Source of the DNA: Schmidtea polychroa
Lineage: Eukaryota
Assembly (NCBI GenBank): GCA_044892525.1
Contig: CM097887.1
Location: 61,814,001-61,878,000, forward strand
Direction of reading: 5' to 3'
DNA: 64,000 nt
The notes beneath the pieces are model-generated. The model was not told the origin of the DNA and did not search any database. It saw only the letters and a list, made by a program, of their open reading frames with translations. This document shows, one piece after another, positions 1-64,000 of this stretch. The position numbers and the translations under genes were made by a program. Within the stretch, counting starts at the first letter, position 1, and each line of letters begins with the position of its first letter.

Positions 1-204
1 TTTAATCTTTCATCTATTTATTTATCTTCAAATCATTTACAAGAGATGAGTATTACCTCGAGCAATTTCAATTGAAATTTCTTGAAAAAATAAACTTATT
101 TTTAGAATCGATTGTTAAATTTTATTATTATTTACAAAATGAAATAATATATAAATTAAAAATATGAATTTTACAATAAATCTAATTTTCAAAGATTTTT
201 TTTC

Positions 205-349
205 CAATCCACATTCTCAGAGAAATTTCAATAACTGACATAATTGAATTCTCTTTTAGAACGAAGGATAATTGATTCTCAATCCACATTCCCAGAGAAA
301 TTTCAATAACCGACATAATTGAATTCTCTTTTAGAACAAGGATAATTGA
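205..349. repeat. Two-copy ~75-bp tandem duplication
   Basis: caatccacattc(t/c)cagagaaatttcaataac(t/c)gacataattgaattctcttttagaac... starts at 205 and again at 280, with few mismatches. Confidence 0.9.
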
Positions 350-576
350 CGGCGAAACTTCAATGAGTTTCCCCAAATTGCCTCTCAGATAGCCAATGAT
401 TTTAATGCATTAAATGGCTTCTGATTGGCTGCTTTTTCTTCCATTAATAGGTAAGAAATTTTATTTTTTCTTCATATTTTTTAATTCAGGAACAAAATGA
501 GAAAAAGATTATTACTGGAAATCAATGTTCTGGGGGTGCATTCAATTCTAATACGTTTAACAAATTATGCTACTTC

Positions 577-1109
577 TCTGAGAAGCACTCAAAAATTACT
601 TTGGAATCAACTAAGAAAACACGGCGAATTATGTGACGTAGCCTTGATTGTTGGTCAAAAAAAAAATCTTAGCCCATAGAATTGTGTTATCTGCATGTAG
701 TCCTTATTTTAAAGCTATGTTTACTGGCGAATTATCTGAATCACTACAAAATGAAGTAATTAAATATTTGGTTATCTTTATCAAACGATATTAGGTAACA
801 TTAAGGGATATCGATGAAAGTGCTGTTGAAGCATTGGTAGAATTTTGTTATACATCTCAAATTGTTATTGAAGAGTGGAATGTACAGTGTTTACTACCAG
901 CTGCTTGTTTATTACAATTATCAGAAATTCAAGATGTTTGTTGTGAATTTTTTAAAACAGCAGCTTGATCCATCTAATTGCTTAGGTATCCGAGCTTTTG
1001 CTGATACTCATGCTTGTAATGACTTATTAACCATTGCTGATAAATTTACACACCATAATTTTCAAGTACACTTTATTTATTATTACCTCAAGATCGTCCT
1101 CTTATGCAG
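577..1109 (+). pseudogene. KLHL20: Kelch-like 20 / diablo BTB-BACK fragment, frameshifted and internally deleted
   Basis: Joining frames across a 39-bp GT-AG intron gives [142 protein letters not shown], then [12 protein letters not shown] (1074-1109), closely matching KLHL20. Frameshifts near 610 and in the A10 run at 657-666; most of BACK is missing and no Kelch repeats follow. Confidence 0.85.
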
Positions 1110-2183
1110 GTGGATAAATTTTGTGTTAATATAAACTTATATTGATTATTTATTATATTGTGTAAAATAATTTTCAGACTCTTTGATGATTTAACACAAT
1201 AAATTGAAACATTAATTATCGCAATTGTCACTGTATTAACTGGAAATCTATTTCCAACTTAAAATGGAACGCAGAGACATGAATATTGTTGATTTCGAAG
1301 CGAATATGAAACCATGAAGTATGTAGATATTAGCCCCATAGACCACTATGAGTTATATAGATTCCATTTCTGAATTAGGATGAATTTTGTAGATTTTAAT
1401 TGATTTGCACTCGAAAATTTGGTGTTTAAATGGTCACAAAGATCTATTCTCACCACTTCTATGATACAAGATGCTTTCAAGTCATTAACGTATAAATCAA
1501 TCCTAAAAATTATTATATATTTGTATTTAAAATTTCATTGAGATTTTCCAATTTTTTTTTACTGTAACTGCAAACTCAGCCTTCAATAAATCAGGGTAAA
1601 ATAAGTTGAAAACGAATGCGCATTAAGGAACAAATTAGTGATTGCCTTCTGTTATCGTGGGAAAAGAAGTAAGCGCATTCCAATCTGTAAGAGAAGACTA
1701 CGAAAAATGTGGAAAGATCTAGAATAATGATGATTCCAGATAATGAAAAATTTTTGTTGAGTTTTCTGTTCTGGTTATTGCAAATTTTTCTGCAGACAAA
1801 TTAATTTGACAGAGTTTTTATTTGTTATTAAAAATTTATTATGAAATCCTCTTTCTGGCAGCAGGGATTATAAGAGTTTCCTTTTCAAACTCCAGGAGAA
1901 AGAAATTTGAATTTATATATTTCTATTTGGATTTTAGGAAGTAAGTTATTTAATCTTTATTAATTTCTATTTTTAATCATTTGAATAAATATTTTTATCC
2001 AATAAATTAATAATTTTCGTCTATACTCAAATTTTATGCATAGATATAGATAAATAGTTTTGGATAAATATAGATATAGAGACACCGAGATACATAGAGA
2101 AACTTATAAACAAATATAGATTTAGATAAAAATATAGTTCCATTTATTCATAAACGGTTTCAATGGAAAAATCAATGACTACT

Positions 2184-2252
2184 GACAACTACACACTTCC
2201 AATTGTCGTCCAGGGTAGCCAAACTCCGACAATTGGGAATGTGTATGTTGTT
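2184..2252 (+). other. Imperfect ~69-nt stem-loop
   Basis: gacaactacacacttccaattgtcg pairs with cgacaattgggaatgtgtatgttgtt around an 18-nt loop; two mismatches are G-U compatible on the + strand. Confidence 0.6.
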
Positions 2253-2389
2253 ATTAAATGTTTTATTTATTATTTATACATTTTCCCTTTAATTATTTGG
2301 GATTTAACTGATGAGCTACCAATTAATAAATGAGACAACGCGAGTTCAACATTATTTATTTTTTATAAATATTATATATATATATTAAT

Positions 2390-3859
2390 TTAGTTCATTT
2401 TAATTTCCAATTGTTTGGTTCCATGCCGATACCGTATTATTGTTTCTTCCCGTTCATAGATTACCCCATCGATGGTTACAGTCTCCCCAACATCAATATT
2501 TGAAGGGTTTTTTCTTTTTCTCGCTTGTCGACATTCGGGCATTGGACCATACTCAAGTGTTGGGTGTATTCTTACCATCGAGACACTTATCATTACTGAA
2601 ACACATTCTTGTGAAATTTCCAAAAACGATTCGGTGGCCCACTTTAATGGAATTAATGGATTTTCAGTCTCCATCTCCACATTCTCCTCGCTTGTCAAGT
2701 CAATTTGTTCTGCTTCCATTACATCGTCAACCGGAATTTGTGCCACTTTCTCCGCTATTGCAGTTGATGCTGATGGTACCTCTCGAAGTTTTTTATATTC
2801 CTCCAACGAATATTTCTTTGATGGTAGGTTTTTGGGCATTGGTATATCATCAATCCATTGATTTTCCACTCGTTGATATACCTTGCGAATGCTCTTCACA
2901 TCCTCTAGAGCCGAATGCACACCGATTTGTGTTTCTTCTCCACATATTTCTCTCACTACCGTTTGTAATTTGAACCATTCTCCTTTCCTGGTTACTCCCA
3001 TGTTCTGAAGTATTGGTGCTGCTGCTAGATCTCGAATGCCGTACAATTGTTCAATCCATATCCCCAAGTATTGTAATTCTGCATGCAAATCATGGCCGAT
3101 CAATATTTTGCCTACTGTCAAGCGTTGTATCTCTTTCATTGCCACATATTGATCACATTGGTTCCTGCTGGCCACTTCTGTAATTCCATGGATCCTTGAA
3201 TTAAAATGTCGGATTTTTCCTCTTGGAGTGAGGTATACATCTTTTACTACTTTCCCATAATAATTCATAATTGCTATTGCTAAAGGGACCATTTTCCCTT
3301 GCTCTGATGTGCCATATTCAGCATCAATGAATAATATTCTACTGCGGATTTCTTCTAGATCCATTTCTTTTCTGAGAAACGACATTTTCCTTTTCAACAT
3401 TTCTTTCGAAATTTTCATTAACATTGGATCTTCTCTTGCACTTGGCTGCATCTGCGGAACTTCGTTCGCTTCATTTTCGATTCTGATTTCCACTACCATG
3501 GTTGTTTCTTCATTCGCTGCTCGTAACAGTCTCCACATGAAGTCTCTGTGCAGCTTCCACGACGTAAATTTTTTAAGTTCCCAACACACTTTGTTGTCAT
3601 TCGTCAGTACCTCAACGGTACCCTTGATCACATGTAGATGATATTCTTCTTTCCTTGACATCTCGACTTCTTCCGCTAATCGCAATTTTGACATCCGCAT
3701 GATCGTAAACATTTGGATCTTCATTTTTCGGTCATCAATTCTTAAATAATTTGGGATTTGGAGATTATCATTTATCCGGTATACTTTTTGTCCGGCATGA
3801 TTGTTCTTCATTTTGATGTAGCTGTCGTAGGTCGACCTTGCAAATTGTATTTGTTCCAT
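2390..3859 (-). CDS. 489-aa protein with a REX4/ISG20-like DEDDh 3'-5' exonuclease domain
   Basis: ExoI FIDAEYG, FNSRIHGIT, ExoII ILIGHDLHAEL, IRDLA, ExoIII HSALEDVKS. Intronless, intact, same strand as the retroelement; C-terminal RKRK basic patch. Confidence 0.85.
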   Translation of the reverse strand: MEQIQFARSTYDSYIKMKNNHAGQKVYRINDNLQIPNYLRIDDRKMKIQMFTIMRMSKLRLAEEVEMSRKEEYHLHVIKGTVEVLTNDNKVCWELKKFTSWKLHRDFMWRLLRAANEETTMVVEIRIENEANEVPQMQPSAREDPMLMKISKEMLKRKMSFLRKEMDLEEIRSRILFIDAEYGTSEQGKMVPLAIAIMNYYGKVVKDVYLTPRGKIRHFNSRIHGITEVASRNQCDQYVAMKEIQRLTVGKILIGHDLHAELQYLGIWIEQLYGIRDLAAAPILQNMGVTRKGEWFKLQTVVREICGEETQIGVHSALEDVKSIRKVYQRVENQWIDDIPMPKNLPSKKYSLEEYKKLREVPSASTAIAEKVAQIPVDDVMEAEQIDLTSEENVEMETENPLIPLKWATESFLEISQECVSVMISVSMVRIHPTLEYGPMPECRQARKRKNPSNIDVGETVTIDGVIYEREETIIRYRHGTKQLEIKMN

Positions 3860-4054
3860 TTTTTTCTACAATAGTTATATAATTAAAATTTGAAGTTAAT
3901 CTAATTTTAACACTAGGGTTGAGATGGGGTACCCAAAGGATACCGTCCCACCAACTAGTTATATAAATAAATAATAATAATTACCGTTTAGTTAATTGTT
4001 GATTTATTTATTTTTTTTTTCAAAATTAATGGAGTTTAATGGAGTTAACCCTCT

Positions 4055-4121
4055 TTTTATACCCTTATGAAAATTCTCTTAACCCCGTTTTTCTCTCCCC
4101 CTTAACACAGCGCTAACCAAT
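4055..4121 (-). promoter_or_regulatory. Putative internal promoter for the exonuclease ORF
   Basis: Minus-strand TATAAAA at 4055-4061, about 200 bp upstream of the ATG at 3859, and a CCAAT motif at 4117-4121, in the 435-bp gap after the pol stop codon. Confidence 0.5.
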
Positions 4122-4294
4122 CAAATTGATTCTTTCCGTTGATATTGAAAAGTGCAGATTCACAAGTAAAATAAAATGAAATATTGATCATATCCATAAT
4201 GAAATAAAATATTAATAATATCCATAAAATATTTATACTATATTACTACTACTACTTTATCAATTTTTTTTGCATGCAAAGTATTTATGTCTTA

Positions 4295-5500
4295 CTACAC
4301 AAATGTTTCTTCATAAACGATCCAAGGTCTCGCAATCTCGGATCGATTCGTAGAAGGTTTGGGTATTGCTCGAAATTCAATTAGCACAATGATAATGAGA
4401 ATAATGAGAGAGATTTTTATAATGAGAGTAGTTATTAATAATGTTACACACACAATTTCACTGTCAGTTTTTAATGACGATATGGTTCCGTTATTAGTCA
4501 TTGACTCATTGATGCTAGAAAAGATGATTACGTTGGCAAAGCTAGGGGTTTGGTTGGACTGATTTGATTTGTTTCGATTTCCATACTGCGAGTTAATAGA
4601 TGGAATTTGCACAATTTTATTTTCCACTAAAGTTAATTGCCATAGATTTGAAAATAGAGAACGTCTATAGTATTTTATTTTAATGAACACAAATTTTGAC
4701 GTCGATATTGGTGAGCGTTGACGAAAAGTTAATATTTGAGATCTATTTTTTTCATTTAATATCGATTGAATTTTTCGATAATAATATAAAATAGCTTTTT
4801 GATTGGGCTCCGCTTGTCGGGTAACATTCACTAATTGATTGAAAATATGAAAAGTAACCCGGTTTGTTTCATTAACTAATCGTATCATATGTTGACTAGA
4901 GTGTATTCTGATCCATTGGCTATCAATTTCAGTTCCGTTTTCATATAAAGATTTTTCATAATAATGAATCAGAATATTATAGTTATGATGTAATTTTAAA
5001 TTTGCATACTTTATAAAGGGTTTTCTGCTATTCAATGTATCTATCGCATAATTTTGAAAAACTGCTTTTACTTGTTGGGATTCCTGGGGTTCCCAATATA
5101 TGTCAATTCCATTTACCAGTGGTTCAATTGATACTCGATTATGTAATCTCTTTGTCCAAATATTAATGCGTATAAGATTTTGTATTTTTGTATTATTACT
5201 TTTCGAATCCAATTGCGTAATTAACCAAGGGTATTCATAATTCATTGTTAATTGTCTAGCCACATAAATATTTTTGGTGCTGTTCAATTTTATTGGGGGT
5301 TCAAAATAGTTTATTAGATTATTTATCTCTATTTCTTCTGCTCCTCCAGCATAATAAACCCAAACTATTTGAGTACATGTTGAGTAAATATGAACTTTGT
5401 CTAATAATACAACTGTATTAGTTGCATATAACGGGAATACTCTCACTGCATTTACTGACATTATGTTGATAATCATTACTGTTGTAATCAATAAAACTTT
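4295..5500 (-). CDS. C-terminal extension of pol: type I membrane glycoprotein (signal peptide, FN3-like ectodomain, TM)
   Basis: In frame after integrase: hydrophobic VLLITTVMIINIMSVNA (5447-5497), about 11 N-X-S/T sequons, FN3-like spacing GIDIYWEP...LKLHHNYNILI, and TM IVCVTLLITTLIIKISLIILIIIVLI (about 4381-4457). Confidence 0.7.
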   Translation of the reverse strand, partial: KVLLITTVMIINIMSVNAVRVFPLYATNTVVLLDKVHIYSTCTQIVWVYYAGGAEEIEINNLINYFEPPIKLNSTKNIYVARQLTMNYEYPWLITQLDSKSNNTKIQNLIRINIWTKRLHNRVSIEPLVNGIDIYWEPQESQQVKAVFQNYAIDTLNSRKPFIKYANLKLHHNYNILIHYYEKSLYENGTEIDSQWIRIHSSQHMIRLVNETNRVTFHIFNQLVNVTRQAEPNQKAILYYYRKIQSILNEKNRSQILTFRQRSPISTSKFVFIKIKYYRRSLFSNLWQLTLVENKIVQIPSINSQYGNRNKSNQSNQTPSFANVIIFSSINESMTNNGTISSLKTDSEIVCVTLLITTLIIKISLIILIIIVLIEFRAIPKPSTNRSEIARPWIVYEETFV

Positions 5501-5639
5501 ATTGATGTAACTCAATGGAGCAGGGTTTTTTGTAAATTTTTGTTTAATTACTGGGTTCCCTGCATCTTTATTTGGCTTTGATCTCAATGGATAACGTGAT
5601 TCATCTTCTATTATCTTCTTGCATCTATTTACATGAACG

Positions 5640-7558
5640 ATGATTGTCCCAGCCTTTTTATTGTTTTGTGGACGCAATTTTAAGTTAGTCTCTGTCGTAT
5701 CACACACTAGATATGGTCCTTTAAACGGTCGTTGCAATTTCGTTGACAAGCCTTTTGTCGGTTCTGGTTTGTTTATATACACAAGATCTCCAATTTTAAT
5801 GTCATGTGCCCGTGCGCGTTTATCATAGCATTCTTTATACGCTTCTTGATGATGCCTTATGTTAAGTCCAGCTTGGATCCATACTGACTGTAGTCTTTCA
5901 TGCATAGCTATTTTATAATCTGACACATCCATATATTGGGAAATAGGTGACTGAAATTCTAGATCGACTGGCATATTGTTTCGTCGTAGATACATGAGAT
6001 AAAAGGGTGTTTCTCCAGTGCTTTCATTTACTGCATTCCGGTATGCAAATAAGCATGGTTTAATGAATAAATCCCAATCCTTTTGTTTCCTATTTACATA
6101 GGATGATATCATATTAATTAGTGTCCCATTAAATCTTTCAACTAGACCATCTGTTTGTGGATGATATGGTGAGGTACTAAGTTTCAATATACCAAATAAA
6201 TCTGTAATTGATTTAAATAATTCACTCTGAAAATTTGTTCCTTGATCTGTAAGTAATTTCTTTGGTGCTCCGTATCGAAAAATAATATTCTCCACAAATA
6301 TTTTCGCAACTGTTTCTGCTTTCTGATTTGGCATTGCATAAGCTTCTGGCCATTTAGTAAGATAATCGCAAAAAACGATAATGTATTTGTTGCCATTTGT
6401 TGTTTCCGGCAATGGACCAACGATGTCCATTGCTGTCATTTCCATTGGCGCCTTGGGCACTGGCATAGGCTTAAGCGGAACTTTTATTTTCCGTCCCGTA
6501 TTTCGTCTTGTTAGGCATATCTCACACGTATGACACCATTGTCTGACATCTTGTTCCATCGTTTTCCAATAATATTTCTGTTTCAATCTTGATAATGTTT
6601 TTCGCGCTGATAAATGCCCTCCTAATGCTCCATCGTGATACAACAACAGTAATGATTTTCGATGTTTTGTCGGAACAATAATTAACAAATTTTCATTTTG
6701 TACACATTTTAACAAACCATCATGAATAATGTATTTATGGTTCTCTTCGGCAATATGTTTCCAGTCACTCTCCTTTTTGATTGAGACAGCATGTTGACGT
6801 AACTGATTTAATTCCTCGTCATTTTCCTGATCATCTTGTAATTTTTCTATATTATTTACCGTTTTAATTGCCATGAATATTGTATTTTCGCAATTATTTT
6901 CCTCTTGATCAACATTATTTTCTACGGGTATTCTCGACATAGCATCCGCATTTGCATTTGACTTTCCTGTACGATACTTTATCTCGAAATTATATTCTTG
7001 CAACGCAATTGACCACCTAATTAATTTACTGGCCGAATCTCTGTGCTTCATTAGCCATTGTAACGGATTGTGATCCGTAAAGACAACAAATTTTCTGCCC
7101 ACTAGGTATTGTCGAAAAGTGGTTATCCCATATACCAATGCTAACGTTTCTTTTTCGATTGTCGAATAATTTTTTTCATGAGGTTTCAGTGATCTGCTGG
7201 CATAAGCAATTACATGATCTTTTTCCCCTTCTACTTGCTGTCCTAATACCGCGCCTAATGCGAAATTACTGGCATCTGTCATTAATATAAACGGTTTTTT
7301 AAAGTTCGGACATCTTAATATCGGCTGTTTTATTAAGCTTTCTTTGAGTTTATCAAACGCTTCTTGCTGAGCTGTTGTCCATTTAAATTTTGCTTGCTTT
7401 TTCAATAACATGTTCAAAGGTTGTGCGACATGTGAGAAACTTTTAATAAACTTTCTGTAATAACTAGCTAATCCCAGAAATTGTCGAACCTGATCTACAT
7501 CCTTGGGAATAGGATATTCCTTAATTTTCATTACATTTTCTGGATTTGGTTGCAAACC
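5640..7558 (-). CDS. pol: pol: RT connection, RNase H and integrase
   Basis: RNase H LMTDASNFALGAVL / EKETLA / FTDHNPL / ADAMSR; integrase zinc finger GGHLS...WCHTCEIC, catalytic MDIVGP / LTDQGTNF / GLVERFN, and GPY motif FKGPYLV. Confidence 0.95.
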
Positions 7559-8500
7559 TCAACGCGAAATGATATGACCCACATAAACTACTTCAGATTT
7601 TCCCCATTCACATTTGGAGGGTTTTATTTTTAAGTTTTCTTCTAACAATCGCTTGAATACTGTTTCCACATCCTGCAAATGTTCCTGAAAACTATTCGAA
7701 AATATTATTATATCGTCAATATACACTAATGCATGTGGTATATCGCGCAAAACGAAATTCATACCTCTCTGAAATGTAGCAGGCGCTCCTGTTAATCCGA
7801 ATGGTAACACGTTAAACTCATATAGACCCTTCCCATCTGAAAATGCAGTTTTCCTTCTGTCTTCCTCTTTGACTTTAAATTGATTGTATCCTTTATTAAG
7901 ATCTATTACCGTAAAATATTGCACCTCCCCCATCTGATCGAACATTTCCTGTGGAACAGGAATAGGATATGTATCTTTTCTCGTAACTTGGTTCAATTTT
8001 CGATAGTCGACACAAAATCTTAAATCACCGTCCTTCTTTTTAACTACTACTATTGATGATGAGAATGGTGAGGAACTATCTCTTATTATATTGAATTCTT
8101 TCATTGCTTTGATTTGCCGATCACTTTCTTCCTGATGTATGTATGGTATTCTATACGGCCGTAATTTTATTGGGGTTTCGTTGAGTAATGGTATTTCATG
8201 CTCAATCACCTGAGTGAGTCCCAGATCATACTCATGTTTTGCAAATACATTTCTATATTTCTTTAATAATGCACCGAATTCTTGTTTTTGCAAATCCGTC
8301 AAATCTTTGCTTGTGATCTGAGGTTCTTTATAAATTTTTATATTTCTCGGTAACTTCTGAGCTTCCTCTGATTTGATTTTTGTTAATTTTCCCAATTTGG
8401 TTTTGGGCTTTATTTCAACGGATCTTGCACTATAATTCGCTATTCTAACTGGTACTGACTTATTTTGGACTTTCACTACTTCATCACACATAGGCACATC
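7559..8500 (-). pseudogene. pol: pol: reverse transcriptase bounded by two premature in-frame stops
   Basis: LRFCVDYRKLN, IDLNKGYNQ, LPFGLTGAPATFQ, VYIDDIIIFS. TAA at 8501-8503 and TGA at 7559-7561 interrupt one continuous frame shared with the protease and RH-IN segments. Confidence 0.95.
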
Positions 8501-9020
8501 TTATTTTTCAACCAGCTTTTGATTTGGCTCAAATATGTACTCCTCATCTGAGACCCTCATAACATCTGCATAGTATATTACTTCGCTTTTTGGTGGTACT
8601 TCCAATGTTTGGTTTAGAAATACCTCTCCTACTTCAGGCACTACTTCACCCATTTGTCCTTTTATTAGTTTTCCAGTTCTCAGATCAAGAGAGATTCCAT
8701 CTAGTTGCTCCATGACATCCATGCCAATAAGACATTTTACAGGACTTTTTCTCATCACGGATACCCAATGAATTATTTCTTGATCTCCAATTATCAGTTT
8801 AACTTCTAATTTTCCAACAATATTTAGTGCATTATGTGACATTGATTTAATAATGTGATTCGTTGGTTTTATTTTGGCTTTCTCCTGATACGTCAAGAAG
8901 CTTTCCGCTACTATAGTATGACTTGAGCCTGAGTCTAATAAAGCTTCCACTTTTCTTTTGTTAAACTGTATGTTTATTCGAGGTTGTTTTCCTCCTACTA
9001 CTGTTGTCATTAGTGCATAG
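8501..9020 (-). CDS. pol: Retropepsin (aspartic protease) and linker
   Basis: VEALLDSGSSHTIV and CLIGMDVM motifs, in frame downstream of the glycoprotein TM and cytoplasmic tail. Confidence 0.9.
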
Positions 9021-9399
9021 CTGCATGGTAAACCAAGCATATTCTTTCTTTCAATTTCCGCACTCGTTGGTTCAATCTTCTTTAATTCTATTGTGATATT
9101 ATCGACCGATTTCATCTCCTTTAGTTTTTCACTTGGATATACTGGTGCTGTTGGTCTAAATGTCGGGGTGTACCATCTACTAAGAGTATCAATCCCGCTT
9201 AATTTTGGCATTGGTTCAAGCAAGAACCTGGACTCTGGCTCTACTTTACTCTTTATTACACTTTTTCGAAAGTATTTATGCTCCGATTCCCCGTTGTTGT
9301 TATCATCATTATGATCGTCGTTTTTATCTTCCGACTGACACGTCGATTCCTCACTTTTCCGGCCATTTCTTAATTGTGCCCTTACTCTTGCCATTTCTT

Positions 9400-11203
9400 T
9401 AAATTGATGATCTGTAATAAAGAATCTTGCCAACAATGGAATACAACCAATAACTAATTTCCATGACCATCCCGATATTACGTATATTCGATGTACTGAC
9501 AACATTTGCGACACTACCACCTTTGCCGTTATCATAATCACGTAAATTCCAATTAAACCTGCACATGCTTGTCCCAAAAACATGAACTTGCCCAAATCTT
9601 TTCCATCGTTTTATACGTAGCTCGTTTGAAATGATCAGGTGTTAGCAAATTTTCGTAATTTACTGTTCCTTCTCCATTCGGTAATACTGTGTCAATCATT
9701 TCTGAAATTATCCGTTCCTTTTTGGATGGAAACAACAAATTCCTTTGAGCTTCTTCGATATCTTCGCTTGCATACAAGCCCATTTGTGCCATTTTGTTTA
9801 GTGATGTGAAATTTATCAGGTATTCTAAATTTGTTAATTCTAGTTTGTCTGGAGTCTTGACCCCACGATAGTCTGGTAAGGCTATCCATGAGTCGGTAGC
9901 TAATCGGTATAAAGGGGCTAATAATCAATTGCATTGCAAAAGTTTTGGTTTAGTTTGTTCATCAAGCAAGATTCTTGTTATCGGTTCCATAAATCGTACC
10001 TTTCCCCCAAAGCTTACTGGTAATTCGTTCGTACATTTTTCGTATTTGGCAATTTTCACTGTGACTTCTTTGCATTTTTAACTGTATAATGCTTCTCCAA
10101 ATATTCTCGCAAACACTCCATTTTCTGATATTAGCATAGGTGCTACTAAATTTGGATTCGTAATTGCCATCACCATCCGATTTCGGAGAATCTCTTTATT
10201 CAACTTACAATCGTTCAGAATCATTTCTCTATATACATTTTCCATGATGTTTTGACTAAAATGAAACAAATAATCAATTTTATTATTAAAATAATGAGTA
10301 AGTTTAATGTCATCTCTATGAATTTTTATTTTTGCTTCTTCCACAACATTTCTAGACACGTAAACACCTTTATAATTTGTTACATATACCATTCGACCAC
10401 ATTTATTTGTGATTTCCTTTTTTATAAATCGCATTCCATCTGCTGGTAACGTAGACATTAAAACTGTTCCCATTTGCTTTGTCCATACTGGGGTTGATTT
10501 AATGGTATTATTTGGTCTATAATTCATATTGAAATTATCTGGTTTATCTCTAAACTGTTCTCCTACTAGTTCTTTAAAGTTCATAGTTTTTAAGTGCGCT
10601 AAATTACACTTATTTGTTTCTACATTATAAACAAGAATCGATTCCCCTGTTTGACAATGTGTTTGTTTCATATTACAGAATGGATGAGTTTGTAATTTTC
10701 CCGTATCATCATCGAACTCCTTCGAACTCTCTCAACTCCGTGAGATACTCTTCTAGCACCACTGTTTGCTGAATAATTTTACCGTTCATTTTATATGGTT
10801 CACCTTCACAGTCGCCATTTGCTTTCATAACTCCCTTTACAATTATTGTTTCTCGTATTCTATGGTTCAATTTTGCCTTTAAACGAATTTCTGGACTTAT
10901 TTTTAATTCTCCTGTTTGAAATGCTGCTAGACAGTTTTCTGGAAGCACCTCGACTGGCCTAGGTATCGCATGCATTTTTATGAGTGACGTATGGCTCCAT
11001 TTACCACAATAAAATACAAATGTTGTATGTTTGACAATACACTCTCTCACTTGAGTTCTTCGCAGATCAGACTCCTGATACACATAATATTTTACGTCAT
11101 TTTCTATTTTTAAACTGCTCGGATACGCACCTGGGCACTCCGACATATCTACTACCGAATAAACTTTTCCCATTTCAGTTTGGGAACAATCGTACGCAAC
11201 TAA
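9400..11203 (-). pseudogene. env: Chuvirus-like (class III, gB-like) envelope glycoprotein located between gag and protease
   Basis: Begins LVAYDC after a signal peptide; Cys-rich; contains FNNKIDYL, NPNLVAPML..GVFARIFGEALYS*KC.EV.V...CTNELPV...FMEPITRI, GLYA...LLFPSKKE and a hydrophobic C-terminus FLGQACAGLIGIYVIM...GWSWKL. Lesions: frameshift near 10715, TAA 10078-10080, TGA 9925-9927, frameshift near 9592. Confidence 0.75.
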
Positions 11204-13207
11204 AGATGATGTCTGTGTAATTATTGCACAAAACGTAATCACCATAAACATCGCCCATGGAAATATCATAGTTTTTCTTAGTTCTGGCTTAACTCTTTCA
11301 TTTACTCGTCTTTGGGGTGGACTCATTTCTTGCTTCTCATTTTTCTTTTCTGTTAGAGATGAACACAGTGTTTTCCAACCACCTTTTTTGTTTACCCAGC
11401 TCATTAAATATTCGTTTACTAGCCGGGCAGCGATGTCTATCAAATTTTCTAACTTGTCTGACCTTGCGAACGTATGCGTTCCAATTTCTAAAACAACATA
11501 AGTTAAAGCTATTATTATAACCTCCTTATTAATTTCATTTTTTGCCAAATTTTCAATTACTGATCTCTCGCAAAATGTATTCTCTTCGCCAAATTTCTGC
11601 ATCACTTCAGGAAGCCTATTCTTCATCTCTTTAACTATTTCTTTCAGTTCATCATCTACTTCTACTTCTATGTCGAACATTGGATATACTGCTTTAACGA
11701 GATGTTTCAACATTTTCTTAGTTTCGTCGACGTCCTGTTCTAGCCTCACTAAATATTTCTTTATTTCATATAAAGTTCTAACTTTCTTATTTTTGATTTC
11801 ACCATTTATCTCGCCTTCAGGTACAAGTGACTCTCCTTGTACGTCTGGTTCTGTGGACTGATTTTTGTTATCAGGATCTTTTTGCTCATTATCACTAACG
11901 ATTTCATCAATTTCTTTATTTCCCTTAACTTTTTCATCTTGTTCCTCTGTGTCAGGCTTGTTAGACTCAATATTTACTTCTAAACTCACTCCTTTTACTA
12001 CGACTATATGGTTCACTAAATATCCCACTCGTCCATCTCGGATCAAATATCCGTTTTCATCCAGCTCTTGTGGTACACACTCACAATCATATAGGTATTC
12101 ATCATCGTCAAGTTCTTCACCTTTGTACATTACTATAATAATTCCATCTTTTCCCAGCGTTTCAGCCGCTCTCTTCCGCAATTTTCGGACCTTTGCACAC
12201 CAATGCTCGTCTACATATTCCGTTTTGCCATATCCCTCATAATCTAATGCTATCAAAAATGGCTTTAACTCTACTCTTGCCTTTCTGAGCTCCTTGCCCA
12301 ATCTTTGCAATAAACTTCTTAATAACTTGGCATATCTGGTTTTCACATGTAAATATGGTCGTATTGTATTCACTATTTTTAGTTTATCGTTGTCCTCCAT
12401 TTCTAATTTCTCAATAATCTGTAACTTCTCATCGATTTCATCTTCATCTCCAATATATAACGCATCATTTAATTCCTCTAATATCTCCCTTGAATTCCTT
12501 TTGTCTATTATTTTACTATTTATTATTTCATCACTAGTAATTACATTTTCCATTTTTAATTCATTTGTACTTCCTGGAATAAATCCACAATCTACCAAAA
12601 ATTCGTCATTTTCTAACAATCTCTCATTAAATCTCAACTCTATCATGCATCCTTCCTTTTTTTCTTTTAATTTCTTCTTTAAATCATTTACACAATCATT
12701 TGCCTCACAACGACAACATAATACACTTTTATCAATCTCGTTTACTACTTCCACCAAGATGGAATCTAAGCCTGTTTTCTCTCTCAAAGCTTTTCCAAAT
12801 ATTTTCATTAATTCTTTAATTTCTTCTTTATACTTTGGATTCATATTATAGTAGTTAACGCACAAGCTAATTACACTTTTTATCTTTCTCATACTCAAAG
12901 ATATTTGACTTAATTCTCTCAACGATTTGATCACTTTAGCCGACTCTATTTCATTATTTCCAATTAGTTTTTCGATTCTGGTCATTATCATTGTTGCTTT
13001 TTCACTTTCTAAGTCATCTTTTATAACTCTCCTTTTCGACTCTTTTTCGTTCAATTCCTCTTGCGACTCATACATCATGTGATTATTGTAGTCCTCTTCT
13101 GATTCAAACTTTGACATCAATCGATCCAAACGTCGACCCATTTCTCTCACTTCGTTTTCAATTCTTTCATTAAAATTATCTGGCTGAATAAAAGCTACAT
13201 TATCCAT
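11204..13207 (-). CDS. Cargo region of ORF2: two helical + ubiquitin-like modules, coiled coil, Bcl-2-like domain, TM/signal peptide
   Basis: UBL-like segments at aa 148-220 and 316-380; BH2-like LMSWVNKKGGWKTLC; hydrophobic MIFPWAMFMVITFCAIITQTSS. Open and in frame with the glycoprotein N-terminus. Confidence 0.65.
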
Positions 13208-14436
13208 CTGCGCCTTTGGAATTTATCCATATTTCTTGGACATGATCTAGCCATGTGTCCATAACTTCTGCATGAATGACATTGAATTTGTCCTTGTAGA
13301 TTTACTTTATCTCTCTGCGGTGATGGTGATGTTGATGTTGATCTTGACCTGGCAAAACAATTTCGTGACACATGCCCTTTTCTTCCGCAATTAAAGCATT
13401 GTAAGTTATCATTAGTTCTCTGCTCATTAATGTTCGCTTTAGTGAAACTTTTCGCACCATTTCCTTTTAACCAATCAGGCCACATTTGCCTTGGACTCCG
13501 TTGTACATTATTTTTGGACCAGCATTGATTGCTGTCATGTCCCATTCTTTGGCAATTATCACACTGAATCGGAATTGGGCTTCTCTGTACTCTATTTTTA
13601 AACCAGCATTGGTTAACATGGTGTCCAATCCTTTGGCAATGACTACCTTGGATGGGACCTTCCTTTCCATCTATTTGAATATCTGTTGACTTGTTCGACT
13701 CAAATTTGGATCTAAATTTTGGTGATGGACTACTTGTTTGTTGAAAACGATTGTTTCTAATTGGGGTTACTGATCTTTCGCTTGCGCCTGAGATGACTGC
13801 AAACGACTCTGATTTTGACTGTGTGCTTTTTAAATTTAGCTCAATTTTCATTGCCTTTTTGATCAATTCATCAAAGTCATTAAAATCAACATAGCATAAA
13901 GCCTTTTTAATTTCTTTCTTTACTCCTGACAAGAATTGATCCTGCAATAATTCTTTTACCTGCTTTGCCATCTCGGCCTGTTCTGGTTTCACTTCGAACG
14001 CTTTCTCTGCAAGAGTTGATAAATGATAAGAAAACTCACTTACCGATTCCTCTGGCTTTTGTACGCGGTTATAGAATTTCTGTCGCATTATCCGTTTGAT
14101 ATCCACTAGGATTAATTTCGTGGCTAACGCGTCTTTCAACTTGGTCCAGTCATTTGCTACTATTCTTTTATCAATTTGTTGCCACGCTTCTCTGGCTGCT
14201 CCTTTTAGGTATAGCGGTAATCTTTGCACCATTATCGATTGGCTCCATCCATAGGCCGTCGCATACATATAGTAATCTGCCATAAAATCGACAAATTCCA
14301 GCGGATCTCCACCGTACTGATCCACAGGTAGTTTTTGACAACTCGCATAATCATTGCCTTCCTTGCCGTTGCCCACCGTGGACACAGGTGTTTCGTCGTT
14401 GTTATTTGTATTATTGGTTAGTCTTTGGGTACTCAT
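13195..14436 (-). CDS. gag: Gag (retrotransposon capsid domain plus CCHC zinc knuckles)
   Basis: First ATG at 14436. YGGDPLEF..F, RLPLYLKGAAREAW, QKPEESVSEF, QFLSGV; three intact CX2CX4HX4C knuckles and one degenerate. Confidence 0.9.
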   Translation of the reverse strand: MSTQRLTNNTNNNDETPVSTVGNGKEGNDYASCQKLPVDQYGGDPLEFVDFMADYYMYATAYGWSQSIMVQRLPLYLKGAAREAWQQIDKRIVANDWTKLKDALATKLILVDIKRIMRQKFYNRVQKPEESVSEFSYHLSTLAEKAFEVKPEQAEMAKQVKELLQDQFLSGVKKEIKKALCYVDFNDFDELIKKAMKIELNLKSTQSKSESFAVISGASERSVTPIRNNRFQQTSSPSPKFRSKFESNKSTDIQIDGKEGPIQGSHCQRIGHHVNQCWFKNRVQRSPIPIQCDNCQRMGHDSNQCWSKNNVQRSPRQMWPDWLKGNGAKSFTKANINEQRTNDNLQCFNCGRKGHVSRNCFARSRSTSTSPSPQRDKVNLQGQIQCHSCRSYGHMARSCPRNMDKFQRRRWIM

Positions 14437-14808
14437 TAAATTCTCTATTAGTGTTTGGCTTCTCAATTTATAAAATGATCGGGTCAACACAGGCTTTACT
14501 CGTCTAAAATTCAAAGTGTTACAATTACAAAATTTACCTTTCGTTTTAATTTTGACTTTTCAACAATCAATCGTTACAAATTTTTCCACTTTGCTTCAAT
14601 TATAAAATCACCACTTTAATAATTCTCAAATAAATGTTCACCACTTTCAAATAAACGTTTCACTTCAATATTTATTTATTTAATTATTATTATCTTTTTC
14701 CAAATTTTTCCGATACTTTACTAATCTCAACAAATTTTCACCGATCTTTTTATTCTTCGGTATCACGCAAATATTATCACAATTTCAACAAATCTTCACC
14801 GACTTTTG

Positions 14809-14826
14809 ATCACGTCGGGCTCACCA
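14809..14826 (-). promoter_or_regulatory. Primer-binding site complementary to the tRNA-Trp 3' end
   Basis: Minus strand TGGTGAGCCCGACGTGAT, 4 nt after the LTR end CA; 17/18 match to the animal tRNA-Trp(CCA) terminus ATCACGTCGGGGTCACCA. Confidence 0.85.
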
Positions 14827-14830
14827 AATA

Positions 14831-15729
14831 TGTTGGGTTTTTAATGCAAGTCGGTACTACGGTCTGACTCCTTTGTGTTCTTTTCCAAATAAATAAATAA
14901 ATAAATAACCCAACACAAAATCTTTATTGACACTGATGCAATTACACTTTTACACTTGTATTAGTTTACTCACACTTGATACAATCAGGTTTTGTCTGCA
15001 CTTTTCAATTTATTAACAAATCTCACGCAGGGGTAGATCTTCCAACGGGAGATGTCCCTTTCTGGTACGTTCGATTTTTAAATGGTTTAATTTCTACTAA
15101 CTTTAATATTTCCCTTTTCGCTCTCTTCAAACTTCTATTTTCTTTTCTTCGACCAACTGGCATTTTGTTTTCTTGCCAGTTGCTTTTATACTCGTTTAAT
15201 AATTGACTTTATTTTTGCCAATTATCTTTGGTCCTATTTCCCCCCGGGCTTCCTCTTGGAGATCTAATTTAATTGAATGGAATTTGTTTGACGGCGCTTT
15301 TTACTTTTTATCCGGCTAAATTAATTGCCTTCCCAAAATTAGATTTCTCCGGCTAAATTAATTGCCTTCCCGAAATTGGATTTCTCAATTCGCTCGGGTT
15401 TTCCATTGTATCGGGTTTCCCATTAGCTCGGGTTCTCCATTAGCTCGGGTTTCCCATTAGCTCGGGTTTTCCATTAGTTAATTAATTTTTAATTAATTTT
15501 TGTTTTTTGTAATTTATTCCTTTTAGGGACCCCCCATTGATTTTATTTTATTATAGCTGAACTCGTCTCATTATTTCGCATCCGCCCATACCAGTTTCCC
15601 CCAGAAAATATTCATTTTTTAAAATTTTTGATTTTTAATTAATATTTTGTACTTTAAATTTTTATTCTGAATTTGGTGTTTTTGTCAATTTTCACCTCAT
15701 TTTTGTGCCTCCCTTGTTGAACCCCAACA
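14831..15729 (-). repeat. 5' LTR (899 bp)
   Basis: Terminal inverted repeat TGTTGGG...CCCAACA. U3 has a 37-bp tandem pair (15311-15384) and about five 17-bp ctcgggtttcccattag units (about 15390-15476); minus-strand TATAAAA near 15184-15190 and AATAAA near 15009-15014. Confidence 0.8.
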
Positions 15730-16075
15730 ATATTTACCAATATGGGGTATATGTCAACGGATTTCGGATATCTACGGTGCGTTGCATGCAAATTTAAATT
15801 TAATAAAACTTTAACATAAAAGTGCAAAATTTAATTGTTTAGGTCAATACAATATGTAATTTATTATCTTGTAGCTTATAAAGGAAGCTGTGGACCGAAA
15901 AAGGTTTTACGACTTTTACTTATGAGAAAAAATTCTTCTTTTGAAAATAAACAAAATAAACAAAATTTCCGTTCAAAACTTTAATCGCATAATAAAGGAT
16001 TCATAATACATAAATAAGGTATGAAAAACCTAACCCATAACCATAACCCTAACCATAACCATAAATATTGTATGC

Positions 16076-16541
16076 CTGGATGATTCAATCAAGAAAAACT
16101 CATCGCAGGACAATTCAACAAAATTAAATACAAATTAAAATAAATATTAAAATGTAAAACTACCAAAAAACATTTAAGTTAATGAAAAATCATCTAGTTG
16201 AAATTTATCACCAGTAGTGGGTATAGAGATCCTTGAATGCTTAATTATGTTGTAGGGATAGGGTGAATAAAAAGCAAATAAATTAACTGGAAGCTAGTGT
16301 AAAAGTTACGGATTGTGAAATTATATTGCTACCGGTCTTGTTATCATTTTTATACGAAATAACCTTGTACTAATAAAAAATTTAAAAGAAATGTAAAACA
16401 AAATTTGGATTATAATAACTTCTTGACTTTCCATTAACCTCAATGTTTTTTTGGTTGTTTTATTTTTTATTATTTATTTTAATTTGTATTTAATTTTGAT
16501 GAATTGTCCTGCGATGAGTTTTTCTTGGATGAATCGTCCAG
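16076..16541. mobile_element. Foldback/MITE-like element with ~120-bp inverted arms
   Basis: ctggatgattcaatcaagaaaaactcatcgcaggacaattca (16076-16117) is the reverse complement of 16500-16541; pairing continues inward to about 16195/16424. Confidence 0.75.
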
Positions 16542-17350
16542 AGATGAATAGTCCCCAAATCATAAATATAATGATATACAAAGTTCTAACTTCTACAAGA
16601 TCGTAAGCTGGCCACTTTCAGGAAAATACTAATTTATTAATTTAATATTACAATAAAAATTAAAAAATACTATTACAATTTAAAAAAGTCAAACTTTAAT
16701 TAATGCTAAATATTCATTTTTTTTAAAGAGACGCTCTCATTTCAAAAAGGGTAATTTTACTAATTTGATTAAATAATTTGTTTTATTGATTTCATACATA
16801 AATTTTATATTTAAAACTAGACTTTTTCAAAAAGTTATTTCCTTGAAACAATTAACATTTTTACTTTATGATAACAATTACTTTTAAAAGTTTAATTCGT
16901 TTACTTTTCTTAATTTTAAAAGACTAGTTAAATTAAATTTTTGTTAAAGTTCAGTATGATTCAGTTAATTAAAACGACATTAAAAATAAATAAAATTTGC
17001 CAATTAAATAAATATATATTTCAATTAAAATATTTACTAAATAATATTTCACAGTGTATTCGACAAATATTGCAAATATTTATTTAAACAAAAAAATATA
17101 TTTAAAAATCATATTTAAACTTTATTTATTAAAATTTATATTTCCAAAATTTTCTAAGATTTTCTGTACTACAATAAAATATAAATTTAAATTTCTAAAT
17201 AAATATCTGTTCTTTCTATTTTTAAAAAAAAATTACAAACTGTTAATGATTTGTTTTAGTTTTTGTCTGGGAAATAGAAAAAACCAATGGGAAAATAGCG
17301 AACGGGAATTAATGAAGAGTATATGACAAAGGAAAAAATTAAACATGTAG

Positions 17351-18882
17351 TTAAAATTCATCTAAAATAAAACTGTCGAATTCTTTGTCATAACTATATA
17401 CTGTGCAGAAATCAGATGATGATGATCTTTGCTTGGGGTCTCCCCGAGTTTTGAGAACATCCAAAACTGTTTCTTGAAAAATTTCGAAATAAATATTCCT
17501 CATTACCAGGTCAATGTCCATTGTTACACAAATAATAAACGAAATCATTTTCACATTAAATTCGATTTTCTTATCAAATCTTTCATAGTTTTTTCTATCC
17601 TCTTCATAAATATACCATGAAAAATCTCTATTCAAATATACAGACTGATTTGATATTGTTAATTGGTGTCCATAAAAGCTTTCAGAAAGTTTTACTGCTT
17701 TCTCCATTATCGGCATCATTTTTATTATGATTTCTGCATTATTTATTGTGATAATCGACACGGTACCACACAAGAATTTTTTATTATTATTAAATTTTTT
17801 TAATTGAATTTCTTTTCTATCATTTGAAAATTTTTGATAAAGATTAACTTTTTCAATTGTCTGATTAAAACAACATTTTACTGAAATAAATTGTAATTTA
17901 TTTCTTAAATTTATCATCTGTGGCAATTTGGAATTTTTTGGAGATTTTTTGTAGATTGGAGTGGGATTTTCTGAAACCAATTGTTTCTGATTCACACTTT
18001 TAGAAGGCTTATTTTTACGGCGTATAATATATTGTTTAGTTAACATATTACTAGTCTCCTTGAGAGGAATCTCTTTAAAATTATCTTGATTCCCTAGTGA
18101 TGATTGAAACAAATTTTTATCTAATAGTTTGGGATATTTGTTGTAGGGTTGTATGAGAAAGTTCAAACTGTCATTTAAACGGACATTTGATTTATTTACG
18201 TAATTCAAATGGCACTCCACGACAGAAGTTGATTTGAGATTTCTTTGAAAATTCAATTTTCGATTATTAGAAATTCCCAATGAATTCATAAATAAAATTC
18301 GATTCTTTTTATTCACTAAAAACGTTTGCTTCAAAAGAAACTTTCGTTTTTTATAGTTGACGTATTCAGAATCAGATAGACCAAAAGATTTTTGCAAGAG
18401 ATATGTTTTGTTTGTGAGATTTTTCGATTTCCTCAATTCTAAATAATTCTTAGACATTTTATGAATTGATTTTTGAGTTTTGTTATTGATTTTATCATTC
18501 AAGTTATTTTTTTTCAATTCCACAGGATAATTTGATATATTTTTAGCTTCAAGAGAATCTTTTGAAACCTTTCCATAATCAATAACAAAAGAATTGACCG
18601 ATTTAATGAATTGACGATTGATGTTTGACGTTGAATTTTCGATATTGGATTGAGTTAACGGGTTTTCTTTCATTCTCGCCAATGGGAATATTTTATGATT
18701 GACAAAAGTAAGCTGATTCAATGGAAAATTTATATCGCGTTTTCTAACAGAATCCATGTTCTTGGTTTCTTTTACCAGAGAATCATGAAAGTTTTTTTCA
18801 CTTTTATTATTAGTGAATTCAGAATCGCTACAAAATAATTCCCTGTTGGTTTTGCACATTGAACTACGTGTAACTTTTCTTC
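17351..18882 (-). CDS. Large exon of an uncharacterised K/N-rich host protein
   Basis: Stop-free 502-aa frame in AT-rich DNA, with a plausible splice acceptor near 18883; no family recognised. Confidence 0.55.
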
Positions 18883-18952
18883 TAAAAAATTATTATTATT
18901 TTTTATAAATATTAATATTATTATTATTAATATTATTACTAATAATAATTTT

Positions 18953-18954
<2 letters not shown>

Positions 18955-19030
<76 letters not shown>
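18955..19030. repeat. (TAA)n microsatellite
   Basis: About 25 perfect TAA units. Confidence 0.95.
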
Positions 19031-20273
19031 TTAAAAATGTTTATTCTTCCATATGTTTAAAAAAGATTGTTGAATGAGAGTTGATTTGTATGAAGTTAAA
19101 TTTTTTTTTAAATTTGAAATATGTACTCATATCTACATTGATATTATTAGTAGCTAGATATGTGGTCATTGTAAAAACCAAGAGTACGGAATAGACGAAA
19201 TAGCTTATGTCTACTTCGACTGCCTAATCAGAATTAAAGAATTTTCCCAATAAAAAATTATCCAAATTTTGGGAAACGTGGTGGTAATAATATTAATAAC
19301 ATAGTAATAATATATTAAGTGTGTACTTCAAATTGTGAATAAGATTGTTAAACGAGCTGTCAAATAATTAATACCATTTGTATCAACATCTGTGTCTGAA
19401 AGATCTTTTACACAGTCCTGGTCAACAAGGACTAAATACAGAAACAGGTTAGATGCAGAAGATGAAATTTTTTTGCAAATCTCAACGATTACTGTGAATA
19501 TAAATGTTTTGTGATAAAAAACAGTTCCAGGCATTAGACTTGTCATTAATGAATTATGTTAATTTTTATTTGGTTGCTTTATATTTCTTACTTATACCAA
19601 ATACATGTGCCCAGCATCCTAAAAGGTTTGCTTAGTTTTATCATAGAGGATTCATTTTGCATTATGTCACAATTCCATTACAAAATCATTTTAATTAGAA
19701 AGCCACGTAAATAAACTTTTCACGAAATAGAAATATTTAAACAAATTAAAACAGTCAAAAGAGGAAATGGGAAATATTAAATGGGAGAGCAGAATCTTTT
19801 ATAAAAACATAAGTCTTCCGCATAATAATAATTATTATTATAAACAAATAGAATTTCACATACGAAGTCAAATAATTTGGTTATTATTAACAGGGTTACT
19901 ACGACTAATTGCACGGAAACAAATTTTTATTTTTCAAATTAATTTTTATTTGTGCCCCTCCACAATAATATTTTTCATTTTAAAATGCCTTACTGAAAAA
20001 TAGTTAGTTTGCGTTAAATTTATGCCTTCGACTATATAATTCTCTAGGTATGTCAGTATGTATGTTTGTCCATATCGCCTATTTTTTATAATTAAATTAT
20101 TATTATTATTATTATTATTAATTACAATATACTACTTACCTTCGCCTGTAGAGTGAAGAAATTAATATTAATATGTTTCATACAAAATAAACTTTTTGAA
20201 GTCATTCAAACGTATTCAATAATATAAAATAGAGTATTAAAACAAAAGTCCGTCATTTTTGACAGGTTATAGT

Positions 20274-22511
20274 TTAATTTATAATTTGCCGCATAATATA
20301 TAATCTATGGTTTTTTATTATTATGTTTAGTTTTATCAACAAAATCTCTAACTTTAATTTCAAGTTTTCTTGTACTCGGAATGGATTAAAATAATTAGAA
20401 GTATTTCTTTGTTGTTTAATATATTTCATGTATAATCTTTCTTTTTTGCCACCACTTGTTAGACTTGATTTATCAGATGGATTGATACGGATTTTGCTTC
20501 GAGTTAAAGGTGTGAAAGCATTTAAATTAACCATCGCAGATTCGAAAGTAGTCGTCATAGTGCTGTCAATTTCTTGTACTGATTTTGAAACCTTTGTACT
20601 TAGTACTTCTTCAAACAGAGTTTCGAGTCTCAATTGTTCGGTGTTAGATTGAGAAACAGATTCCTCACTTACCTTTCTAATAGATTTCCACAAATTTGTG
20701 TTGATAATTTTAACATAAAAGTTAATCAGGTCATTCCACAGTTTAAGCTCATCCTCAATCGTTTGTTCTGCAATAAATGTAATTTCATTTGAAATTTCCA
20801 TTTCTGAGAAAGAATTCGCCAACTGAGTCGTGTAAATCTTTATAGTATCAATGTGTTCCTTGAGTTTGTGCTTAATAAAATCTCGATATTCTTCGAAATA
20901 AACTGAAGCAATTTCGTCAATGAAATCGTCAATGGAATTCGAATTTTCTGAGGTCTCGACTTCAAATTTGCTTAATAATCGGGAAAAGTTTGAGCATTTC
21001 TCTTTTATGTTACTAATATCGTCCAAGGTGCTGTGACTTAGAGCGTCGTCGAATTCGGTACTCGATGACTGATAAAGTGACGAAGCATTCGAAATAACTG
21101 ATACAAACTCATCATCATCTTCACCCCATGCATATTCGGACAAGTCTATGTTTGGATAAAATGTGTCTTCATTGGAAATATCGAGACCTGATCTACTTTT
21201 GTTGCTAGTTTTTTTTCGTATTTCAAATTCTTTACTTAAGCTAATATTTGGGTTAATTATTGAATGCATTATGTCTTGAGATTCTATCCTGTCTATGTCG
21301 ACTTTATTCTCCTCCACATTTTCATTAATTATGAGTTTCAACTCTTTTGCAACATCTTTATGAGAATTTTCTTTGGTGTTTTTAATATTACTATCTGATC
21401 CTTTTCTGCTTGAAATACTTTCTTGTAACTTTTTCAAAGAAATTCCACTGAGAATAGATTTATAAGAAGTCGATTCACTTTTTGGTGGTTCTTGGTTATC
21501 TCGACCATATACACTGAGACTTTTATCTAAAATTAACTCTTCTGATACTTTCTTTATTCGAGAAAACTTAAATTCATTTGAACTTTTTCTAACATTTCCC
21601 TTAAAAGAAAATTCCTCCTTTATTGATCCGAAATCTTCATTAGTCTCAGTTAGACTAATTTCAATAAGATTTTCAGTTGGGTCCATACTATCACAAGACA
21701 ATTTTACAATTTTTTCTTTGACTTTCTTTTCAGAATTCTTTAAAGAATTAATATTTTTATCGACATCTGCAACTTCACCGGGATTTGAATTAATCAAAAC
21801 CTTTGAGAATTTTAAGTCACTGTGAATGGATCTATTCAAGGCATAATGATGAAACAATTGATCATCATTCATTTGACTGAAGACCATTTCTTCTTTAACT
21901 GAATTTTGGCTATTTGATAAATTCTGCACAATCATTTCTATTGCCGTAGGAGAACTTAGTTCTTTAGTCAAATCATGGGAGACAGGTAAAATTTGATCTG
22001 ATTTTTCAGATAGTTTGTAGTTCAAGTCTTTCGAAAGTTCATTTTCTAATATGTTGAAATCAACATTGTTGGCTAGATTTAATTTCTCTGCGAATCTTGA
22101 ATTTGCAATCCTACTGTTTTGAAACAATTTATAACTAGCATTTTCTGTCATGTAGTTGCGTTTAAAAATGCGTCCGTCTTTTGATTTATTAATGGTGATA
22201 ACAGTTTGGACATTTCCATAATCTTTCAGGATTTCCTTGAACATATAAATGCATCCAGAATGATTTCCATTGATTTCATTGTAGTAAACCTCAATTAAGT
22301 GATAAGCGTCGAGAACTTTGTTACATTTTTTCCTGTCAACACAGTCAATTTTTATTTTACAGTGACAAATGGTCTCGATTTTCTTTATTCTTCGATCAAG
22401 CGATGGAATACATGATAGAAGTCTTTGAAAAGAACTAATCTTCAAAAGAAGAAACGAATAATACACCACTTTGCATTTCGAAAAATCAACACAATGCATA
22501 AATAATGGCAA
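20274..22511 (-). CDS. Large exon of an uncharacterised S/E/K-rich host protein, possibly the same gene as 17351-18882
   Basis: 745-aa open frame with a weakly KH-like N-terminal segment (RIKKIETICHCKIKID); exon-like pieces at about 19330-19690 lie between the two large ORFs. Confidence 0.6.
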   Translation of the reverse strand: MPLFMHCVDFSKCKVVYYSFLLLKISSFQRLLSCIPSLDRRIKKIETICHCKIKIDCVDRKKCNKVLDAYHLIEVYYNEINGNHSGCIYMFKEILKDYGNVQTVITINKSKDGRIFKRNYMTENASYKLFQNSRIANSRFAEKLNLANNVDFNILENELSKDLNYKLSEKSDQILPVSHDLTKELSSPTAIEMIVQNLSNSQNSVKEEMVFSQMNDDQLFHHYALNRSIHSDLKFSKVLINSNPGEVADVDKNINSLKNSEKKVKEKIVKLSCDSMDPTENLIEISLTETNEDFGSIKEEFSFKGNVRKSSNEFKFSRIKKVSEELILDKSLSVYGRDNQEPPKSESTSYKSILSGISLKKLQESISSRKGSDSNIKNTKENSHKDVAKELKLIINENVEENKVDIDRIESQDIMHSIINPNISLSKEFEIRKKTSNKSRSGLDISNEDTFYPNIDLSEYAWGEDDDEFVSVISNASSLYQSSSTEFDDALSHSTLDDISNIKEKCSNFSRLLSKFEVETSENSNSIDDFIDEIASVYFEEYRDFIKHKLKEHIDTIKIYTTQLANSFSEMEISNEITFIAEQTIEDELKLWNDLINFYVKIINTNLWKSIRKVSEESVSQSNTEQLRLETLFEEVLSTKVSKSVQEIDSTMTTTFESAMVNLNAFTPLTRSKIRINPSDKSSLTSGGKKERLYMKYIKQQRNTSNYFNPFRVQENLKLKLEILLIKLNIIIKNHRLYIMRQIIN

Positions 22512-24399
22512 TAACTAAAAATAAACCAATCATTATATTAATTAATAATTAATTGATTATCCATAAAGTTTATTAAAATGTTTTTAAATCTTTAATTATG
22601 ATTTGAAAAATTAAGTTTTAGTTTGGAAAATTATTAGTGCAGAATAAACCAGAGCAGTGGCCTAATTTCTAAAAGAAAGAATTTGAATGCAATAAAAAAC
22701 CAACGATAATACACTAAAACCTCGATTTGCGTCGTTAATTGGGCCTTAAGAAAGACGACGCAAATCGAAATTAATTTTTCCTTATAAAAATGTATTTTGT
22801 TAATTAGTACTAAAACAAAAGATCGCTTGGATTAAAAACTATTTTTATTTCAATCATTATGTATATATGTAATACATGAACCAACATTAAATATAAAACA
22901 TAAATTTATTAAATAACAAATAAAATAACATAAAAATTCATTAAATAAACAAAATATAAAATTCATTACACAGAAACAGTTTGTAACTTTCTGTTTTGTA
23001 ATTCTAATTCAATGAACTTGACGATTCTAAATCGATTAGCGTTTCTGTAGACTGTTTCTGGTTTGGTTCTCGTTACAGTTAAAACCTTGTCTAAAGTTTG
23101 CTGAACTTGTGCAGCTTTTCTTTCCATATATATTTTTTATAGCAATTGATAGCGTTATCAATAGTTCGCGTAACCGTTAAGCATCGATTTTCGAAAAATT
23201 TAAATAGAATTTTTATGAAATAATAATAAGAGCTATATTTTTAAATAAAGTAATTAAAGGCTTAAATTTTAAATTAAATTAATAATTTATTTTCAGATAT
23301 TTTGAAAAACTATCATCTGATGAGAAATGAAAATTTTAAATGAAAACTTTTATGAAATATTTTTCAATGACAATTTTAAGTTAAAATTTTTATGAAATAG
23401 TTTTAGATGGAAAATAAGTAAATTAAGTAAATTAAAGTAAGATTTTTAAATTAAAGTAATCAAGTGTCTATATTTTAAACTTAAGTAAATTAAATGTAGG
23501 ATAAATTATGGTCTCAAATTTTAAATTAAAGCAAATTAATGTCTAAGTTAATTATGTAAATTACAATTAAATTTTAAACTAAAGTAAATTAAAGTTAATA
23601 ATTTTAAATTAAAGTAATAATTTAAATTTTATTGTCAGATATTTGGAAAATCTAGCAATCAAGGAAAATTGACAATTTTAGATGAAAATTTTAATGAAAT
23701 AATTTTAAATGAAAATTTTAATGAAATACTTTTCAAAGATAATTTTAAATGGAATTTTTTATGAAAAAATTTTCAATGAAAAATTTAAATAGAATTTTTA
23801 TGAAATAATAATAAAAGCTATACTTTTAAATTAAAGTAAGTCAAAGCTATTTGGTAAAATTTTAAATTAAGGAATGCAATTTAAAATTAAGTAATAAATT
23901 TTGAAAAATGATGAGAATTGGTAATAATAATTAAAGAAAATTATGTTTAAGTTAATTAGGTTTAAGGAATAATTAAGGAATAATCTTTCCATTTAACACT
24001 ACAGTGTTAATTCTTACCATTTTAGAATAATATTTTTTATTAAAGTTCTCATCATGATTTATTCAATTTTAATTGAATTTAATGACAAATTCCTTTGAGT
24101 TATCTTCAGTTTTAATTATTTAATTTGAAAGATTATTTAGACGAATTTTGGTAATTTTTTAGAGTTGATGTTAAGCGAATTTAGGAAATATTCAAGTGAA
24201 TTTATTTTATTTTTTGTGATTTTTATGTTGATTGAAAGAATATTTAAAAATTTAAGGTTGATTTTAAGATAAATTTAATTAATTTCTTGATAATTTGCTG
24301 TATATTTATAGATTTATTTTTTAATTTAATTTTAAATAAAAATTATTCTTAATGACAGTTAATAATTAGAGTAATCAAACGATAGGATAAATTTTGATG

Positions 24400-24640
24400 A
24401 TGATATTGAATTTGATTATAATTATTTAATTTGATATTCAAAGATTAGTAGGTTGAGTGGTCGTAAATATATTGAAACCCTGACAACATTAATCAGAAAA
24501 AAATGTTTAATAAATGTAAATAATGATGACGAATTTTGTTTCCTTTACTCTGTTTTGGCTCTTATAAAATATGATAGTACTCATGATGAATTGCGTCATC
24601 TGCCTAGTTCTCATAACCTTTCTAATTTTAACTTTTTACA
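24400..24640 (+). pseudogene. Fragment of the PolB-family N-terminal domain
   Basis: ISRLSGRKYIETLTTLIRKKCLINVNNDDEFCFLYSVLALIKYDS aligns by eye with ISRLSGRSFIETPKSLRNLSCLVNVVNNDHFCFLYSFLSIIKYDS of the ORF at 42971-46069. Confidence 0.8.
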
Positions 24641-25002
24641 TAAAAAATTACATTATTATGGTAATATATAATTATAATTACATTATTATAGTATCTGGAC
24701 CAGGACGGATTTGAGTAAACTCAAGCCAAAAGAATAAAAAGCGACACACAAAAAACACAATGTACAAAAATTCAATGTCGAACAATTATTTCATTTCAAT
24801 TATTTTGTTATTTAATTTTATCGAATCTTTATTATTTCTTTTACATTTTTCCATTTCTTCCCTCACTCCTTCTTTTCAGAATTCTGGAACAACACACCTT
24901 TAAACATTTTTAAACATTTTCTTTCCTCTCACATTTGCTCATTTAATTAATAATTTAATTTTATTGTTTAGATATCCTCGACAATTTTTGAACCCACTAA
25001 AA

Positions 25003-25284
25003 CAGCGTTTCCCAAAGTGTGTGTCGCGACCTGGCACAGCGTCTCAAAAACCTCAGCTGGGTCGCAGCGAAAATTGTAAAAACACAAAAAAAATTTCTTT
25101 TACATATTATTATATCATTGTTTTTGTTAAATAATTATTTTGCAATTTTTTTGATTGAAATTAAGAAACAAATAACTTGATTTTTATTAAAAAATAAAAT
25201 TTGTTTTGTAAATAAATGCTTTATTTCATAAGGTGAGTCGTGAAAAATTTTAAAATGTAGGTCAAAAAAGTTTGGGAAACGCTG
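25003..25284. mobile_element. hAT (Charlie-like) MITE
   Basis: TIR CAGCGTTTCCCAAA / TTTGGGAAACGCTG; 8-bp TSD cactaaaa / cactagaa. Confidence 0.8.
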
Positions 25285-26078
25285 CACTAGAATATTTAGC
25301 CTAGAAACACGACTCATCCTTTCATAAACTCTAAACCTATTTGTACAGTACCAGCATCACTTAGTAATGGGTATCATCGGAGTGAATCACATTATATGGT
25401 TCCAGGATTGACATAGAATGAGCCATAGTTCAATAAATTCAGTTGGTGGGAACTGTGAAAATTTAAAAATATGACCTTGAAAAAAATTTGACCTGAATTT
25501 TTTTACCTTGATGAGTCATGGTCTTTGTTTAAATGTTTATAGACATAGAAATAAGTTCACTATTAAAAACATTTTCTAACCTACCGGAACGCAGCATAAT
25601 TCTATTTTTTAAATCTACTTAGTGGCTTCCATCGAAGTGGCTTTCCATGCAAAATCCTCATATTCTTAGCCATAAATAGACCACCAACTTCAACAATAAA
25701 TGACGTTAACTTCTATTAACAGACCTTATTTTATCATTAATGATTGAATTATTATTGAATCTAATATAATTTTTTTTATAAATCAAATCCTAGTGTGAAA
25801 TTTATTTAAATATTAATATACCAAATTGTACTTTATATTAACAAGATTAAAGTTATTTATATTCGGCTATTTTCAAAAAGAGAATTTATTTAACTATCTT
25901 TAAAGTTGATTGTTTTAAATCTTCTTAATTCCCTTCTTGGCGAATTTTTTAAACAATCATTTATTTTTGCAACATCAATTTTAAGATTAGATATAAATTC
26001 TTTCAAAGCCCGTAGGAAAATAAATTTTGTAATAATTTTGACAATTATTACTAAATAATATAGTGTGATTATTAAATA

Positions 26079-26507
26079 ATGAATGTAAAGTTAACAAATG
26101 TTCTCAGATATTCTACGTAATTATTGTCCTTTATAATAATTATTTATAAATGTTCATTATGTTTTTAGTTTTGAAAGTTTGCAAAGATTTTATTCTAGTC
26201 GTCTCAATGTAACGAGGATTAAACGTTCTATTTATCCTACTATGTACATGGTTGATGTAATTAGATCTGATGGTTCTATTCAAAGAATAAGATTTCATGA
26301 ACCTAGACAATTAATACAGGTAGTGATTTTCATAATTGTATTGATTTTATTATTATAAAGTTTCCCTTGGATATCAATACATGTTCGGAAGCTGAACGGC
26401 GTAAAAGATTAATTTTACGGTCCCCACCTTCAAAGATCAAAGTAGAAGAAGAAATTTCAATCAAATTTGATGTCAATGAATATAGTTATTTATGGAAGAA
26501 AAAATAA
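26079..26507 (+). CDS. MRPL55: Mitochondrial ribosomal protein L55 (bL31m), 3 exons, 111 aa
   Basis: Exons 26079-26116, 26169-26319 and 26361-26507 with 52- and 41-bp GT-AG introns. Translation ...SSRLNVTRIKRSIYPTMYMVDVIRSDGSIQRIRFHEPRQLIQFPLDINTCSEAERRKRL...YSYLWKKK matches the MRPL55 pattern. Missed by the ORF track. Confidence 0.9.
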
Positions 26508-28903
26508 TTAATAGTTTTAATTTATTATTTCATTTCGATGAAGTATTGTTTTTGTGGTTTGTTAGTTCTCACTTTAGAAATTAATGAAAATATTATCCAT
26601 TTCTTGATGCGACTTTTTTCTATACAATTGAATTTATTGAAAAGTATAAACTAAATGTGAATTTGCATTTATTGATTTGTAAACTTTTGATTGACTTAAA
26701 ATTGAAATAATATTATCAAATTTATACAGTACATGATGTTTAATCCCCATTAGTTCATGTTCATAATTAGCGACAAGAATCCTATAATTTAACACAGTTG
26801 ATGCAAGATTTTGGTAAGTTAATGTAAGCAAACAAGCCTTCCTGAGTAAATTTCACTTGTTGATAATATCCACGTGTATGACTTATTCTCAATCCGTTTT
26901 CTCTTATCGGTAATTATTAATTTAGTCACTAACAAACGAAAACTAAGATTCTTTAACGCGATATACTATGATCTTTTGATTAATAATAATTACATAGGTA
27001 GTGCCTATCAGATTAAACTTGAGCAAATTTATCACTGATCTCACACAAACAACAATGGAGAAGAATAATCTGGAATCCTAAACATAAAACAATACAATTT
27101 ACAGAATAACGATGATTTTAAAATAGTACATTCACAATTGTTGGGCTACGGAATCATGTATCGACTTTTAATCTTTTATTTGTTTTACTTTGCAAGTAAA
27201 TAGGCAACTGAGTCGACCTAAATAGCATGTAAAGAGCACTAAGAATACTTCAATTAATTCGAAAAAACACCAAGTAAAAATAATAAAATTACAAAATGCA
27301 AGTAGTTGTACACGAAACACATTTTAAAAGAAATCGCCGAAAAAAGAGAAAATAGCAAAAATATACTAGCTTATTCCTAGAATAAGAGCAGCATGTAAAG
27401 GCGATCCTTCGATCAATTATGGTAAAAACAATAAATTTAAACAAAATAAAGAAATAGACAAATCAAATCAATTGGAATTTCAGATCAAAAAATAAAAATA
27501 AAACACGATCTGAAACACACATGATCGATCCTGATTGGTCGAAGGGATGTATAACAAAAATATATAAAGGGCTGTCTCAGTAGCCACTTTTATTATTTTT
27601 CAAAATCTGTTTTCAACGACTCTTGAACTACTTTCCAGCATAGGTCCAAATCCTTTATCAACAGATAAGAAAAACAACTACTAAAGCAAGAAGACTTCTG
27701 TTAAATTTAAAATAATACACCAATCAAGGTCAGTGAAACAAATCTCTTTAAATAAAATGTTTTAACAACGGGAAAGTTCAAGGCCCGTGTGAATTGATCT
27801 TGACGAAAATCAGGAGACCCTCATCAGCCGTTTCTTTCGATGTTGGCCAGCAAGGCGTTCAATTAACATATACTATCTCCTGGTGGTAGAAGAATTCTGG
27901 ATCCGGCACTCCAAAGTCGAGTTCAGGTGAATTAAGGTTTGAGCACATTTTACTCAAAGACTATCCATTATATAGTTTTTTGTAAATCCATTTGACCAGT
28001 CAGAATTGATCTAGTGTGTTTCTGATCATATTTAATGATCGTTTGTAACTTCTAAATGCCAATCATTCTGATTGGCATATTTATTTATTTGTTTTAATTT
28101 ATTGTTTTTAAATTAAAATTTTCCTTTTTCTTTTTATTCATGATTGATCAAATGATCGCCTTTACACACCATCATTATCCCATTGATAAAGTGGTATTTT
28201 CTGCGGCTGTCTTTTTTCTGGGATTTATTTTGTCTTTACGTGTGTTTTATTGTGTGTTTCGTGTGCAACTGCTTGCTTTTCGCATTTTATTATTTGTGTT
28301 TTATTTATTTTTAAATTTATTTTGTTTTTACTTTTGTTTATTTGGTGTTTAAAATAAATTTGAAATATTCTTATTGCTGTTTTCAATGTTATATGGGTTG
28401 TCTTAGCAGCCACTTTAATTTCTTTTATTTAATTACTGTTGATTAAAACAAAAAACAAACCAAAAGATTTTTGTTATTTTAGGGTTTGGCCAAACATTAT
28501 AAATCAATGTTTTAGATTTAACATAAACTTTTGTCACAGTCATTTTCAACTTTTAGTAAAAATACATTATCAAAGATTTGTGTCAAATATAACACATCGA
28601 ACTATAGTTGAAAACTAAATGAGGATACATAAAGTCGTTGATCCAAAGAAAGAATTTGAAGATAGAGCATTTTCTTTGGTGACATCCTTTTGTTTTAATG
28701 TTATATAAAATCAAAGGAAACATTTCAAAAACTTCATTATAATTTTAAATTTGTAAAGTACACCAGCCAGCATTTTAAGCTTATAAAACTATAAAATTCT
28801 AAAAAATAAAGAAATTCCAAACAATTTTAAGTCTTTTGTTCTATTCAATGAAATCAAAATCAAATTAATAAATATGGTGTTATAATAAAGATTCCAGCTA
28901 AAA

Positions 28904-29434
28904 TTATTCAAAATATAAACCATAGACCGTCACAACTGAATATATTGAACATCCATCAAAGATGGCTTCTGCGACATTGTCTCCTGTCTCTGGATACCAA
29001 AGAGATCGGCTGGCGAAATTGACATTTGCCGTTGATTTATCACCAATTGAAACAATACAAATTAATTTATAACGATTATAACATAACTCCTTTACCATTT
29101 GTTTTATTTCCACAGCTAACTTTTTACAGAGTTCAGGGATTTCAACCCGGTCATATTGGACTCCCGCTAGTCGTTTTTGTAATAATTCAGCTATGCGCGG
29201 TTCAACTTTCTTCAAAATAAATTTATTTTTATTATCCGGCATTATTCGATATGTATTCTCATAAACATCGGGAACAAGATTCGATTTCGTTATCAGAGGA
29301 TACAGACTAAATCTTTTTGAATATATCGTAGATCGTCGCCGTTTCATAATTGATCCACGGCGATCTGTTGGATTCGAGATTGATTTCGACAGATCACCAT
29401 TTACAATACTCATTCTTTTCATTTCCGAATCCAT
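28904..29434 (-). CDS. Tctex1-domain dynein light chain (TCTEX1D/DYNLT type)
   Basis: YENTYRIMP...YDRVEIPELCKKLAVEIKQMVKELCYNRYKLICIVSIG...ASRSLW..GDNVA...VYGLYFE. Confidence 0.9.
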   Translation of the reverse strand: MDSEMKRMSIVNGDLSKSISNPTDRRGSIMKRRRSTIYSKRFSLYPLITKSNLVPDVYENTYRIMPDNKNKFILKKVEPRIAELLQKRLAGVQYDRVEIPELCKKLAVEIKQMVKELCYNRYKLICIVSIGDKSTANVNFASRSLWYPETGDNVAEAIFDGCSIYSVVTVYGLYFE

Positions 29435-29705
29435 TCTAGAACCACTAAAATATATCTATGAAATGTCAAATTCAGAATAATGAAGATTTTGTATCAAAAT
29501 AAAGTGACAGTTTGCCGTTTTGATATTTGCACTTATTGAATGGATACTCAGTAAACTTAAATTAGTCATATTTTTTCAGTTGGACAAAATATTATTCTAA
29601 TACTGATTTCATTATTTACTAATTATAAATTCTCAGTAGTGATCTTGAGTAAGTTCTTGCCCGGGGTTTCATTTTGCTTGTTTTAGTCTTTGTCATCTCA
29701 GTTAA

Positions 29706-29938
29706 CCCTTAAATACCCCTCGTATCTTAATTGATACAACCGTTAAAATCTATATTTCTATGTAAATATTCAAAATTTCCCGCGAAAACCAATTTTATGA
29801 AGCGCAGTTAACTTCATTCTATTTTGAAATCTCATATCTGATGTAATCGTGTTTTAGTATTCGAAAGTATTTTAGTATTCGAAGAAATTAAGGTTTAACA
29901 TTCTAGTTTTTAATAACATATTCTTGGGTATTTAAGGG
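29706..29938. mobile_element. piggyBac-type MITE
   Basis: TTAA|CCCTTAAATACCC ... GGGTATTTAAGGG|TTAA. Confidence 0.85.
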
Positions 29939-32780
29939 TTAAGACATGTTTCTACTCTCCTTTAACATATCGTATACGATCACAAAGGCGACAATTAAAA
30001 GAGCGAGCAACTATAAAACTACCATTTGAAGTGCGACCATCTTATAGAAATATTTATTATGCAAGCAAAGATAAAAAGGTTAGTACTGATAAAATTTATA
30101 ATTTTGAAGCAGAACGATAACCGGTAGTATTAAAATCTGAAAAAAAAATAAAGAGAAAGTATAACAAATATTATTAAGATCAATAAAAAGCTCCAAACAA
30201 CTAAAGTATAAAATTAATTAAAATTTAATAAAGATCGAAAATCAATATTGAACGGAGGAAACGGGTATGGTTGAACGTCAAATTGAAAGACAAATTCAGA
30301 AATTATAATAAAAATTTAATAAGGGGTTCACAGGTAACATTATAACGAAAAACAAATTAACTAAATTTAATTAATCCGTAATGCGAAGTCCGAGCCCATG
30401 AGAAACCCGGAATCATTGAGATACGACCAATTAGATAGGAAAGCGAAAACACGAGAACCAATCCGGGATAAACAAATAAGAATAATGTGATAATCCTCAA
30501 AATATTTACTCAAGGTTTCCTAAACACTAATTATTTGCAATTGTTGGGTTAGAACTGATTTCTAGACCCAAGTTAGGATCGTGACGAAATGTGTCTGTAT
30601 GTTAATGTATATATGATGTTAAATATTGTTGTGTATTATAGAAGACTTTGTAGAGCCCAGTAGGGTCTCCTTTAAAACTTGTATCGGGACTGCTGGGGTG
30701 TTTGTGTATAGTTTAAATATAATATACAACAACAATAATGTTACAAAATTGAAAACCAACAAACAATGATAATAATAAAACTTTTATTGTAGCAAATATT
30801 TGTGTTTTCTGGGTTTCAGAGATATGTTTTTTATTTCAAATCTTTTCAATCAAATGCAAATCGAAGCTGAGAATTAATACATATCACCAGAAGTTTCAAA
30901 ATTCTATTCAAATTCAAATCGAAGCTGAGACGTAATCCATATCTCCAGAAGTTGCAGAAAATGATCTGTATATTTTTATTTTCCAGTTTTCCAAAATAAA
31001 ATTAAAATCTTAGTCAGAACAAAATTATATTTCATAAGTTATATTTTTATCTATAGTCAATAATTTTGTATTTGTAATTTTTGATTTTTTTAATAATTTA
31101 CTATAGATAATAACCTTCGTCTTATTTACAATGATATCTCTGATAATGTTCAAGATCTTCAACAATGTTAATTACAATAAATTACAAAATTACAATAACC
31201 CTCATCATTAGATTTTTCATGTACAAATATTTGTCGACGTCATGCCTATAAAATAATCCACCTAAATAAGAAAATAACAAAAGACACTTTTGTCCTTTAT
31301 TTTATTTACTGTAATTGTAATACTGTGACATCTGTCTGTACTCTGTAGTTTGTACTGTCAGTACATTGTGATTATTTATTTTGTTAAATTTTATTTTGGT
31401 TATTGACCATAATATTAATAAATATTTCTCAACTCCAACACCCCTTTATAAATTCCTGGCTACGCCATTGTGTCTAGTATATATAAGAGAAAAAGGTGGC
31501 AAAAAAACATATATAGTAAGAGTTTTACGAGGACTTTATATCAAAAGAGTAAAGAAAGAAAAACAATATTTTATGAATAAGTTGTAATATTTGGAATTAG
31601 AACTGAAGCTGCTAGAACATCTTTTAAATTATTTTTGAAATTTGGTTCAAAATTTAACCTCATAATTCCAAGTACTTATTTAAAAAAGATATTGTAGAAT
31701 TTCCAAACAAATTTTCAGCGTTGAATAAAATATTTTCAAAACCTTTAAAAAAAATTTCGATATTTAAAATATATTTATTTAAAAATTATTTACTAATAAA
31801 ACTTCTTTTAAAAAGCTTGTTTAATTTTTCAATTTTTCAATTTAAATTTTATAAATTCAATTTAAAAATTATTTCAAAAGTTATTTTAACAGTCAATAAT
31901 TTATCATTTTAAATTATCTTAATAAATCATTGAAATATTTAATTCTCGACTGAAAACACCTCACATCCCCCTTCTTAAAGAAATTTCTTCATCTTTTCAA
32001 CATTTCTTTGAAGCATTTTCCCACTTTGGTCTTGTAGCAGATATCGGCGATCATGGATCTTCTGCATTATTCTGTATGGCCTTTCGTATCTTTCCTTTTC
32101 TTACGTTCTTGATTCTACTTTTACCAGAACCATGATGGCTATGATGAATTTCAGCATTTTCATAGAATAATCTAGCATTTCTGGATTCCTATTATAATTT
32201 TGACCCATAATTCATTTTTAATGATATTTAGTGGAAATATTTTCTATTTCCATTCCTACTTTTCTTTTATCGACAATAATTCATATTTTTTTTATTTCAG
32301 CTGATCTTATAATGCTTTTTCTGAATAGAGGAATGTGTTTCAGTTTTTCAAGGTTTTCACCATAACCTTTACATATACGTACAGAGTTTTGTTTTTTCAA
32401 AGAATCAACATTAGTACATGACTCACCTTGACAATTATTCTTCAGCTAGCGTAATTACACCTTTATACAACTTTTCGTTTTTCTTTGGTTGCATTAAAAA
32501 CTGGACAATCGCAACTTGATTTGGGCTTGGAAACTCTCTTTTTTACATTTTACTTTTACAATGGGTTGACATTCAACTGACATAATACAATTGATTTTGA
32601 TCAGCGAATGAATTTAGAAAAAAACATTATAATTCATAATAATTAGGATAACTTAAAAATTGAAAGATGTGTAAAAACAAATGACAGATTTCATGAAACA
32701 TTCATTTTGATTGAAGGTTTTGCAATTTTGCGATACAACATAACTTACAGTTGCATTCGCCAATAATTTCCATTTAAATA

Positions 32781-34182
32781 CCCCGGCCTACCAAAAGTCT
32801 CCAGTCAGGCAGTTATTTACATATTGCAGTTTATAATGAACGTTTGCAATGCAAATATGAAAAGCAATGGAAACAAAGGTCACCAACACCTTTAACATGC
32901 TGCACGCGCACATGTACACACACGTGTACTCACACACATACACACAGAATATGACTACTCACACCATACACACAACAGTGAGTCATGTTAATGAAGGATT
33001 GTCATTTTCTTGGAATATTACTATTCGCAGAGAGCTTACAGACTTTCAGAAAGGCATTATTTACAGATGTTATCTTTGTGGAAAAAGTCAGAGTAAAACT
33101 GCTGCATTGACTGGCCATCCCAAAGGAACTATTAACTACTTCCTGAGGAAGTACCGCCAGGAGCAGACACATGTCAACAAGCAACGTTCAGGCATCCCTT
33201 AACTTCTGAGCATCCGTACACAACGGCAGCTGAAACGACTTGTGGTGGCTCATCGTTGGTTTCCCCTGTCCAAGTTAGTGTCCACATTTAACAATGGCCC
33301 TGTGCATGCCAGCATGTCCACCATTCGACGCGCATTACATTTTCATAGTTTCTATGACAGATACTTTTATTACAGAAACAATTTGTCGTCATCACTTGAA
33401 GTGGTGCCGGAAGAGAAGGAGTTGTACAGCAGAACAGTGGCACTCTGTCATTTGGAGTGATCAATCACGTTTCACTCTTTTCAAATCTGATTGACAGCAA
33501 TTCTGCTGGCGTCGTGTAGGAGAACAATTTCACCCTGACTGCATTCAGCCAAATGTGAAAATGGAGAAGGCTCCATCATGTTTTGGAGTCTTTTCTGTGC
33601 TCATGGAACTGGACCACTAGCAAAGTGCAGCAATCACATGACGTCAGTGGAATACCATGTGATTCTGGAAGATGAGATTGTTACCTTTCCCCCAGAAATT
33701 GAAAGGCTCATTTTCCAACAAGATAATGCACCAATCCATACTTCGCACATTCTTTCTGCAGCACAACATCAACGTTTTGGATTGGGTTCCAGATAGCCCT
33801 GATCTGAATCCTATTGAATTTTTGTTGGACGTCCTTGGTAGATGAGTTCGCAAAAGGATTCCCATTGGCCGTAACGCCTCCGAACTGGAAACTCATCTGC
33901 ATGAGAAATGGTCATACATCTCCGCTGATTTTCTGGCAAAAGTGGTCGATACAATGCCTAAACGAGTACGCCTTGTTATCCAGATGAAATGTAATATAAC
34001 GAAGTACTAACTCTCTAGGCACTACATACATTCAGTATTCGTGTGTGTTTGTGACATTTGTTCCAATTGCTGTTCATTATAAACTATTCATTATATTCAT
34101 TATATATAAACTATTCATATATAAACTATTCATCATCAATATTTTAATAACTGCCTGACTGGAGACTTTTGGTAGGCCGGGG
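32781..34182 (+). mobile_element. Tc1/mariner element (1402 bp) with a pseudogenised DD34E transposase
   Basis: Perfect 37-bp TIRs (32781-32817, 34146-34182) and TA flanks; ELTDFQKGII, WSDQS, IFQQDNAP, PDLNPIE, MPKRV..VI motifs split by stops and frameshifts. Confidence 0.92.
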
Positions 34183-34780
34183 GTATTAACTTGTTACTAT
34201 TGTTAATGGACAGGACGAGTATAATTTATTGAAATTAAATTTTGTATTTTATTTCGTTAATTAACAAATAATATATTCACAACTCTCAACAAAATTCAAT
34301 GACTCTTAATTAATTAATATTTCATTTCTTAAAAATTAATTTTACTAATTACGAAAATATTAAAATTTCTACTTAAGATTTGCTTAATAAAACAATTTAA
34401 TCGACTATAAATTATTAATTTCTTTACAATTGACTGAAGAAAAATTCTTCTATTTAGGCATGCACTGGAAAAAATAATAGAGAAAATTCTTCCACAATGT
34501 CCATTCTATATAAACAGTATCCATGGTTACAAAAAGGTCTAATAAACAAACAATTACATAGTCAATTTATTCACAGAGGCTGACGCTATCTGGTGGCATT
34601 GTTGAAAATTTCCCACCATTCATTACTGGTAAATCAAATAGGACAAAACTAAACACACTGAACAAAAAGAAATCTTGTTAGGTATTTTATTTTGTTTTAA
34701 TTGAATTTTGTTTTTCAGTAGAATTTAGAGAAGAAACAATTCTATAATAAATATTGTGGCATAGTTTCCGCAACGGCACC

Positions 34781-35332
34781 ATGTCAATTGAAAACAAACG
34801 AACAAGCATTATTGAGTTTGAAATTCCAAAACCGATTTCTAATAATCTTGACAGACGTCAGTCAATTATCCGAGGCCGTCGTGGAACACTGGTTAATATT
34901 CAGAAATCTCGGGGAAGTATTTGGAGTATGCAAAATCCTGGTAAAAAGTCTTTACTATCTCTTCCGATTCAATACGAGAACACTTATAGAATAATGCCAG
35001 AAAATCATGAAAAATTCACGATGAAAACGATTCGACAGATTATTCAAGATGTTTTAAGCGATTGTCTGTCTGGTGTGAAATACGACGGAAAAGTTGTTCC
35101 AGACCTAAGCAAACTGATTGCTGACCGAATCAAGAGACTCGTTCGAGATTTGTGTTACAATAGATTTAAATTAGTTTGCATCGTCTTCATCGGTGATAAA
35201 TCTGGTGCAAATGTTTGCATTGCAAGTCGATGTCTATGGAATACAGAAAATGGAGACGACGTTGCCCAAGCCAGCTTTGATGGGGGATCAATCTTTGCAA
35301 TAGGAACTGTATTTGGATTGTACTTTGAGTAA
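34781..35332 (+). CDS. Second Tctex1-domain dynein light chain (183 aa)
   Basis: ATG at 34781; YENTYRIMP...YDGKVVPDLSKLIADRIKRLVRDLCYNRFKLVCIVFIG...ASRCLW..GDDVA...VFGLYFE. Confidence 0.9.
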   Translation: MSIENKRTSIIEFEIPKPISNNLDRRQSIIRGRRGTLVNIQKSRGSIWSMQNPGKKSLLSLPIQYENTYRIMPENHEKFTMKTIRQIIQDVLSDCLSGVKYDGKVVPDLSKLIADRIKRLVRDLCYNRFKLVCIVFIGDKSGANVCIASRCLWNTENGDDVAQASFDGGSIFAIGTVFGLYFE

Positions 35333-35583
35333 ATATTTATGTAAGAAATGTTTGTTTTCGCATCATTTATTGTTGATTTATTTTCTTACTTATAACTTTT
35401 TAAAATCAAGATTTTATCATCAGAAAGAATATTTAAATATTTATAATTAGTTTTAATTGAAGAAATGATTTTCCTTTATTTGTGTGACCTTAATTTTAAT
35501 TGTGATAGTTTTCATTTAATTATGATAAAACTGGGCGCCTTCCGGGGTTAATTTTTCAAAAAAAATAACCTTTGACATCATTA

Positions 35584-35653
35584 CAGCAGCCGCTCGGTTA
35601 ATTCCACATACTGAATCTAAGTAAAAAATGCGGAATTAACTGAGCGGCTGCTG
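35584..35653. mobile_element. 70-bp hairpin MITE with TA flanks
   Basis: TA|CAGCAGCCGCTCGGTTAATTCC ... GGAATTAACTGAGCGGCTGCTG|TA. Confidence 0.7.
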
Positions 35654-35927
35654 TATTATATTCTTAATTATTAAAATAAGTATTTTTATTATACACTTTT
35701 ATATTGAACAATATAACTTCCCTAATTTTATTTCTTGAAAATCTCGAAATTTGTTCTTTTTGAAATTAACAAAACTAAATAAATGTCAGTCATACTTTCT
35801 CTATTAATCTACATAAATATCATTCTAGTATGACATCTTACGATATTGCAAACTTTAGCTAGATATAGTGTGCATTTTATTATTATTATTACTTTATCTA
35901 AATTTAAAACTTTAACTGTAACATATA

Positions 35928-36105
35928 CATGCGCGTACGCAGGGGGCGGGGGGGGGTTACTGGAGGTTTAACCCCCCCCCCCCCCCCATGATTCCAACAA
36001 ATAAATATAACTAAAATATAAATACCCCCCCCCCCCTCTATATATATATATAAAAATAATATATATAAAACCCCCCTCCATGGATTCATCCTGCGTACGC
36101 GCCTG
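35928..36105. mobile_element. hAT-type MITE
   Basis: TIR CATGCGCGTACGCAGG / CCTGCGTACGCGCCTG, perfect 8-bp TSD AACATATA, internal G/C runs. Confidence 0.85.
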
Positions 36106-37509
36106 AACATATACATTATCATATTGTATGTACGAGTAAAATTCACTCAATTTGGTAGAGATATGAATAAAGTAAACCAAATTCATTATGAAGTGCATAT
36201 TTGAAAATAGTTCTTACCAATCTGGGTTGTTTTCTGAAGGGAACATAAAACTTCTTTGCAATTCGAAAATTTTGACAATATTTTGGTTATGAATCTGAAC
36301 CGTCAGTGTCCACTCTACTACGCAGTCTTGAATTAAAAAAACATTTAAGTAGATTATAACTTGTAGAGTTTAAGTGAACATATTGTTAAAGTCTATTCTC
36401 AGTAGCAAGGAAATGTGTTAATTTTATTGAAGTACTAACGTTTTAATTTATTGAAATATTTCAACACGGGATCCAATGATAGGCACTGTACTTTTCAAAA
36501 ACAATTTTCATTTTCATTTTTATTAATTTCTCTGGTATTTCAATAAATGTTTAATTTTTATATGTCTTTGAATATGATCTTTTAATAGTACAATCGATTT
36601 TCTTAATTAAAGATGAACAATTTCTATTTTTTTATGTGTGTAAAGGTTAGTTGAAAAGGCACTGCTTGACATGTATAGACTGTGAATTTGAAGTAAATAA
36701 TATTGCCATTTAGTAGAGAAATAAATTCTAAACACTGTTAGAGTGAAAATATCTCATGTTTTTTAAAATGATATGAAAGTTCAAAAAATGGTGCACTAAA
36801 AATATTGTAAAATGTCCATTAAATACAGAATTTAATTTCAAATTATCGAGTTTTTAAATTCTTTTAAAAAATTAAAATTGATGACGTAATCATTGATTAA
36901 AAAAATAAAATATTGTGTTATCATCGATAAAAAAAAATTTTAAAAAATGAGGGTTTCCCAAAAACATTTGTGAGAGTCGAGGATTAAGAGTGCATATATA
37001 TACTCACAATATTTGAAATTTCTAACTTATTATCTTGAATATTAGGTATTAGTTGGTATTAGTTGATATTCAGGCCGGGAAAAATAATTTTCTTTTAAAT
37101 TTTCTTTATATTGCAATCAAAAATACACCATCAAAATTGTCAAATTTGTGGCATTTGTACTTTCTCCCAGATTCAAATAAAAGTACTTGATATCGATAAT
37201 CGATAAACCGATAAACCGATTAATTGGACAAAAATATCACTTTAAAATTATTGATAAATCCTCTAAATATTATTGATAATTCGATAAAAGACACACATTT
37301 TTCAATTTCTGAAAAGTTTTTCAAAATTTTGGATAGTTTAATATTTCAACTAATTAATTTAATTTGTTTTTACACTTAAACTGTTTAAATTGTTTGTTTG
37401 TAAAATTGTTAAATTTGAACTTCTCCTACATTTTGGTAAATTTTATAAAAGGTAACGAGTTTTTTTAAAATTTTATATATATTATACGTGTTGATATTTT
37501 TCAAGGCAT

Positions 37510-38760
37510 GGCGAATATTACAAATGTAAATGATTAGAATAGAGATTCACCGTGAATTATTTTAACCGCACTAAAGATGAATATGCAGTTATATGCACAA
37601 TTCAAGGTTGCTCAAAAACCATAAAATTTTCAGGCGAAACTACTACTGGTTTACGAAGCCCTCTTAGAACACGGTATAAGATAAATTTATTAAAAAGATA
37701 TCTAAATTGTGGAACCTCGAGCTCAAGCGAAATAAAAAATGTAAAAATATCAACCGAAGCTAATTTTTCTGGTAAAATTACAAAATTTTCCACCAAAACC
37801 ATTGATTAATCTCTACCTGCAATAATATCTCGGATGACAAGCAAAGACGGTCTGGCATTTAAAACATTTTGTACGTCATATGATTTGAGAGAGCTATTAA
37901 AAACTAAAGATCATCAATAAATTCCTAAATCATTCAACACAATTAGGAATATAGTTTTATCGTATTCTCAAAAAATGAATGATGAAATGATAAATGAGTT
38001 ATCTTCACGAACTGTTCGCGGTGAAAGATTTAGTTTGACGTTTGACGATTGGACATTGGTTAAAAATCGCCGATATATAAATATTAATATTCACGTGAAT
38101 AACATATTTTGGAACCTTGACTTAACGCGAGTGTATGGATCGATGCCAGCAGAGAAGTGTGTTGAACTACTTGATGAGAAATTGCATGAATTTTCATTTT
38201 CTAATTGATAATATTATTTCAATAACAATGGACGGTGCTTCCGTGATGACAAAAGTGGGAAAATTAGTAAATGCTGACCATTGGCTATGCCTACCACCTG
38301 ACATACACTTATTTGTGGTAAAATCCTTTATAAAAAAACATACCGTAAATGAAGAATTAAATAATTTTGAGAATCCAGATAATGATGAAGATGATTAAAA
38401 TTATCTAGATGATGAAAGTGAAGAAAATGACGGTTTTGATGTGATTAATGGTACGCCCATAGAAGAAGTTTCAAATATAATATTGGACTCAAAATATGCT
38501 TCCCATTAAAGTGGCGGTGGAAACACTTTGTTGTCGAGACACAAATCTATTTAGTGCTGACATCGCTTTAAAATGTATGCTGGATGAACTGTCTCAACAA
38601 AACAGCTGTTTAAGTAATCAATGTAAATTAGAATTGATTTTACGTATCAAGGAACGCCGAACAACTTTTGCATGTTTTTCAATATTTGAATAATCAGCAA
38701 GGCTAATTTACATCAAACGAAGAAGATTACGATATATTCTATCAAAGAAGTAAAACTTCA
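37510..38760 (+). pseudogene. Decayed hAT transposase (BED finger plus catalytic core)
   Basis: BED-like ICTIQGCSKTIKFSGETTTGL, FSLTFDDWT..KNRRY, SITMDGASVM..VGK; many stops and frameshifts. Confidence 0.75.
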
Positions 38761-38809
38761 ATAACTAGAGCTATTGTAAAATTATTAACTAAATTTTAGA
38801 ATTAAATTT

Positions 38810-39010
38810 ATCATCTCGATCGATTGCTCAATTACAGAGATAGAGTAGAAGGAGTCAGAATCCAATCACATTGGTGTCATAAATGTCTTCACGAGTTTCG
38901 AAAACGTCTTTCTTTTGAAAGACATATAGGTTTTTGTAGGTAGAATGTGGAGCAGACGACTCTATACGCAATGCCAGAGAATAGATATATCGATTTTAAA
39001 TACTGGAATA
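38810..39010 (+). pseudogene. Fragment of the PolB family (zinc-finger region)
   Basis: LDRLLNYRDRVEGVRIQSHWCHKCLHEFRKRLSFERHIGFCR*...TTLYAMPENRYIDFKYWNKTI resembles LNRFLNCRNSSITPVRICSQWCPRCLNGF...TTLYTLLKNKYLEFTDWSKTV of the large PolB ORF. Confidence 0.75.
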
Positions 39011-39044
39011 AAACTATAAAACAATAAAATGTAATAATTCAAAT

Positions 39045-40210
39045 ACAGTAGCTGCTAGCTTTGAAGTCGCTAAAGTAATTCCCAAAAAAGAAAAACCGTT
39101 CAGCGATGGAGACTACATCAAAAATGCATGGATAGAATTTGTGCCATTTCTCTTTGGGGATTTTACAAATAAAGATAAAATAATTCAAAGAATAAAAGAA
39201 TTGCCTATTGCTCACAACACAATAAAAGACAGAATTCTTTCTTAGATCTTTTGAAAGTCGTATCTGTAACTACAAACGGTGCACCCAGTATGATTGGTAA
39301 AGATTCAGGATTTGTCAATTTATTTACAAAGTGTGTTAGGCATCCATTTTTGGGCTTTCGTTGCATAATTCACTAGGAAACTTTGTGTGTGAAGAACGGC
39401 CTTAAATTAGTTGATGATACAATAAAACTTGTGACTAAAATAGTTAACTATATCGCCGCACATGCACAAACAAAAGAAAGTTTGAAACTTTGTTAACCCT
39501 TTCCAGCCCAAATTTTTTCAAAACAAAAAAAAATATATGCAGTAAGTAGGTACCAAAACTACTTATTTTATCATAAAAATATTTTACTTCATTTTTTTTG
39601 TTGCCCCCTTAGAAAACTGTTAAAAACATATCTTACTATAGTTCTCACTAGTTACTGCCAACCGTTTTGGTAGTAGAGAGAAAAAAACTGAGTTTTTAAC
39701 TAATGATTCCATTTGGAATCACTGGGCTGGAAAGGGTTAAATGAAGTCAACTCGGTGTACAATGGTTTAACTATGTACTATAATGTTCGTTGGTTAAGTC
39801 GCGGCAAAGTTCTACAACGTTTCGTCGAATATTTGAATGAAGTACGGATGTTTTTGGATGATGAGAAACCAATTCAGTATACAGAGTTATCAGACGTTAA
39901 GTGGACATCAAGATTAATGTTCTTTACGGATTTTTGCTCTCATTTGAATGAGCTGAATATTAAACTAGAAGGTTTTGGGAAAACCATTGATATTATGTAT
40001 GATCTCATCAAATCATTTGAAGCTAAGCTAAAAATATTTAAATGCAGAAATTTTAAGTATTTCTCAAATTTAAAAAAAATATATGATGGACTTAGAAATT
40101 CATGAAAACCCGATGTAACAAAAATAATAAAAGAATAATAAAAGAATTCAACAATATTTTAGAAGCTACAATTGAACAATTTTCGGCAAGATTTATACAA
40201 TTTCGACAGT
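39045..40210 (+). pseudogene. Decayed hAT Buster/SPIN (GTF2IRD2-like) transposase
   Basis: KPFSDGDYIK, SVTTNGAPSMIGK, RCIIH*E, YYNVRWLSRGKVLQRF, TDFCSHLNELNIKLEG; interrupted by a piggyBac MITE. Confidence 0.85.
39497..39736. mobile_element. piggyBac-type MITE nested in the hAT remnant
   Basis: TTAA|CCCTTTCCAGCCCA ... TGGGCTGGAAAGGG|TTAA. Confidence 0.9.
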
Positions 40211-40299
40211 TTGAGGGTTAACCGTGCAGCAGGCGCGCTGAGTAATGACGGGAAGTCTCTCCAATATATATGGCATTACATTTTCTTTTCAATAATGAA

Positions 40300-40867
40300 T
40301 AGTATCAATAAATAGATGGAGTTGCTATGGGTTCTCCTTTAGCACCAACAATGGCTTCAATTTTTTAGCAAACTTAGAAAAGAAAATTGCATCTTTCCAA
40401 TCTATGAAACCCACTGTTTATAAACGGTATGTGGATGATATTTTTTTATATTTGAAAATCATAGGCATGTTGATCCGTTTTTGCATTATATGAATAGTCT
40501 ACATAAAAACATTGTATTCACATGTGAAACGGAGAAAAAATCATCACTTGCTTTCTTGGATCTGTTAATACAACCCAAAGCGAAACACTATGAGACCGAG
40601 ATTTATAGAAAACCAACTGATACTGGTCTCTATACTTCATCCGAAAGTCTTTGTGAATTCAAGTATAAAAGAAATATAGTGAAGGGTTTGATTTATCGTT
40701 CATGGTCTTTGTATTCTACTTTTGAAAATTCAGTAAAAAGTGTTGACAAATTGGCTGAATTATTAATGAAGAATGGTTATTCAAAATCCTTTTTATTAAT
40801 TATGGTAAAAGAGACTGTTGACAAATTTATTAAAAATCCTAATTCCCGGGAAAAAAATGCGTTTTAA
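40300..40867 (+). pseudogene. Penelope-like (PLE) reverse transcriptase fragment
   Basis: DGVAMGSPLAP, YKRYVDDIF, FTCETEK..LAFLDL, IYRKPTDTGLY, LMKNGYS. Confidence 0.85.
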
Positions 40868-41404
40868 GGGTCGCTTTTTTTGGCCTGTCTATGTTTGGTA
40901 GCATTCGCCCGCAAATTATTGAGAGTCGAGAAAGTTGATAGTGTTAAAAAGCTACTGATTTTGACACTATCAGCACGTTTCTGATAAATTTCTGATAAAA
41001 ACTTAAAAAATGATTTATTGCAATGATTTAAAAAACATCATCTTTTGAAAAATATGGAATAAAAAAGTATTATAACCTGATTTAATTTTATCTATATATT
41101 ATATGAATAAAATCCTAAGAAAATTATGTTAACTGTATGAAAAATACAAATTTATTGTAAAAACATGTGTATATTACACACAAAGCGACAAACTAAAATT
41201 TTAATTGAGCCATTTTGTAGAGAATTAAATTCTGCCTATACATGGTTACACTTAAATCCCAATCGGCCAAAGAGAAAAGAGACAAATGGGTGAAAAAGAG
41301 AGAGAAAAAACAGTAGAGTAGGGTAATGTGTGGAGCCGGGTGAAACCTTTGCATAGATCTCTTCAAGACCTTTCGAATGATGTGAATAAAATATAATTAA
41401 ATTG

Positions 41405-41842
41405 TAAAATACCGCAACGTAATATAAATTTTAAAATACCGCAACGTAATATATTTAAAAAAAATTTAAAAGGAAAAAAAGAAATTTAAAAAAAAATTTA
41501 AAAAACCCCATTCCCCCGGGGGTATGACGTCATATGTCTTTGTGACGTCATCGATGACGTCATATGTCTTTGTTCCCGGCTACCACACATTTGTAGTAGG
41601 GTATTGTGTGGACCCGGGAACAAAGACATATGACGTCATCGATGACGTTACAGAGACATATGACGTCATACCCCTACCCCCGGGGGAGGGGGTATTTTTT
41701 TAAAAATTAAAAAAAAAAAATATTACGTTGCGGTATTTTAAAAAATATATTACGTTGCGGTATTTTAAAATTTATATTACGTTGCGGTATTTTAAAATTT
41801 ATTATATTTTAATTATTAAATATATTACGTTGCGGTATTTTA
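41405..41842. repeat. Long imperfect palindrome with CRE arrays and 21-bp iterons
   Basis: Apex near 41597 (ccacaca..loop..tgtgtgg). TGACGTCA at 41525, 41543, 41555, 41631 and 41661, plus TGACGTTA at 41643. taaaataccgcaacgtaatat twice on the left and four inverted copies on the right. Confidence 0.92.
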
Positions 41843-42142
41843 AAAACTTATTTTGACGGTTAAGTTGACAAAATAAAATTATTATTACACACAATATAGT
41901 CTATCAGACAAGATATTCTGTCACACACAATGTATAAAAAATATTATTAGTGTCCACACAACAAGTTAGTGTTCTCATCGATAGCTATTGGTATATTATT
42001 ATTAATCTATATACTCCGAATCTATCCGACAAAATATTCTGTCCCCCTATGGGTACTGCTCACAAGGGTACTGGTCACGCTCAACAACTCGCAAAGGTAC
42101 AATGATATTATTAAACAATGTAATAAAACACATATTTTCTAA

Positions 42143-42144
<2 letters not shown>

Positions 42145-42222
<78 letters not shown>
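42145..42222. repeat. (TTA)n microsatellite
   Basis: About 26 perfect units. Confidence 0.95.
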
Positions 42223-42224
<2 letters not shown>

Positions 42225-42482
42225 ATTATGGGTACTGCTCACAAAGGTAAAGGTAACAAATGTACTGCTAAAAAAATATTCAAGACAAAACATTAACAAA
42301 GAAATTATACTTTAAATATACACTAAAATTTATTAACACACTGGGTAAAGGTCATAAAGGTAACTACCAAAACTTTAACATATTATTATTACACACAATG
42401 TATAAAAATTGTTCACAAAGTTACTGTTAAAAAAATATTCAAGACAATATGACTAATATATTTATTAAATAATTTAAACACA

Positions 42483-45400
42483 TCATCGAAAATAATCATG
42501 TCCAAAATAATTATCATCTGCTGGATCATGGAAATCATCTGTATCATCTGCTGAGATAGCTTCCGTTGAATCTATAAATATATCGGTGTCACCGCCCCTA
42601 TAATGGCCATATGCCAAACTTTGATTTTTATCCACCCAATTTCGCTTATCATCTCTACATGTCAAGGCTCTTTTATTATTTTTAATACTAAAAAGTTGGT
42701 GATTTTTTGACGTTATTCTAAACTGAGGGACTGTGTATATTTTATCATTTAAATAACAATCTAGATACGTCTGATGTGTTAGTCCAGTATCTTTCATACT
42801 TATCCCCTTAGCCTTCATACTTTCCTCATCACCCATCAAACTGTAACATTTAGGTCTCAAGAACACCCAATCTTTATATAATAACCCTTTATTCTCGTCT
42901 TTGAATTTACCAATGACAGAATCAAGGTTCCTACTATATAAAGGATGATTTGGGTCATAATTCGAAGTATCTAATAATTGATCTCTATCATCGCAGGTAA
43001 AAGAATGTCAAGACTACAATGTTTAATTTCCAAGAAGAAGGAATCTGTGTCTCCAGCAACGATATTAATTTCGCAGTTGAATTCGTCGCGATATTTTTGC
43101 AACTCTTCATACTGCAGCTGGTACATCCTGAGTTTGGATAAATCAAGTACGGTTTGACCAATGTAACTAGGTCTATTCAAACACACTATGTCCTTCCTCA
43201 ATAAAACCGAAATCAAGTCATCATCGATTTTCGTGGATTTACGAAAAGTCGGTTTCGAACAGAATGTTAATAATCTCTGTGAAGAATTACACAGACGTAA
43301 ATTAATACGTTTTTTAAGATTTTCAACAGTCTTGCCGTAAAGACTGTTGTTTAATAACTTATAAAAATTTTTATCGAGTTTATTTGTCGACGCTGCTCGT
43401 AACGCCGTATTTGTGTTAATATAATTTTTGAAAATTTTATCTTGTTTAAATTTAATTGCTCTATGTGTTTTTGATATTTTAACACCTAATTTAATAAATA
43501 TTTGTAGAAGCCTCCAATGAAGAACATAGTTCCTCTTGGGGCTGTGTGTAAGCAACAGCTTCTCTATTTTCGAACCCGGTACACACATCTTTTCAGCGGC
43601 AACGGGAAGATCGTCCAATTTGTCGTGAATTGACGTCGGTATTTCTAAATCCACTTCTATGGTATAACCATAATCAAGCAGATCTAAATCTACCGTTGTG
43701 CATTCAACAATTATATTATTTAATAAATTATCATCAGTAACCCATTCAAAGTCACTGCAAGGTAATGGTTGACTTAAAGCCCAACCGTATAAATTATTTA
43801 TATCTATGTAAAGCAAAGCGGTATCCGGGTCTGTTTTTACATAATGTTTATTTACAAAAGTTAGTCCGCCACGGATACCGCCCTCGAAAAAGTTATACAT
43901 CTCCATATCGGTGAGGAGCTCAATTGGAGAGTTTAAAGTTAATAAGGCTGAATTCCAAGACATACCTGGAATCCCTAAGAAATTTAATGGCTCTAGTCGG
44001 TTATGAGCAATGGACTTAGCTCTAAATTGCTGGAAAAAATCGACTAAAAGGAAAACATCAAGTTTTAAATAAACCATCATGTAATCGAAAAGTGAAGTAC
44101 ATGAAGTTTCAACCCAAATTCGCTGAGCTGTCTCATATTCAGCGGGAGTCACATCTTTCCAAATAGGAGGTAACTGACGAGTGTTATGTAAAACCTCTAA
44201 TGAAGTTGCGGCATCATAAGGAAAAATCCCCTTTGCAGTTATTATTGTACCCTGAAATTCTGATTCGGTCAAGGGTAAAGATGATAAAGTTTTGACAGCA
44301 TTATTTAAAGACTCGCTGACAAATTGATAAGAGTCTATAAATTTAACAGTTAATGAGTCAATCCTAGCAAAAAGACTAAGGAATTTCTCGCTGGTTAAAG
44401 GAATACAACTAATATTCCATGAATGATATTTTGAAAGGCTAAATTTCAAGATATGATGCAGATCATAACCCTTTAAATTATGAAATACTACAGGAAGGGT
44501 ATGTCTAATTTGCCTCGACAGATTACAAGTTGTACAAGCGGCACCGAGATATAGACCGGTAAAATGATCATGGTCCCTAACTGGACTAACTAAAGGCTTA
44601 TTGCACAAATAGCATGATGTGCGGTTTTCAAACATTAATTGTTGCTCATCTGTAATTATCATTTTCTTTTGATAATTTTTATAATAATAAGGAGTTACAA
44701 TATATTTCCCTATCATTTCAATTTCAGTAAGAAATTGATCGACACAATCTAAACCGGTGAACGACTTATAAATTTTTACGCCCGTAAAATTAATAATAAA
44801 AAGCATACCGGCAGAAATAGGCAGATGACGTTGAAAGTAGCGAGTGTCTTTAGGTAAGATAGCCTCAAAGTCAGCGTAAATAACAAAGGGAGGAGTGACT
44901 GTTTTACTCCAATCAGTAAATTCTAAATATTTATTTTTAAGCAATGTGTACAAGGTAGTACCAAGCTGATTTTTATCGCAAAGACCCTTATGTCTATTAA
45001 AAGCGTCATCATTTCTAAAACCGTTTAAACATCTAGGGCACCACTGACTACAAATCCTAACAGGAGTGATTGAACTATTCCTACAATTAAGGAATCTATT
45101 TAGGTCTGTGATTCCAAGATAATGATAATTATCATTCTTTTCAATTAATAATAAATTGATAGGTATGGCTCCTACTATCTTACTCCTGTATATTATATCA
45201 ATAAAGGGATGTTTCATAACTGCATCTTCATCGGAAATGTCAATCAAAGCCTTTTCGTTATAAGTAAGAACATTTATACTATAACCTGGATTTTGTTGTT
45301 CAAATTTACTTATATTTGATAGTTTCATCGGCATATCATTAGGATCAAATTTAATTTCAGAAAGATTGTATGAATTAGGGCGATTTCTATATTGCCTATT

Positions 45401-46183
45401 TATACTATCATATTTAATAATTGACAAGAAACTATACAAAAAACAGAAGTGGTCATTATTAACTACATTAACGAGACAGCTTAAGTTTCTTAAAGATTTT
45501 GGGGTTTCAATAAAACTTCTACCACTTAACCGACTTATTTCAGCAAATTTAGTCAGAACAAAGCTTATGTATTCTATTTTATTGATAGTCCAATTACTAC
45601 CTTTCTCATTAATTTTAATTATTTTTTCATTTAAACGAGCAATACCTTCGTCAATGAATGTATCGCTCCAAACTCGGGCGGAATTCGAGATTACAAAAGA
45701 TTGTAACTCATCATCTTTTATAAATTCCACCTTTAGACAAAATTGAATTTTACATGATTTTAATTTATTTACATATAATTTTAATTTATTTATTAAAATG
45801 TCTGGTACAGAGACCGTTTTTAAATATAAAGACGAAACGTCCATTTTTAATATAATATGATTATTATTTAAATCACTGGTGACATCTACGACACCATAAC
45901 CTATTTGATTAATATTATTATAATTATTATTATTACCATTATTATAATAAATATTACTACTACTATTATTATTATCAATTTCATCATCACTTAGTGTAAT
46001 TACATCAATAACTTTAGATTTTTTACTTGGTATTGAATTTATTTTTTCATTATTTTTTCTTTTATTCATATTAATTAGATTATTTATTTGATCATTTAAT
46101 TTATTTACTTGATCTTTTAGTTTAGTTATTTCGTTTATATCATTATTATTGGTGTTGTTAGTATTATTATTATTGGTGTTGTT
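42483..46183 (-). CDS. Protein-primed-type family B DNA polymerase (Polinton/adintovirus-like) with an endonuclease VII insertion; one frameshift near 42985
   Basis: ExoI YADFEA, ExoII HNLKGYD, ExoIII YLKLDVFLL, pol A YIDINNLYG, pol B KLLNNSLYGKT, pol C AGDTDS, then GKFKDE / KCY / KAKG in the shifted frame (ORF 42483-42866). The frame stays open upstream of ATG 46069 into the N gap. Confidence 0.92.
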
Positions 46184-48026
46184 ANNNNNNNNNNNNNNNN
46201 NNNNNNNNNNNNNNNNNNNNNNNNNNNNNNNNNNNNNNNNNNNNNNNNNNNNNNNNNNNNNNNNNNNNNNNNNNNNNNNNNNNNNNNNNNNNNNNNNNNN
46301 NNNNNNNNNNNNNNNNNNNNNNNNNNNNNNNNNNNNNNNNNNNNNNNNNNNNNNNNNNNNNNNNNNNNNNNNTAAGCTATAGAAAAGAGACTTCTTAGAA
46401 GGTTTAAATTGTTGGAGATGGAGTCTATGCTTATTATAAAATTCCTTATACGTTATAACTTCAATAACCTCACATTTAGGGCATAGGATGTATTAACCTG
46501 AAAAGAAAGGAATTAGATTGCGATGTTTGACCGGAGTTGGCAGTATTTAAGGAAAGTTAGATCTATTCAGGTTTGCCGATAATGGACGAAAGAAATAGGC
46601 AAGAAGCAATCGTTTTACTCGCAAGGATAAATGTGATTGAAACGCAATCTATCTGACTGGTTAAAATACAGTTAAAACATTTTAAAAAATAAACACAAAG
46701 TTTCAGAATTCGTTTTTATAAAGTTTTTATTTTTTAAATTTAAAATAATTTTTTTATTTTAATTGACATTTTGAATACTTTATATTTATTTATTCATATG
46801 AATTTTATGCGGCCTCTTACATAATTATATTAGCTTTCAATATGATTGGATAATATTAATAATAAACAACAATTATTTTTTTCTGTATTTTCCATTAAAA
46901 TGATTATACCGCCATATAAGCAATTATTTATGTTCGATGAAAGCTTTAATTATAAAACAATTATAATTCTAATTCTTTTTATATAAAATTTATTAATAAT
47001 AATCTCTAAATTTTATTTTAGAGAAGATATTGACAAAATATTTTTATTCATTCCAAAATTAAATATTATCTTTTTTTATTTTTCATCGTTGTTATTAATA
47101 CGATTTAGTAAAAATTAACTAAATATTTCTGATCTCAGGATTTGTTCTTTGATGCCACATTAGGTTTTATATTTTTATCATAGACATTCATTTTCAACAA
47201 ATTGTTTAATTTTTTTTTTGAATTTTTCATTCTGTTCTTTTTATTTTTTAAATGATTTATTATTATTATTATTCCCTTATTATTATAAGAACTTTTTTTT
47301 CAAATTTTACCACTGATTTCTTTTTCATTGTATTTATTATAAAGCTTGAATCAATAAATATATCGATGTTTTTGATATTTTCAAATTTTCGGCAAAATTC
47401 AAAAACATCGATATATTTACTGATTCATAGTCTTCAAGATTTTTAATAAATTTACTATTTTTAATAAATTATTATTTGTAAAATATATTCTTTTTAAAAA
47501 CTAAAATCTTAGTAATACATGTTTTATGAAATTATATTTTTTACATATTATAATTATATTTTTTACCTTTCTAAATATTCCCCCAAAGCGAAATAGTTAA
47601 ACAAGTGAGTAAAGTTTGGGATCAATATTAATTTATCGTCCAAATAATCAAAATAATAAAATAAAGAATAATTAAACTACTTAAACTAGCGGTTAACTCC
47701 TAATAGTATCACCAGACCTAATAGTATCATTTTATCAATAATTTTTAGTGATATTATTTTAATATAATCACCATTTTAACACGTTCACTGCCACGTATAA
47801 CATATGTTATACGGGTATGTTCCCTTAGGCGCCAGTATAACACATGTTTTATACGTTCAAATTTTCATATGCACTCCGTTTAACAACAGTGTCAACGCTC
47901 TATGGATATTTCTATGCACTTATATATCGTGGCGCATGTGGGTAAGTTAAAAAAAACTCTGTGGCGTGCTCGGGATGAAAATAAACTTGTCATTTATATT
48001 TGAATGTTTATTAAAATGCAGATATA

Positions 48027-48790
48027 GCTTTTTAACACTATCAACTTTCTCGACTCTCAATAATTTGCGGGCGAATGCTACGAAATAAAATTTATAAGTA
48101 TTTTATTTGAATATACGAAATTAATGCTTTTTTAATTTATAAATTTACACCCCAAATTTATTTATAACGCAAAATAACTTTTGCAGTAAAAAAAGAAGTC
48201 TTAGGATATATAGATGAAGGAAACACCTTATACAAACCAGCGCAATACTTTTCATCCCGTGATAACTATATTTACGATCCATCGAAGTTTTATCAATGGG
48301 AGAAAAATAAAAACAAAATTCTCTTGACTAGTGCGGTTTTGAAGAGGTATAGTAGAGCTGGAAGGAAAATAAGGATTTAGGCTTTAGAAATGATAATTGC
48401 GGATGAAATTATTAATTTGAGGATTCAAAACATAAATGTAACAAGATCGTTCATAGCTGATAGAGCTAGACAGTTAGCTAATTAATGTAATGTTGAATTA
48501 TCGGCATAAAGTCGTTGGATTGAAGGCTTTATGAGCAGAACTAACTTCTCGTTGCGTCGGACAACCAATCTTACCCCGTTAACAGAAATCCAATTGATTC
48601 AAAGAGCGGTTAATTATATGACATATTGGATCACGACTTCCTCATATAAATATCTCGAAAACAGTCTTATTGGATGAAACTGCTGTCTATTTCGAAGATT
48701 TAAGAACTCAGACCCTTGATATTCGAAGGATACAGCATGCTATAATTAAAAGCACAGAATTTTCTTCAATGAGTATTACAGTTATTTGTA
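48027..48790 (+). pseudogene. Decayed pogo-type transposase with its 5' TIR
   Basis: CENP-B-HTH-like SRWIEGFMSRTNFSLRRTT and DDE-like MDETAVYFE...STEFSSM; preceded by TA plus a ~55-bp TIR also seen inverted at 40898-40952. Confidence 0.7.
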
Positions 48791-50419
48791 ACCCTTTAAG
48801 TATCACGAGTCTTTGTTATAATTTCATCATTTTAATAATTGTCAGATTAACTCATCCAGACCCTGCTTATCTATTGTTCTAACTGTACATTGCACAGGGG
48901 AGCCAGAATAATGGTGAGCGTCCGTGAATATAATAAATAAATCCTTTTTGTTTAAATTGATATTTGTAAATATCTAAAAAAACAAACATTTTCATTTTTT
49001 CTTTAATTTTTTCATGTTTTTGTTATTGAATTAAATTTTTCTTTTAAAATGAATAAATTTTTTATGTCTCTAAATTCAGTTTTTGTTTTTTAAATTAAGT
49101 ATGATTTTTATTTATGAAAATAAAAAATCTGAAATAAACTTCTTTTTTTTTGAACCTTTTCTTTTTGAAATCCTCTCCAAGAAATATCCTCAATGACCTT
49201 CTTCCTCAAATGGTTCGAACATATTTTCAAATTCATAATTCATTTTAATGATTAATTAAAACAATGAATAAAACAATTTATTTTAGAAAATTAATATTTT
49301 ATTGTTGTGGCAAAAACAACACAGATTCAAAGTTGGTTTAAAATGATACCTAAATAAATTATTTATAAAGTAAATATTTACAAATTGAATTGACATGAAA
49401 CCAAGAGCGTAGGTCCCAAATGTTGAATGAAGTTCCATTTCCACGAAGCTACGGAAGCCGTGAGATAATATTTAAAACTTGTTATTGTAATTTTGTGAAT
49501 TATGTAACGAAAATATTTGGTCGACAAATGAATATTATAAATTTTTAAGTGAAATTTGTTTTGTTTCAACAAAATTCGTTGAGCTAATAAATGAAACCCG
49601 TGTTGCCAAATGATAATATTATTAATGGAATTTTATCATACTGAATGGCATCCCCAGTTGATATCAAACTGAACATTTAATTTATTTATTATTTATTTAT
49701 TGTTTAAATTTAGGGTTTTTCTAAATTATTTTATATTTAATATTACTAATCAATTTTGTAAGACATAATTCAATGAGTTTATTTGATTTTAATGTCGAAA
49801 AATAATTGAAAAACGATAACACGGTCAATCGGTATTTTATATCATGTATATTTAGATAAATATTGGCCATAATGTTGGGGAAAAAAAAATTTACACCAAC
49901 GTAGCTGTAACAAGATCGAAATGCGTCGAAAAATAACACGCAGACACAGCACTGAGTAAAGTTAAAATAAAAACACGTTAAAACACAAGTTAAACATAAT
50001 TAAAAGAACTCACACAACACCAAAATGATAAAACGCAAAAATAAAATAAAACAAGAGCAAGAAGAATTGCACAAAACAAACTAATACATAGGATATATAA
50101 ATAACAAAAGTAAACAAATTCGAGTACACCAAATTTTTCTGAATTTATTCTAAGAAAACTTACTTAACACCCCCAGGTGTCTACATTTGGTACACAACCA
50201 CGCTTCTTTGCAAAGCACGTGACAGGTAAGTAGGGCAATTGTGGAGCGTTACCGGGAAGAGTAAAATCAGATAGGAAAATTGGGAACTGCGTCAAGCTTT
50301 TTAGTTTGCTCGTAGTTCCAAGGGCTTACTATATAACCCTAAGAGCTTACCACACTAGTGTCTAGTGGACCATGTAGGGTGAGCAACCTTTTGGTAATTG
50401 ACTCCTAGTGCAACTCGAC

Positions 50420-50760
50420 AATGGCAACTGTTTTAAAATAGTTGGATATCTGAATAAATTTGTTTGAATAAGTGATTTGTGACGTTTTTTAAAAAATTGG
50501 AAGCTTGTGGAAAAATTTATGACGAATATACAGAGTTTTAAAACAGAATTGGATTTAACTATAATATTTTACGGAACTACTTAAGAGGTTTATATATTTA
50601 TTAATCAATTTAATAATATGATATGTTATTGCAATATTTTTTTGTCATTATCTCATAAATTATTTTTTCAATATCTCATTTTCTAAATTTCATAGTTCCT
50701 AGAAAACACATTGCCCAGTGTGGCTGTTGGATAAGTCGGCCCTGTATGCAGGACACAGCA
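50420..50760. repeat. Interspersed repeat, copy 1 (copy 2 at about 58432-58839)
   Basis: aatggcaa.tgttttaaaatagttggatatctg...gtgtggctgttggataagtc is shared by both copies in direct orientation. Confidence 0.85.
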
Positions 50761-50781
50761 ATTTGCGCTGTATATAAACAA

Positions 50782-50820
<39 letters not shown>

Positions 50821-51239
50821 ATTACAAGCTTTTTGATACCTAGTGCAAATCCCAATAGTAGACTAGTTTCGAGCTTTTGGCTCTCATCAGTACTATGCAG
50901 GAGACGCGAAGATTTCTCTTCGCGCCAGGTAAGTATACAATATTGCCGATTCAACTCTATTGCATACTGTCCCTGGTACACTCGAAATCACATCACTTGC
51001 AAATTAGCTAAATCACTGAAATAATATCTGCAAACTTGTAAACAAATCACATTCGCCTCTGGAGACACCGTCTATACATATAATCTGTTTACAAGTGCAT
51101 CTGTAAACCTTTAGCATTTTTAACTTGTAATGGTGTAAAATATTTCTTTTTGCGGATGTCTAACATTAAAATAATATAAACATTACAAGCTTTGGATACC
51201 CAGTGCAAATCCCACTAGTAGACTAATTTCGAGCTTTTG

Positions 51240-52100
51240 GCTTAAATCAATTCCTGAAACGTACCTGGTGCCGCTGCTATTCCAAATGACATTCTGTTAA
51301 AACAGTATTGCCCTGATTTGGTTGAAAACGCCGCTTTTAATTTTGATTCGTCTTCTAGTTCTCATTAATAATACTTTGCTCCACCCAATTTATCTAACAT
51401 CTCTGCTATATTCGGCATAGGGAACGCCTGTCTCTCTGTTTCTAGGTTTAATTGCCTGAAATCAAGGCATAATCTGATATCTTGCTTTTCTTTCTTTCAG
51501 ACGCATATTAATGGAGTGTTTCATGGCGTTTTGATGATATTGTTTACCCATAAGGTTTTTAACACTTCATCTATTTTACCTTCCAAGTTGACTGGTTGTC
51601 TCCAAGATTTAATATTTATCGGTTTTCCTTGAGTTTCTATTTTATGCTTCAGCCGATTTCCCATTTCAGTCATAAAAACATTTTGATTCTTTTTTATAAT
51701 GTTCAGTAATATCGGGTTATTTATCTTTAAAGTATTCTTTGCTCTTTGAAATCGTTCCATCTCCGCTATTGTATTCCAAAATTTGGCTTCGATACCGCAT
51801 ATGAGCTCTTGCTTCGTTTTCTCAATCTCTTCTACTGGCAACTTTAGTTATATACCAAATTATTTTTGCAACTCTATACGACCAATTATATATCTTACTA
51901 TCGTAAACTTTACCCTTATTTTCCTACCATTTATTCCTATTTCTAATATTGCTTTACCTTTCGTTTCTAAAACACTATTATTTGCACAACTCAATGTGTC
52001 AGTCGTTGTTCCTAGCTCTACATCTTAAAGTTTCTCAAATTTTCTCCAACTCATGACATTTACTGTAGCTCCTGTATCGAGCAGGTATTCCATATTCAGT
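51240..52100 (-). pseudogene. Decayed Ty3/gypsy protease-RT fragment
   Basis: YLLDTGATVNVM, IRLCLDFRQLN, FPMPNIAEMLD, RMSFGIAAAPGTFQ, with several stops. Confidence 0.85.
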
Positions 52101-53267
52101 CACTATGGGTTTTACCCTAACACTGGTAAAAAATAAAAGAAAATAAACTTAAATAAAACTAAAAACAATATAATTCAATAAAGTTTTATTAATCAATAAA
52201 AATTAAATTAAAATAATATAATGTTACTCACTAATATTGGAGCAGTAGTTGCAAATTTATAAGACTTGAATTGAAATTTAAATAGGTTTTAGAGCAAAAA
52301 GAGCTTTAAAAAAAGTGTCATATTTTTAGGAGAAAATTTAAACGATGGCTGAATTTACTCAAGTAGTTCGATTAAACAAAATCTTTGGCCTTAAACCATT
52401 TTTTGTAAACTTTTTATCCATAGGACATTTTGTTGATTAGGTTTTAGTAAAAAATTTTATTTAATTCATAAAAATGTAAAGATTTCTTTTTATTTTAAGA
52501 ATGCTTTTTAATTAATTTATCAACTACTTGGGTAACATCAGCCGCCTGGAATTTCACCCCAATATTATGAATAATGATCTAATTTTGACTTTTCTTTGAT
52601 AGTTTACTATAATTTTTGTTGTAGTACTTGTTTCTTTTTTATAATATAATTTTTAATACTAAATTTCTCATCTACAAAAGGTATGCATTTCAGGAAAAAG
52701 GATCAATTCATATAAAACGTGGTTGCTTAACATTTTCCAGGATCTGGGGCGCATGGTAAAAATATTCAACCACATTTAAAAGTTTAGTTTCATTATGAAA
52801 ATCAAAAAAATACAATGTATATTATATATATATATATATATATATGCAAAATGCAATAAGTTGAGCATAAGAAAAAAATATATAAATGGACTTATGTAAA
52901 TGTAAATGTCTATATACGAGTAGTACTTATGTAACATAATAAATTAAATTGTAAAATTGCATGTAAACTTTATGAACAGTTTTAGTATTTTATATTTTCC
53001 TTTTTCATTGTAAAATTCAAGTCATTTTCCAACCGCGGGCTGCCTCCTGCTGATATAAAAGGTCTAGTCGATCGAAATTTATCTGAAATTATGCTTACTA
53101 TTTATTCTATCTTTTAAGTAATAATAAAAGCAGAATTTCAAGAATTCTTATTATTGGGAAAATAAAATATTTATAAATATTTATATTTAAAATTTATAAA
53201 TTCAAATCATAAAATTTAATTAAAATTTAATCAATTTTAATGCAATTTAATTATAAATAATTTAACA

Positions 53268-54041
53268 ATGTCTGTAGCTAAAGAAGAACAAAATTCTGAA
53301 CCAAACAAGCGAAGTCACAGACATAACGAATACAAGCATAATTCTTTTATGAACGAAAGTGCGCCTGGTGAAATTGCAGCTTTGTCAACTTACGAAATTC
53401 CCGAACAAAGTTCTAGATTCAAGGATCCTTACATTGAATACGTGTATAGTTCTAGATCACCAAATACCAATCAGAAAACAGTTGGAAATCTCCTCCATCA
53501 AACTGAGATGGAAAAGGTAGTTGATAAGATTGATACACCAGAAAAAATTGAAAAGTTTCGATACGATGATAAATTTTACTCAAAAATCTATCGAAATCCC
53601 ATATTAAATAAAAGAGAAAAGATAAATAGTAAAAAGGACGAAGTCGATAAAATAAATACCGCGCCTGGGCCAACTTCGTCATATAATGAAGCATATAACG
53701 ATGAAAAATATACAGATCAATCCAAATCTAGACATTCGCATCCGGTTTATAAAAGTCCAGTAATTCGCCATTCTGAAGAATCCATTTCTGATAAAAACAT
53801 TAAAAGTTTTTACACGTCGACCTATAGCAAATGCTATGAAAACCAAGGAGTGCCGGCGACGTCAACTCCGCAATTGACAAATTGCAATTCCAACAATTCC
53901 CAAATCAAATTGCGGCCCTTAAATGGAAATTTAAATGAAAATCCCATTAAAGGAAAATATTTTTGTCGAGATGACAATTCAAAAATTATAAATAAATTTA
54001 AGAGTCGGAACGATCCGATTATTTATCCATTTAAAAACTGA
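53268..54041 (+). CDS. Uncharacterised single-exon 257-aa host protein
   Basis: ATG-initiated open frame in AT-rich context; low-complexity with repeated S/T-Y motifs; no family recognised. Confidence 0.6.
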   Translation: MSVAKEEQNSEPNKRSHRHNEYKHNSFMNESAPGEIAALSTYEIPEQSSRFKDPYIEYVYSSRSPNTNQKTVGNLLHQTEMEKVVDKIDTPEKIEKFRYDDKFYSKIYRNPILNKREKINSKKDEVDKINTAPGPTSSYNEAYNDEKYTDQSKSRHSHPVYKSPVIRHSEESISDKNIKSFYTSTYSKCYENQGVPATSTPQLTNCNSNNSQIKLRPLNGNLNENPIKGKYFCRDDNSKIINKFKSRNDPIIYPFKN

Positions 54042-54439
54042 TTTTGGTTTTCATTTGCAAATTTGACAAGATCGTCGAAAAAGATTTTTGTGAAATTATA
54101 ATGAAGGAAATTGTTTTTATTTTGAAAAATTTGAAATTTTATAATTTTCACGATGAAGTTTTATCAATGAATGTTTGTTGATTGCGACACCGAATGAAAT
54201 ATAAGGGGATCTGATTACTTGGGAGATATACGGATAAACATGTTCTGTCTGATGTCATCTGCTTTCTTGATGCTTTTAGTATATACATAAATGATTGTTT
54301 TTCAATAAGCTTCAAATTAAGGTCAACTTGGACATTAATTAAAGTCTTTTGATGTAAGCGTATTATGTAAAACATAGTTGGCCGCACTTGGTTTCAAAGG
54401 TGCTGCCTGAAAATCCAGTCTTCATAGTAAGCGAAGTTA

Positions 54440-55400
54440 GTTTTTCTTTGGGAATTGGGGTGGTTTTTGTCGTATTGTGATTTGTTTTAGTGACGATTCA
54501 CAAAAGTATAGCCTGGAAGACATTTATAGCGTCGGATGAAGATGTTTAGTGAAAAAAAACAAGTCACGGGTGGAAAAATGTTAGATTTGTCAGTTTTTTG
54601 GATGCATGAAGTTTATTGAGGGGATTAATTATTGCGTATACAGCTTTTGTCAAGGAAGATATCTGTTCTTGCAGTGAAGGATCAGAAACGAATAAAACGG
54701 AAGTAAATGTGTTTCGAATAGGTGGTCTGGTGACCAATTTATCTGCAATTTTGGCCAGGTGGAAGGGATTGTCTGAATCAACGACAATGACTTTTGGTCC
54801 GTGTGAGTTTTGGACGTGATATTGGAGCGCGTTCAGAAATAGTAGCATAGGAGAGCAATGTCCTTTAATAGTCCAGTATGAGCGTTTTCAAGTTCTCGTA
54901 CAAGTTGGGATAAAATGATGACGGGGCTTGGCCTGTGTATGAAGTGAGTTTTGATAGTTTTTCGATTGCTGTAGCGTTTGTGGATGGATATTATTTTTGT
55001 ATTACTGCTTTGATGGATTAGTAAGGACTTTCTAAGTCTAAGGCGTCGGCTATTTGTGAACCTAATTCTGACATCAACTCATCAGGTATTGCGTCTAACA
55101 TGAGATCTTGCCTTGATTTGGGGATGGCGTTTGTGCGCGATTCAAAAATGCGGAACCAAGATGGTGGAGTGCAGTCTGAGTCTAAATATGGATGTGATGG
55201 TCGATATTTGCTTTGGCGCCACCTCCTTTTCTCATAAAAAGTGTGACTATAGAATGTTCATGGATTGAAAAAGGATCGATGACGAGGACTCCGTTATTTA
55301 AGACGAAAAATTCGTTTTCGTCTATTAAAAAATATTTTGATAGGTCTTTCATGAAATTTGAGGTTACACGGACTTGATACAAAAGGTTTTATGGCGGACA
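54440..55400 (-). pseudogene. Decayed Ty3/gypsy gag fragment
   Basis: Frame-joined PPSWFRIFES...MLDAIPDELMSEL...PY*SIKAVI..YPSTNATAIEKL...GQAPSS, LAKIADKL, and a CFFH...AYKCLPG motif. Confidence 0.55.
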
Positions 55401-57532
55401 GTAATGTTGAGCGTTTTATTATTTATTACATTTGGGCTTTTGCATTTTGGAAAGAGGGAAAATAAAATGATATTGAACTAATAATCAAACATTGCAAATT
55501 CATTATATATAAAATTTAAGAATGAAAAATATACAAATGTCTTAAGAAAAATTATAGATATAATTATAACTTTTTGAAAAAAGAATATTTATCTTTATCA
55601 GTTCTGACACCAATTGTAGGAACATAAAACTTATTAGTACAATATATTTATTGGATTCTACATCTTTTTATAAAGTGTATCTGGCATTAGAGACGCCAAA
55701 ATCAGTCACTCGACTCCGAACCGAGTGGATATCGCATAAAATTCACTCTTAGACCGATGGGTTGCCAATTGACTCCAACTGTTGCTCTACGGTCGTCCAG
55801 ACAAGCAGTGAACCAAGAGCACCAGCCTGGGTGAAACAAGAAGCTGTAACCAACCCCGGTTGGGAGGCCCGCATATAGATCATCGCAGATATAGGATATT
55901 CGGTCGCCAGGCTCCGTAAAATAGAGCACCGAATTCGAACCGGAGAGTTGGAAGATCCGGATGGGGACGTCCTCTGCGAGATCTAGGCCGATTGGATGTC
56001 AAGCATCCAAATGGGGCAGGAGTTGACCCGCACAAGCTCGACCAACGTCCAACCACTCAGCCAGTGATACCCAGAAAAAGTGTATGGACCCAAGAGACAT
56101 ATAGAAGAGACTGAAACCATCGGCGTCCTATTGGCCACACATGTTTTCCTTGTGATCCTGTCCATTATGGTCGATCAAGTTGACTGAGTATCGTAGTAAT
56201 GTGTAGTTCTGCACTTTTCCACACTGTGACTTCGGCTTTTATCAGTTTCCTTGTGTCTAACAATATGTAGTGCTTGTGTACTTCTTTTCGGCGATATATT
56301 AGTGGCATTGGCTATTTTTATTGTTTATTTTATTAAAAGAATAATTTAATAAATTTTTGTTTTTGTCTTCGCATTAAGTTAGAAAAACATTTTAAGGATA
56401 TGTTGAGCTTCATTTTCATTACACTAGAAAGAACTACAAAAAAAGAACTTAGAGTTGACTAAATAAACTCTGAGAAATTTAAGGAAAGTGTAACTGTTTG
56501 AGACGCGATGTGACTTTAATCGAAGTGTCGACTTGATAAGTCATCGGTATACGATATTTTGAACTTCACCTGTATTATTATTTAGTGTTCAAGCTAATGG
56601 AAAACCTGCACAATGAATGGCAGCAGGCGCCCAACAAGCAGAGAAGCTACAGGCCCGTATAGTCAAATTCAAAATCTCGAGAGCACCTGGTTCAACCCCA
56701 CCAAAATGAAAAAAACAGCTGAAGTTGATACATCAAGTCCAACTTCAGAGCGCCTAGGATCAAACTGAAATCCGCGCGTTAGAAATTGAACTGTGGGCGC
56801 TGGTGACTCAGGTCCACCAGAAGATCATTGATCGAGATGTAGCTGAGCAGATCTGGCCCCTACCAACGAAACTGGCAGAAATCTACCCACCGGCACAACC
56901 CAGCAAGCCAAAGCAAAAACGATTGGGCCACTATACGCGGGAGAGGTTGAAAAGACTCCTTATGGCCAACCCAGCCCAGCAGAAAGGGCCTGATCAGTTA
57001 TAAATGTGTGGTATACATCTGTGAATAAATAGATATCATTAAAAGATAGTCATTCCATGAATATATGTGTATATAAATGTATGGACTTATATCTGTATGG
57101 TGAGTATGACGAAAGTATAATGGAGTTGGGAAAACAATCTAGTAAAAGAACAGGAGAAATCGGGCATAAGCCTTCTATCTTCACTCCGTGGATCCAATGA
57201 GTGTTTGACATATATAGTGCAAGCAATGCACTCATTTTTTGCGAGCACTTACGTACTTGATACAGTACTAACATTGATCCCTCAATGGGTAACAAGCAGT
57301 AATACACTATTGTATTCTGGGTTACGCTGGAAACAGCACGACAGGGTAAAACGTATAGCTACCTGTGAGCCACCATTATCGTCACTTTTAAATTTGAAAA
57401 AAATAAGTCTTCTATTTCATTATTCTCTCAATAACTATGCCCATCGAATAACAAATAATTCATGGCTTTCTAATAAGTGGTAATATATTTATTTTATGAT
57501 ATAATTATTTTAACAAATTTAAGAAAATTTAA

Positions 57533-57776
57533 CCCTTTCCAACCCAGATTTTTTTCCGAAGAACACACAGTAGAGGTTATGAGACAACACGCTGGTAAAT
57601 ACAATTGTTTTCTGTCACCTAATACTACATTTATGGGTATTCAACATTGGCAATGCTGCATTGCCAACTGTTAAAAATACATTTAACTTCAGTTGCTGCA
57701 ACATTTTTAATCGTCGAAAGACAAAAATTGAATTTTAAATTAATTATTCCATTTGGAATCATTGGACTGGAAAAGG
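57533..57776. mobile_element. piggyBac-type MITE, same family as 39497-39736
   Basis: TTAA|CCCTTTCCAACCCA ... attccatttggaatcattggactggaaaagg|TTAA. Confidence 0.8.
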
Positions 57777-58431
57777 TTAATATAATATACTTTCAACCAA
57801 GACCTCAAACTTCATTTGCAACCCGTTTTTTAATTTAAAAATAAATTTATAATTTTATTTATTTTAAATATTTTAAAATTGCAATTTAGTTTTAAAAATG
57901 TTAGTATACGAAATTTTGTTATTTTCTTTTAAATCTTATTATTTTTTTTTCATATTTCCTCACATACAGGCAGGGACGTTTTAAGGTCTTCGTTGGGACT
58001 ATGCATTTTTACATTCGTAAGCCATAGGCCCCAAATAAGTAAATTCTACATTATAGTAAAACACACATAATGTAAACACAGTTAGTAATAAGCGTGACAC
58101 GTGCCTACTGTTTTTAGCAACATCTAGACTGACATAATTTTATAGAAAAGAAAAAAGCACACATCAAACAGCAACAAAGCAGTCAAGTTTGGACCTGTTT
58201 ACGAGCCTATGACCATATAGTACTAAAATCCCAGATCCCAATACATTTGTAAGCATTTAAATTATTTTAGTAGTTATTAAAGATTCTCTGGGACAATATG
58301 TCCCTACAGTATTGAAAGGGTTAATCATGATTTCTCAAAGTACAAAATTTTTATTTTTTCTCAATTAACGTTTTGTAATGTTAATTGCTATTATGCAATA
58401 TTTTCTGTCTTGCGAAATGTCGTCTTAGAAA

Positions 58432-58839
58432 TGGCAAATGTTTTAAAATAGTTGGATATCTGAAAAAATTTGTTTGAATAAGTGATTTGTCACGTTTTTT
58501 AAAAAATTGGAAGCTTCTGGATTTTATGACGAATTTACAGAGTTTTAAAACAGAGTTGGATTTAACTATAATATTTTACGGAAATATTTAAAAAAATTAT
58601 AAATTAATTAATTAATTTATTAACATCAATTAAATAATACAAATAGGCGTAAACTTAACATTTAATTGAAACTGTTTCAGTACAAAAATGTTATTGCAAT
58701 AATTTCTTGTCATTATCTCATAAATTATTTTTTTAATTAAATTTATTTTTTCAATATCACATTTTCTAAATTTCAGAGTTCCTAGACACAGTGCCTAGTG
58801 TGGCTGTTGGATAAGTCCGCCCCGCGTGCAGGACATAGC
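58432..58839. repeat. Interspersed repeat, copy 2
   Basis: Direct match to 50420-50760; runs into an N gap. Confidence 0.8.
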
Positions 58840-59869
58840 NNNNNNNNNNNNNNNNNNNNNNNNNNNNNNNNNNNNNNNNNNNNNNNNNNNNNNNNNNNNN
58901 NNNNNNNNNNNNNNNNNNNNNNNNNNNNNNNNNNNNNNNNNNNNNNNNNNNNNNNNNNNNNNNNNNNNNNNNNNNNNNNNTAAAAATCAAACTATTCAAA
59001 GAATCCATCTCAATCTAAATTAGAATCGGGAAAGAACTTAATTATTCAATCAAACAGAAATTGAATGTAATGAATAATATTTGATAAAGTTTCACCGAAA
59101 TAACTCGTTTGGATGAATCCTGGAGATTTCAATTAAAAATATTAATTAAAATGATAAACATCTAATTTATGGGACAATAAATGTCAATTTAGGCTAGAAA
59201 ATTGAATTTTACATTATCATAAATATTTCCCCTGTAGATTTTCTTTGTATTTTGTCAAGGAATCTTCAGCTTTTTTTGTGTTGTGTTTAATATCAATGTA
59301 AATCATAATTCTGAATGACGGATAAATGTGCATTATTGAAATCCTGTCCAATTCGATATCGAATTTATTAAATATTTTCAATAAATTGACATTTTATCAT
59401 TTCATTCAAAATATACTTTGCAGCAAAGAGCTTATTTTATCATTTACTTGTTTAAAATTCAATTATTAGTCAATCCTAAATTAAGGAAATTTTTGAGGTT
59501 TGTAAATTGTTCTTGTTCTTGGGTTATTTTTTTCAAATAAAAAACTTTCCAGCTCTCTGATGAATTTTTATAATTTTAAAACTTGAATAACATAGAAAAT
59601 CTTTATTTATTTTGATTAAATTTAAGCATAAATGTGCATGTGTTGTCGTTGTTTCTGCTTTTGCAGACTATTGTTTTAATTTAAAATATTTTTGACACCC
59701 ATAGAAAAATGTTATCAATTTAAAGATATTTTGGTTGAGGAACCCATTATTTGAATCGAATCTTTAATATTCTCTTTAATACCATTTAATATGAACATAG
59801 ATATATACATAATAATAGAAAAATCCTTATTAAAAAAGAAATATTTGACCTTGACAAATAATTTGAATT

Positions 59870-60210
59870 AATAATGACAAATACTCGACCGCATGTTTAT
59901 TTTTTAAGCAATTATCAATACTTAATAAAATTAAGAGTTGGTAGAAATTTATATATAATCATTAGTCTTTCGAATGTAGAAACGACTGTTACCCGGACGG
60001 ACGTATAGGAAGCTCAGAAATCAATAGGTCGTTTTAAAGTAGCAAAGGAGCGTGTAACATTTTTACTATACAATAATGTTTACGGGGACTGAATACGAAA
60101 ATTTGGTTCCAAAGAGTTTTTGTATCAGAGAAGAAGTATCTGAAAGATAAGAAGCAGAATTTCAAGATCCAATTAATTATTGATAATCCGCCTGGTCATT
60201 CTCATCATCA
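59870..60210 (+). pseudogene. Tigger/pogo transposase remnant
   Basis: FKVAKERVTFLL.NN..G and IDNPPGHS motifs. Confidence 0.5.
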
Positions 60211-61559
60211 TGCTATTTTTTTATGTTTGTAGATTAAATATTGTTTTTGCGATTAACAAATGATTTTTTTAGAGTAAAAAATCAACGTTTAGAACCAGTA
60301 TTTTGAAGGGCTTTTCACTTTTTTTGCTTTTCCTTTTTCTCGTTCTAATTATTTAATGATTTATATATTATTAATTTATAGAATTGAAAAGAGAGTTTGA
60401 AGACTATAAATCAGTAATATATCGATGTTTGTTGATACTCACAAATTTTCGGCACTGCCTTTTTCAAAAATATATATATTATATATTATTTTAATTTATT
60501 ATATTATTTTAATTTATATAATATATTATATATTACTTTAATTATTATATATTATTTTATATATTATATTATTTTAATTATATATTATTTTTATTTATAA
60601 ATAATTAAAATAACAAAAATCAAATTTGATTCAAAAACTATAATTCGATTAAGAAAATTAAGAATATCCTTGGAAATAAAATTGAAAAATACCTTGGAAA
60701 TTTAAAACTAAAGAAAATAAGAAAACAACAATCTGGAAATATTGGAAGAAATGTCGAAATAATTTTTTATGCATCAGTCTGGTGCATATTATTATTTTTT
60801 AGTTTAATAAACGTTAAAATTTTATTATTTTGTTGTAACATAACCTTATAATAAAATATTAATTTTTGCACACTCACCCAGCAGTTCCAATACAGATTTT
60901 AAAGGTGACCTTTCTGAGCACTACAAATTCCTATAAACACTCCAATTATCATACAATGACCATCATAATATAATAATTTTAGTACATTACACATTCAAAA
61001 ATACAGCTAATTTTTCTTCCAGCTAATACGACATCATTTATACAACCGTTGGTTCAATGAATTATCTAGAAATTCCAAATATATTACCTGTAAAAATATT
61101 TCTGTGCATTCTGGATAAACGGAGAATGAAGATGAATTGGAATCCAATAATAATTAGAAAAAAATCTTATATTTTAGATTGCATCACCTATGCGAATTAA
61201 ACCTATTGTTGAAGTTCATATAAAATAGCTTAAAATAACTTTAAATGTGCAAAATATTAAATGTGCAATTCAATAAAATGCCAAAATCTAAAAAGATTCA
61301 AAATTAATTAAAAATTTGAAAAAAATTAAATGAAAAAATACTGTAACCCTCTGGAGCTGTGGCCTTTTTGTATAGAAAAATCCAGAGACCAAAGAGACCG
61401 CTTGACTATAAGTGTAGAAACTATAGTGTGAATTTGAAAAATATAGAGTAGTCCCCGACAGCAATGGAAAATACCCTTTAGCCCCCGCAGCAATTAGAAA
61501 ATTTATTTTCTATAGCGAGGGGTAGGAGGGGGTTGGTACATCGGATGGTCATACTGCCG

Positions 61560-62090
61560 GGGGCTACCTACTTATATGATTTGAAAAAGGCAATGGAGGA
61601 CTTCTGGGAACAGGGGCCGGAGTTCAAACATGTCAAAACAATATCCATTTGTAATAATTTGACAATTTCTGCAGAATTTTCAGCAAGACATCGAAAAATT
61701 AAAAAAAGGACAGGAGAATTATCTAGCGATGAAGGGTTTCCTACTTGAGATATAAATTCACGTAATGAATATTTTAAAATTTTAGATTCTCTAACTTATA
61801 CTGGAGATTCAATAATTTACATTAAATCAAATCAGATTTTGAATTTTTAACTAGATCTGTTTTAAAATCATTAAAATTGACCAATTGCGAAATTAGGCGT
61901 TAAAATTTGGACAGAAATATATCTCCGATGTTGATTCTACTGAAATGATCAGCGAGATTGAATCATTTCAAGTACAAATAAATGAAAATATGCCTAAACT
62001 AGATGCAGCTGTGTAAGATATTTTAAATGCTATACATAAATGGAATATGATAGTTTCGTATCCAAATCTCATTATTGCATAAGTAGTATG
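61560..62090 (+). pseudogene. hAT (ZMYM1-like) transposase C-terminal remnant
   Basis: RHRKIKKRTGE..DE, EYFKILDSL, YISDVDSTEMISEIESF, SYPNLIIA. Confidence 0.6.
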
Positions 62091-62439
62091 ATATGAGCTT
62101 TCTGTTGGATTTTGGTACCCCCTTTACTACTCAATAATTAGTCAGAAGTTAACGAATATTTCCATGAATTCTTTTTATTCTATTATTTTTTTTTAATTAA
62201 TTAATTATTATAATTTTATTTCTTTATTTATTTCTTTATTTTGTTTTTTAATTTATTTTAGTTTAAATTTAAATTATTATTTCTTATATGTTATTCTTAA
62301 TACTCGTTTTTATTAATTTACGCAAACTGAGACAAAAATGTTCAAAATATAAAAATATATTAGTCAAACTTATTATACATATAATTCTAAAAAAATAGAT
62401 AAAAACAAATTTTTTAACAAAGATTGCGAGAATGTTGGA

Positions 62440-64000
62440 GATTCGAATCGAATTATTGAACAGCAAATGAATCACCTCCCATATAATGCCCATATGGATA
62501 ACTTTTATTTTTCCACACCCAAACCCTTTAATCATCTGTGTTGGCAAGTGCAGTTTTTTCATTTTTTATTGTGAATAGTTGATGATTTTTGCTAGTTATT
62601 TTAGTTTGCGGTATAGAAAAAATTTGATTAGTGTTATAACAAACCAGGTACGCTTGATGTTTTATGTCACTACCTTTCAGTGTTACTCCTTTAGCTTTTT
62701 TAGTCTCGTCATCACCAAACAAACTATAACATTTATGTCTAAGAAAAATCCACTCCTTATATTTAAGACCTTTATTCTCGTCTTTGAACTTCCCAATGAC
62801 CGAATCAAGGTTCCTACTGTATAATGGATGACAATGGTCATAATTAGATGCGTCTAGTAAATTATCTCGGATTATTGACGGCAAATGAACATCAAGCTTA
62901 CAATTAATTACTTCAAGGAAAAAAGAATCCGTATCACCTGCAACGATATTAATTTTACAGTTGAATTCGTTACGATAATTTTGTAACTCTTCATACTGCA
63001 GCTGATACATTCTAAGTTTCGATAAGTCCAGTACAGTTTGACCAATGTAACTAAGTCTATCTAAACAAATAGTTTCCTTATTTAGCAAGACTGATACTAA
63101 GTCATTGTCAATTTTATAAGTCCTTTTAAACGTTGGTTTAGATGTATATGTAATTAGCCTAAAAGCCGAATTACATAGCCGCAAATTCAGATGTTTTTTT
63201 CAGATTCTCTACGGTCTTGCCGTAAAGACTATTATTTAATAACTTATAATAATTTTTATCCAAGGCATTACTCGATCCGCCCTATTGGTATTGGTATCGA
63301 TGTAATCTATAAAAATATCATCGTTTTCGAATTTAATTGCCCTATCTAGATAAATTAATTTTACACCAAGAGAAAGAAAAAGCTTGAGAAGTCTCCAATG
63401 AAGAACATAGTTCTTTTAAGGATGATGTGTAAGCATCAAATTCTCAACTTTAGAGGCAGATGGACACATCTTTTCAGCGGCAACTGGAAAATCATCCAAT
63501 TTGTCGTGAATCGAATAAGGAATTTCCAAATCAACCTCCAAGGTAAATCCAAATGGAAGTACTTCCAAATCTGCAGATTCACAAAAATAAATTATTTTAT
63601 TTAACTCGTCTCTAATGGTTACCCATTTAAAATCCTTATACGGAAGTTTTTGGCTTAAGGCCCACCCATATAACTTATTTATATCAATGTAAAGAATTTT
63701 TGTATTGTCGGAGGATACTACATGGTGTTTCTTAACAAGTGTTTATTCACCACTTATCCCCTTTCGAAAAAATTATACATCTCCATATCTTGCAACAGCT
63801 CGATAGGAGATTTCAAAGTCATTAAAACGGAACCCCAGCCCGTGCCTGGAATTCCCAAGAAATTAAGATGTTCAAGTCGATTATGTGCAATAGATTTTGA
63901 ACGAAATTGTTGAAAATAGTCAGCTAATAAGAACACATCCAATTTAAGATATAACATCATGTAATCAAACAATTATTCACAATGAAATTCTTTCCATATA
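62440..64000 (-). pseudogene. Second, diverged and decayed PolB copy, truncated by the window end
   Basis: YLKLDVFLLADYFQQFRSK, YIDINKLYG, NSLYGKT, VAGDTDS, GKFKDE, KAKG; several frameshifts and stops, e.g. DD*RVW where copy 1 has DDKRNW. Confidence 0.92.

Follow-up and report, generated by a model that had tools for sequence, protein, structure and literature searches.

A young Ty3/gypsy family of Schmidtea polychroa joins env and a second candidate membrane protein in one polyprotein frame

The window, the whole 64,000-nucleotide stretch of Schmidtea polychroa DNA analysed here, contains retroelement genes interspersed with host-like cargo and candidate membrane proteins. We asked whether these parts belong to one element, what they would make together and how far the combination is new. 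We identified a Ty3/gypsy LTR element of 17.57 kb in total, with 899-bp LTRs that are 99.89% identical to each other. Comparison of the LTR pair placed the 5′ LTR, which has TG...CA ends, at 14831..15729 on the reverse strand (as are all features below unless stated), with a primer-binding site 4 nt inside the LTR (14809..14826) that starts TGG and is presumably tRNA-Trp-like. The 3′ non-coding region occupies 1..2389 and runs 942 bases past the left window edge to the 3′ LTR, which lies 943-1,841 bases beyond that edge and is preceded by a polypurine tract. Position 2280, at which a preliminary description of this DNA had bounded the element, is thereby ruled out as the start of the 3′ LTR. 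The window copy is flanked by the 4-bp target duplication ATAT, and such duplications were clear in 7 of 11 copies checked, the window copy among the 7. The TG...CA LTR pair, primer-binding site, polypurine tract and short target duplication are structural marks of Ty3/gypsy (Metaviridae) elements, with which the PR-RT-RH-IN order and the Ty3-like RT agree.

Genome copies were sought with part-element DNA queries: the cargo stretch gave 536 candidates (40/40 scored at at least 99%) and the exonuclease stretch 40/40 scored matches. Across 39 copies, median nucleotide identity to the window copy is 97.95%, and 27 of these span at least 95% of 4295-13207 colinearly. It is close to certain that the element is a young, high-copy Ty3/gypsy family and that the window holds a damaged copy of it. 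The initial view of a single Ty3/gypsy-type element was correct, since the element is LTR-bounded and every colinear copy has the cargo.

Open-frame tiling of the window copy from 13222 to 4295 yields frames of 837, 217, 50, 123, 369, 313 and 1087 codons. Six breaks lie between them, namely shifts of frame near 10720 and 9590 and stops at 10078, 9925, 8501 and 7559. In other copies a single frame runs through gag, cargo, env, pol and tail; because gag is in frame with the rest there, the gag junction counts as a seventh break in the window copy. Five of 39 copies, compared over the whole stretch, have one open frame from 14058 to 4298, and the unbroken frame measures 3,437 codons from stop to stop. 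The intact copies that the preliminary description proposed to look for therefore exist, with 24 of 103 scored tail matches sitting in frames of 3,413-3,442 codons. Its repair of about six lesions into one polyprotein from 13207 to 4295 holds for the six breaks in that interval; its start at 13207 does not, as gag joins the frame elsewhere. All seven breaks are private to the window copy (at each site, none of the 36-46 copies that cover it shares the break), ruling out breaks common to a defective subfamily. Such a frame gives Gag, Env and Pol at 1:1:1, an unusual ratio for a particle, and no splice or frameshift yielding extra Gag was found.

The genome also holds two sister families, with RTs 86% and 81% identical, that keep the entire layout, and a fourth, pol-less lineage that retains the cargo, the tail end and the exonuclease. 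These relatives bear on the possibility, raised at the outset, that the cargo reflects nested insertions or misassembly of a single locus. The 3′ region does vary among copies, and the host fragment within it is a passenger with variable deletions; yet 27/39 colinear copies, 24/103 single-frame matches, sister families with the same order, and the enclosure of the whole element within one LTR pair and target duplication refute nested insertion of the coding cargo and leave this explanation with almost no probability. Purifying selection acts on all cargo. Pairwise dN/dS is 0.03-0.11 for RT, 0.05-0.08 for env, 0.12-0.13 for the exonuclease, 0.15-0.40 for the ubiquitin repeats, 0.29-0.40 for the tail and 0.34-0.53 for the Bcl-2-like domain, with synonymous sites saturated in three further pairs. 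Constraint on cargo with dN/dS of 0.3-0.5 is much weaker than on pol.

The frame opens with gag (13195..14437), which carries CCHC zinc knuckles (Pfam zf-CCHC, E 1e-9). Two repeats follow, each predicted to fold as a helical bundle and a ubiquitin-like domain: repeat 1 (12527..13024), without a terminal di-glycine, and repeat 2 (11981..12520), whose ubiquitin/SUMO-like domain matches at Z about 10 and rmsd 1.5-2. Both have a beta-grasp fold (Z 9-10.6, rmsd 1.2-2.5 over 70-80 residues). The best fold match of the repeat 2 bundle is the MED26 TFIIS N-terminal domain (Z 10.4, rmsd 2.7, 82/90 aligned), with yeast LW at Z 8.9 and the PI3K-gamma helical region tying at Z 10.0, values in the range below 13 that is common among helical bundles. 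The fold modelled ahead of each ubiquitin-like domain may thus be TFIIS-N-like. The Bcl-2-like domain (11348..11731) has a BH2-like W-x-x-x-x-G-G-W but no clear NWGR motif and is modelled at pLDDT <50. Pfam matches Bcl-2 in 8 of 13 related rows (best E 6.2e-6), and PDB sequence matches are filled by Bcl-2/Bcl-xL (E 0.003-0.03). Sister families and fold lend support to the Bcl-2-like and ubiquitin-like domains proposed earlier; the window copy alone does not, its matches falling below Pfam cut-offs (E 0.004-0.009). A homologue search with the N-terminal cargo returned none. MATH, BIR, ankyrin and dUTPase-like domains gave no Pfam match at E 0.1, and little sequence is left without assignment.

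A hydrophobic internal signal/anchor (11207..11269), kept in sister families, leads into env (9410..11206), which Pfam identifies as a Monjiviricetes-type fusion glycoprotein with a TM at 9568-9509. Four breaks interrupt it in the window copy, where it is found as four pieces of Monjiviricetes_fusion; the equivalent stretch from another natural copy matches at E 9.5e-71. By the literature's grouping, this env sequence would be class III/gB-like. Its ectodomain is full length in a natural copy (546 residues, 15 cysteines) and has no furin-type R-x-K/R-R site, which gB-type env does not invariably keep (PMC13524379). No solved structure related to env by sequence was found. A second, shorter hydrophobic stretch follows env at 9460-9410; if it spanned the membrane, Pol would be lumenal.

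Pol comprises an aspartic protease with a DSG motif (8699..8989, Pfam RVP), reverse transcriptase (YIDD) and RNase H (6992..8200, Pfam, with the window-copy stop at 7559) and an integrase with HHCC, core and a GPY-like motif (5700..6676, Pfam). Among solved structures, RT best matches Ty3 RT (E 1.7e-49), ahead of foamy-type (5.7e-16) and HIV (1.6e-10) RTs. The domain order given in the preliminary description is recovered: Pfam finds the fusion glycoprotein, RVP, RVT_1, RNase H and integrase, and two ubiquitin-like folds are present. Its membrane-threaded layout agrees with the hydrophobic stretches, of which two resemble internal signals and two resemble TMs.

Behind integrase, hydrophobic stretches, sequons and a C-terminal motif define a predicted type I membrane protein (4295..5497), here called the tail. 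It has an internal signal (5497-5444), a 327-residue ectodomain with 10 N-glycosylation sequons, a TM (4462-4358) and a cytoplasmic tail of ~20 residues ending E-T-F-V. Hydrophobic stretches thus bound both ectodomains, of env and tail, at each end. The class I PDZ consensus is S/T-x-hydrophobic at the C-terminus (PMC4810129). Such a motif closes the protein in each of the 6 lineages whose end is intact, the most distant at 24% identity: four families end in ETFV, ETWV, ETWV and ETFV, and homologues 24% and 31% identical end in STLV and VTQV. In three independent deletion types the tail ectodomain is fused to the env leader with the frame kept and lumenal sequence meeting lumenal sequence.

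The ectodomain is likely built of three FN3 domains. A tail homologue gave Atlas matches of 0.85-0.90 to FNDC5/FNDC4 and cytokine receptors, with an Atlas recognition of 1875, below the 2300 mark. L-x-x-x-x-x-Y, which we take to be the FN3 tyrosine-corner motif, occurs three times in the ectodomain, and a non-significant neogenin match (E 0.96) aligns across the second repeat. Pfam found no fn3 match in any tail sequence; the structure model is poor (pLDDT 40), and Foldseek with it returned nothing at E 0.001, the listed rows being noise. No tail homologues were found among longer proteins.

A separate ORF of 489 aa (2390..3859) encodes an ISG20/ISG20L2-like 3′-5′ exonuclease domain, recognized by sequence search, with N- and C-terminal parts. 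The separate DEDDh exonuclease reported in the preliminary description is corroborated by the ISG20L2 match (E 1.9e-11). The predicted catalytic set is D179, E181, E261, H315 and D320 (D-E-E-D-h); D179, E181, H315 and D320 are invariant in 7/7 rows, E occupies the third acidic position in all 6 rows of element type, and a homologue search gave 3 matches.

The element's 3′ region differs from copy to copy. It contains part of a host BTB-BACK (kelch-like) gene (485..1130, forward strand, antisense to the element) that is frameshifted and includes an intron; the preliminary description missed this fragment, which carries variable deletions between copies. We read it as a captured, decayed host gene piece and a passenger in this region. 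Its host parent was not found among six BACK loci examined: five were element matches and the sixth had no match.

The preliminary description knew of no element with this combination. Burro/GYPSM1 elements, giant gypsy-like elements of planarians, already join gag (three CCHC), Ubi/SUMO-like, BCL-2-like, in-frame mononegavirus-type env and PR-RT-RH-IN in a single ORF, with accessory ORFs, and their describers proposed integrated proviruses interfering with apoptosis and ubiquitination (PMC6431247). The one-frame gag-UBL-Bcl-2-env-pol order is common to both. Burro, however, exceeds 30 kb and 4,873-5,140 codons, against 17.6 kb and ~3,400 codons here, and has MATH, BIR, ankyrin and dUTPase domains for which our element gave no Pfam match (PMC6431247). 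Compared by description only, the Burro account (its section 7) is silent on a membrane protein after integrase, a PDZ motif, TFIIS-N-like repeats and an exonuclease ORF (PMC6431247). No Burro comparator copy emerged from the genome in searches for dUTPase (2 matches, one locus) or BIR (150 scored, short frames).

GAG-ENV-POL errantiviruses of Schmidtea are also catalogued already; flatworm members with HSV/gB-type env share the order found here, with a signal- and TM-bounded env between gag and pol, and the trait of several intact, near-identical copies is present here too (24/103 frames; median 97.95%) (PMC13524379). Counted by eye, our env is identical to the printed segment of Smed_errantivirus_1 at 106 of 129 residues (82%), which makes ours a sister family, not the same family; that element has 45 listed copies and shares with ours the presence of many near-identical copies (PMC13524379). 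The terms fibronectin, exonuclease, ubiquitin, PDZ, apoptosis and polyprotein have zero occurrences in the main text of that study, which therefore leaves the cargo undescribed (PMC13524379). Bdelloid rotifer LTR elements likewise have a separate 3′-5′ exonuclease ORF behind pol; theirs (ORF3) is DEDDy and stands in place of env, whereas ours is ISG20-like with histidine and stands beside env and a second glycoprotein (PMC5408684). The cargo combination is thus not categorically new, the post-integrase glycoprotein being the part for which no description was found. Three features had no counterpart in the literature found: the type I membrane protein with its PDZ motif, the TFIIS-N-like fold before each ubiquitin-like domain and the ISG20-like exonuclease ORF. 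No account of a post-integrase protein with FN3-like domains or a PDZ motif came to light there, and the family or its tail may stand in Repbase, Jurka 2007, Grohme et al. 2018 or Sacco et al. 2022.

On balance we favour, with modest confidence, an enveloped element passed from cell to cell, made from one polyprotein and equipped with a second glycoprotein. The ~3,400-codon polyprotein probably has a four-pass ER topology. Threaded four times through the ER membrane, it would be cut into parts that assemble an enveloped particle, with signal peptidase cleaving after both internal signals and the element protease releasing cytosolic parts. Gag and the Bcl-2-like domain would be left anchored through signal 1, resembling the tail anchor of cellular Bcl-2 proteins; Pol would stay tethered to Env's cytosolic tail, and the FN3-type glycoprotein would come free. 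Less firmly, Env may perform fusion, and the Bcl-2-like domain may preserve the life of the producing cell. The exonuclease could trim element RNA/cDNA ends or destroy sensed nucleic acid. That particles travel between cells is slightly favoured; the infectivity and the action on apoptosis, ubiquitin signalling and RNA-based immunity proposed in the preliminary description are possible. More tentatively, and at somewhat less than even chance, the tail protein may act in attachment or at junctions, as an adhesion factor held at cell junctions through its PDZ-binding motif. A model for this is HTLV-1 Env, held by DLG1 through such a motif (PMC4810129). Both proteins end in S/T-x-hydrophobic, which in HTLV-1 serves placement at cell contacts; there the motif is on the fusion protein, here on a separate FN3-like protein, an analogy with no homology (PMC4810129).

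With the same element and topology, the tail could instead be a host-directed modulator of the producing cell, either a decoy of cytokine-type or guidance receptors or a protein that sequesters PDZ polarity scaffolds. Many viral PDZ motifs relocate or destroy DLG1/SCRIB (PMC4810129), which is consistent with such a role. So are the Atlas neighbours (FNDC5/FNDC4 and interleukin-receptor-like proteins), evolution faster than env's (dN/dS 0.29-0.40 vs 0.05-0.08) and retention of the C-terminal part in pol-less derivatives. We consider this unlikely, however, as derivatives cut the ectodomain back to varying extents and the tail shares its frame with Env and would equal it in amount and membrane face, as partner glycoproteins of fusion proteins do. 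Replication might also be purely intracellular, with Env and tail serving as membrane tethers or in local cell-cell fusion without an extracellular particle, as the 1:1:1 Gag:Env:Pol output and the missing furin-type site could suggest; env-borne transmission is untested for most such elements (PMC13524379). Against this stand the full-length, strongly constrained env ectodomain and the inconstancy of the furin site in gB-type env (PMC13524379), and we regard it as quite improbable.

Extending the favoured account of an enveloped element, we offer a bolder picture, which we hold to be rather doubtful: a flatworm gypsy lineage that is a two-glycoprotein enveloped virus, pairing a class III fusogen with a captured FN3 adhesion receptor, PDZ-parked at junctions for synapse-like spread. 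Its TFIIS-N-fold domains would be an integrase cofactor or transcription-complex tether, and its ISG20-like nuclease would hide nucleic acid. The LEDGF integrase-binding domain has a TFIIS-N fold, and repeats resembling TFIIS-N hint that the element brings its own chromatin or integrase tether. Should the tail be a plain passenger, the finding would shrink to a compact Burro-like family. Envelope-bearing gypsy elements are widespread outside Drosophila, their movement between cells being mostly untested (PMC13524379), and RNAi and transposon de-silencing are routine in planarians (PMC8532177). Half Burro's size and young, the family resides in a planarian host where RNAi is routine, and its conserved second membrane protein with a PDZ motif would offer a specific, cheap handle on the passage of an element between cells.

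The element is a real, active-looking family in the S. polychroa genome. A 1-kb query from the cargo, two helical-plus-ubiquitin-like repeats and a Bcl-2-like domain between gag and env, returned 536 candidates, and all 40 that we scored matched at 99% identity or more. Of 39 non-self matches, 27 span at least 95% of 4295-13207 and 12 are deleted or interrupted; five hold a single open frame over the whole fetched stretch, from inside gag to the final stop. Searching with the tail, a membrane protein encoded after integrase (4295-5497, minus strand), gave 2,527 candidates, 103 of which were scored. Twenty-four of these lie in frames of 3,413-3,442 codons (counted by hand), 19 of them exactly 3,437. 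Together, the near-complete and single-frame copies exclude nested insertion and misassembly as the source of the coding cargo.

In the window copy, minus-strand open frames tile 14559 to 4295; beyond them, at 3865-2390, comes a separate frame of 491 codons. The preliminary description had read 13207-4295 as one polyprotein after repair of about six lesions. Six are present: the frame changes near 10720 and near 9590, and stop codons interrupt it at 10078, 9925, 8501 and 7559. The single frame stands in intact copies, but its start at 13207 does not: because the 24 tail matches sit in such long frames, gag is part of the polyprotein too, which makes the junction near 13200 a seventh break. None of the seven is shared by any of the 36-46 covering copies among 47 compared; all are private to this copy. 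Upstream, Pfam finds a CCHC gag (E 1e-9); Monjiviricetes_fusion follows as four successive pieces (E 2.5e-23 to 5.1e-8), and after it come protease, RT, RNase H and integrase. Matches to ubiquitin, Bcl-2 and RNase_T reach only E 0.008-0.013 in the window copy, below their cut-offs. The nearest solved structure to the RT is Ty3 (E 1.7e-49).

The 899-bp 5' LTR occupies 15729-14831 on the minus strand, with a primer-binding site after it. No second LTR was found within the window; it sits 943-1,841 bases left of the edge, which makes the element 17.57 kb long, and a polypurine tract and a 4-bp target duplication are present. Target duplications are a clear 4 bp at 7 of 11 copies checked, including this one; one appeared to be 5 bp long, and three others fall in AT runs. 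The LTR pairs of seven other copies are 0-5 substitutions apart, with long gaps in some. Tandem repeats of 37 and 17 bases within the LTR (15307-15477) differ in number among copies. The two LTRs of the window copy are 99.89% identical, yet it carries seven private breaks and lies about 2% from its relatives; either it was made from an already decayed template or its LTRs were homogenised.

Sister families, reached by searching with two outside exonuclease homologues (10 loci), retain the same order. RT is 86% and 81% identical in the two families, the tail 45-48% and the exonuclease 39-54%; a pol-less lineage among these loci keeps gag, cargo, env leader, tail end and exonuclease. Between natural copies, dN/dS (Nei-Gojobori) is below 1 in every part compared: 0.03-0.11 for RT, 0.05-0.08 for env, 0.12-0.13 for the exonuclease, 0.15-0.40 for the ubiquitin repeats, 0.29-0.40 for the tail and 0.34-0.53 for the Bcl-2 region. 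Outside the Bcl-2 region, synonymous sites were saturated in three further pairs. Pol-less derivatives occur at L035, L038 and L047 (window 10477 to 5158), L040 (10865 to 5291), and L078, L083 and L089; their deletions lie at 9-10-base microhomologies and join env leader to tail in frame. Such derivatives could supply extra Gag in trans. One run labelled as a different organism (X7, organism C) has long pieces over all 30 element bins at about 91-99% identity; differing labels, a closely related species or recent transfer could account for this.

Within the cargo, repeats 1 and 2 align with a score of 72, beating 500 of 500 shuffles (34 ± 6). Across 13 aligned cargo pieces, ubiquitin was matched in five (best E 4.2e-7) and Bcl-2 in eight (best E 6.2e-6), and a cargo profile ranked Bcl-2 and Bcl-xL top in the PDB (E 0.003 upward). 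In the predicted structure, confidence is high across the two repeats (pLDDT about 70-93) and low across the acidic linker and the Bcl-2 region. The two beta-grasp domains of this model match ubiquitin/SUMO folds (Z 9-10.6). Since neither has a terminal di-glycine, they probably act as binding modules and not as tags for conjugation. For the helical part of repeat 2, the matches are the MED26 TFIIS N-terminal domain (Z 10.4, rmsd 2.7, 82/90) and, at Z 8.9, a yeast LW domain; because a helical region of PI3K-gamma is level at Z 10.0, TFIIS-N-like identity is a lead.

The exonuclease ORF best matches ISG20L2 (E 1.9e-11) and ISG20 (E 2.4e-7) among solved structures. D179, E181, H315 and D320 are invariant in all seven aligned rows; in the six rows of element type, glutamate is the third acid. 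That the exonuclease acts in RNA-based immunity is a guess, and end-trimming is equally plausible.

After integrase, the tail has a hydrophobic stretch resembling a signal, then 327 residues bearing 10 sequons, a strong TM and a cytosolic end of about 20 residues. Among 1.84 billion representatives it has four homologues (24-46% identical), none with an informative name; one shares the post-integrase linker at its start, and the arrangement thus also exists outside this genome. The ectodomain is probably FN3, on three weak signs: Atlas features of a homologue score 0.85-0.90 (recognition 1875, below the 2300 mark), neogenin aligns at E 0.96, and L-x5-Y, which we take to be an FN3 motif, occurs three times. 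Against this, Pfam fn3 matched none of 8 plus 4 tail sequences, and the tail structure model has a pLDDT of 40. All six lineages with an intact C-terminus end in T-x-V, which fits the consensus for class I PDZ binding. PMC4810129 describes such a motif in HTLV-1 Env that works with DLG1 at cell contacts.

The signal-ectodomain-TM-pol-signal-ectodomain-TM order would thread the polyprotein through the membrane four times, with Gag, cargo and Pol on the cytosolic side. Once cleaved behind its signals, the polyprotein would yield Gag and the Bcl-2-like domain still anchored in the membrane, with Pol joined to Env until the protease releases it. Three deletion types fuse env leader to tail in frame with topology kept; since each had a one-in-three chance of being in frame, this sequence pattern lends the predicted topology modest backing. 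Weak points of the mechanism are that Gag, Env and Pol would be made 1:1 and that another short hydrophobic stretch follows the env TM.

The preliminary description knew of no element with this combination, most of which has in fact been described. According to PMC6431247, Burro, giant planarian gypsy-like elements, carry gag, Ubi/SUMO-like, BCL-2-like and mononegavirus-type env parts that share a frame ahead of pol, and are proposed as integrated proviruses acting on apoptosis and ubiquitination; PMC5408684 places exonuclease ORF3s in rotifer LTR elements, and PMC8532177 shows that smedwi-2 RNAi de-silences Burro. Six GAG-ENV-POL errantiviruses are listed for Schmidtea in PMC13524379, whose main text contains none of the cargo terms. 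Aligned by eye, 106 of 129 env residues are identical to the printed Smed_errantivirus_1 segment. By the features compared, the element is a GAG-ENV-POL errantivirus; it works like a compact version of Burro and the flatworm errantiviruses, set apart from Burro by size. The literature searched held no account of a post-integrase FN3-like or PDZ-motif protein. The parts that appear to be new are a second glycoprotein ending in a conserved PDZ motif, TFIIS-N-like repeats and the exonuclease.

Several other features lie in the window or elsewhere in the genome. Outside the element lie a lysine/asparagine-rich 512-codon open frame without a Pfam match (17351-18889, minus strand) and a MITE-like 95-base inverted repeat (16076-16170 and 16447-16541, 92% complementary, 276 bases between). 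Diverged direct repeats pair 42589-44089 with 62472-63969 (about 19.9 kb apart) and 50420-50759 with 58430-58839 (about 8 kb). Polinton-like open frames adjoin several copies (L027, L081, L082, L088, L097). The genome holds at least 150 BIR domains at many places, mostly in 392-393-codon frames, which probably represent a common Polinton family carrying an inhibitor of apoptosis.

The element's 3' region includes a host BTB-BACK fragment with an intron and frameshifts (485-1130, plus strand), presumably KLHL20-like. At least 40 copies exist, variously deleted and frameshifted; others have a further BACK exon or lack it, longer versions occur in L099-L103, and in other copies the 3' region differs and contains TAA runs. 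The fragment looks like a decaying passenger. Lying antisense to the element RNA, it may give rise to small RNAs that target the host gene.

Follow-up and report, generated by a model that had tools for sequence, protein, structure and literature searches.

A decayed Burro-type retroelement with a probable accessory gene for an ISG20/REX4-type DEDDh exonuclease

An open reading frame (ORF) of 489 aa lying 3' of the pol region of a decayed retroelement encodes a product assigned, with the support of its sequence motifs and a structure model, to the DEDDh exonucleases of the ISG20/REX4 branch. The product represents a family in which, as judged from alignments and models, a cupin-like domain at the N-terminus precedes a DEDDh domain of ISG20/REX4 origin, with a disordered tail behind it. 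The ORF very probably belongs to the retroelement, a linkage drawn from codon use and strand skew. The exonuclease gene was present once (n=1) in the window, by which is meant the whole 64-kb stretch of DNA that was analysed, and a second copy was not found within it. The features of the gene and its surroundings are as follows.

2390..3859, minus strand: accessory ORF, 489 aa, comprising a cupin-like domain, a DEDDh (here D-E-E-H-D) exonuclease and a disordered tail
3479..3778, minus strand: N-terminal beta domain (aa ~28-127), conserved family-wide, probably a cupin/double-stranded beta-helix
2843..3343, minus strand: ISG20/REX4-type DEDDh domain (aa 173-339), with D179, E181, E261, H315 and D320, and Asn220 at the position of the 2'-OH-binding Arg
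2393..2842, minus strand: acidic low-confidence tail (aa 340-489), with IDLT at aa 386-389 and RKRK at aa 447-450
4030..4123, minus strand: putative internal promoter, with a reverse CCAAT box (4114-4123), TATA (4054-4061) and an Inr-like CCATT whose A is at 4030
3860..4030, minus strand: putative 5' leader, with a possible short intron (3984-3866)
2185..2251, minus strand: imperfect hairpin in the putative 3' UTR, directly past AATAAA sites at 2271/2267 (z -2.5 for 2150-2392)

The ORF begins with an ATG at 3859 and ends with a stop at 2390-2392, and no stop or frame break interrupts its 489 aa. Exactly 435 nt separate it from the pol-frame stop (4295-4297) on the same minus strand, and this gap contains no LTR-like sequence. 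The coordinates thus bear out the initial annotation, which had described an intact 489-aa ORF 435 bp behind the pol stop, on the same strand and with no LTR between them; its description of the gene as intronless holds for the coding region, outside which the possible leader intron remains. The same annotation had set an ORF free of stops against a polyprotein with several, and the counts agree: none in the ORF, and 4 in-frame stops with 3 frame changes over the 10,265 nt of the polyprotein. A stretch of 1,467 nt would be expected to carry 1.0 break at this density, the probability of no break is 0.37 (0.32-0.42 for 8-6 breaks), and the decayed pol itself holds a longer unbroken stretch of 1,087 codons. 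For these reasons the intactness of the ORF is at chance level and is not evidence for selection on this copy. The annotation had left selection and chance side by side; chance suffices, and intactness as a sign of selection was rejected.

The remainder of the element was recognized upstream, in the following order.

14831..15729, minus strand: putative 5' LTR of 899 nt, with TG...CA ends, a 7-nt terminal inverted repeat, TATA at 15190 and an Inr-like site 32 nt on
14809..14826, minus strand: primer-binding-site-like 18-mer, 4 nt past the LTR
13195..14436, minus strand: gag with CCHC zinc knuckles (zf-CCHC, E 1e-9)
11375..12733, minus strand: ubiquitin/SUMO-like (12733-12566) and BCL2-like (11647-11375) regions, E 0.0075 and 0.0085 respectively, both under the Pfam cut-off
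9293..11251, minus strand: env, lying between gag and protease and encoding a fusion glycoprotein of mononegavirus type (matched by PF24664 in four parts, E 2.5e-23 to 5e-8)
6158..8989, minus strand: protease, RT, RNase H and integrase in Ty3/gypsy order, with stops at 8501-8503 and 7559-7561
4295..5698, minus strand: 467-aa post-integrase extension, with 12 N-glycosylation sequons and a C-terminal transmembrane-like segment

The primer-binding-site-like 18-mer is one that we take to be tRNA-Trp-like. All 14 of the weak PDB matches to the BCL2-like region were to BCL2-family proteins, and no family match was found for the post-integrase extension. The env gene is broken by frame changes near 10720 and 9580 and by stops at 10078-10080 and 9925-9927; with 4 stops and 3 frame changes overall this copy of the element is dead, and the first frame change in the polyprotein could be a programmed one. 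Because the predicted domain order (Gag-Ubl-BCL2-env-PR-RT-RH-IN) equals that described for planarian Burro/GYPSM1, the carrier was assigned as a decayed, env-bearing LTR element of Burro type. A dUTPase-like domain between protease and RT and MATH, BIR and ankyrin domains gave no match to Pfam, while HHpred was used for some of these in the Burro work, according to the available text of PMC6431247. No 3' LTR was detected in positions 1-2392 or elsewhere within the window, and the element has either lost its 3' end or continues beyond the window edge; the span observed from LTR to ORF stop is 13.3 kb, with a polyprotein of ~3,400 codons. Beyond the ORF lies AT-rich DNA and then a fragment of a broken BTB/BACK gene on the opposite strand, for which a motif scan located no Kelch-repeat exons. 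The DNA is low in G+C, and this, together with the Burro-type architecture, pointed to a triclad flatworm as the probable host. An Rfam search over 1-16500 returned a single match (E 0.45), taken as chance, and no tRNA genes were found.

Several compositional measures associate the ORF with this element. Its synonymous codon use favoured the element over a model of flanking ORFs by +43.5 bits (0.095 per codon, equal to gag), the flank model being built from 7 ORFs of which 3 are unannotated and 1 is a mobile polymerase. When each sequence was left out in turn, 7/8 element segments were positive and 0/7 flanking ORFs. The A/T frequencies at four-fold sites were 0.48/0.12 in the ORF and 0.51/0.12 in gag, compared with 0.24-0.40/0.26-0.67 in the flanks, and the strand skew of pol persists across the ORF and stops near 2000. 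Neither repeat ends nor a transposase were found around the ORF.

The predicted active site consists of D179, E181, E261, H315 and D320, and the ExoI D-x-E, the ExoII acidic residue and the ExoIII H-x4-D were all matched. Alignment places E261, within HAEL, at the ExoII Asp of ISG20L2 and ISG20, in agreement with the initial annotation, which had noted a Glu in HAEL as the ExoII acidic residue. The coronavirus ExoN set is DEEDh. The match of the ORF to Pfam RNase_T fell below the cut-off (E 0.013); phmmer matched it to ISG20L2 (E 2e-11), ISG20 and SDN1, a profile matched ISG20L2 with E 2e-32, and the closest solved relatives are ISG20L2, ISG20 and Pan2. The structure model, built from 4 sequences with a mean pLDDT of 54 (70-90 across most of the nuclease), has the DnaQ/RNase T fold and ISG20 as its closest structural match (Z 16.3, rmsd 2.7, 157 residues aligned), with RNase D at Z 10.0 and TREX, ERI1 and Exu ranking under ISG20. 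An Atlas search with the whole ORF returned generic RNase_T clusters only, and the N-terminal part gave nothing above 0.80. Motifs, phmmer matches and the model therefore all support the earlier naming of the product as a REX4/ISG20-like DEDDh exonuclease, and the product is probably an active two-metal 3'-5' exonuclease.

Relatives were collected with a profile made from the ORF and two full-length relatives, which retrieved 3008 cluster representatives at E <= 0.001; the best 150 of these 3008 were taken. The tree was built from 152 proteins minus 17 nuclease fragments and 9 vertebrate-looking cellular rows, leaving 126 and the query. One long-branched clade contained 57 of the 127 exonuclease domains (FastTree 0.998; IQ-TREE SH-aLRT 100), apart from 70 cellular REX4/ISG20-like rows, which were classed by motif and by Atlas and PDB matches and gathered with no deliberate sampling of REXO1 or PAN2. 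A phylogeny against cellular REXO4/ISG20-like proteins was the check suggested at the outset; the ORF falls in the separate clade and is not the host REXO4. The query is at most 28% identical to any of the 70 cellular domains and up to 48% identical to family members. With the fragments, 16/17 of which score higher to the family profile (the remaining 1 matches via its N-terminal part), the family numbers at least 73 relatives, a lower bound from the best 150 of 3008, nearly all in separate 50%-identity clusters. RT, integrase or Gag domains were absent from the 61 proteins scanned, and none of 4343 candidates of 966-2755 aa proved to be a fused form of the nuclease, which is a weak test. BLAST of the 73 family proteins against the other ORFs of the element produced three weak matches (E 0.001-0.006), which were taken as chance, and none of 99 GTDB pattern matches was confirmed as a prokaryotic relative.

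The active sites of the 57 family nuclease domains comprised 20 D-E-E-H-D, 18 D-E-D-H-D, 6 partial and 13 degenerate sets, compared with D-E-D-H-D in 67/70 cellular rows, and the catalytic residues are maintained in members only 40-48% identical to the query. As Glu at ExoII is common within the family (23/44 members with intact sites) and Asp and Glu switched at least 4 times on the tree, it appears to be a tolerated family trait rather than a sign of decay. Two further residues distinguish the family. The Arg that binds the 2'-OH (R226 in ISG20L2, R53 in ISG20, R185 in SDN1) was present in 66/70 cellular rows and in 1/44 intact-site family members, where it was replaced most often by Gly (15), Val (11) or Glu (6), and by Asn220 in the query; the Met beside ExoI was likewise found in 60/70 and 1/44 respectively. 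The 13 members that lack the catalytic set form one clade (SH-aLRT 98), all 13 of which keep P212, R213, D236, E237, Y328, W335 and D337, and this conservation suggests a selected binding role beyond catalysis.

The N-terminal beta domain is folded in the model and was unmatched among the cellular rows. Its family hallmarks are IPN, His76 and Glu124 followed by an SF-x-R linker, and conservation across the family was 40/44 for P36, 34/44 for N37, 38/44 for H76 and 35/44 for E124. Foldseek returned many cupin matches (E 1.8e-5 to 2e-4, TM ~0.5) from a model whose pLDDT in this part is only 63-80, Pirin_C_2 matched with E 0.21, and refolding of the domain from a single sequence gave a pLDDT of 42 and a best Z of 5.6, with no clear match. 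The metal-binding set of cupins is His/His/Glu/His. Only one conserved His and one conserved Glu were found here, and since Foldseek matches the domain to cupins while this set is absent, it is probably cupin-like and non-catalytic. In the tail, IDLT is presumably SUMO-interaction-like and RKRK presumably NLS-like; IDLT occurred in 6/57 family members (1.2 expected) and in 0/70 cellular rows. The initial annotation mentioned neither the cupin-like domain nor how large the family is, and it did not note the missing 2'-OH-reading Arg, the dead clade or the Burro architecture.

The gap between pol and the ORF contains a TATAAA starting at 4061, a CCAAT box in reverse orientation and an Inr-like A at 4030, 31 nt past the TATA. 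When the gap was shuffled 5000 times by dinucleotides, each of the bare TATA and CCAAT cores arose in 79% of the shuffles, which is chance level, and both were rejected as evidence for a promoter. A CCAAT consensus 25-90 nt from a TATA arose in 0.36% of shuffles (0.04% with a strict TATA); the consensus strings were picked after the sequence had been seen, and the shuffle figures are optimistic. This full arrangement occurs once per strand in 64 kb, and an Inr at +29 to +33 accompanies 4 of the window's 187 TATA sites, among them those of the putative ORF promoter and of the LTR. The 330 nt before the start (4190 to 3860) contain no ATG, an absence reproduced in 0.04% of shuffles, or in 3.9% when the last 175 nt are taken by themselves. 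Position 3984 has a donor-like site, and an acceptor-like TAG, matched in 22% of shuffles, stands 7 nt ahead of the ATG; with these the leader could contain an intron, or the message could be driven by the LTR and spliced, for example from a donor-like site at 14537 in the LTR leader to 3865. Use of the putative internal promoter is fairly likely. The TATA and CCAAT motifs reported initially are thus present, the CCAAT reversed, and it is their extended arrangement rather than the bare motifs that stands above chance; together with the codon use this makes it probable, as was proposed, that the element has a 3' accessory gene with a promoter of its own.

A role in counter-defence was considered for the product. 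SDN1 trims small RNAs bound to Argonaute, and its R185 contacts the 2'- and 3'-OH groups of the terminal nucleotide (PMC6123492); these terminal contacts are the stated cause of its poor activity on 2'-O-methylated RNA and on DNA (PMC6123492; PMC10899777, in the sections available). Burro elements are targets of the PIWI/piRNA system, as reported in PMC8532177. The proposal rests on the loss of the Arg from the family, the trimming of Argonaute-bound RNAs by SDN1, the silencing of Burro by PIWI and the conservation of the dead clade. An ancestral element would have captured a cellular REX4/ISG20-type 3'-5' exonuclease, fused to a cupin-like domain, and the gene would then have radiated along with the elements. 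Its own CCAAT-TATA-Inr promoter would permit synthesis apart from the Gag-Pol polyprotein, and the product would work in trans within host cells, probably in their nuclei. A pocket blind to the terminal 2'-OH could then trim small silencing RNAs protected by 2'-O-methylation, or excess cDNA of the element that would otherwise set off silencing, while the dead clade would retain a binding or decoy role. That host defence is the target is close to an even call, falling a little on the lower side, and the whole chain, from Burro-type accessory gene with its own promoter to trans-acting counter-defence nuclease, is put forward tentatively. A narrower form, in which a dedicated anti-piRNA enzyme attacks the 2'-O-methyl-protected 3' ends of PIWI-bound piRNAs, with the cupin-like domain for targeting, a promoter of its own that drives expression before the main transcript or independently of it, and the dead clade as an arms-race decoy, is unlikely. 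Loss of the Arg may simply weaken the enzyme, and it could fit a DNA substrate equally well: activity falls to 38% in ISG20L2 (PMC10899777) and is also lowered in SDN1 (PMC6123492), according to the available text of both. It also counts against counter-defence that rotifer elements with exonuclease ORF3s have no clear tie to copy number and are still targeted by small RNAs, as far as described in the sections available of PMC5408684.

The Arg loss enters differently into the alternative that the enzyme assists replication, trimming cDNA or RNA ends or excising mismatched 3' nucleotides for RT in the manner of ExoN and so permitting very large genomes. Loss of a ribose-reading residue suits DNA; by analogy, the gain of ExoN in nidoviruses is tied to genome expansion (PMC6211748), Burro elements exceed 30 kb (PMC6431247) and 3'-end processing has been proposed for the exonucleases of rotifer ORF3 (PMC5408684) and KolobokD (PMC9587614), each in the portions of these sources available. 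However, the present copy measures just 13.3 kb from LTR to ORF stop, a clade of 13 dead members would be incapable of proofreading, and fusion to pol was seen neither among the 4343 long candidates, weak as that test is, nor as an RT or integrase domain in the 61 proteins; with its own putative promoter the product also has no evident path into the particle. Such a helper is improbable, if still worth weighing. An action on the ends of host pre-rRNA or mRNA, in concert with the BCL2-like and ubiquitin-like domains, would accord with the other host-modulating domains of the element and with the closest solved relatives, ISG20L2 (which acts in pre-rRNA processing), ISG20 and Pan2; set against this, the RNA-reading Arg and the ExoI-adjacent Met each persist in 1/44 members, so that the ancestral RNA specificity looks abandoned, and this manipulation of the host cell is distinctly unlikely.

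The ORF could belong to a different mobile element or to a virus, or to an expanded intronless host family, and lie near pol by chance, and its own putative promoter, the missing 3' LTR and the carriage of DEDDh genes by KolobokD transposons and large DNA viruses all allow for this; yet it shares codon use and strand skew with the polyprotein, lies on the same strand 435 nt from pol with no repeat ends or transposase found nearby, and has a putative promoter that resembles the LTR promoter in build, and an unlinked neighbour is likewise distinctly unlikely. A neutral passenger or inactive relic, without present function, is less probable again: the chance-level intactness, the dead copy and the existence of a dead clade would be consistent with it, but catalytic residues are maintained at 40-48% identity, which needs purifying selection in active elements. 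That the gene is the ordinary REXO4/ISG20 gene of the host is extremely unlikely, despite best solved matches to ISG20L2 and ISG20; it lies outside the cellular clade with at least 73 relatives and has a folded N-terminal beta domain unmatched among the cellular rows, and orthology to REXO4, ISG20 or ISG20L2 is contradicted by the separate clade, the ExoII Glu (E261) and the loss of the Arg (N220). The preferred reading remains the accessory nuclease acting in trans against host defence. If it suppresses piRNAs, this bears on how animal transposons resist piRNA silencing; if the enzyme instead edits for RT, it bears on how giant retroelements stay viable.

The family was not described in the literature searched, which covered Burro and planarian elements, GYPSM1, ISG20 with LTR retrotransposons, and gypsy cupin-exonucleases; the primary Burro paper and Repbase may note the ORF. 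The available sections of PMC6338049, PMC13238120, PMC10123124 and PMC11410931 contain nothing on the exonuclease family. Exonuclease cargo is already known from mobile elements and RNA viruses (rotifer LTR elements and Terminons, KolobokD, RNA viruses), and what appears to be new is the probable capture of an ISG20/REX4-branch enzyme with a cupin-like domain.

Arenavirus NP (PMC7968707) and nidovirus ExoN (PMC6211748) are, as described in the accessible text, host-derived DEDDh enzymes for immune evasion or proofreading and so functional analogues, but they have zinc fingers and are sited in viral core proteins, and no sequence link to the ORF was found. KolobokD (PMC9587614, in the sections available) also bears a DEDDh accessory nuclease; it is, however, a DNA transposon with an Exuperantia/TREX/ERI1-like nuclease, while the neighbour here is an LTR pol and a Kolobok transposase was not seen. 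The cellular enzymes ISG20, ISG20L2, REX4, SDN1 and Pan2 are alike in fold and in the arrangement of the catalytic residues (Z 16.3 for ISG20); the present family differs in forming a distinct clade, in an ExoII residue that is often Glu, in the lost Arg, in the cupin-like domain and in the dead sub-clade. Burro and GYPSM1 are giant gypsy-like elements of planarians (PMC6431247), in which an env between gag and pol was called a first case, and the element here resembles them in its CCHC Gag, Ubi/SUMO-like and BCL2-like domains, mononegavirus-type env ahead of the protease and PR-RT-RH-IN order; accessory ORFs occur in them as well. It differs in extent (13.3 kb seen and ~3,400 codons, against 4,873-5,140 aa) and in that MATH, BIR and ankyrin domains were not found here by Pfam. 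The available text of that review lists no exonuclease for Burro, and the primary descriptions (Grohme 2018, Jurka 2007) may note one. The rotifer Juno and Vesta LTR elements and Terminons (PMC5408684) likewise encode a DnaQ-like 3'-5' exonuclease in a 3' ORF of its own, the motif there being reported as changed to DEED, and no report of demonstrated activity or a target for this cargo was found in the sections available. In agreement with the initial annotation, which had cited them as a DEDDy precedent, these ORF3s are described as DEDDy, RNase D-like and typically spliced; the present ORF shares their position 3' of pol but has a His in ExoIII, placing it outside the DEDDy class, together with a beta domain and a probable internal promoter. 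The rotifer and present ORFs are independent captures, the present one from another nuclease branch. It has no fewer than 73 diverged relatives, the residue that contacts the terminal ribose is changed family-wide, and a sister clade is catalytically dead.

The pol frame of the carrier element, a decayed Burro-type LTR retrotransposon, continues past the integrase, and a hairpin lies behind the exonuclease ORF.

4295-5698 (-), Asn-rich pol-frame extension, reaching 467 aa beyond the integrase
2185-2251, imperfect hairpin, 140-205 nt 3' of the exonuclease stop

The extension was found to contain 12 N-X-S/T sequons and a transmembrane-like segment at its C-terminal end, and comparison with Pfam and the PDB yielded no match. 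Judged from its sequence, the extension is possibly a second membrane glycoprotein of the element. Its codon use, scored toward an element model versus a flanking-ORF model, was intermediate (-2.6 bits), which fits later capture. Within the exonuclease family, members predicted to be catalytically dead formed a well-supported clade, in which a set of surface residues is kept; the proteins in this clade (tree handles) were P0022, P0041, P0043, P0049, P0050, P0052, P0055, P0060, P0065, P0068, P0079, P0096 and P0105.

Several other ORFs and gene fragments were located in the window.

600-1110 (+), Kelch-like BTB/BACK gene fragment
28904-29455 (-) and 34751-35332 (+), two intronless Tctex-1 dynein light-chain ORFs, divergently oriented
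17351-18889 (-), 20274-22514 (-) and 53241-54041 (+), long ORFs

The reading frame of the BTB/BACK fragment shifts twice, each time at a homopolymer run, and part of its interior appears to be deleted; kelch-repeat exons were sought within the window and none was found. The three long ORFs had no match in Pfam and are probably large host exons.

Repeats and mobile-element remnants were also recorded; in addition, runs of N occupy positions 46185-46372 and 58840-58980.

42483-46492 and 62284-63972 (-), two related protein-primed DNA polymerase B remnants
50420-50759 and 58430-58839, two-copy repeat, ~8 kb apart, blocks 87-96% identical
16076-16541, MITE-like element directly outside the 5' LTR, inverted arms of 95 nt, 92% complementary
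30210-30421 (+), LTR-like remnant; a 215-nt alignment with a segment of the putative 5' LTR shows 66% identity
15340-15470 (-), short tandem repeats within the putative 5' LTR, read from the sequence

The polymerase B remnants share blocks of 68-83% identity, are accompanied by an endonuclease VII-like motif and are presumably Polinton/adintovirus-like. A second inverted-arm pair resembling the MITE-like element was observed at 41385-41814. By its similarity to the LTR, the LTR-like remnant is taken as a trace of a related element. The tandem repeats of the putative 5' LTR have two unit lengths, 19 nt (four units) and 37 nt (two units), and Burro elements are likewise drawn with tandem repeats.

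Follow-up and report, generated by a model that had tools for sequence, protein, structure and literature searches.

Arkhipova and Yushenova (2019, PMC6431247) described planarian Burro elements with an in-frame env between BCL2 and the protease. According to the available part of that account, the Burro1/GYPSM1 polyprotein comprises gag with CCHC, ubiquitin-like and BCL2-like domains, an env with matches to mononegavirus glycoproteins, protease (PR), reverse transcriptase (RT), RNase H (RH) and integrase (IN); the element exceeds 30 kb and has a 4,873-aa ORF, MATH, ankyrin and BIR. Chary and Hayashi, in the available part of PMC13524379, reported gB-type GAG-ENV-POL elements from Nematoda, Bryozoa and Platyhelminthes, six of them from Schmidtea mediterranea. 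Among BEL/Pao elements, Anakin of mosquitoes is stated in the available text to carry a chuvirus glycoprotein (PMC7642597; cited in PMC12440569 and PMC13524379).

We analysed a stretch of 64,000 nucleotides from contig CM097887.1 of Schmidtea polychroa (the window), which contains most of a Ty3/gypsy element of approximately 17.6 kb in total on the minus strand (Table 1). Our main reading, to which we give a probability of roughly 80%, is that the window holds a damaged, compact Burro-type (GAG-ENV-POL) element, in whose intact sister copies one frame codes for gag, a Bcl-2-like leader, a predicted class III fusogen and pol, with the parts likely cut after synthesis and the env inherited. The element has the TG...CA termini and the primer-binding site of Ty3/gypsy LTR elements, and its 4-bp target-site duplication is within their 4-6 bp range; the primer-binding site is, we presume, tRNA-Trp-like. 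An ARAGORN scan of the 64-kb window found no tRNA. A Pfam profile search confirmed the domain order PR-RT-RH-IN, and the spacer between protease and RT resembles the PR-RT region of a Burro1-like family of the same genome. Identity with Troyka was considered and rejected: CG...CG termini, a 3-bp target-site duplication and no env are expected there, and the window element differs.

Table 1. Features of the element (window coordinates) and the evidence for each.
Feature	Position	Strand	Evidence or remark
5' LTR (TG...CA)	14831..15729	-	896-column alignment against the 3' LTR
3' LTR	outside the window, ~940-1840 bases before base 1 (L041:4159-5057)		99.89% identical to the 5' LTR
Primer-binding site	14810..14826	-	read from the sequence; identical site in 8/8 sister copies
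gag: capsid-like region and four CCHC knuckle motifs	13198..14436	-	frame broken near 13211 here
Leader	11650..13222	-	weak ubiquitin-like match at ~12733-12566 (Pfam ubiquitin, E 0.0075, below cut-off)
Bcl-2-like domain with BH2-like W-x4-GGW motif	11375..11647	-	Pfam Bcl-2, E 0.0085, whole profile, below cut-off
env internal signal sequence	11197..11269	-	hydrophobic stretch; predicted cleavage before A/YDC
Class III fusion glycoprotein ectodomain	9590..11196	-	PF24664, sister-copy model, Foldseek; broken near 10716, 10079, 9926 and 9593
PF24664 pieces	13222-10709; 10731-10078; 9924-9553; 9610-8504	-	E 2.5e-23; 7.6e-15; 1.6e-12; 5.1e-8
env transmembrane helix (9586-9512) and weaker second hydrophobic segment (~9484-9413, likely amphipathic)	9413..9586	-
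Hydrophilic env-protease linker	8990..9412	-	stop-free
Aspartic protease, LLDSGS	8699..8989	-	D at 8935; Pfam RVP, E 7.3e-7
Spacer, RT, RNase H, integrase	5550..8698	-	stops near 8502 and 7560 in the window copy
Second signal-like stretch, ectodomain and transmembrane segment	4298..5520	-	C-terminal end of the polyprotein frame
Separate 3' ORF, DEDD-type exonuclease-like domain	2390..3865	-	Pfam RNase_T, E 0.013, cut-off not reached
BTB-BACK (kelch-like) host gene fragment	385..1332	+	antisense in the 3' region of the element; Pfam matches

Two other pairs of features were seen in the window. The stretches 42486-46492 (minus strand) and 62472-63969 are related (71% identical), with an endonuclease VII match (E 6.8e-5) and what we take to be a family-B DNA polymerase-like motif; they are probably Polinton/Maverick-like elements. 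Two similar ORFs in inverted orientation (28907-29455, minus strand, and 34751-35329, plus strand) presumably resemble Tctex1-type dynein light chains.

The window copy carries seven disabling breaks: frameshifts near 13211, 10716 and 9593, and stops near 10079, 9926, 8502 and 7560. The break near 9593 is the only one found elsewhere, at 2 of 29 other loci, which does not suffice to establish a damaged lineage. As the LTRs are near-identical yet seven breaks are present, the window copy likely arose from a damaged template with help in trans, or some of the breaks are assembly errors. The window copy cannot make the env protein itself and was likely copied with the aid of intact sisters.

The frame 9610-8501 runs stop-free through both the env transmembrane helix and the LDSGS protease, as the initial annotation had stated; the tail running to the protease is approximately 140 aa long counted from the second hydrophobic segment and approximately 175 aa from the end of the transmembrane helix. 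Given the seven breaks, this fusion of env and protease could be thought an accident of decay in the window copy, by loss of a stop or by a deletion. The genome of the species (781 Mb, four large contigs) was searched with the piece from transmembrane helix to protease, and the best 131 of 3,923 candidates were scored (96-100% identical). The junction was stop-free in 121 of these best 131, which is the outcome of the sister-copy check that the initial annotation had proposed, and distant relatives in other assemblies have env and protease within one protein. An accident of decay is refuted by these data and retains practically no probability.

Sister copies are approximately 98% identical to the window element. 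A stop-free frame of 3,437 codons surrounds about 21 of the 131 scored matches (counted by eye); among ten fetched copies, nine have an uninterrupted frame spanning gag to RNase H in the 5' stretch, and in seven a single frame stays open across both overlapping stretches. Intact copies are over-represented in these counts, because only the best 131 of 3,923 candidates were scored and nine of the ten fetched copies were picked for long frames. The single 3,437-codon frame holds gag, leader, Bcl-2-like domain, env, pol and second membrane protein. Since such frames are open in sister copies, a single ORF covers gag, env and pol, and the junction between env and protease is no artefact. The co-translation of Env and Pol suggested by the initial annotation thus holds for the sister copies, but not for the broken window copy, and the inclusion of gag in the same ORF had been missed. 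Target-site duplications of 4 bp were present in seven of the eight sister copies examined, and the LTR pairs of six sister copies were 96-99.9% identical; the family is young, abundant and retrovirus-like in the planarian genome. Among the sisters, one (L038:1-4179) has a deletion by which the C-terminus of the polyprotein and the end of the exonuclease-like ORF have become one continuous frame, and in another (L028:4208-10000) the region of this ORF is present as tandem repeats.

The start of env had been annotated as a signal peptide followed by YDC. A hydrophobic signal-like stretch is indeed followed by A/YDC (Y at 11194, minus strand), but it is internal, as approximately 650 aa of in-frame leader precede it. 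Four consecutive pieces of the window copy matched PF24664 (Monjiviricetes_fusion) above the curated cut-off and in the order of the profile (Table 1), and a natural sister env matched nearly the entire profile (E 1.5e-89). The sister ectodomain, modelled from a 125-sequence alignment, gave a pLDDT of 91.4, a pTM of 0.71 and a 48-residue central helix, while the fold obtained from the single sequence was of low confidence (pLDDT 32). In PDB searches, the single env sequence gave centrin-like chance matches only, and the env profile gave weak gB matches (E 0.017). With Foldseek, all listed PDB rows for the model were herpesvirus gB (best E 5.9e-15, TM 0.45), while the best viral models were chu-like glycoproteins (E 9e-38, TM up to 0.71), with glycoproteins of xinmo- and qin-related viruses scoring just behind. 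The predicted model has the long central helix and conserved disulfides of a gB/G-like fold, and the conserved cysteines are retained. By this model the env ectodomain is predicted with confidence to be a class III fusogen, nearest to chu-like virus G and herpesvirus gB; a chuvirus-like glycoprotein between gag and protease, as originally proposed, is thereby borne out. The ectodomain contains only two N-glycosylation sequons and lacks a furin-type site. Each of the 18 embedded relatives shown has a hydrophobic stretch just before (A/G)(Y/F)DC, one strong transmembrane helix and a weaker second segment, by a topology assignment that is a simple hydrophobicity sum; the conserved second segment could span the membrane.

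Next, we consider the origin of env. The original proposal was an independent capture, here taken as a recent gain of a chuvirus glycoprotein by the window family. In favour of this, the nearest free relatives are chu-like glycoproteins, and GAG-ENV-POL elements across phyla are not monophyletic in pol, according to the available part of PMC13524379. Against it, env is only 22-29% identical to free viral glycoproteins, compared with 26-44% to embedded relatives in other assemblies and 68-81% to those of the same genome, where at least two families are closer to it (68% and 81% in env). The genome also harbours a family fitting the published description of Burro1, with a frame of approximately 4,800 codons, MATH, ankyrin and BIR-RING; its parts follow the same order, and its env, at the corresponding place, is 33% identical to that of the window family and its RT 50%. 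The glycoprotein phylogeny that the initial annotation had called for was built with FastTree from 129 envs and midpoint-rooted, with 37 of the 166 matches left out for short coverage. It placed 21 embedded envs and one short unplaced protein in a single branch (SH 99), where the window family env sits with 20 further embedded envs, the Burro1-like one among them; two members labelled as embedded (P0001 and P0017) have available sequence without pol. The RT and env trees of 11 env-bearing elements show no supported conflict. One env branch and agreeing RT and env trees suggest a single old capture that the Burro-like clade received from its common ancestor, and make an independent capture very improbable and largely refuted. 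The embedded envs branch on their own in the midpoint-rooted tree; of ten free matches looked up, two bear a source name, and besides chu-like glycoproteins, the xinmo- and qin-related ones also rank high. Chuviruses are a candidate donor, and the direction of capture is tentative. As side observations, five relatives (P0007, P0009, P0011, P0013 and P0019) have two to four aspartic-protease domains, some of them after the integrase, and the 3' accessory ORFs of the Burro1-like family (L064:5751-9666) encode a TRAF zinc finger with MATH, a BIR-RING and a weak KH-like ORF.

A comparison of the ectodomain between two families gave dN 0.10 against a dS of approximately 2.8, a value near saturation. 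For these two families, with dS near saturation, omega was approximately 0.04 in the ectodomain, 0.09 in the protease and 0.22-0.26 in the leader and Bcl-2-like parts. These substitution rates indicate that the ectodomain is under strong purifying selection, as strict as that on the protease or stricter. Env might nevertheless no longer serve spread from cell to cell and persist as a membrane scaffold for assembly within the cell, or because breaks in it would cut off pol. A single ORF does disfavour stops in env whatever its role, but the omega of the ectodomain, at or below that of the protease and far below that of the leader and Bcl-2-like parts, together with the conservation of the cysteines, argues against such explanations, which we consider unlikely.

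The domains flanking env are less well defined. The ubiquitin-like and Bcl-2-like matches, both below the Pfam cut-off, sit at the places expected from Burro. All 60 PDB matches shown for the Bcl-2-like region belong to the Bcl-2 family, all of them weak (E 0.11 or worse), and the GGW of this domain is kept in four of four families. The second membrane protein at the C-terminus is 37-53% identical in two related families and matched no Pfam family. In the 3' region, 8 of 10 sister stretches keep the exonuclease-like ORF open (496-530 codons). No such ORF was found in the stretches fetched for the two most closely related families and the Burro1-like one. The BTB-BACK fragment is made of exon-like pieces (Pfam BTB E 5.5e-10 and 1.2e-8, BACK E 0.0063); DNA matching it is present in 7 of 10 sister 3' stretches, and it is likely captured host DNA.

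The layout of the intact copies suggests how such a polyprotein might be processed. The cytosolic Gag-leader-Bcl-2 part would be synthesised first. The internal signal would then thread the ectodomain into the ER, signal peptidase would cut before A/YDC, and the spent signal would leave the Gag-leader-Bcl-2 part anchored in the membrane; as the env signal is internal, Gag is likely membrane-anchored too. The env transmembrane helix would halt transfer, with protease, RT, RNase H and integrase remaining cytosolic. Because the hydrophobicity sum gives env one strong transmembrane helix, the protease would lie on the cytosolic side and be tethered to env, in agreement with the membrane-tethered Pol of the initial annotation. 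The Pol parts would stay tethered to the env tail until released by the element's own protease, and the Gag parts would likewise be freed. A second signal after the integrase would lead to the second membrane protein. Env trimers would let particles bud at membranes, fuse with them and reach other cells. Flaviviruses offer a processing analogue, in which a single polyprotein is threaded through the ER, and by this analogy we infer that flavivirus-like processing of env, Gag and Pol is the simplest reading. A literature search found no paper spelling out such processing for elements of this kind.

A one-to-one output of Gag, Env and Pol is unusual for retroelements, so splicing or recoding may be used. 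Within the single ORF, a spliced or internally initiated message could be the main source of env, with Gag-Pol skipping env and Pol untethered. Other gypsy envs use spliced messages, and a Met precedes the env signal in the window family; against this, several relatives (e.g. P0004 and P0007) lack a Met just before the signal, and the linker is in frame even across very distant relatives, which makes this explanation quite unlikely. Returning to flavivirus-like processing, its furthest extension would make these elements infectious planarian retroviruses in which Gag and a Bcl-2-like anti-death protein are both held in the membrane by the env signal, Pol forms a loop between two different surface glycoproteins and the ratio of products is set without frameshift or splicing. 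We put this forward tentatively, as possible though doubtful.

The position of env inside the polyprotein, which the initial annotation thought perhaps undescribed, is genuine, but planarian Burro elements were already reported to have it (available parts of PMC6431247 and PMC13524379), and the window element adds little as a discovery for this reason. Like Jingchuvirales/Monjiviricetes G and herpesvirus gB, its env matches PF24664 and has the predicted fold; unlike them, its signal is internal rather than N-terminal, and its tail runs into pol. With Anakin it shares the class of fusion glycoprotein on an LTR retroelement, but Anakin, as far as the available text describes it, is BEL/Pao, whereas the window family is Ty3/gypsy and has env inside the polyprotein. 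Like Smed_errantivirus_1 and _2, which are HSV/gB-type errantiviruses in the available part of PMC13524379, the window family is GAG-ENV-POL, multi-copy and LTR-flanked with a gB-type env. Its env domains I-II are approximately 79% identical to those of Smed_errantivirus_1 (52 differences in 251, by eye), and a 3,334-codon sister family of the same genome matches Smed_errantivirus_2 at approximately 98% (by eye). The window family is not among the six representatives listed in that part of the paper, and the words 'polyprotein', 'in-frame' and 'exonuclease' are absent from its main text. The family is new or at least uncatalogued, and Grohme 2018 or Lee 2026 may already name it.

As in Burro1/GYPSM1, one gag-env-pol polyprotein has env between the BCL2-like domain and PR. 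Unlike it, the window family is 17.6 kb long with 3,437 codons, and MATH, ankyrin and BIR were not found with Pfam; the available part of the Burro1 account (PMC6431247) mentions neither an exonuclease-like 3' ORF nor a membrane protein at the C-terminus. The window family therefore differs from Burro1/GYPSM1 proper while sharing env and RT ancestry with the Burro1-like family; this separation is from the published description of Burro1 alone. The window family offers the Burro design in a compact, young and high-copy form, within a tractable animal, and these properties make particle formation, cell-to-cell movement and polyprotein processing easier to study in it than in the 30-kb Burro1.
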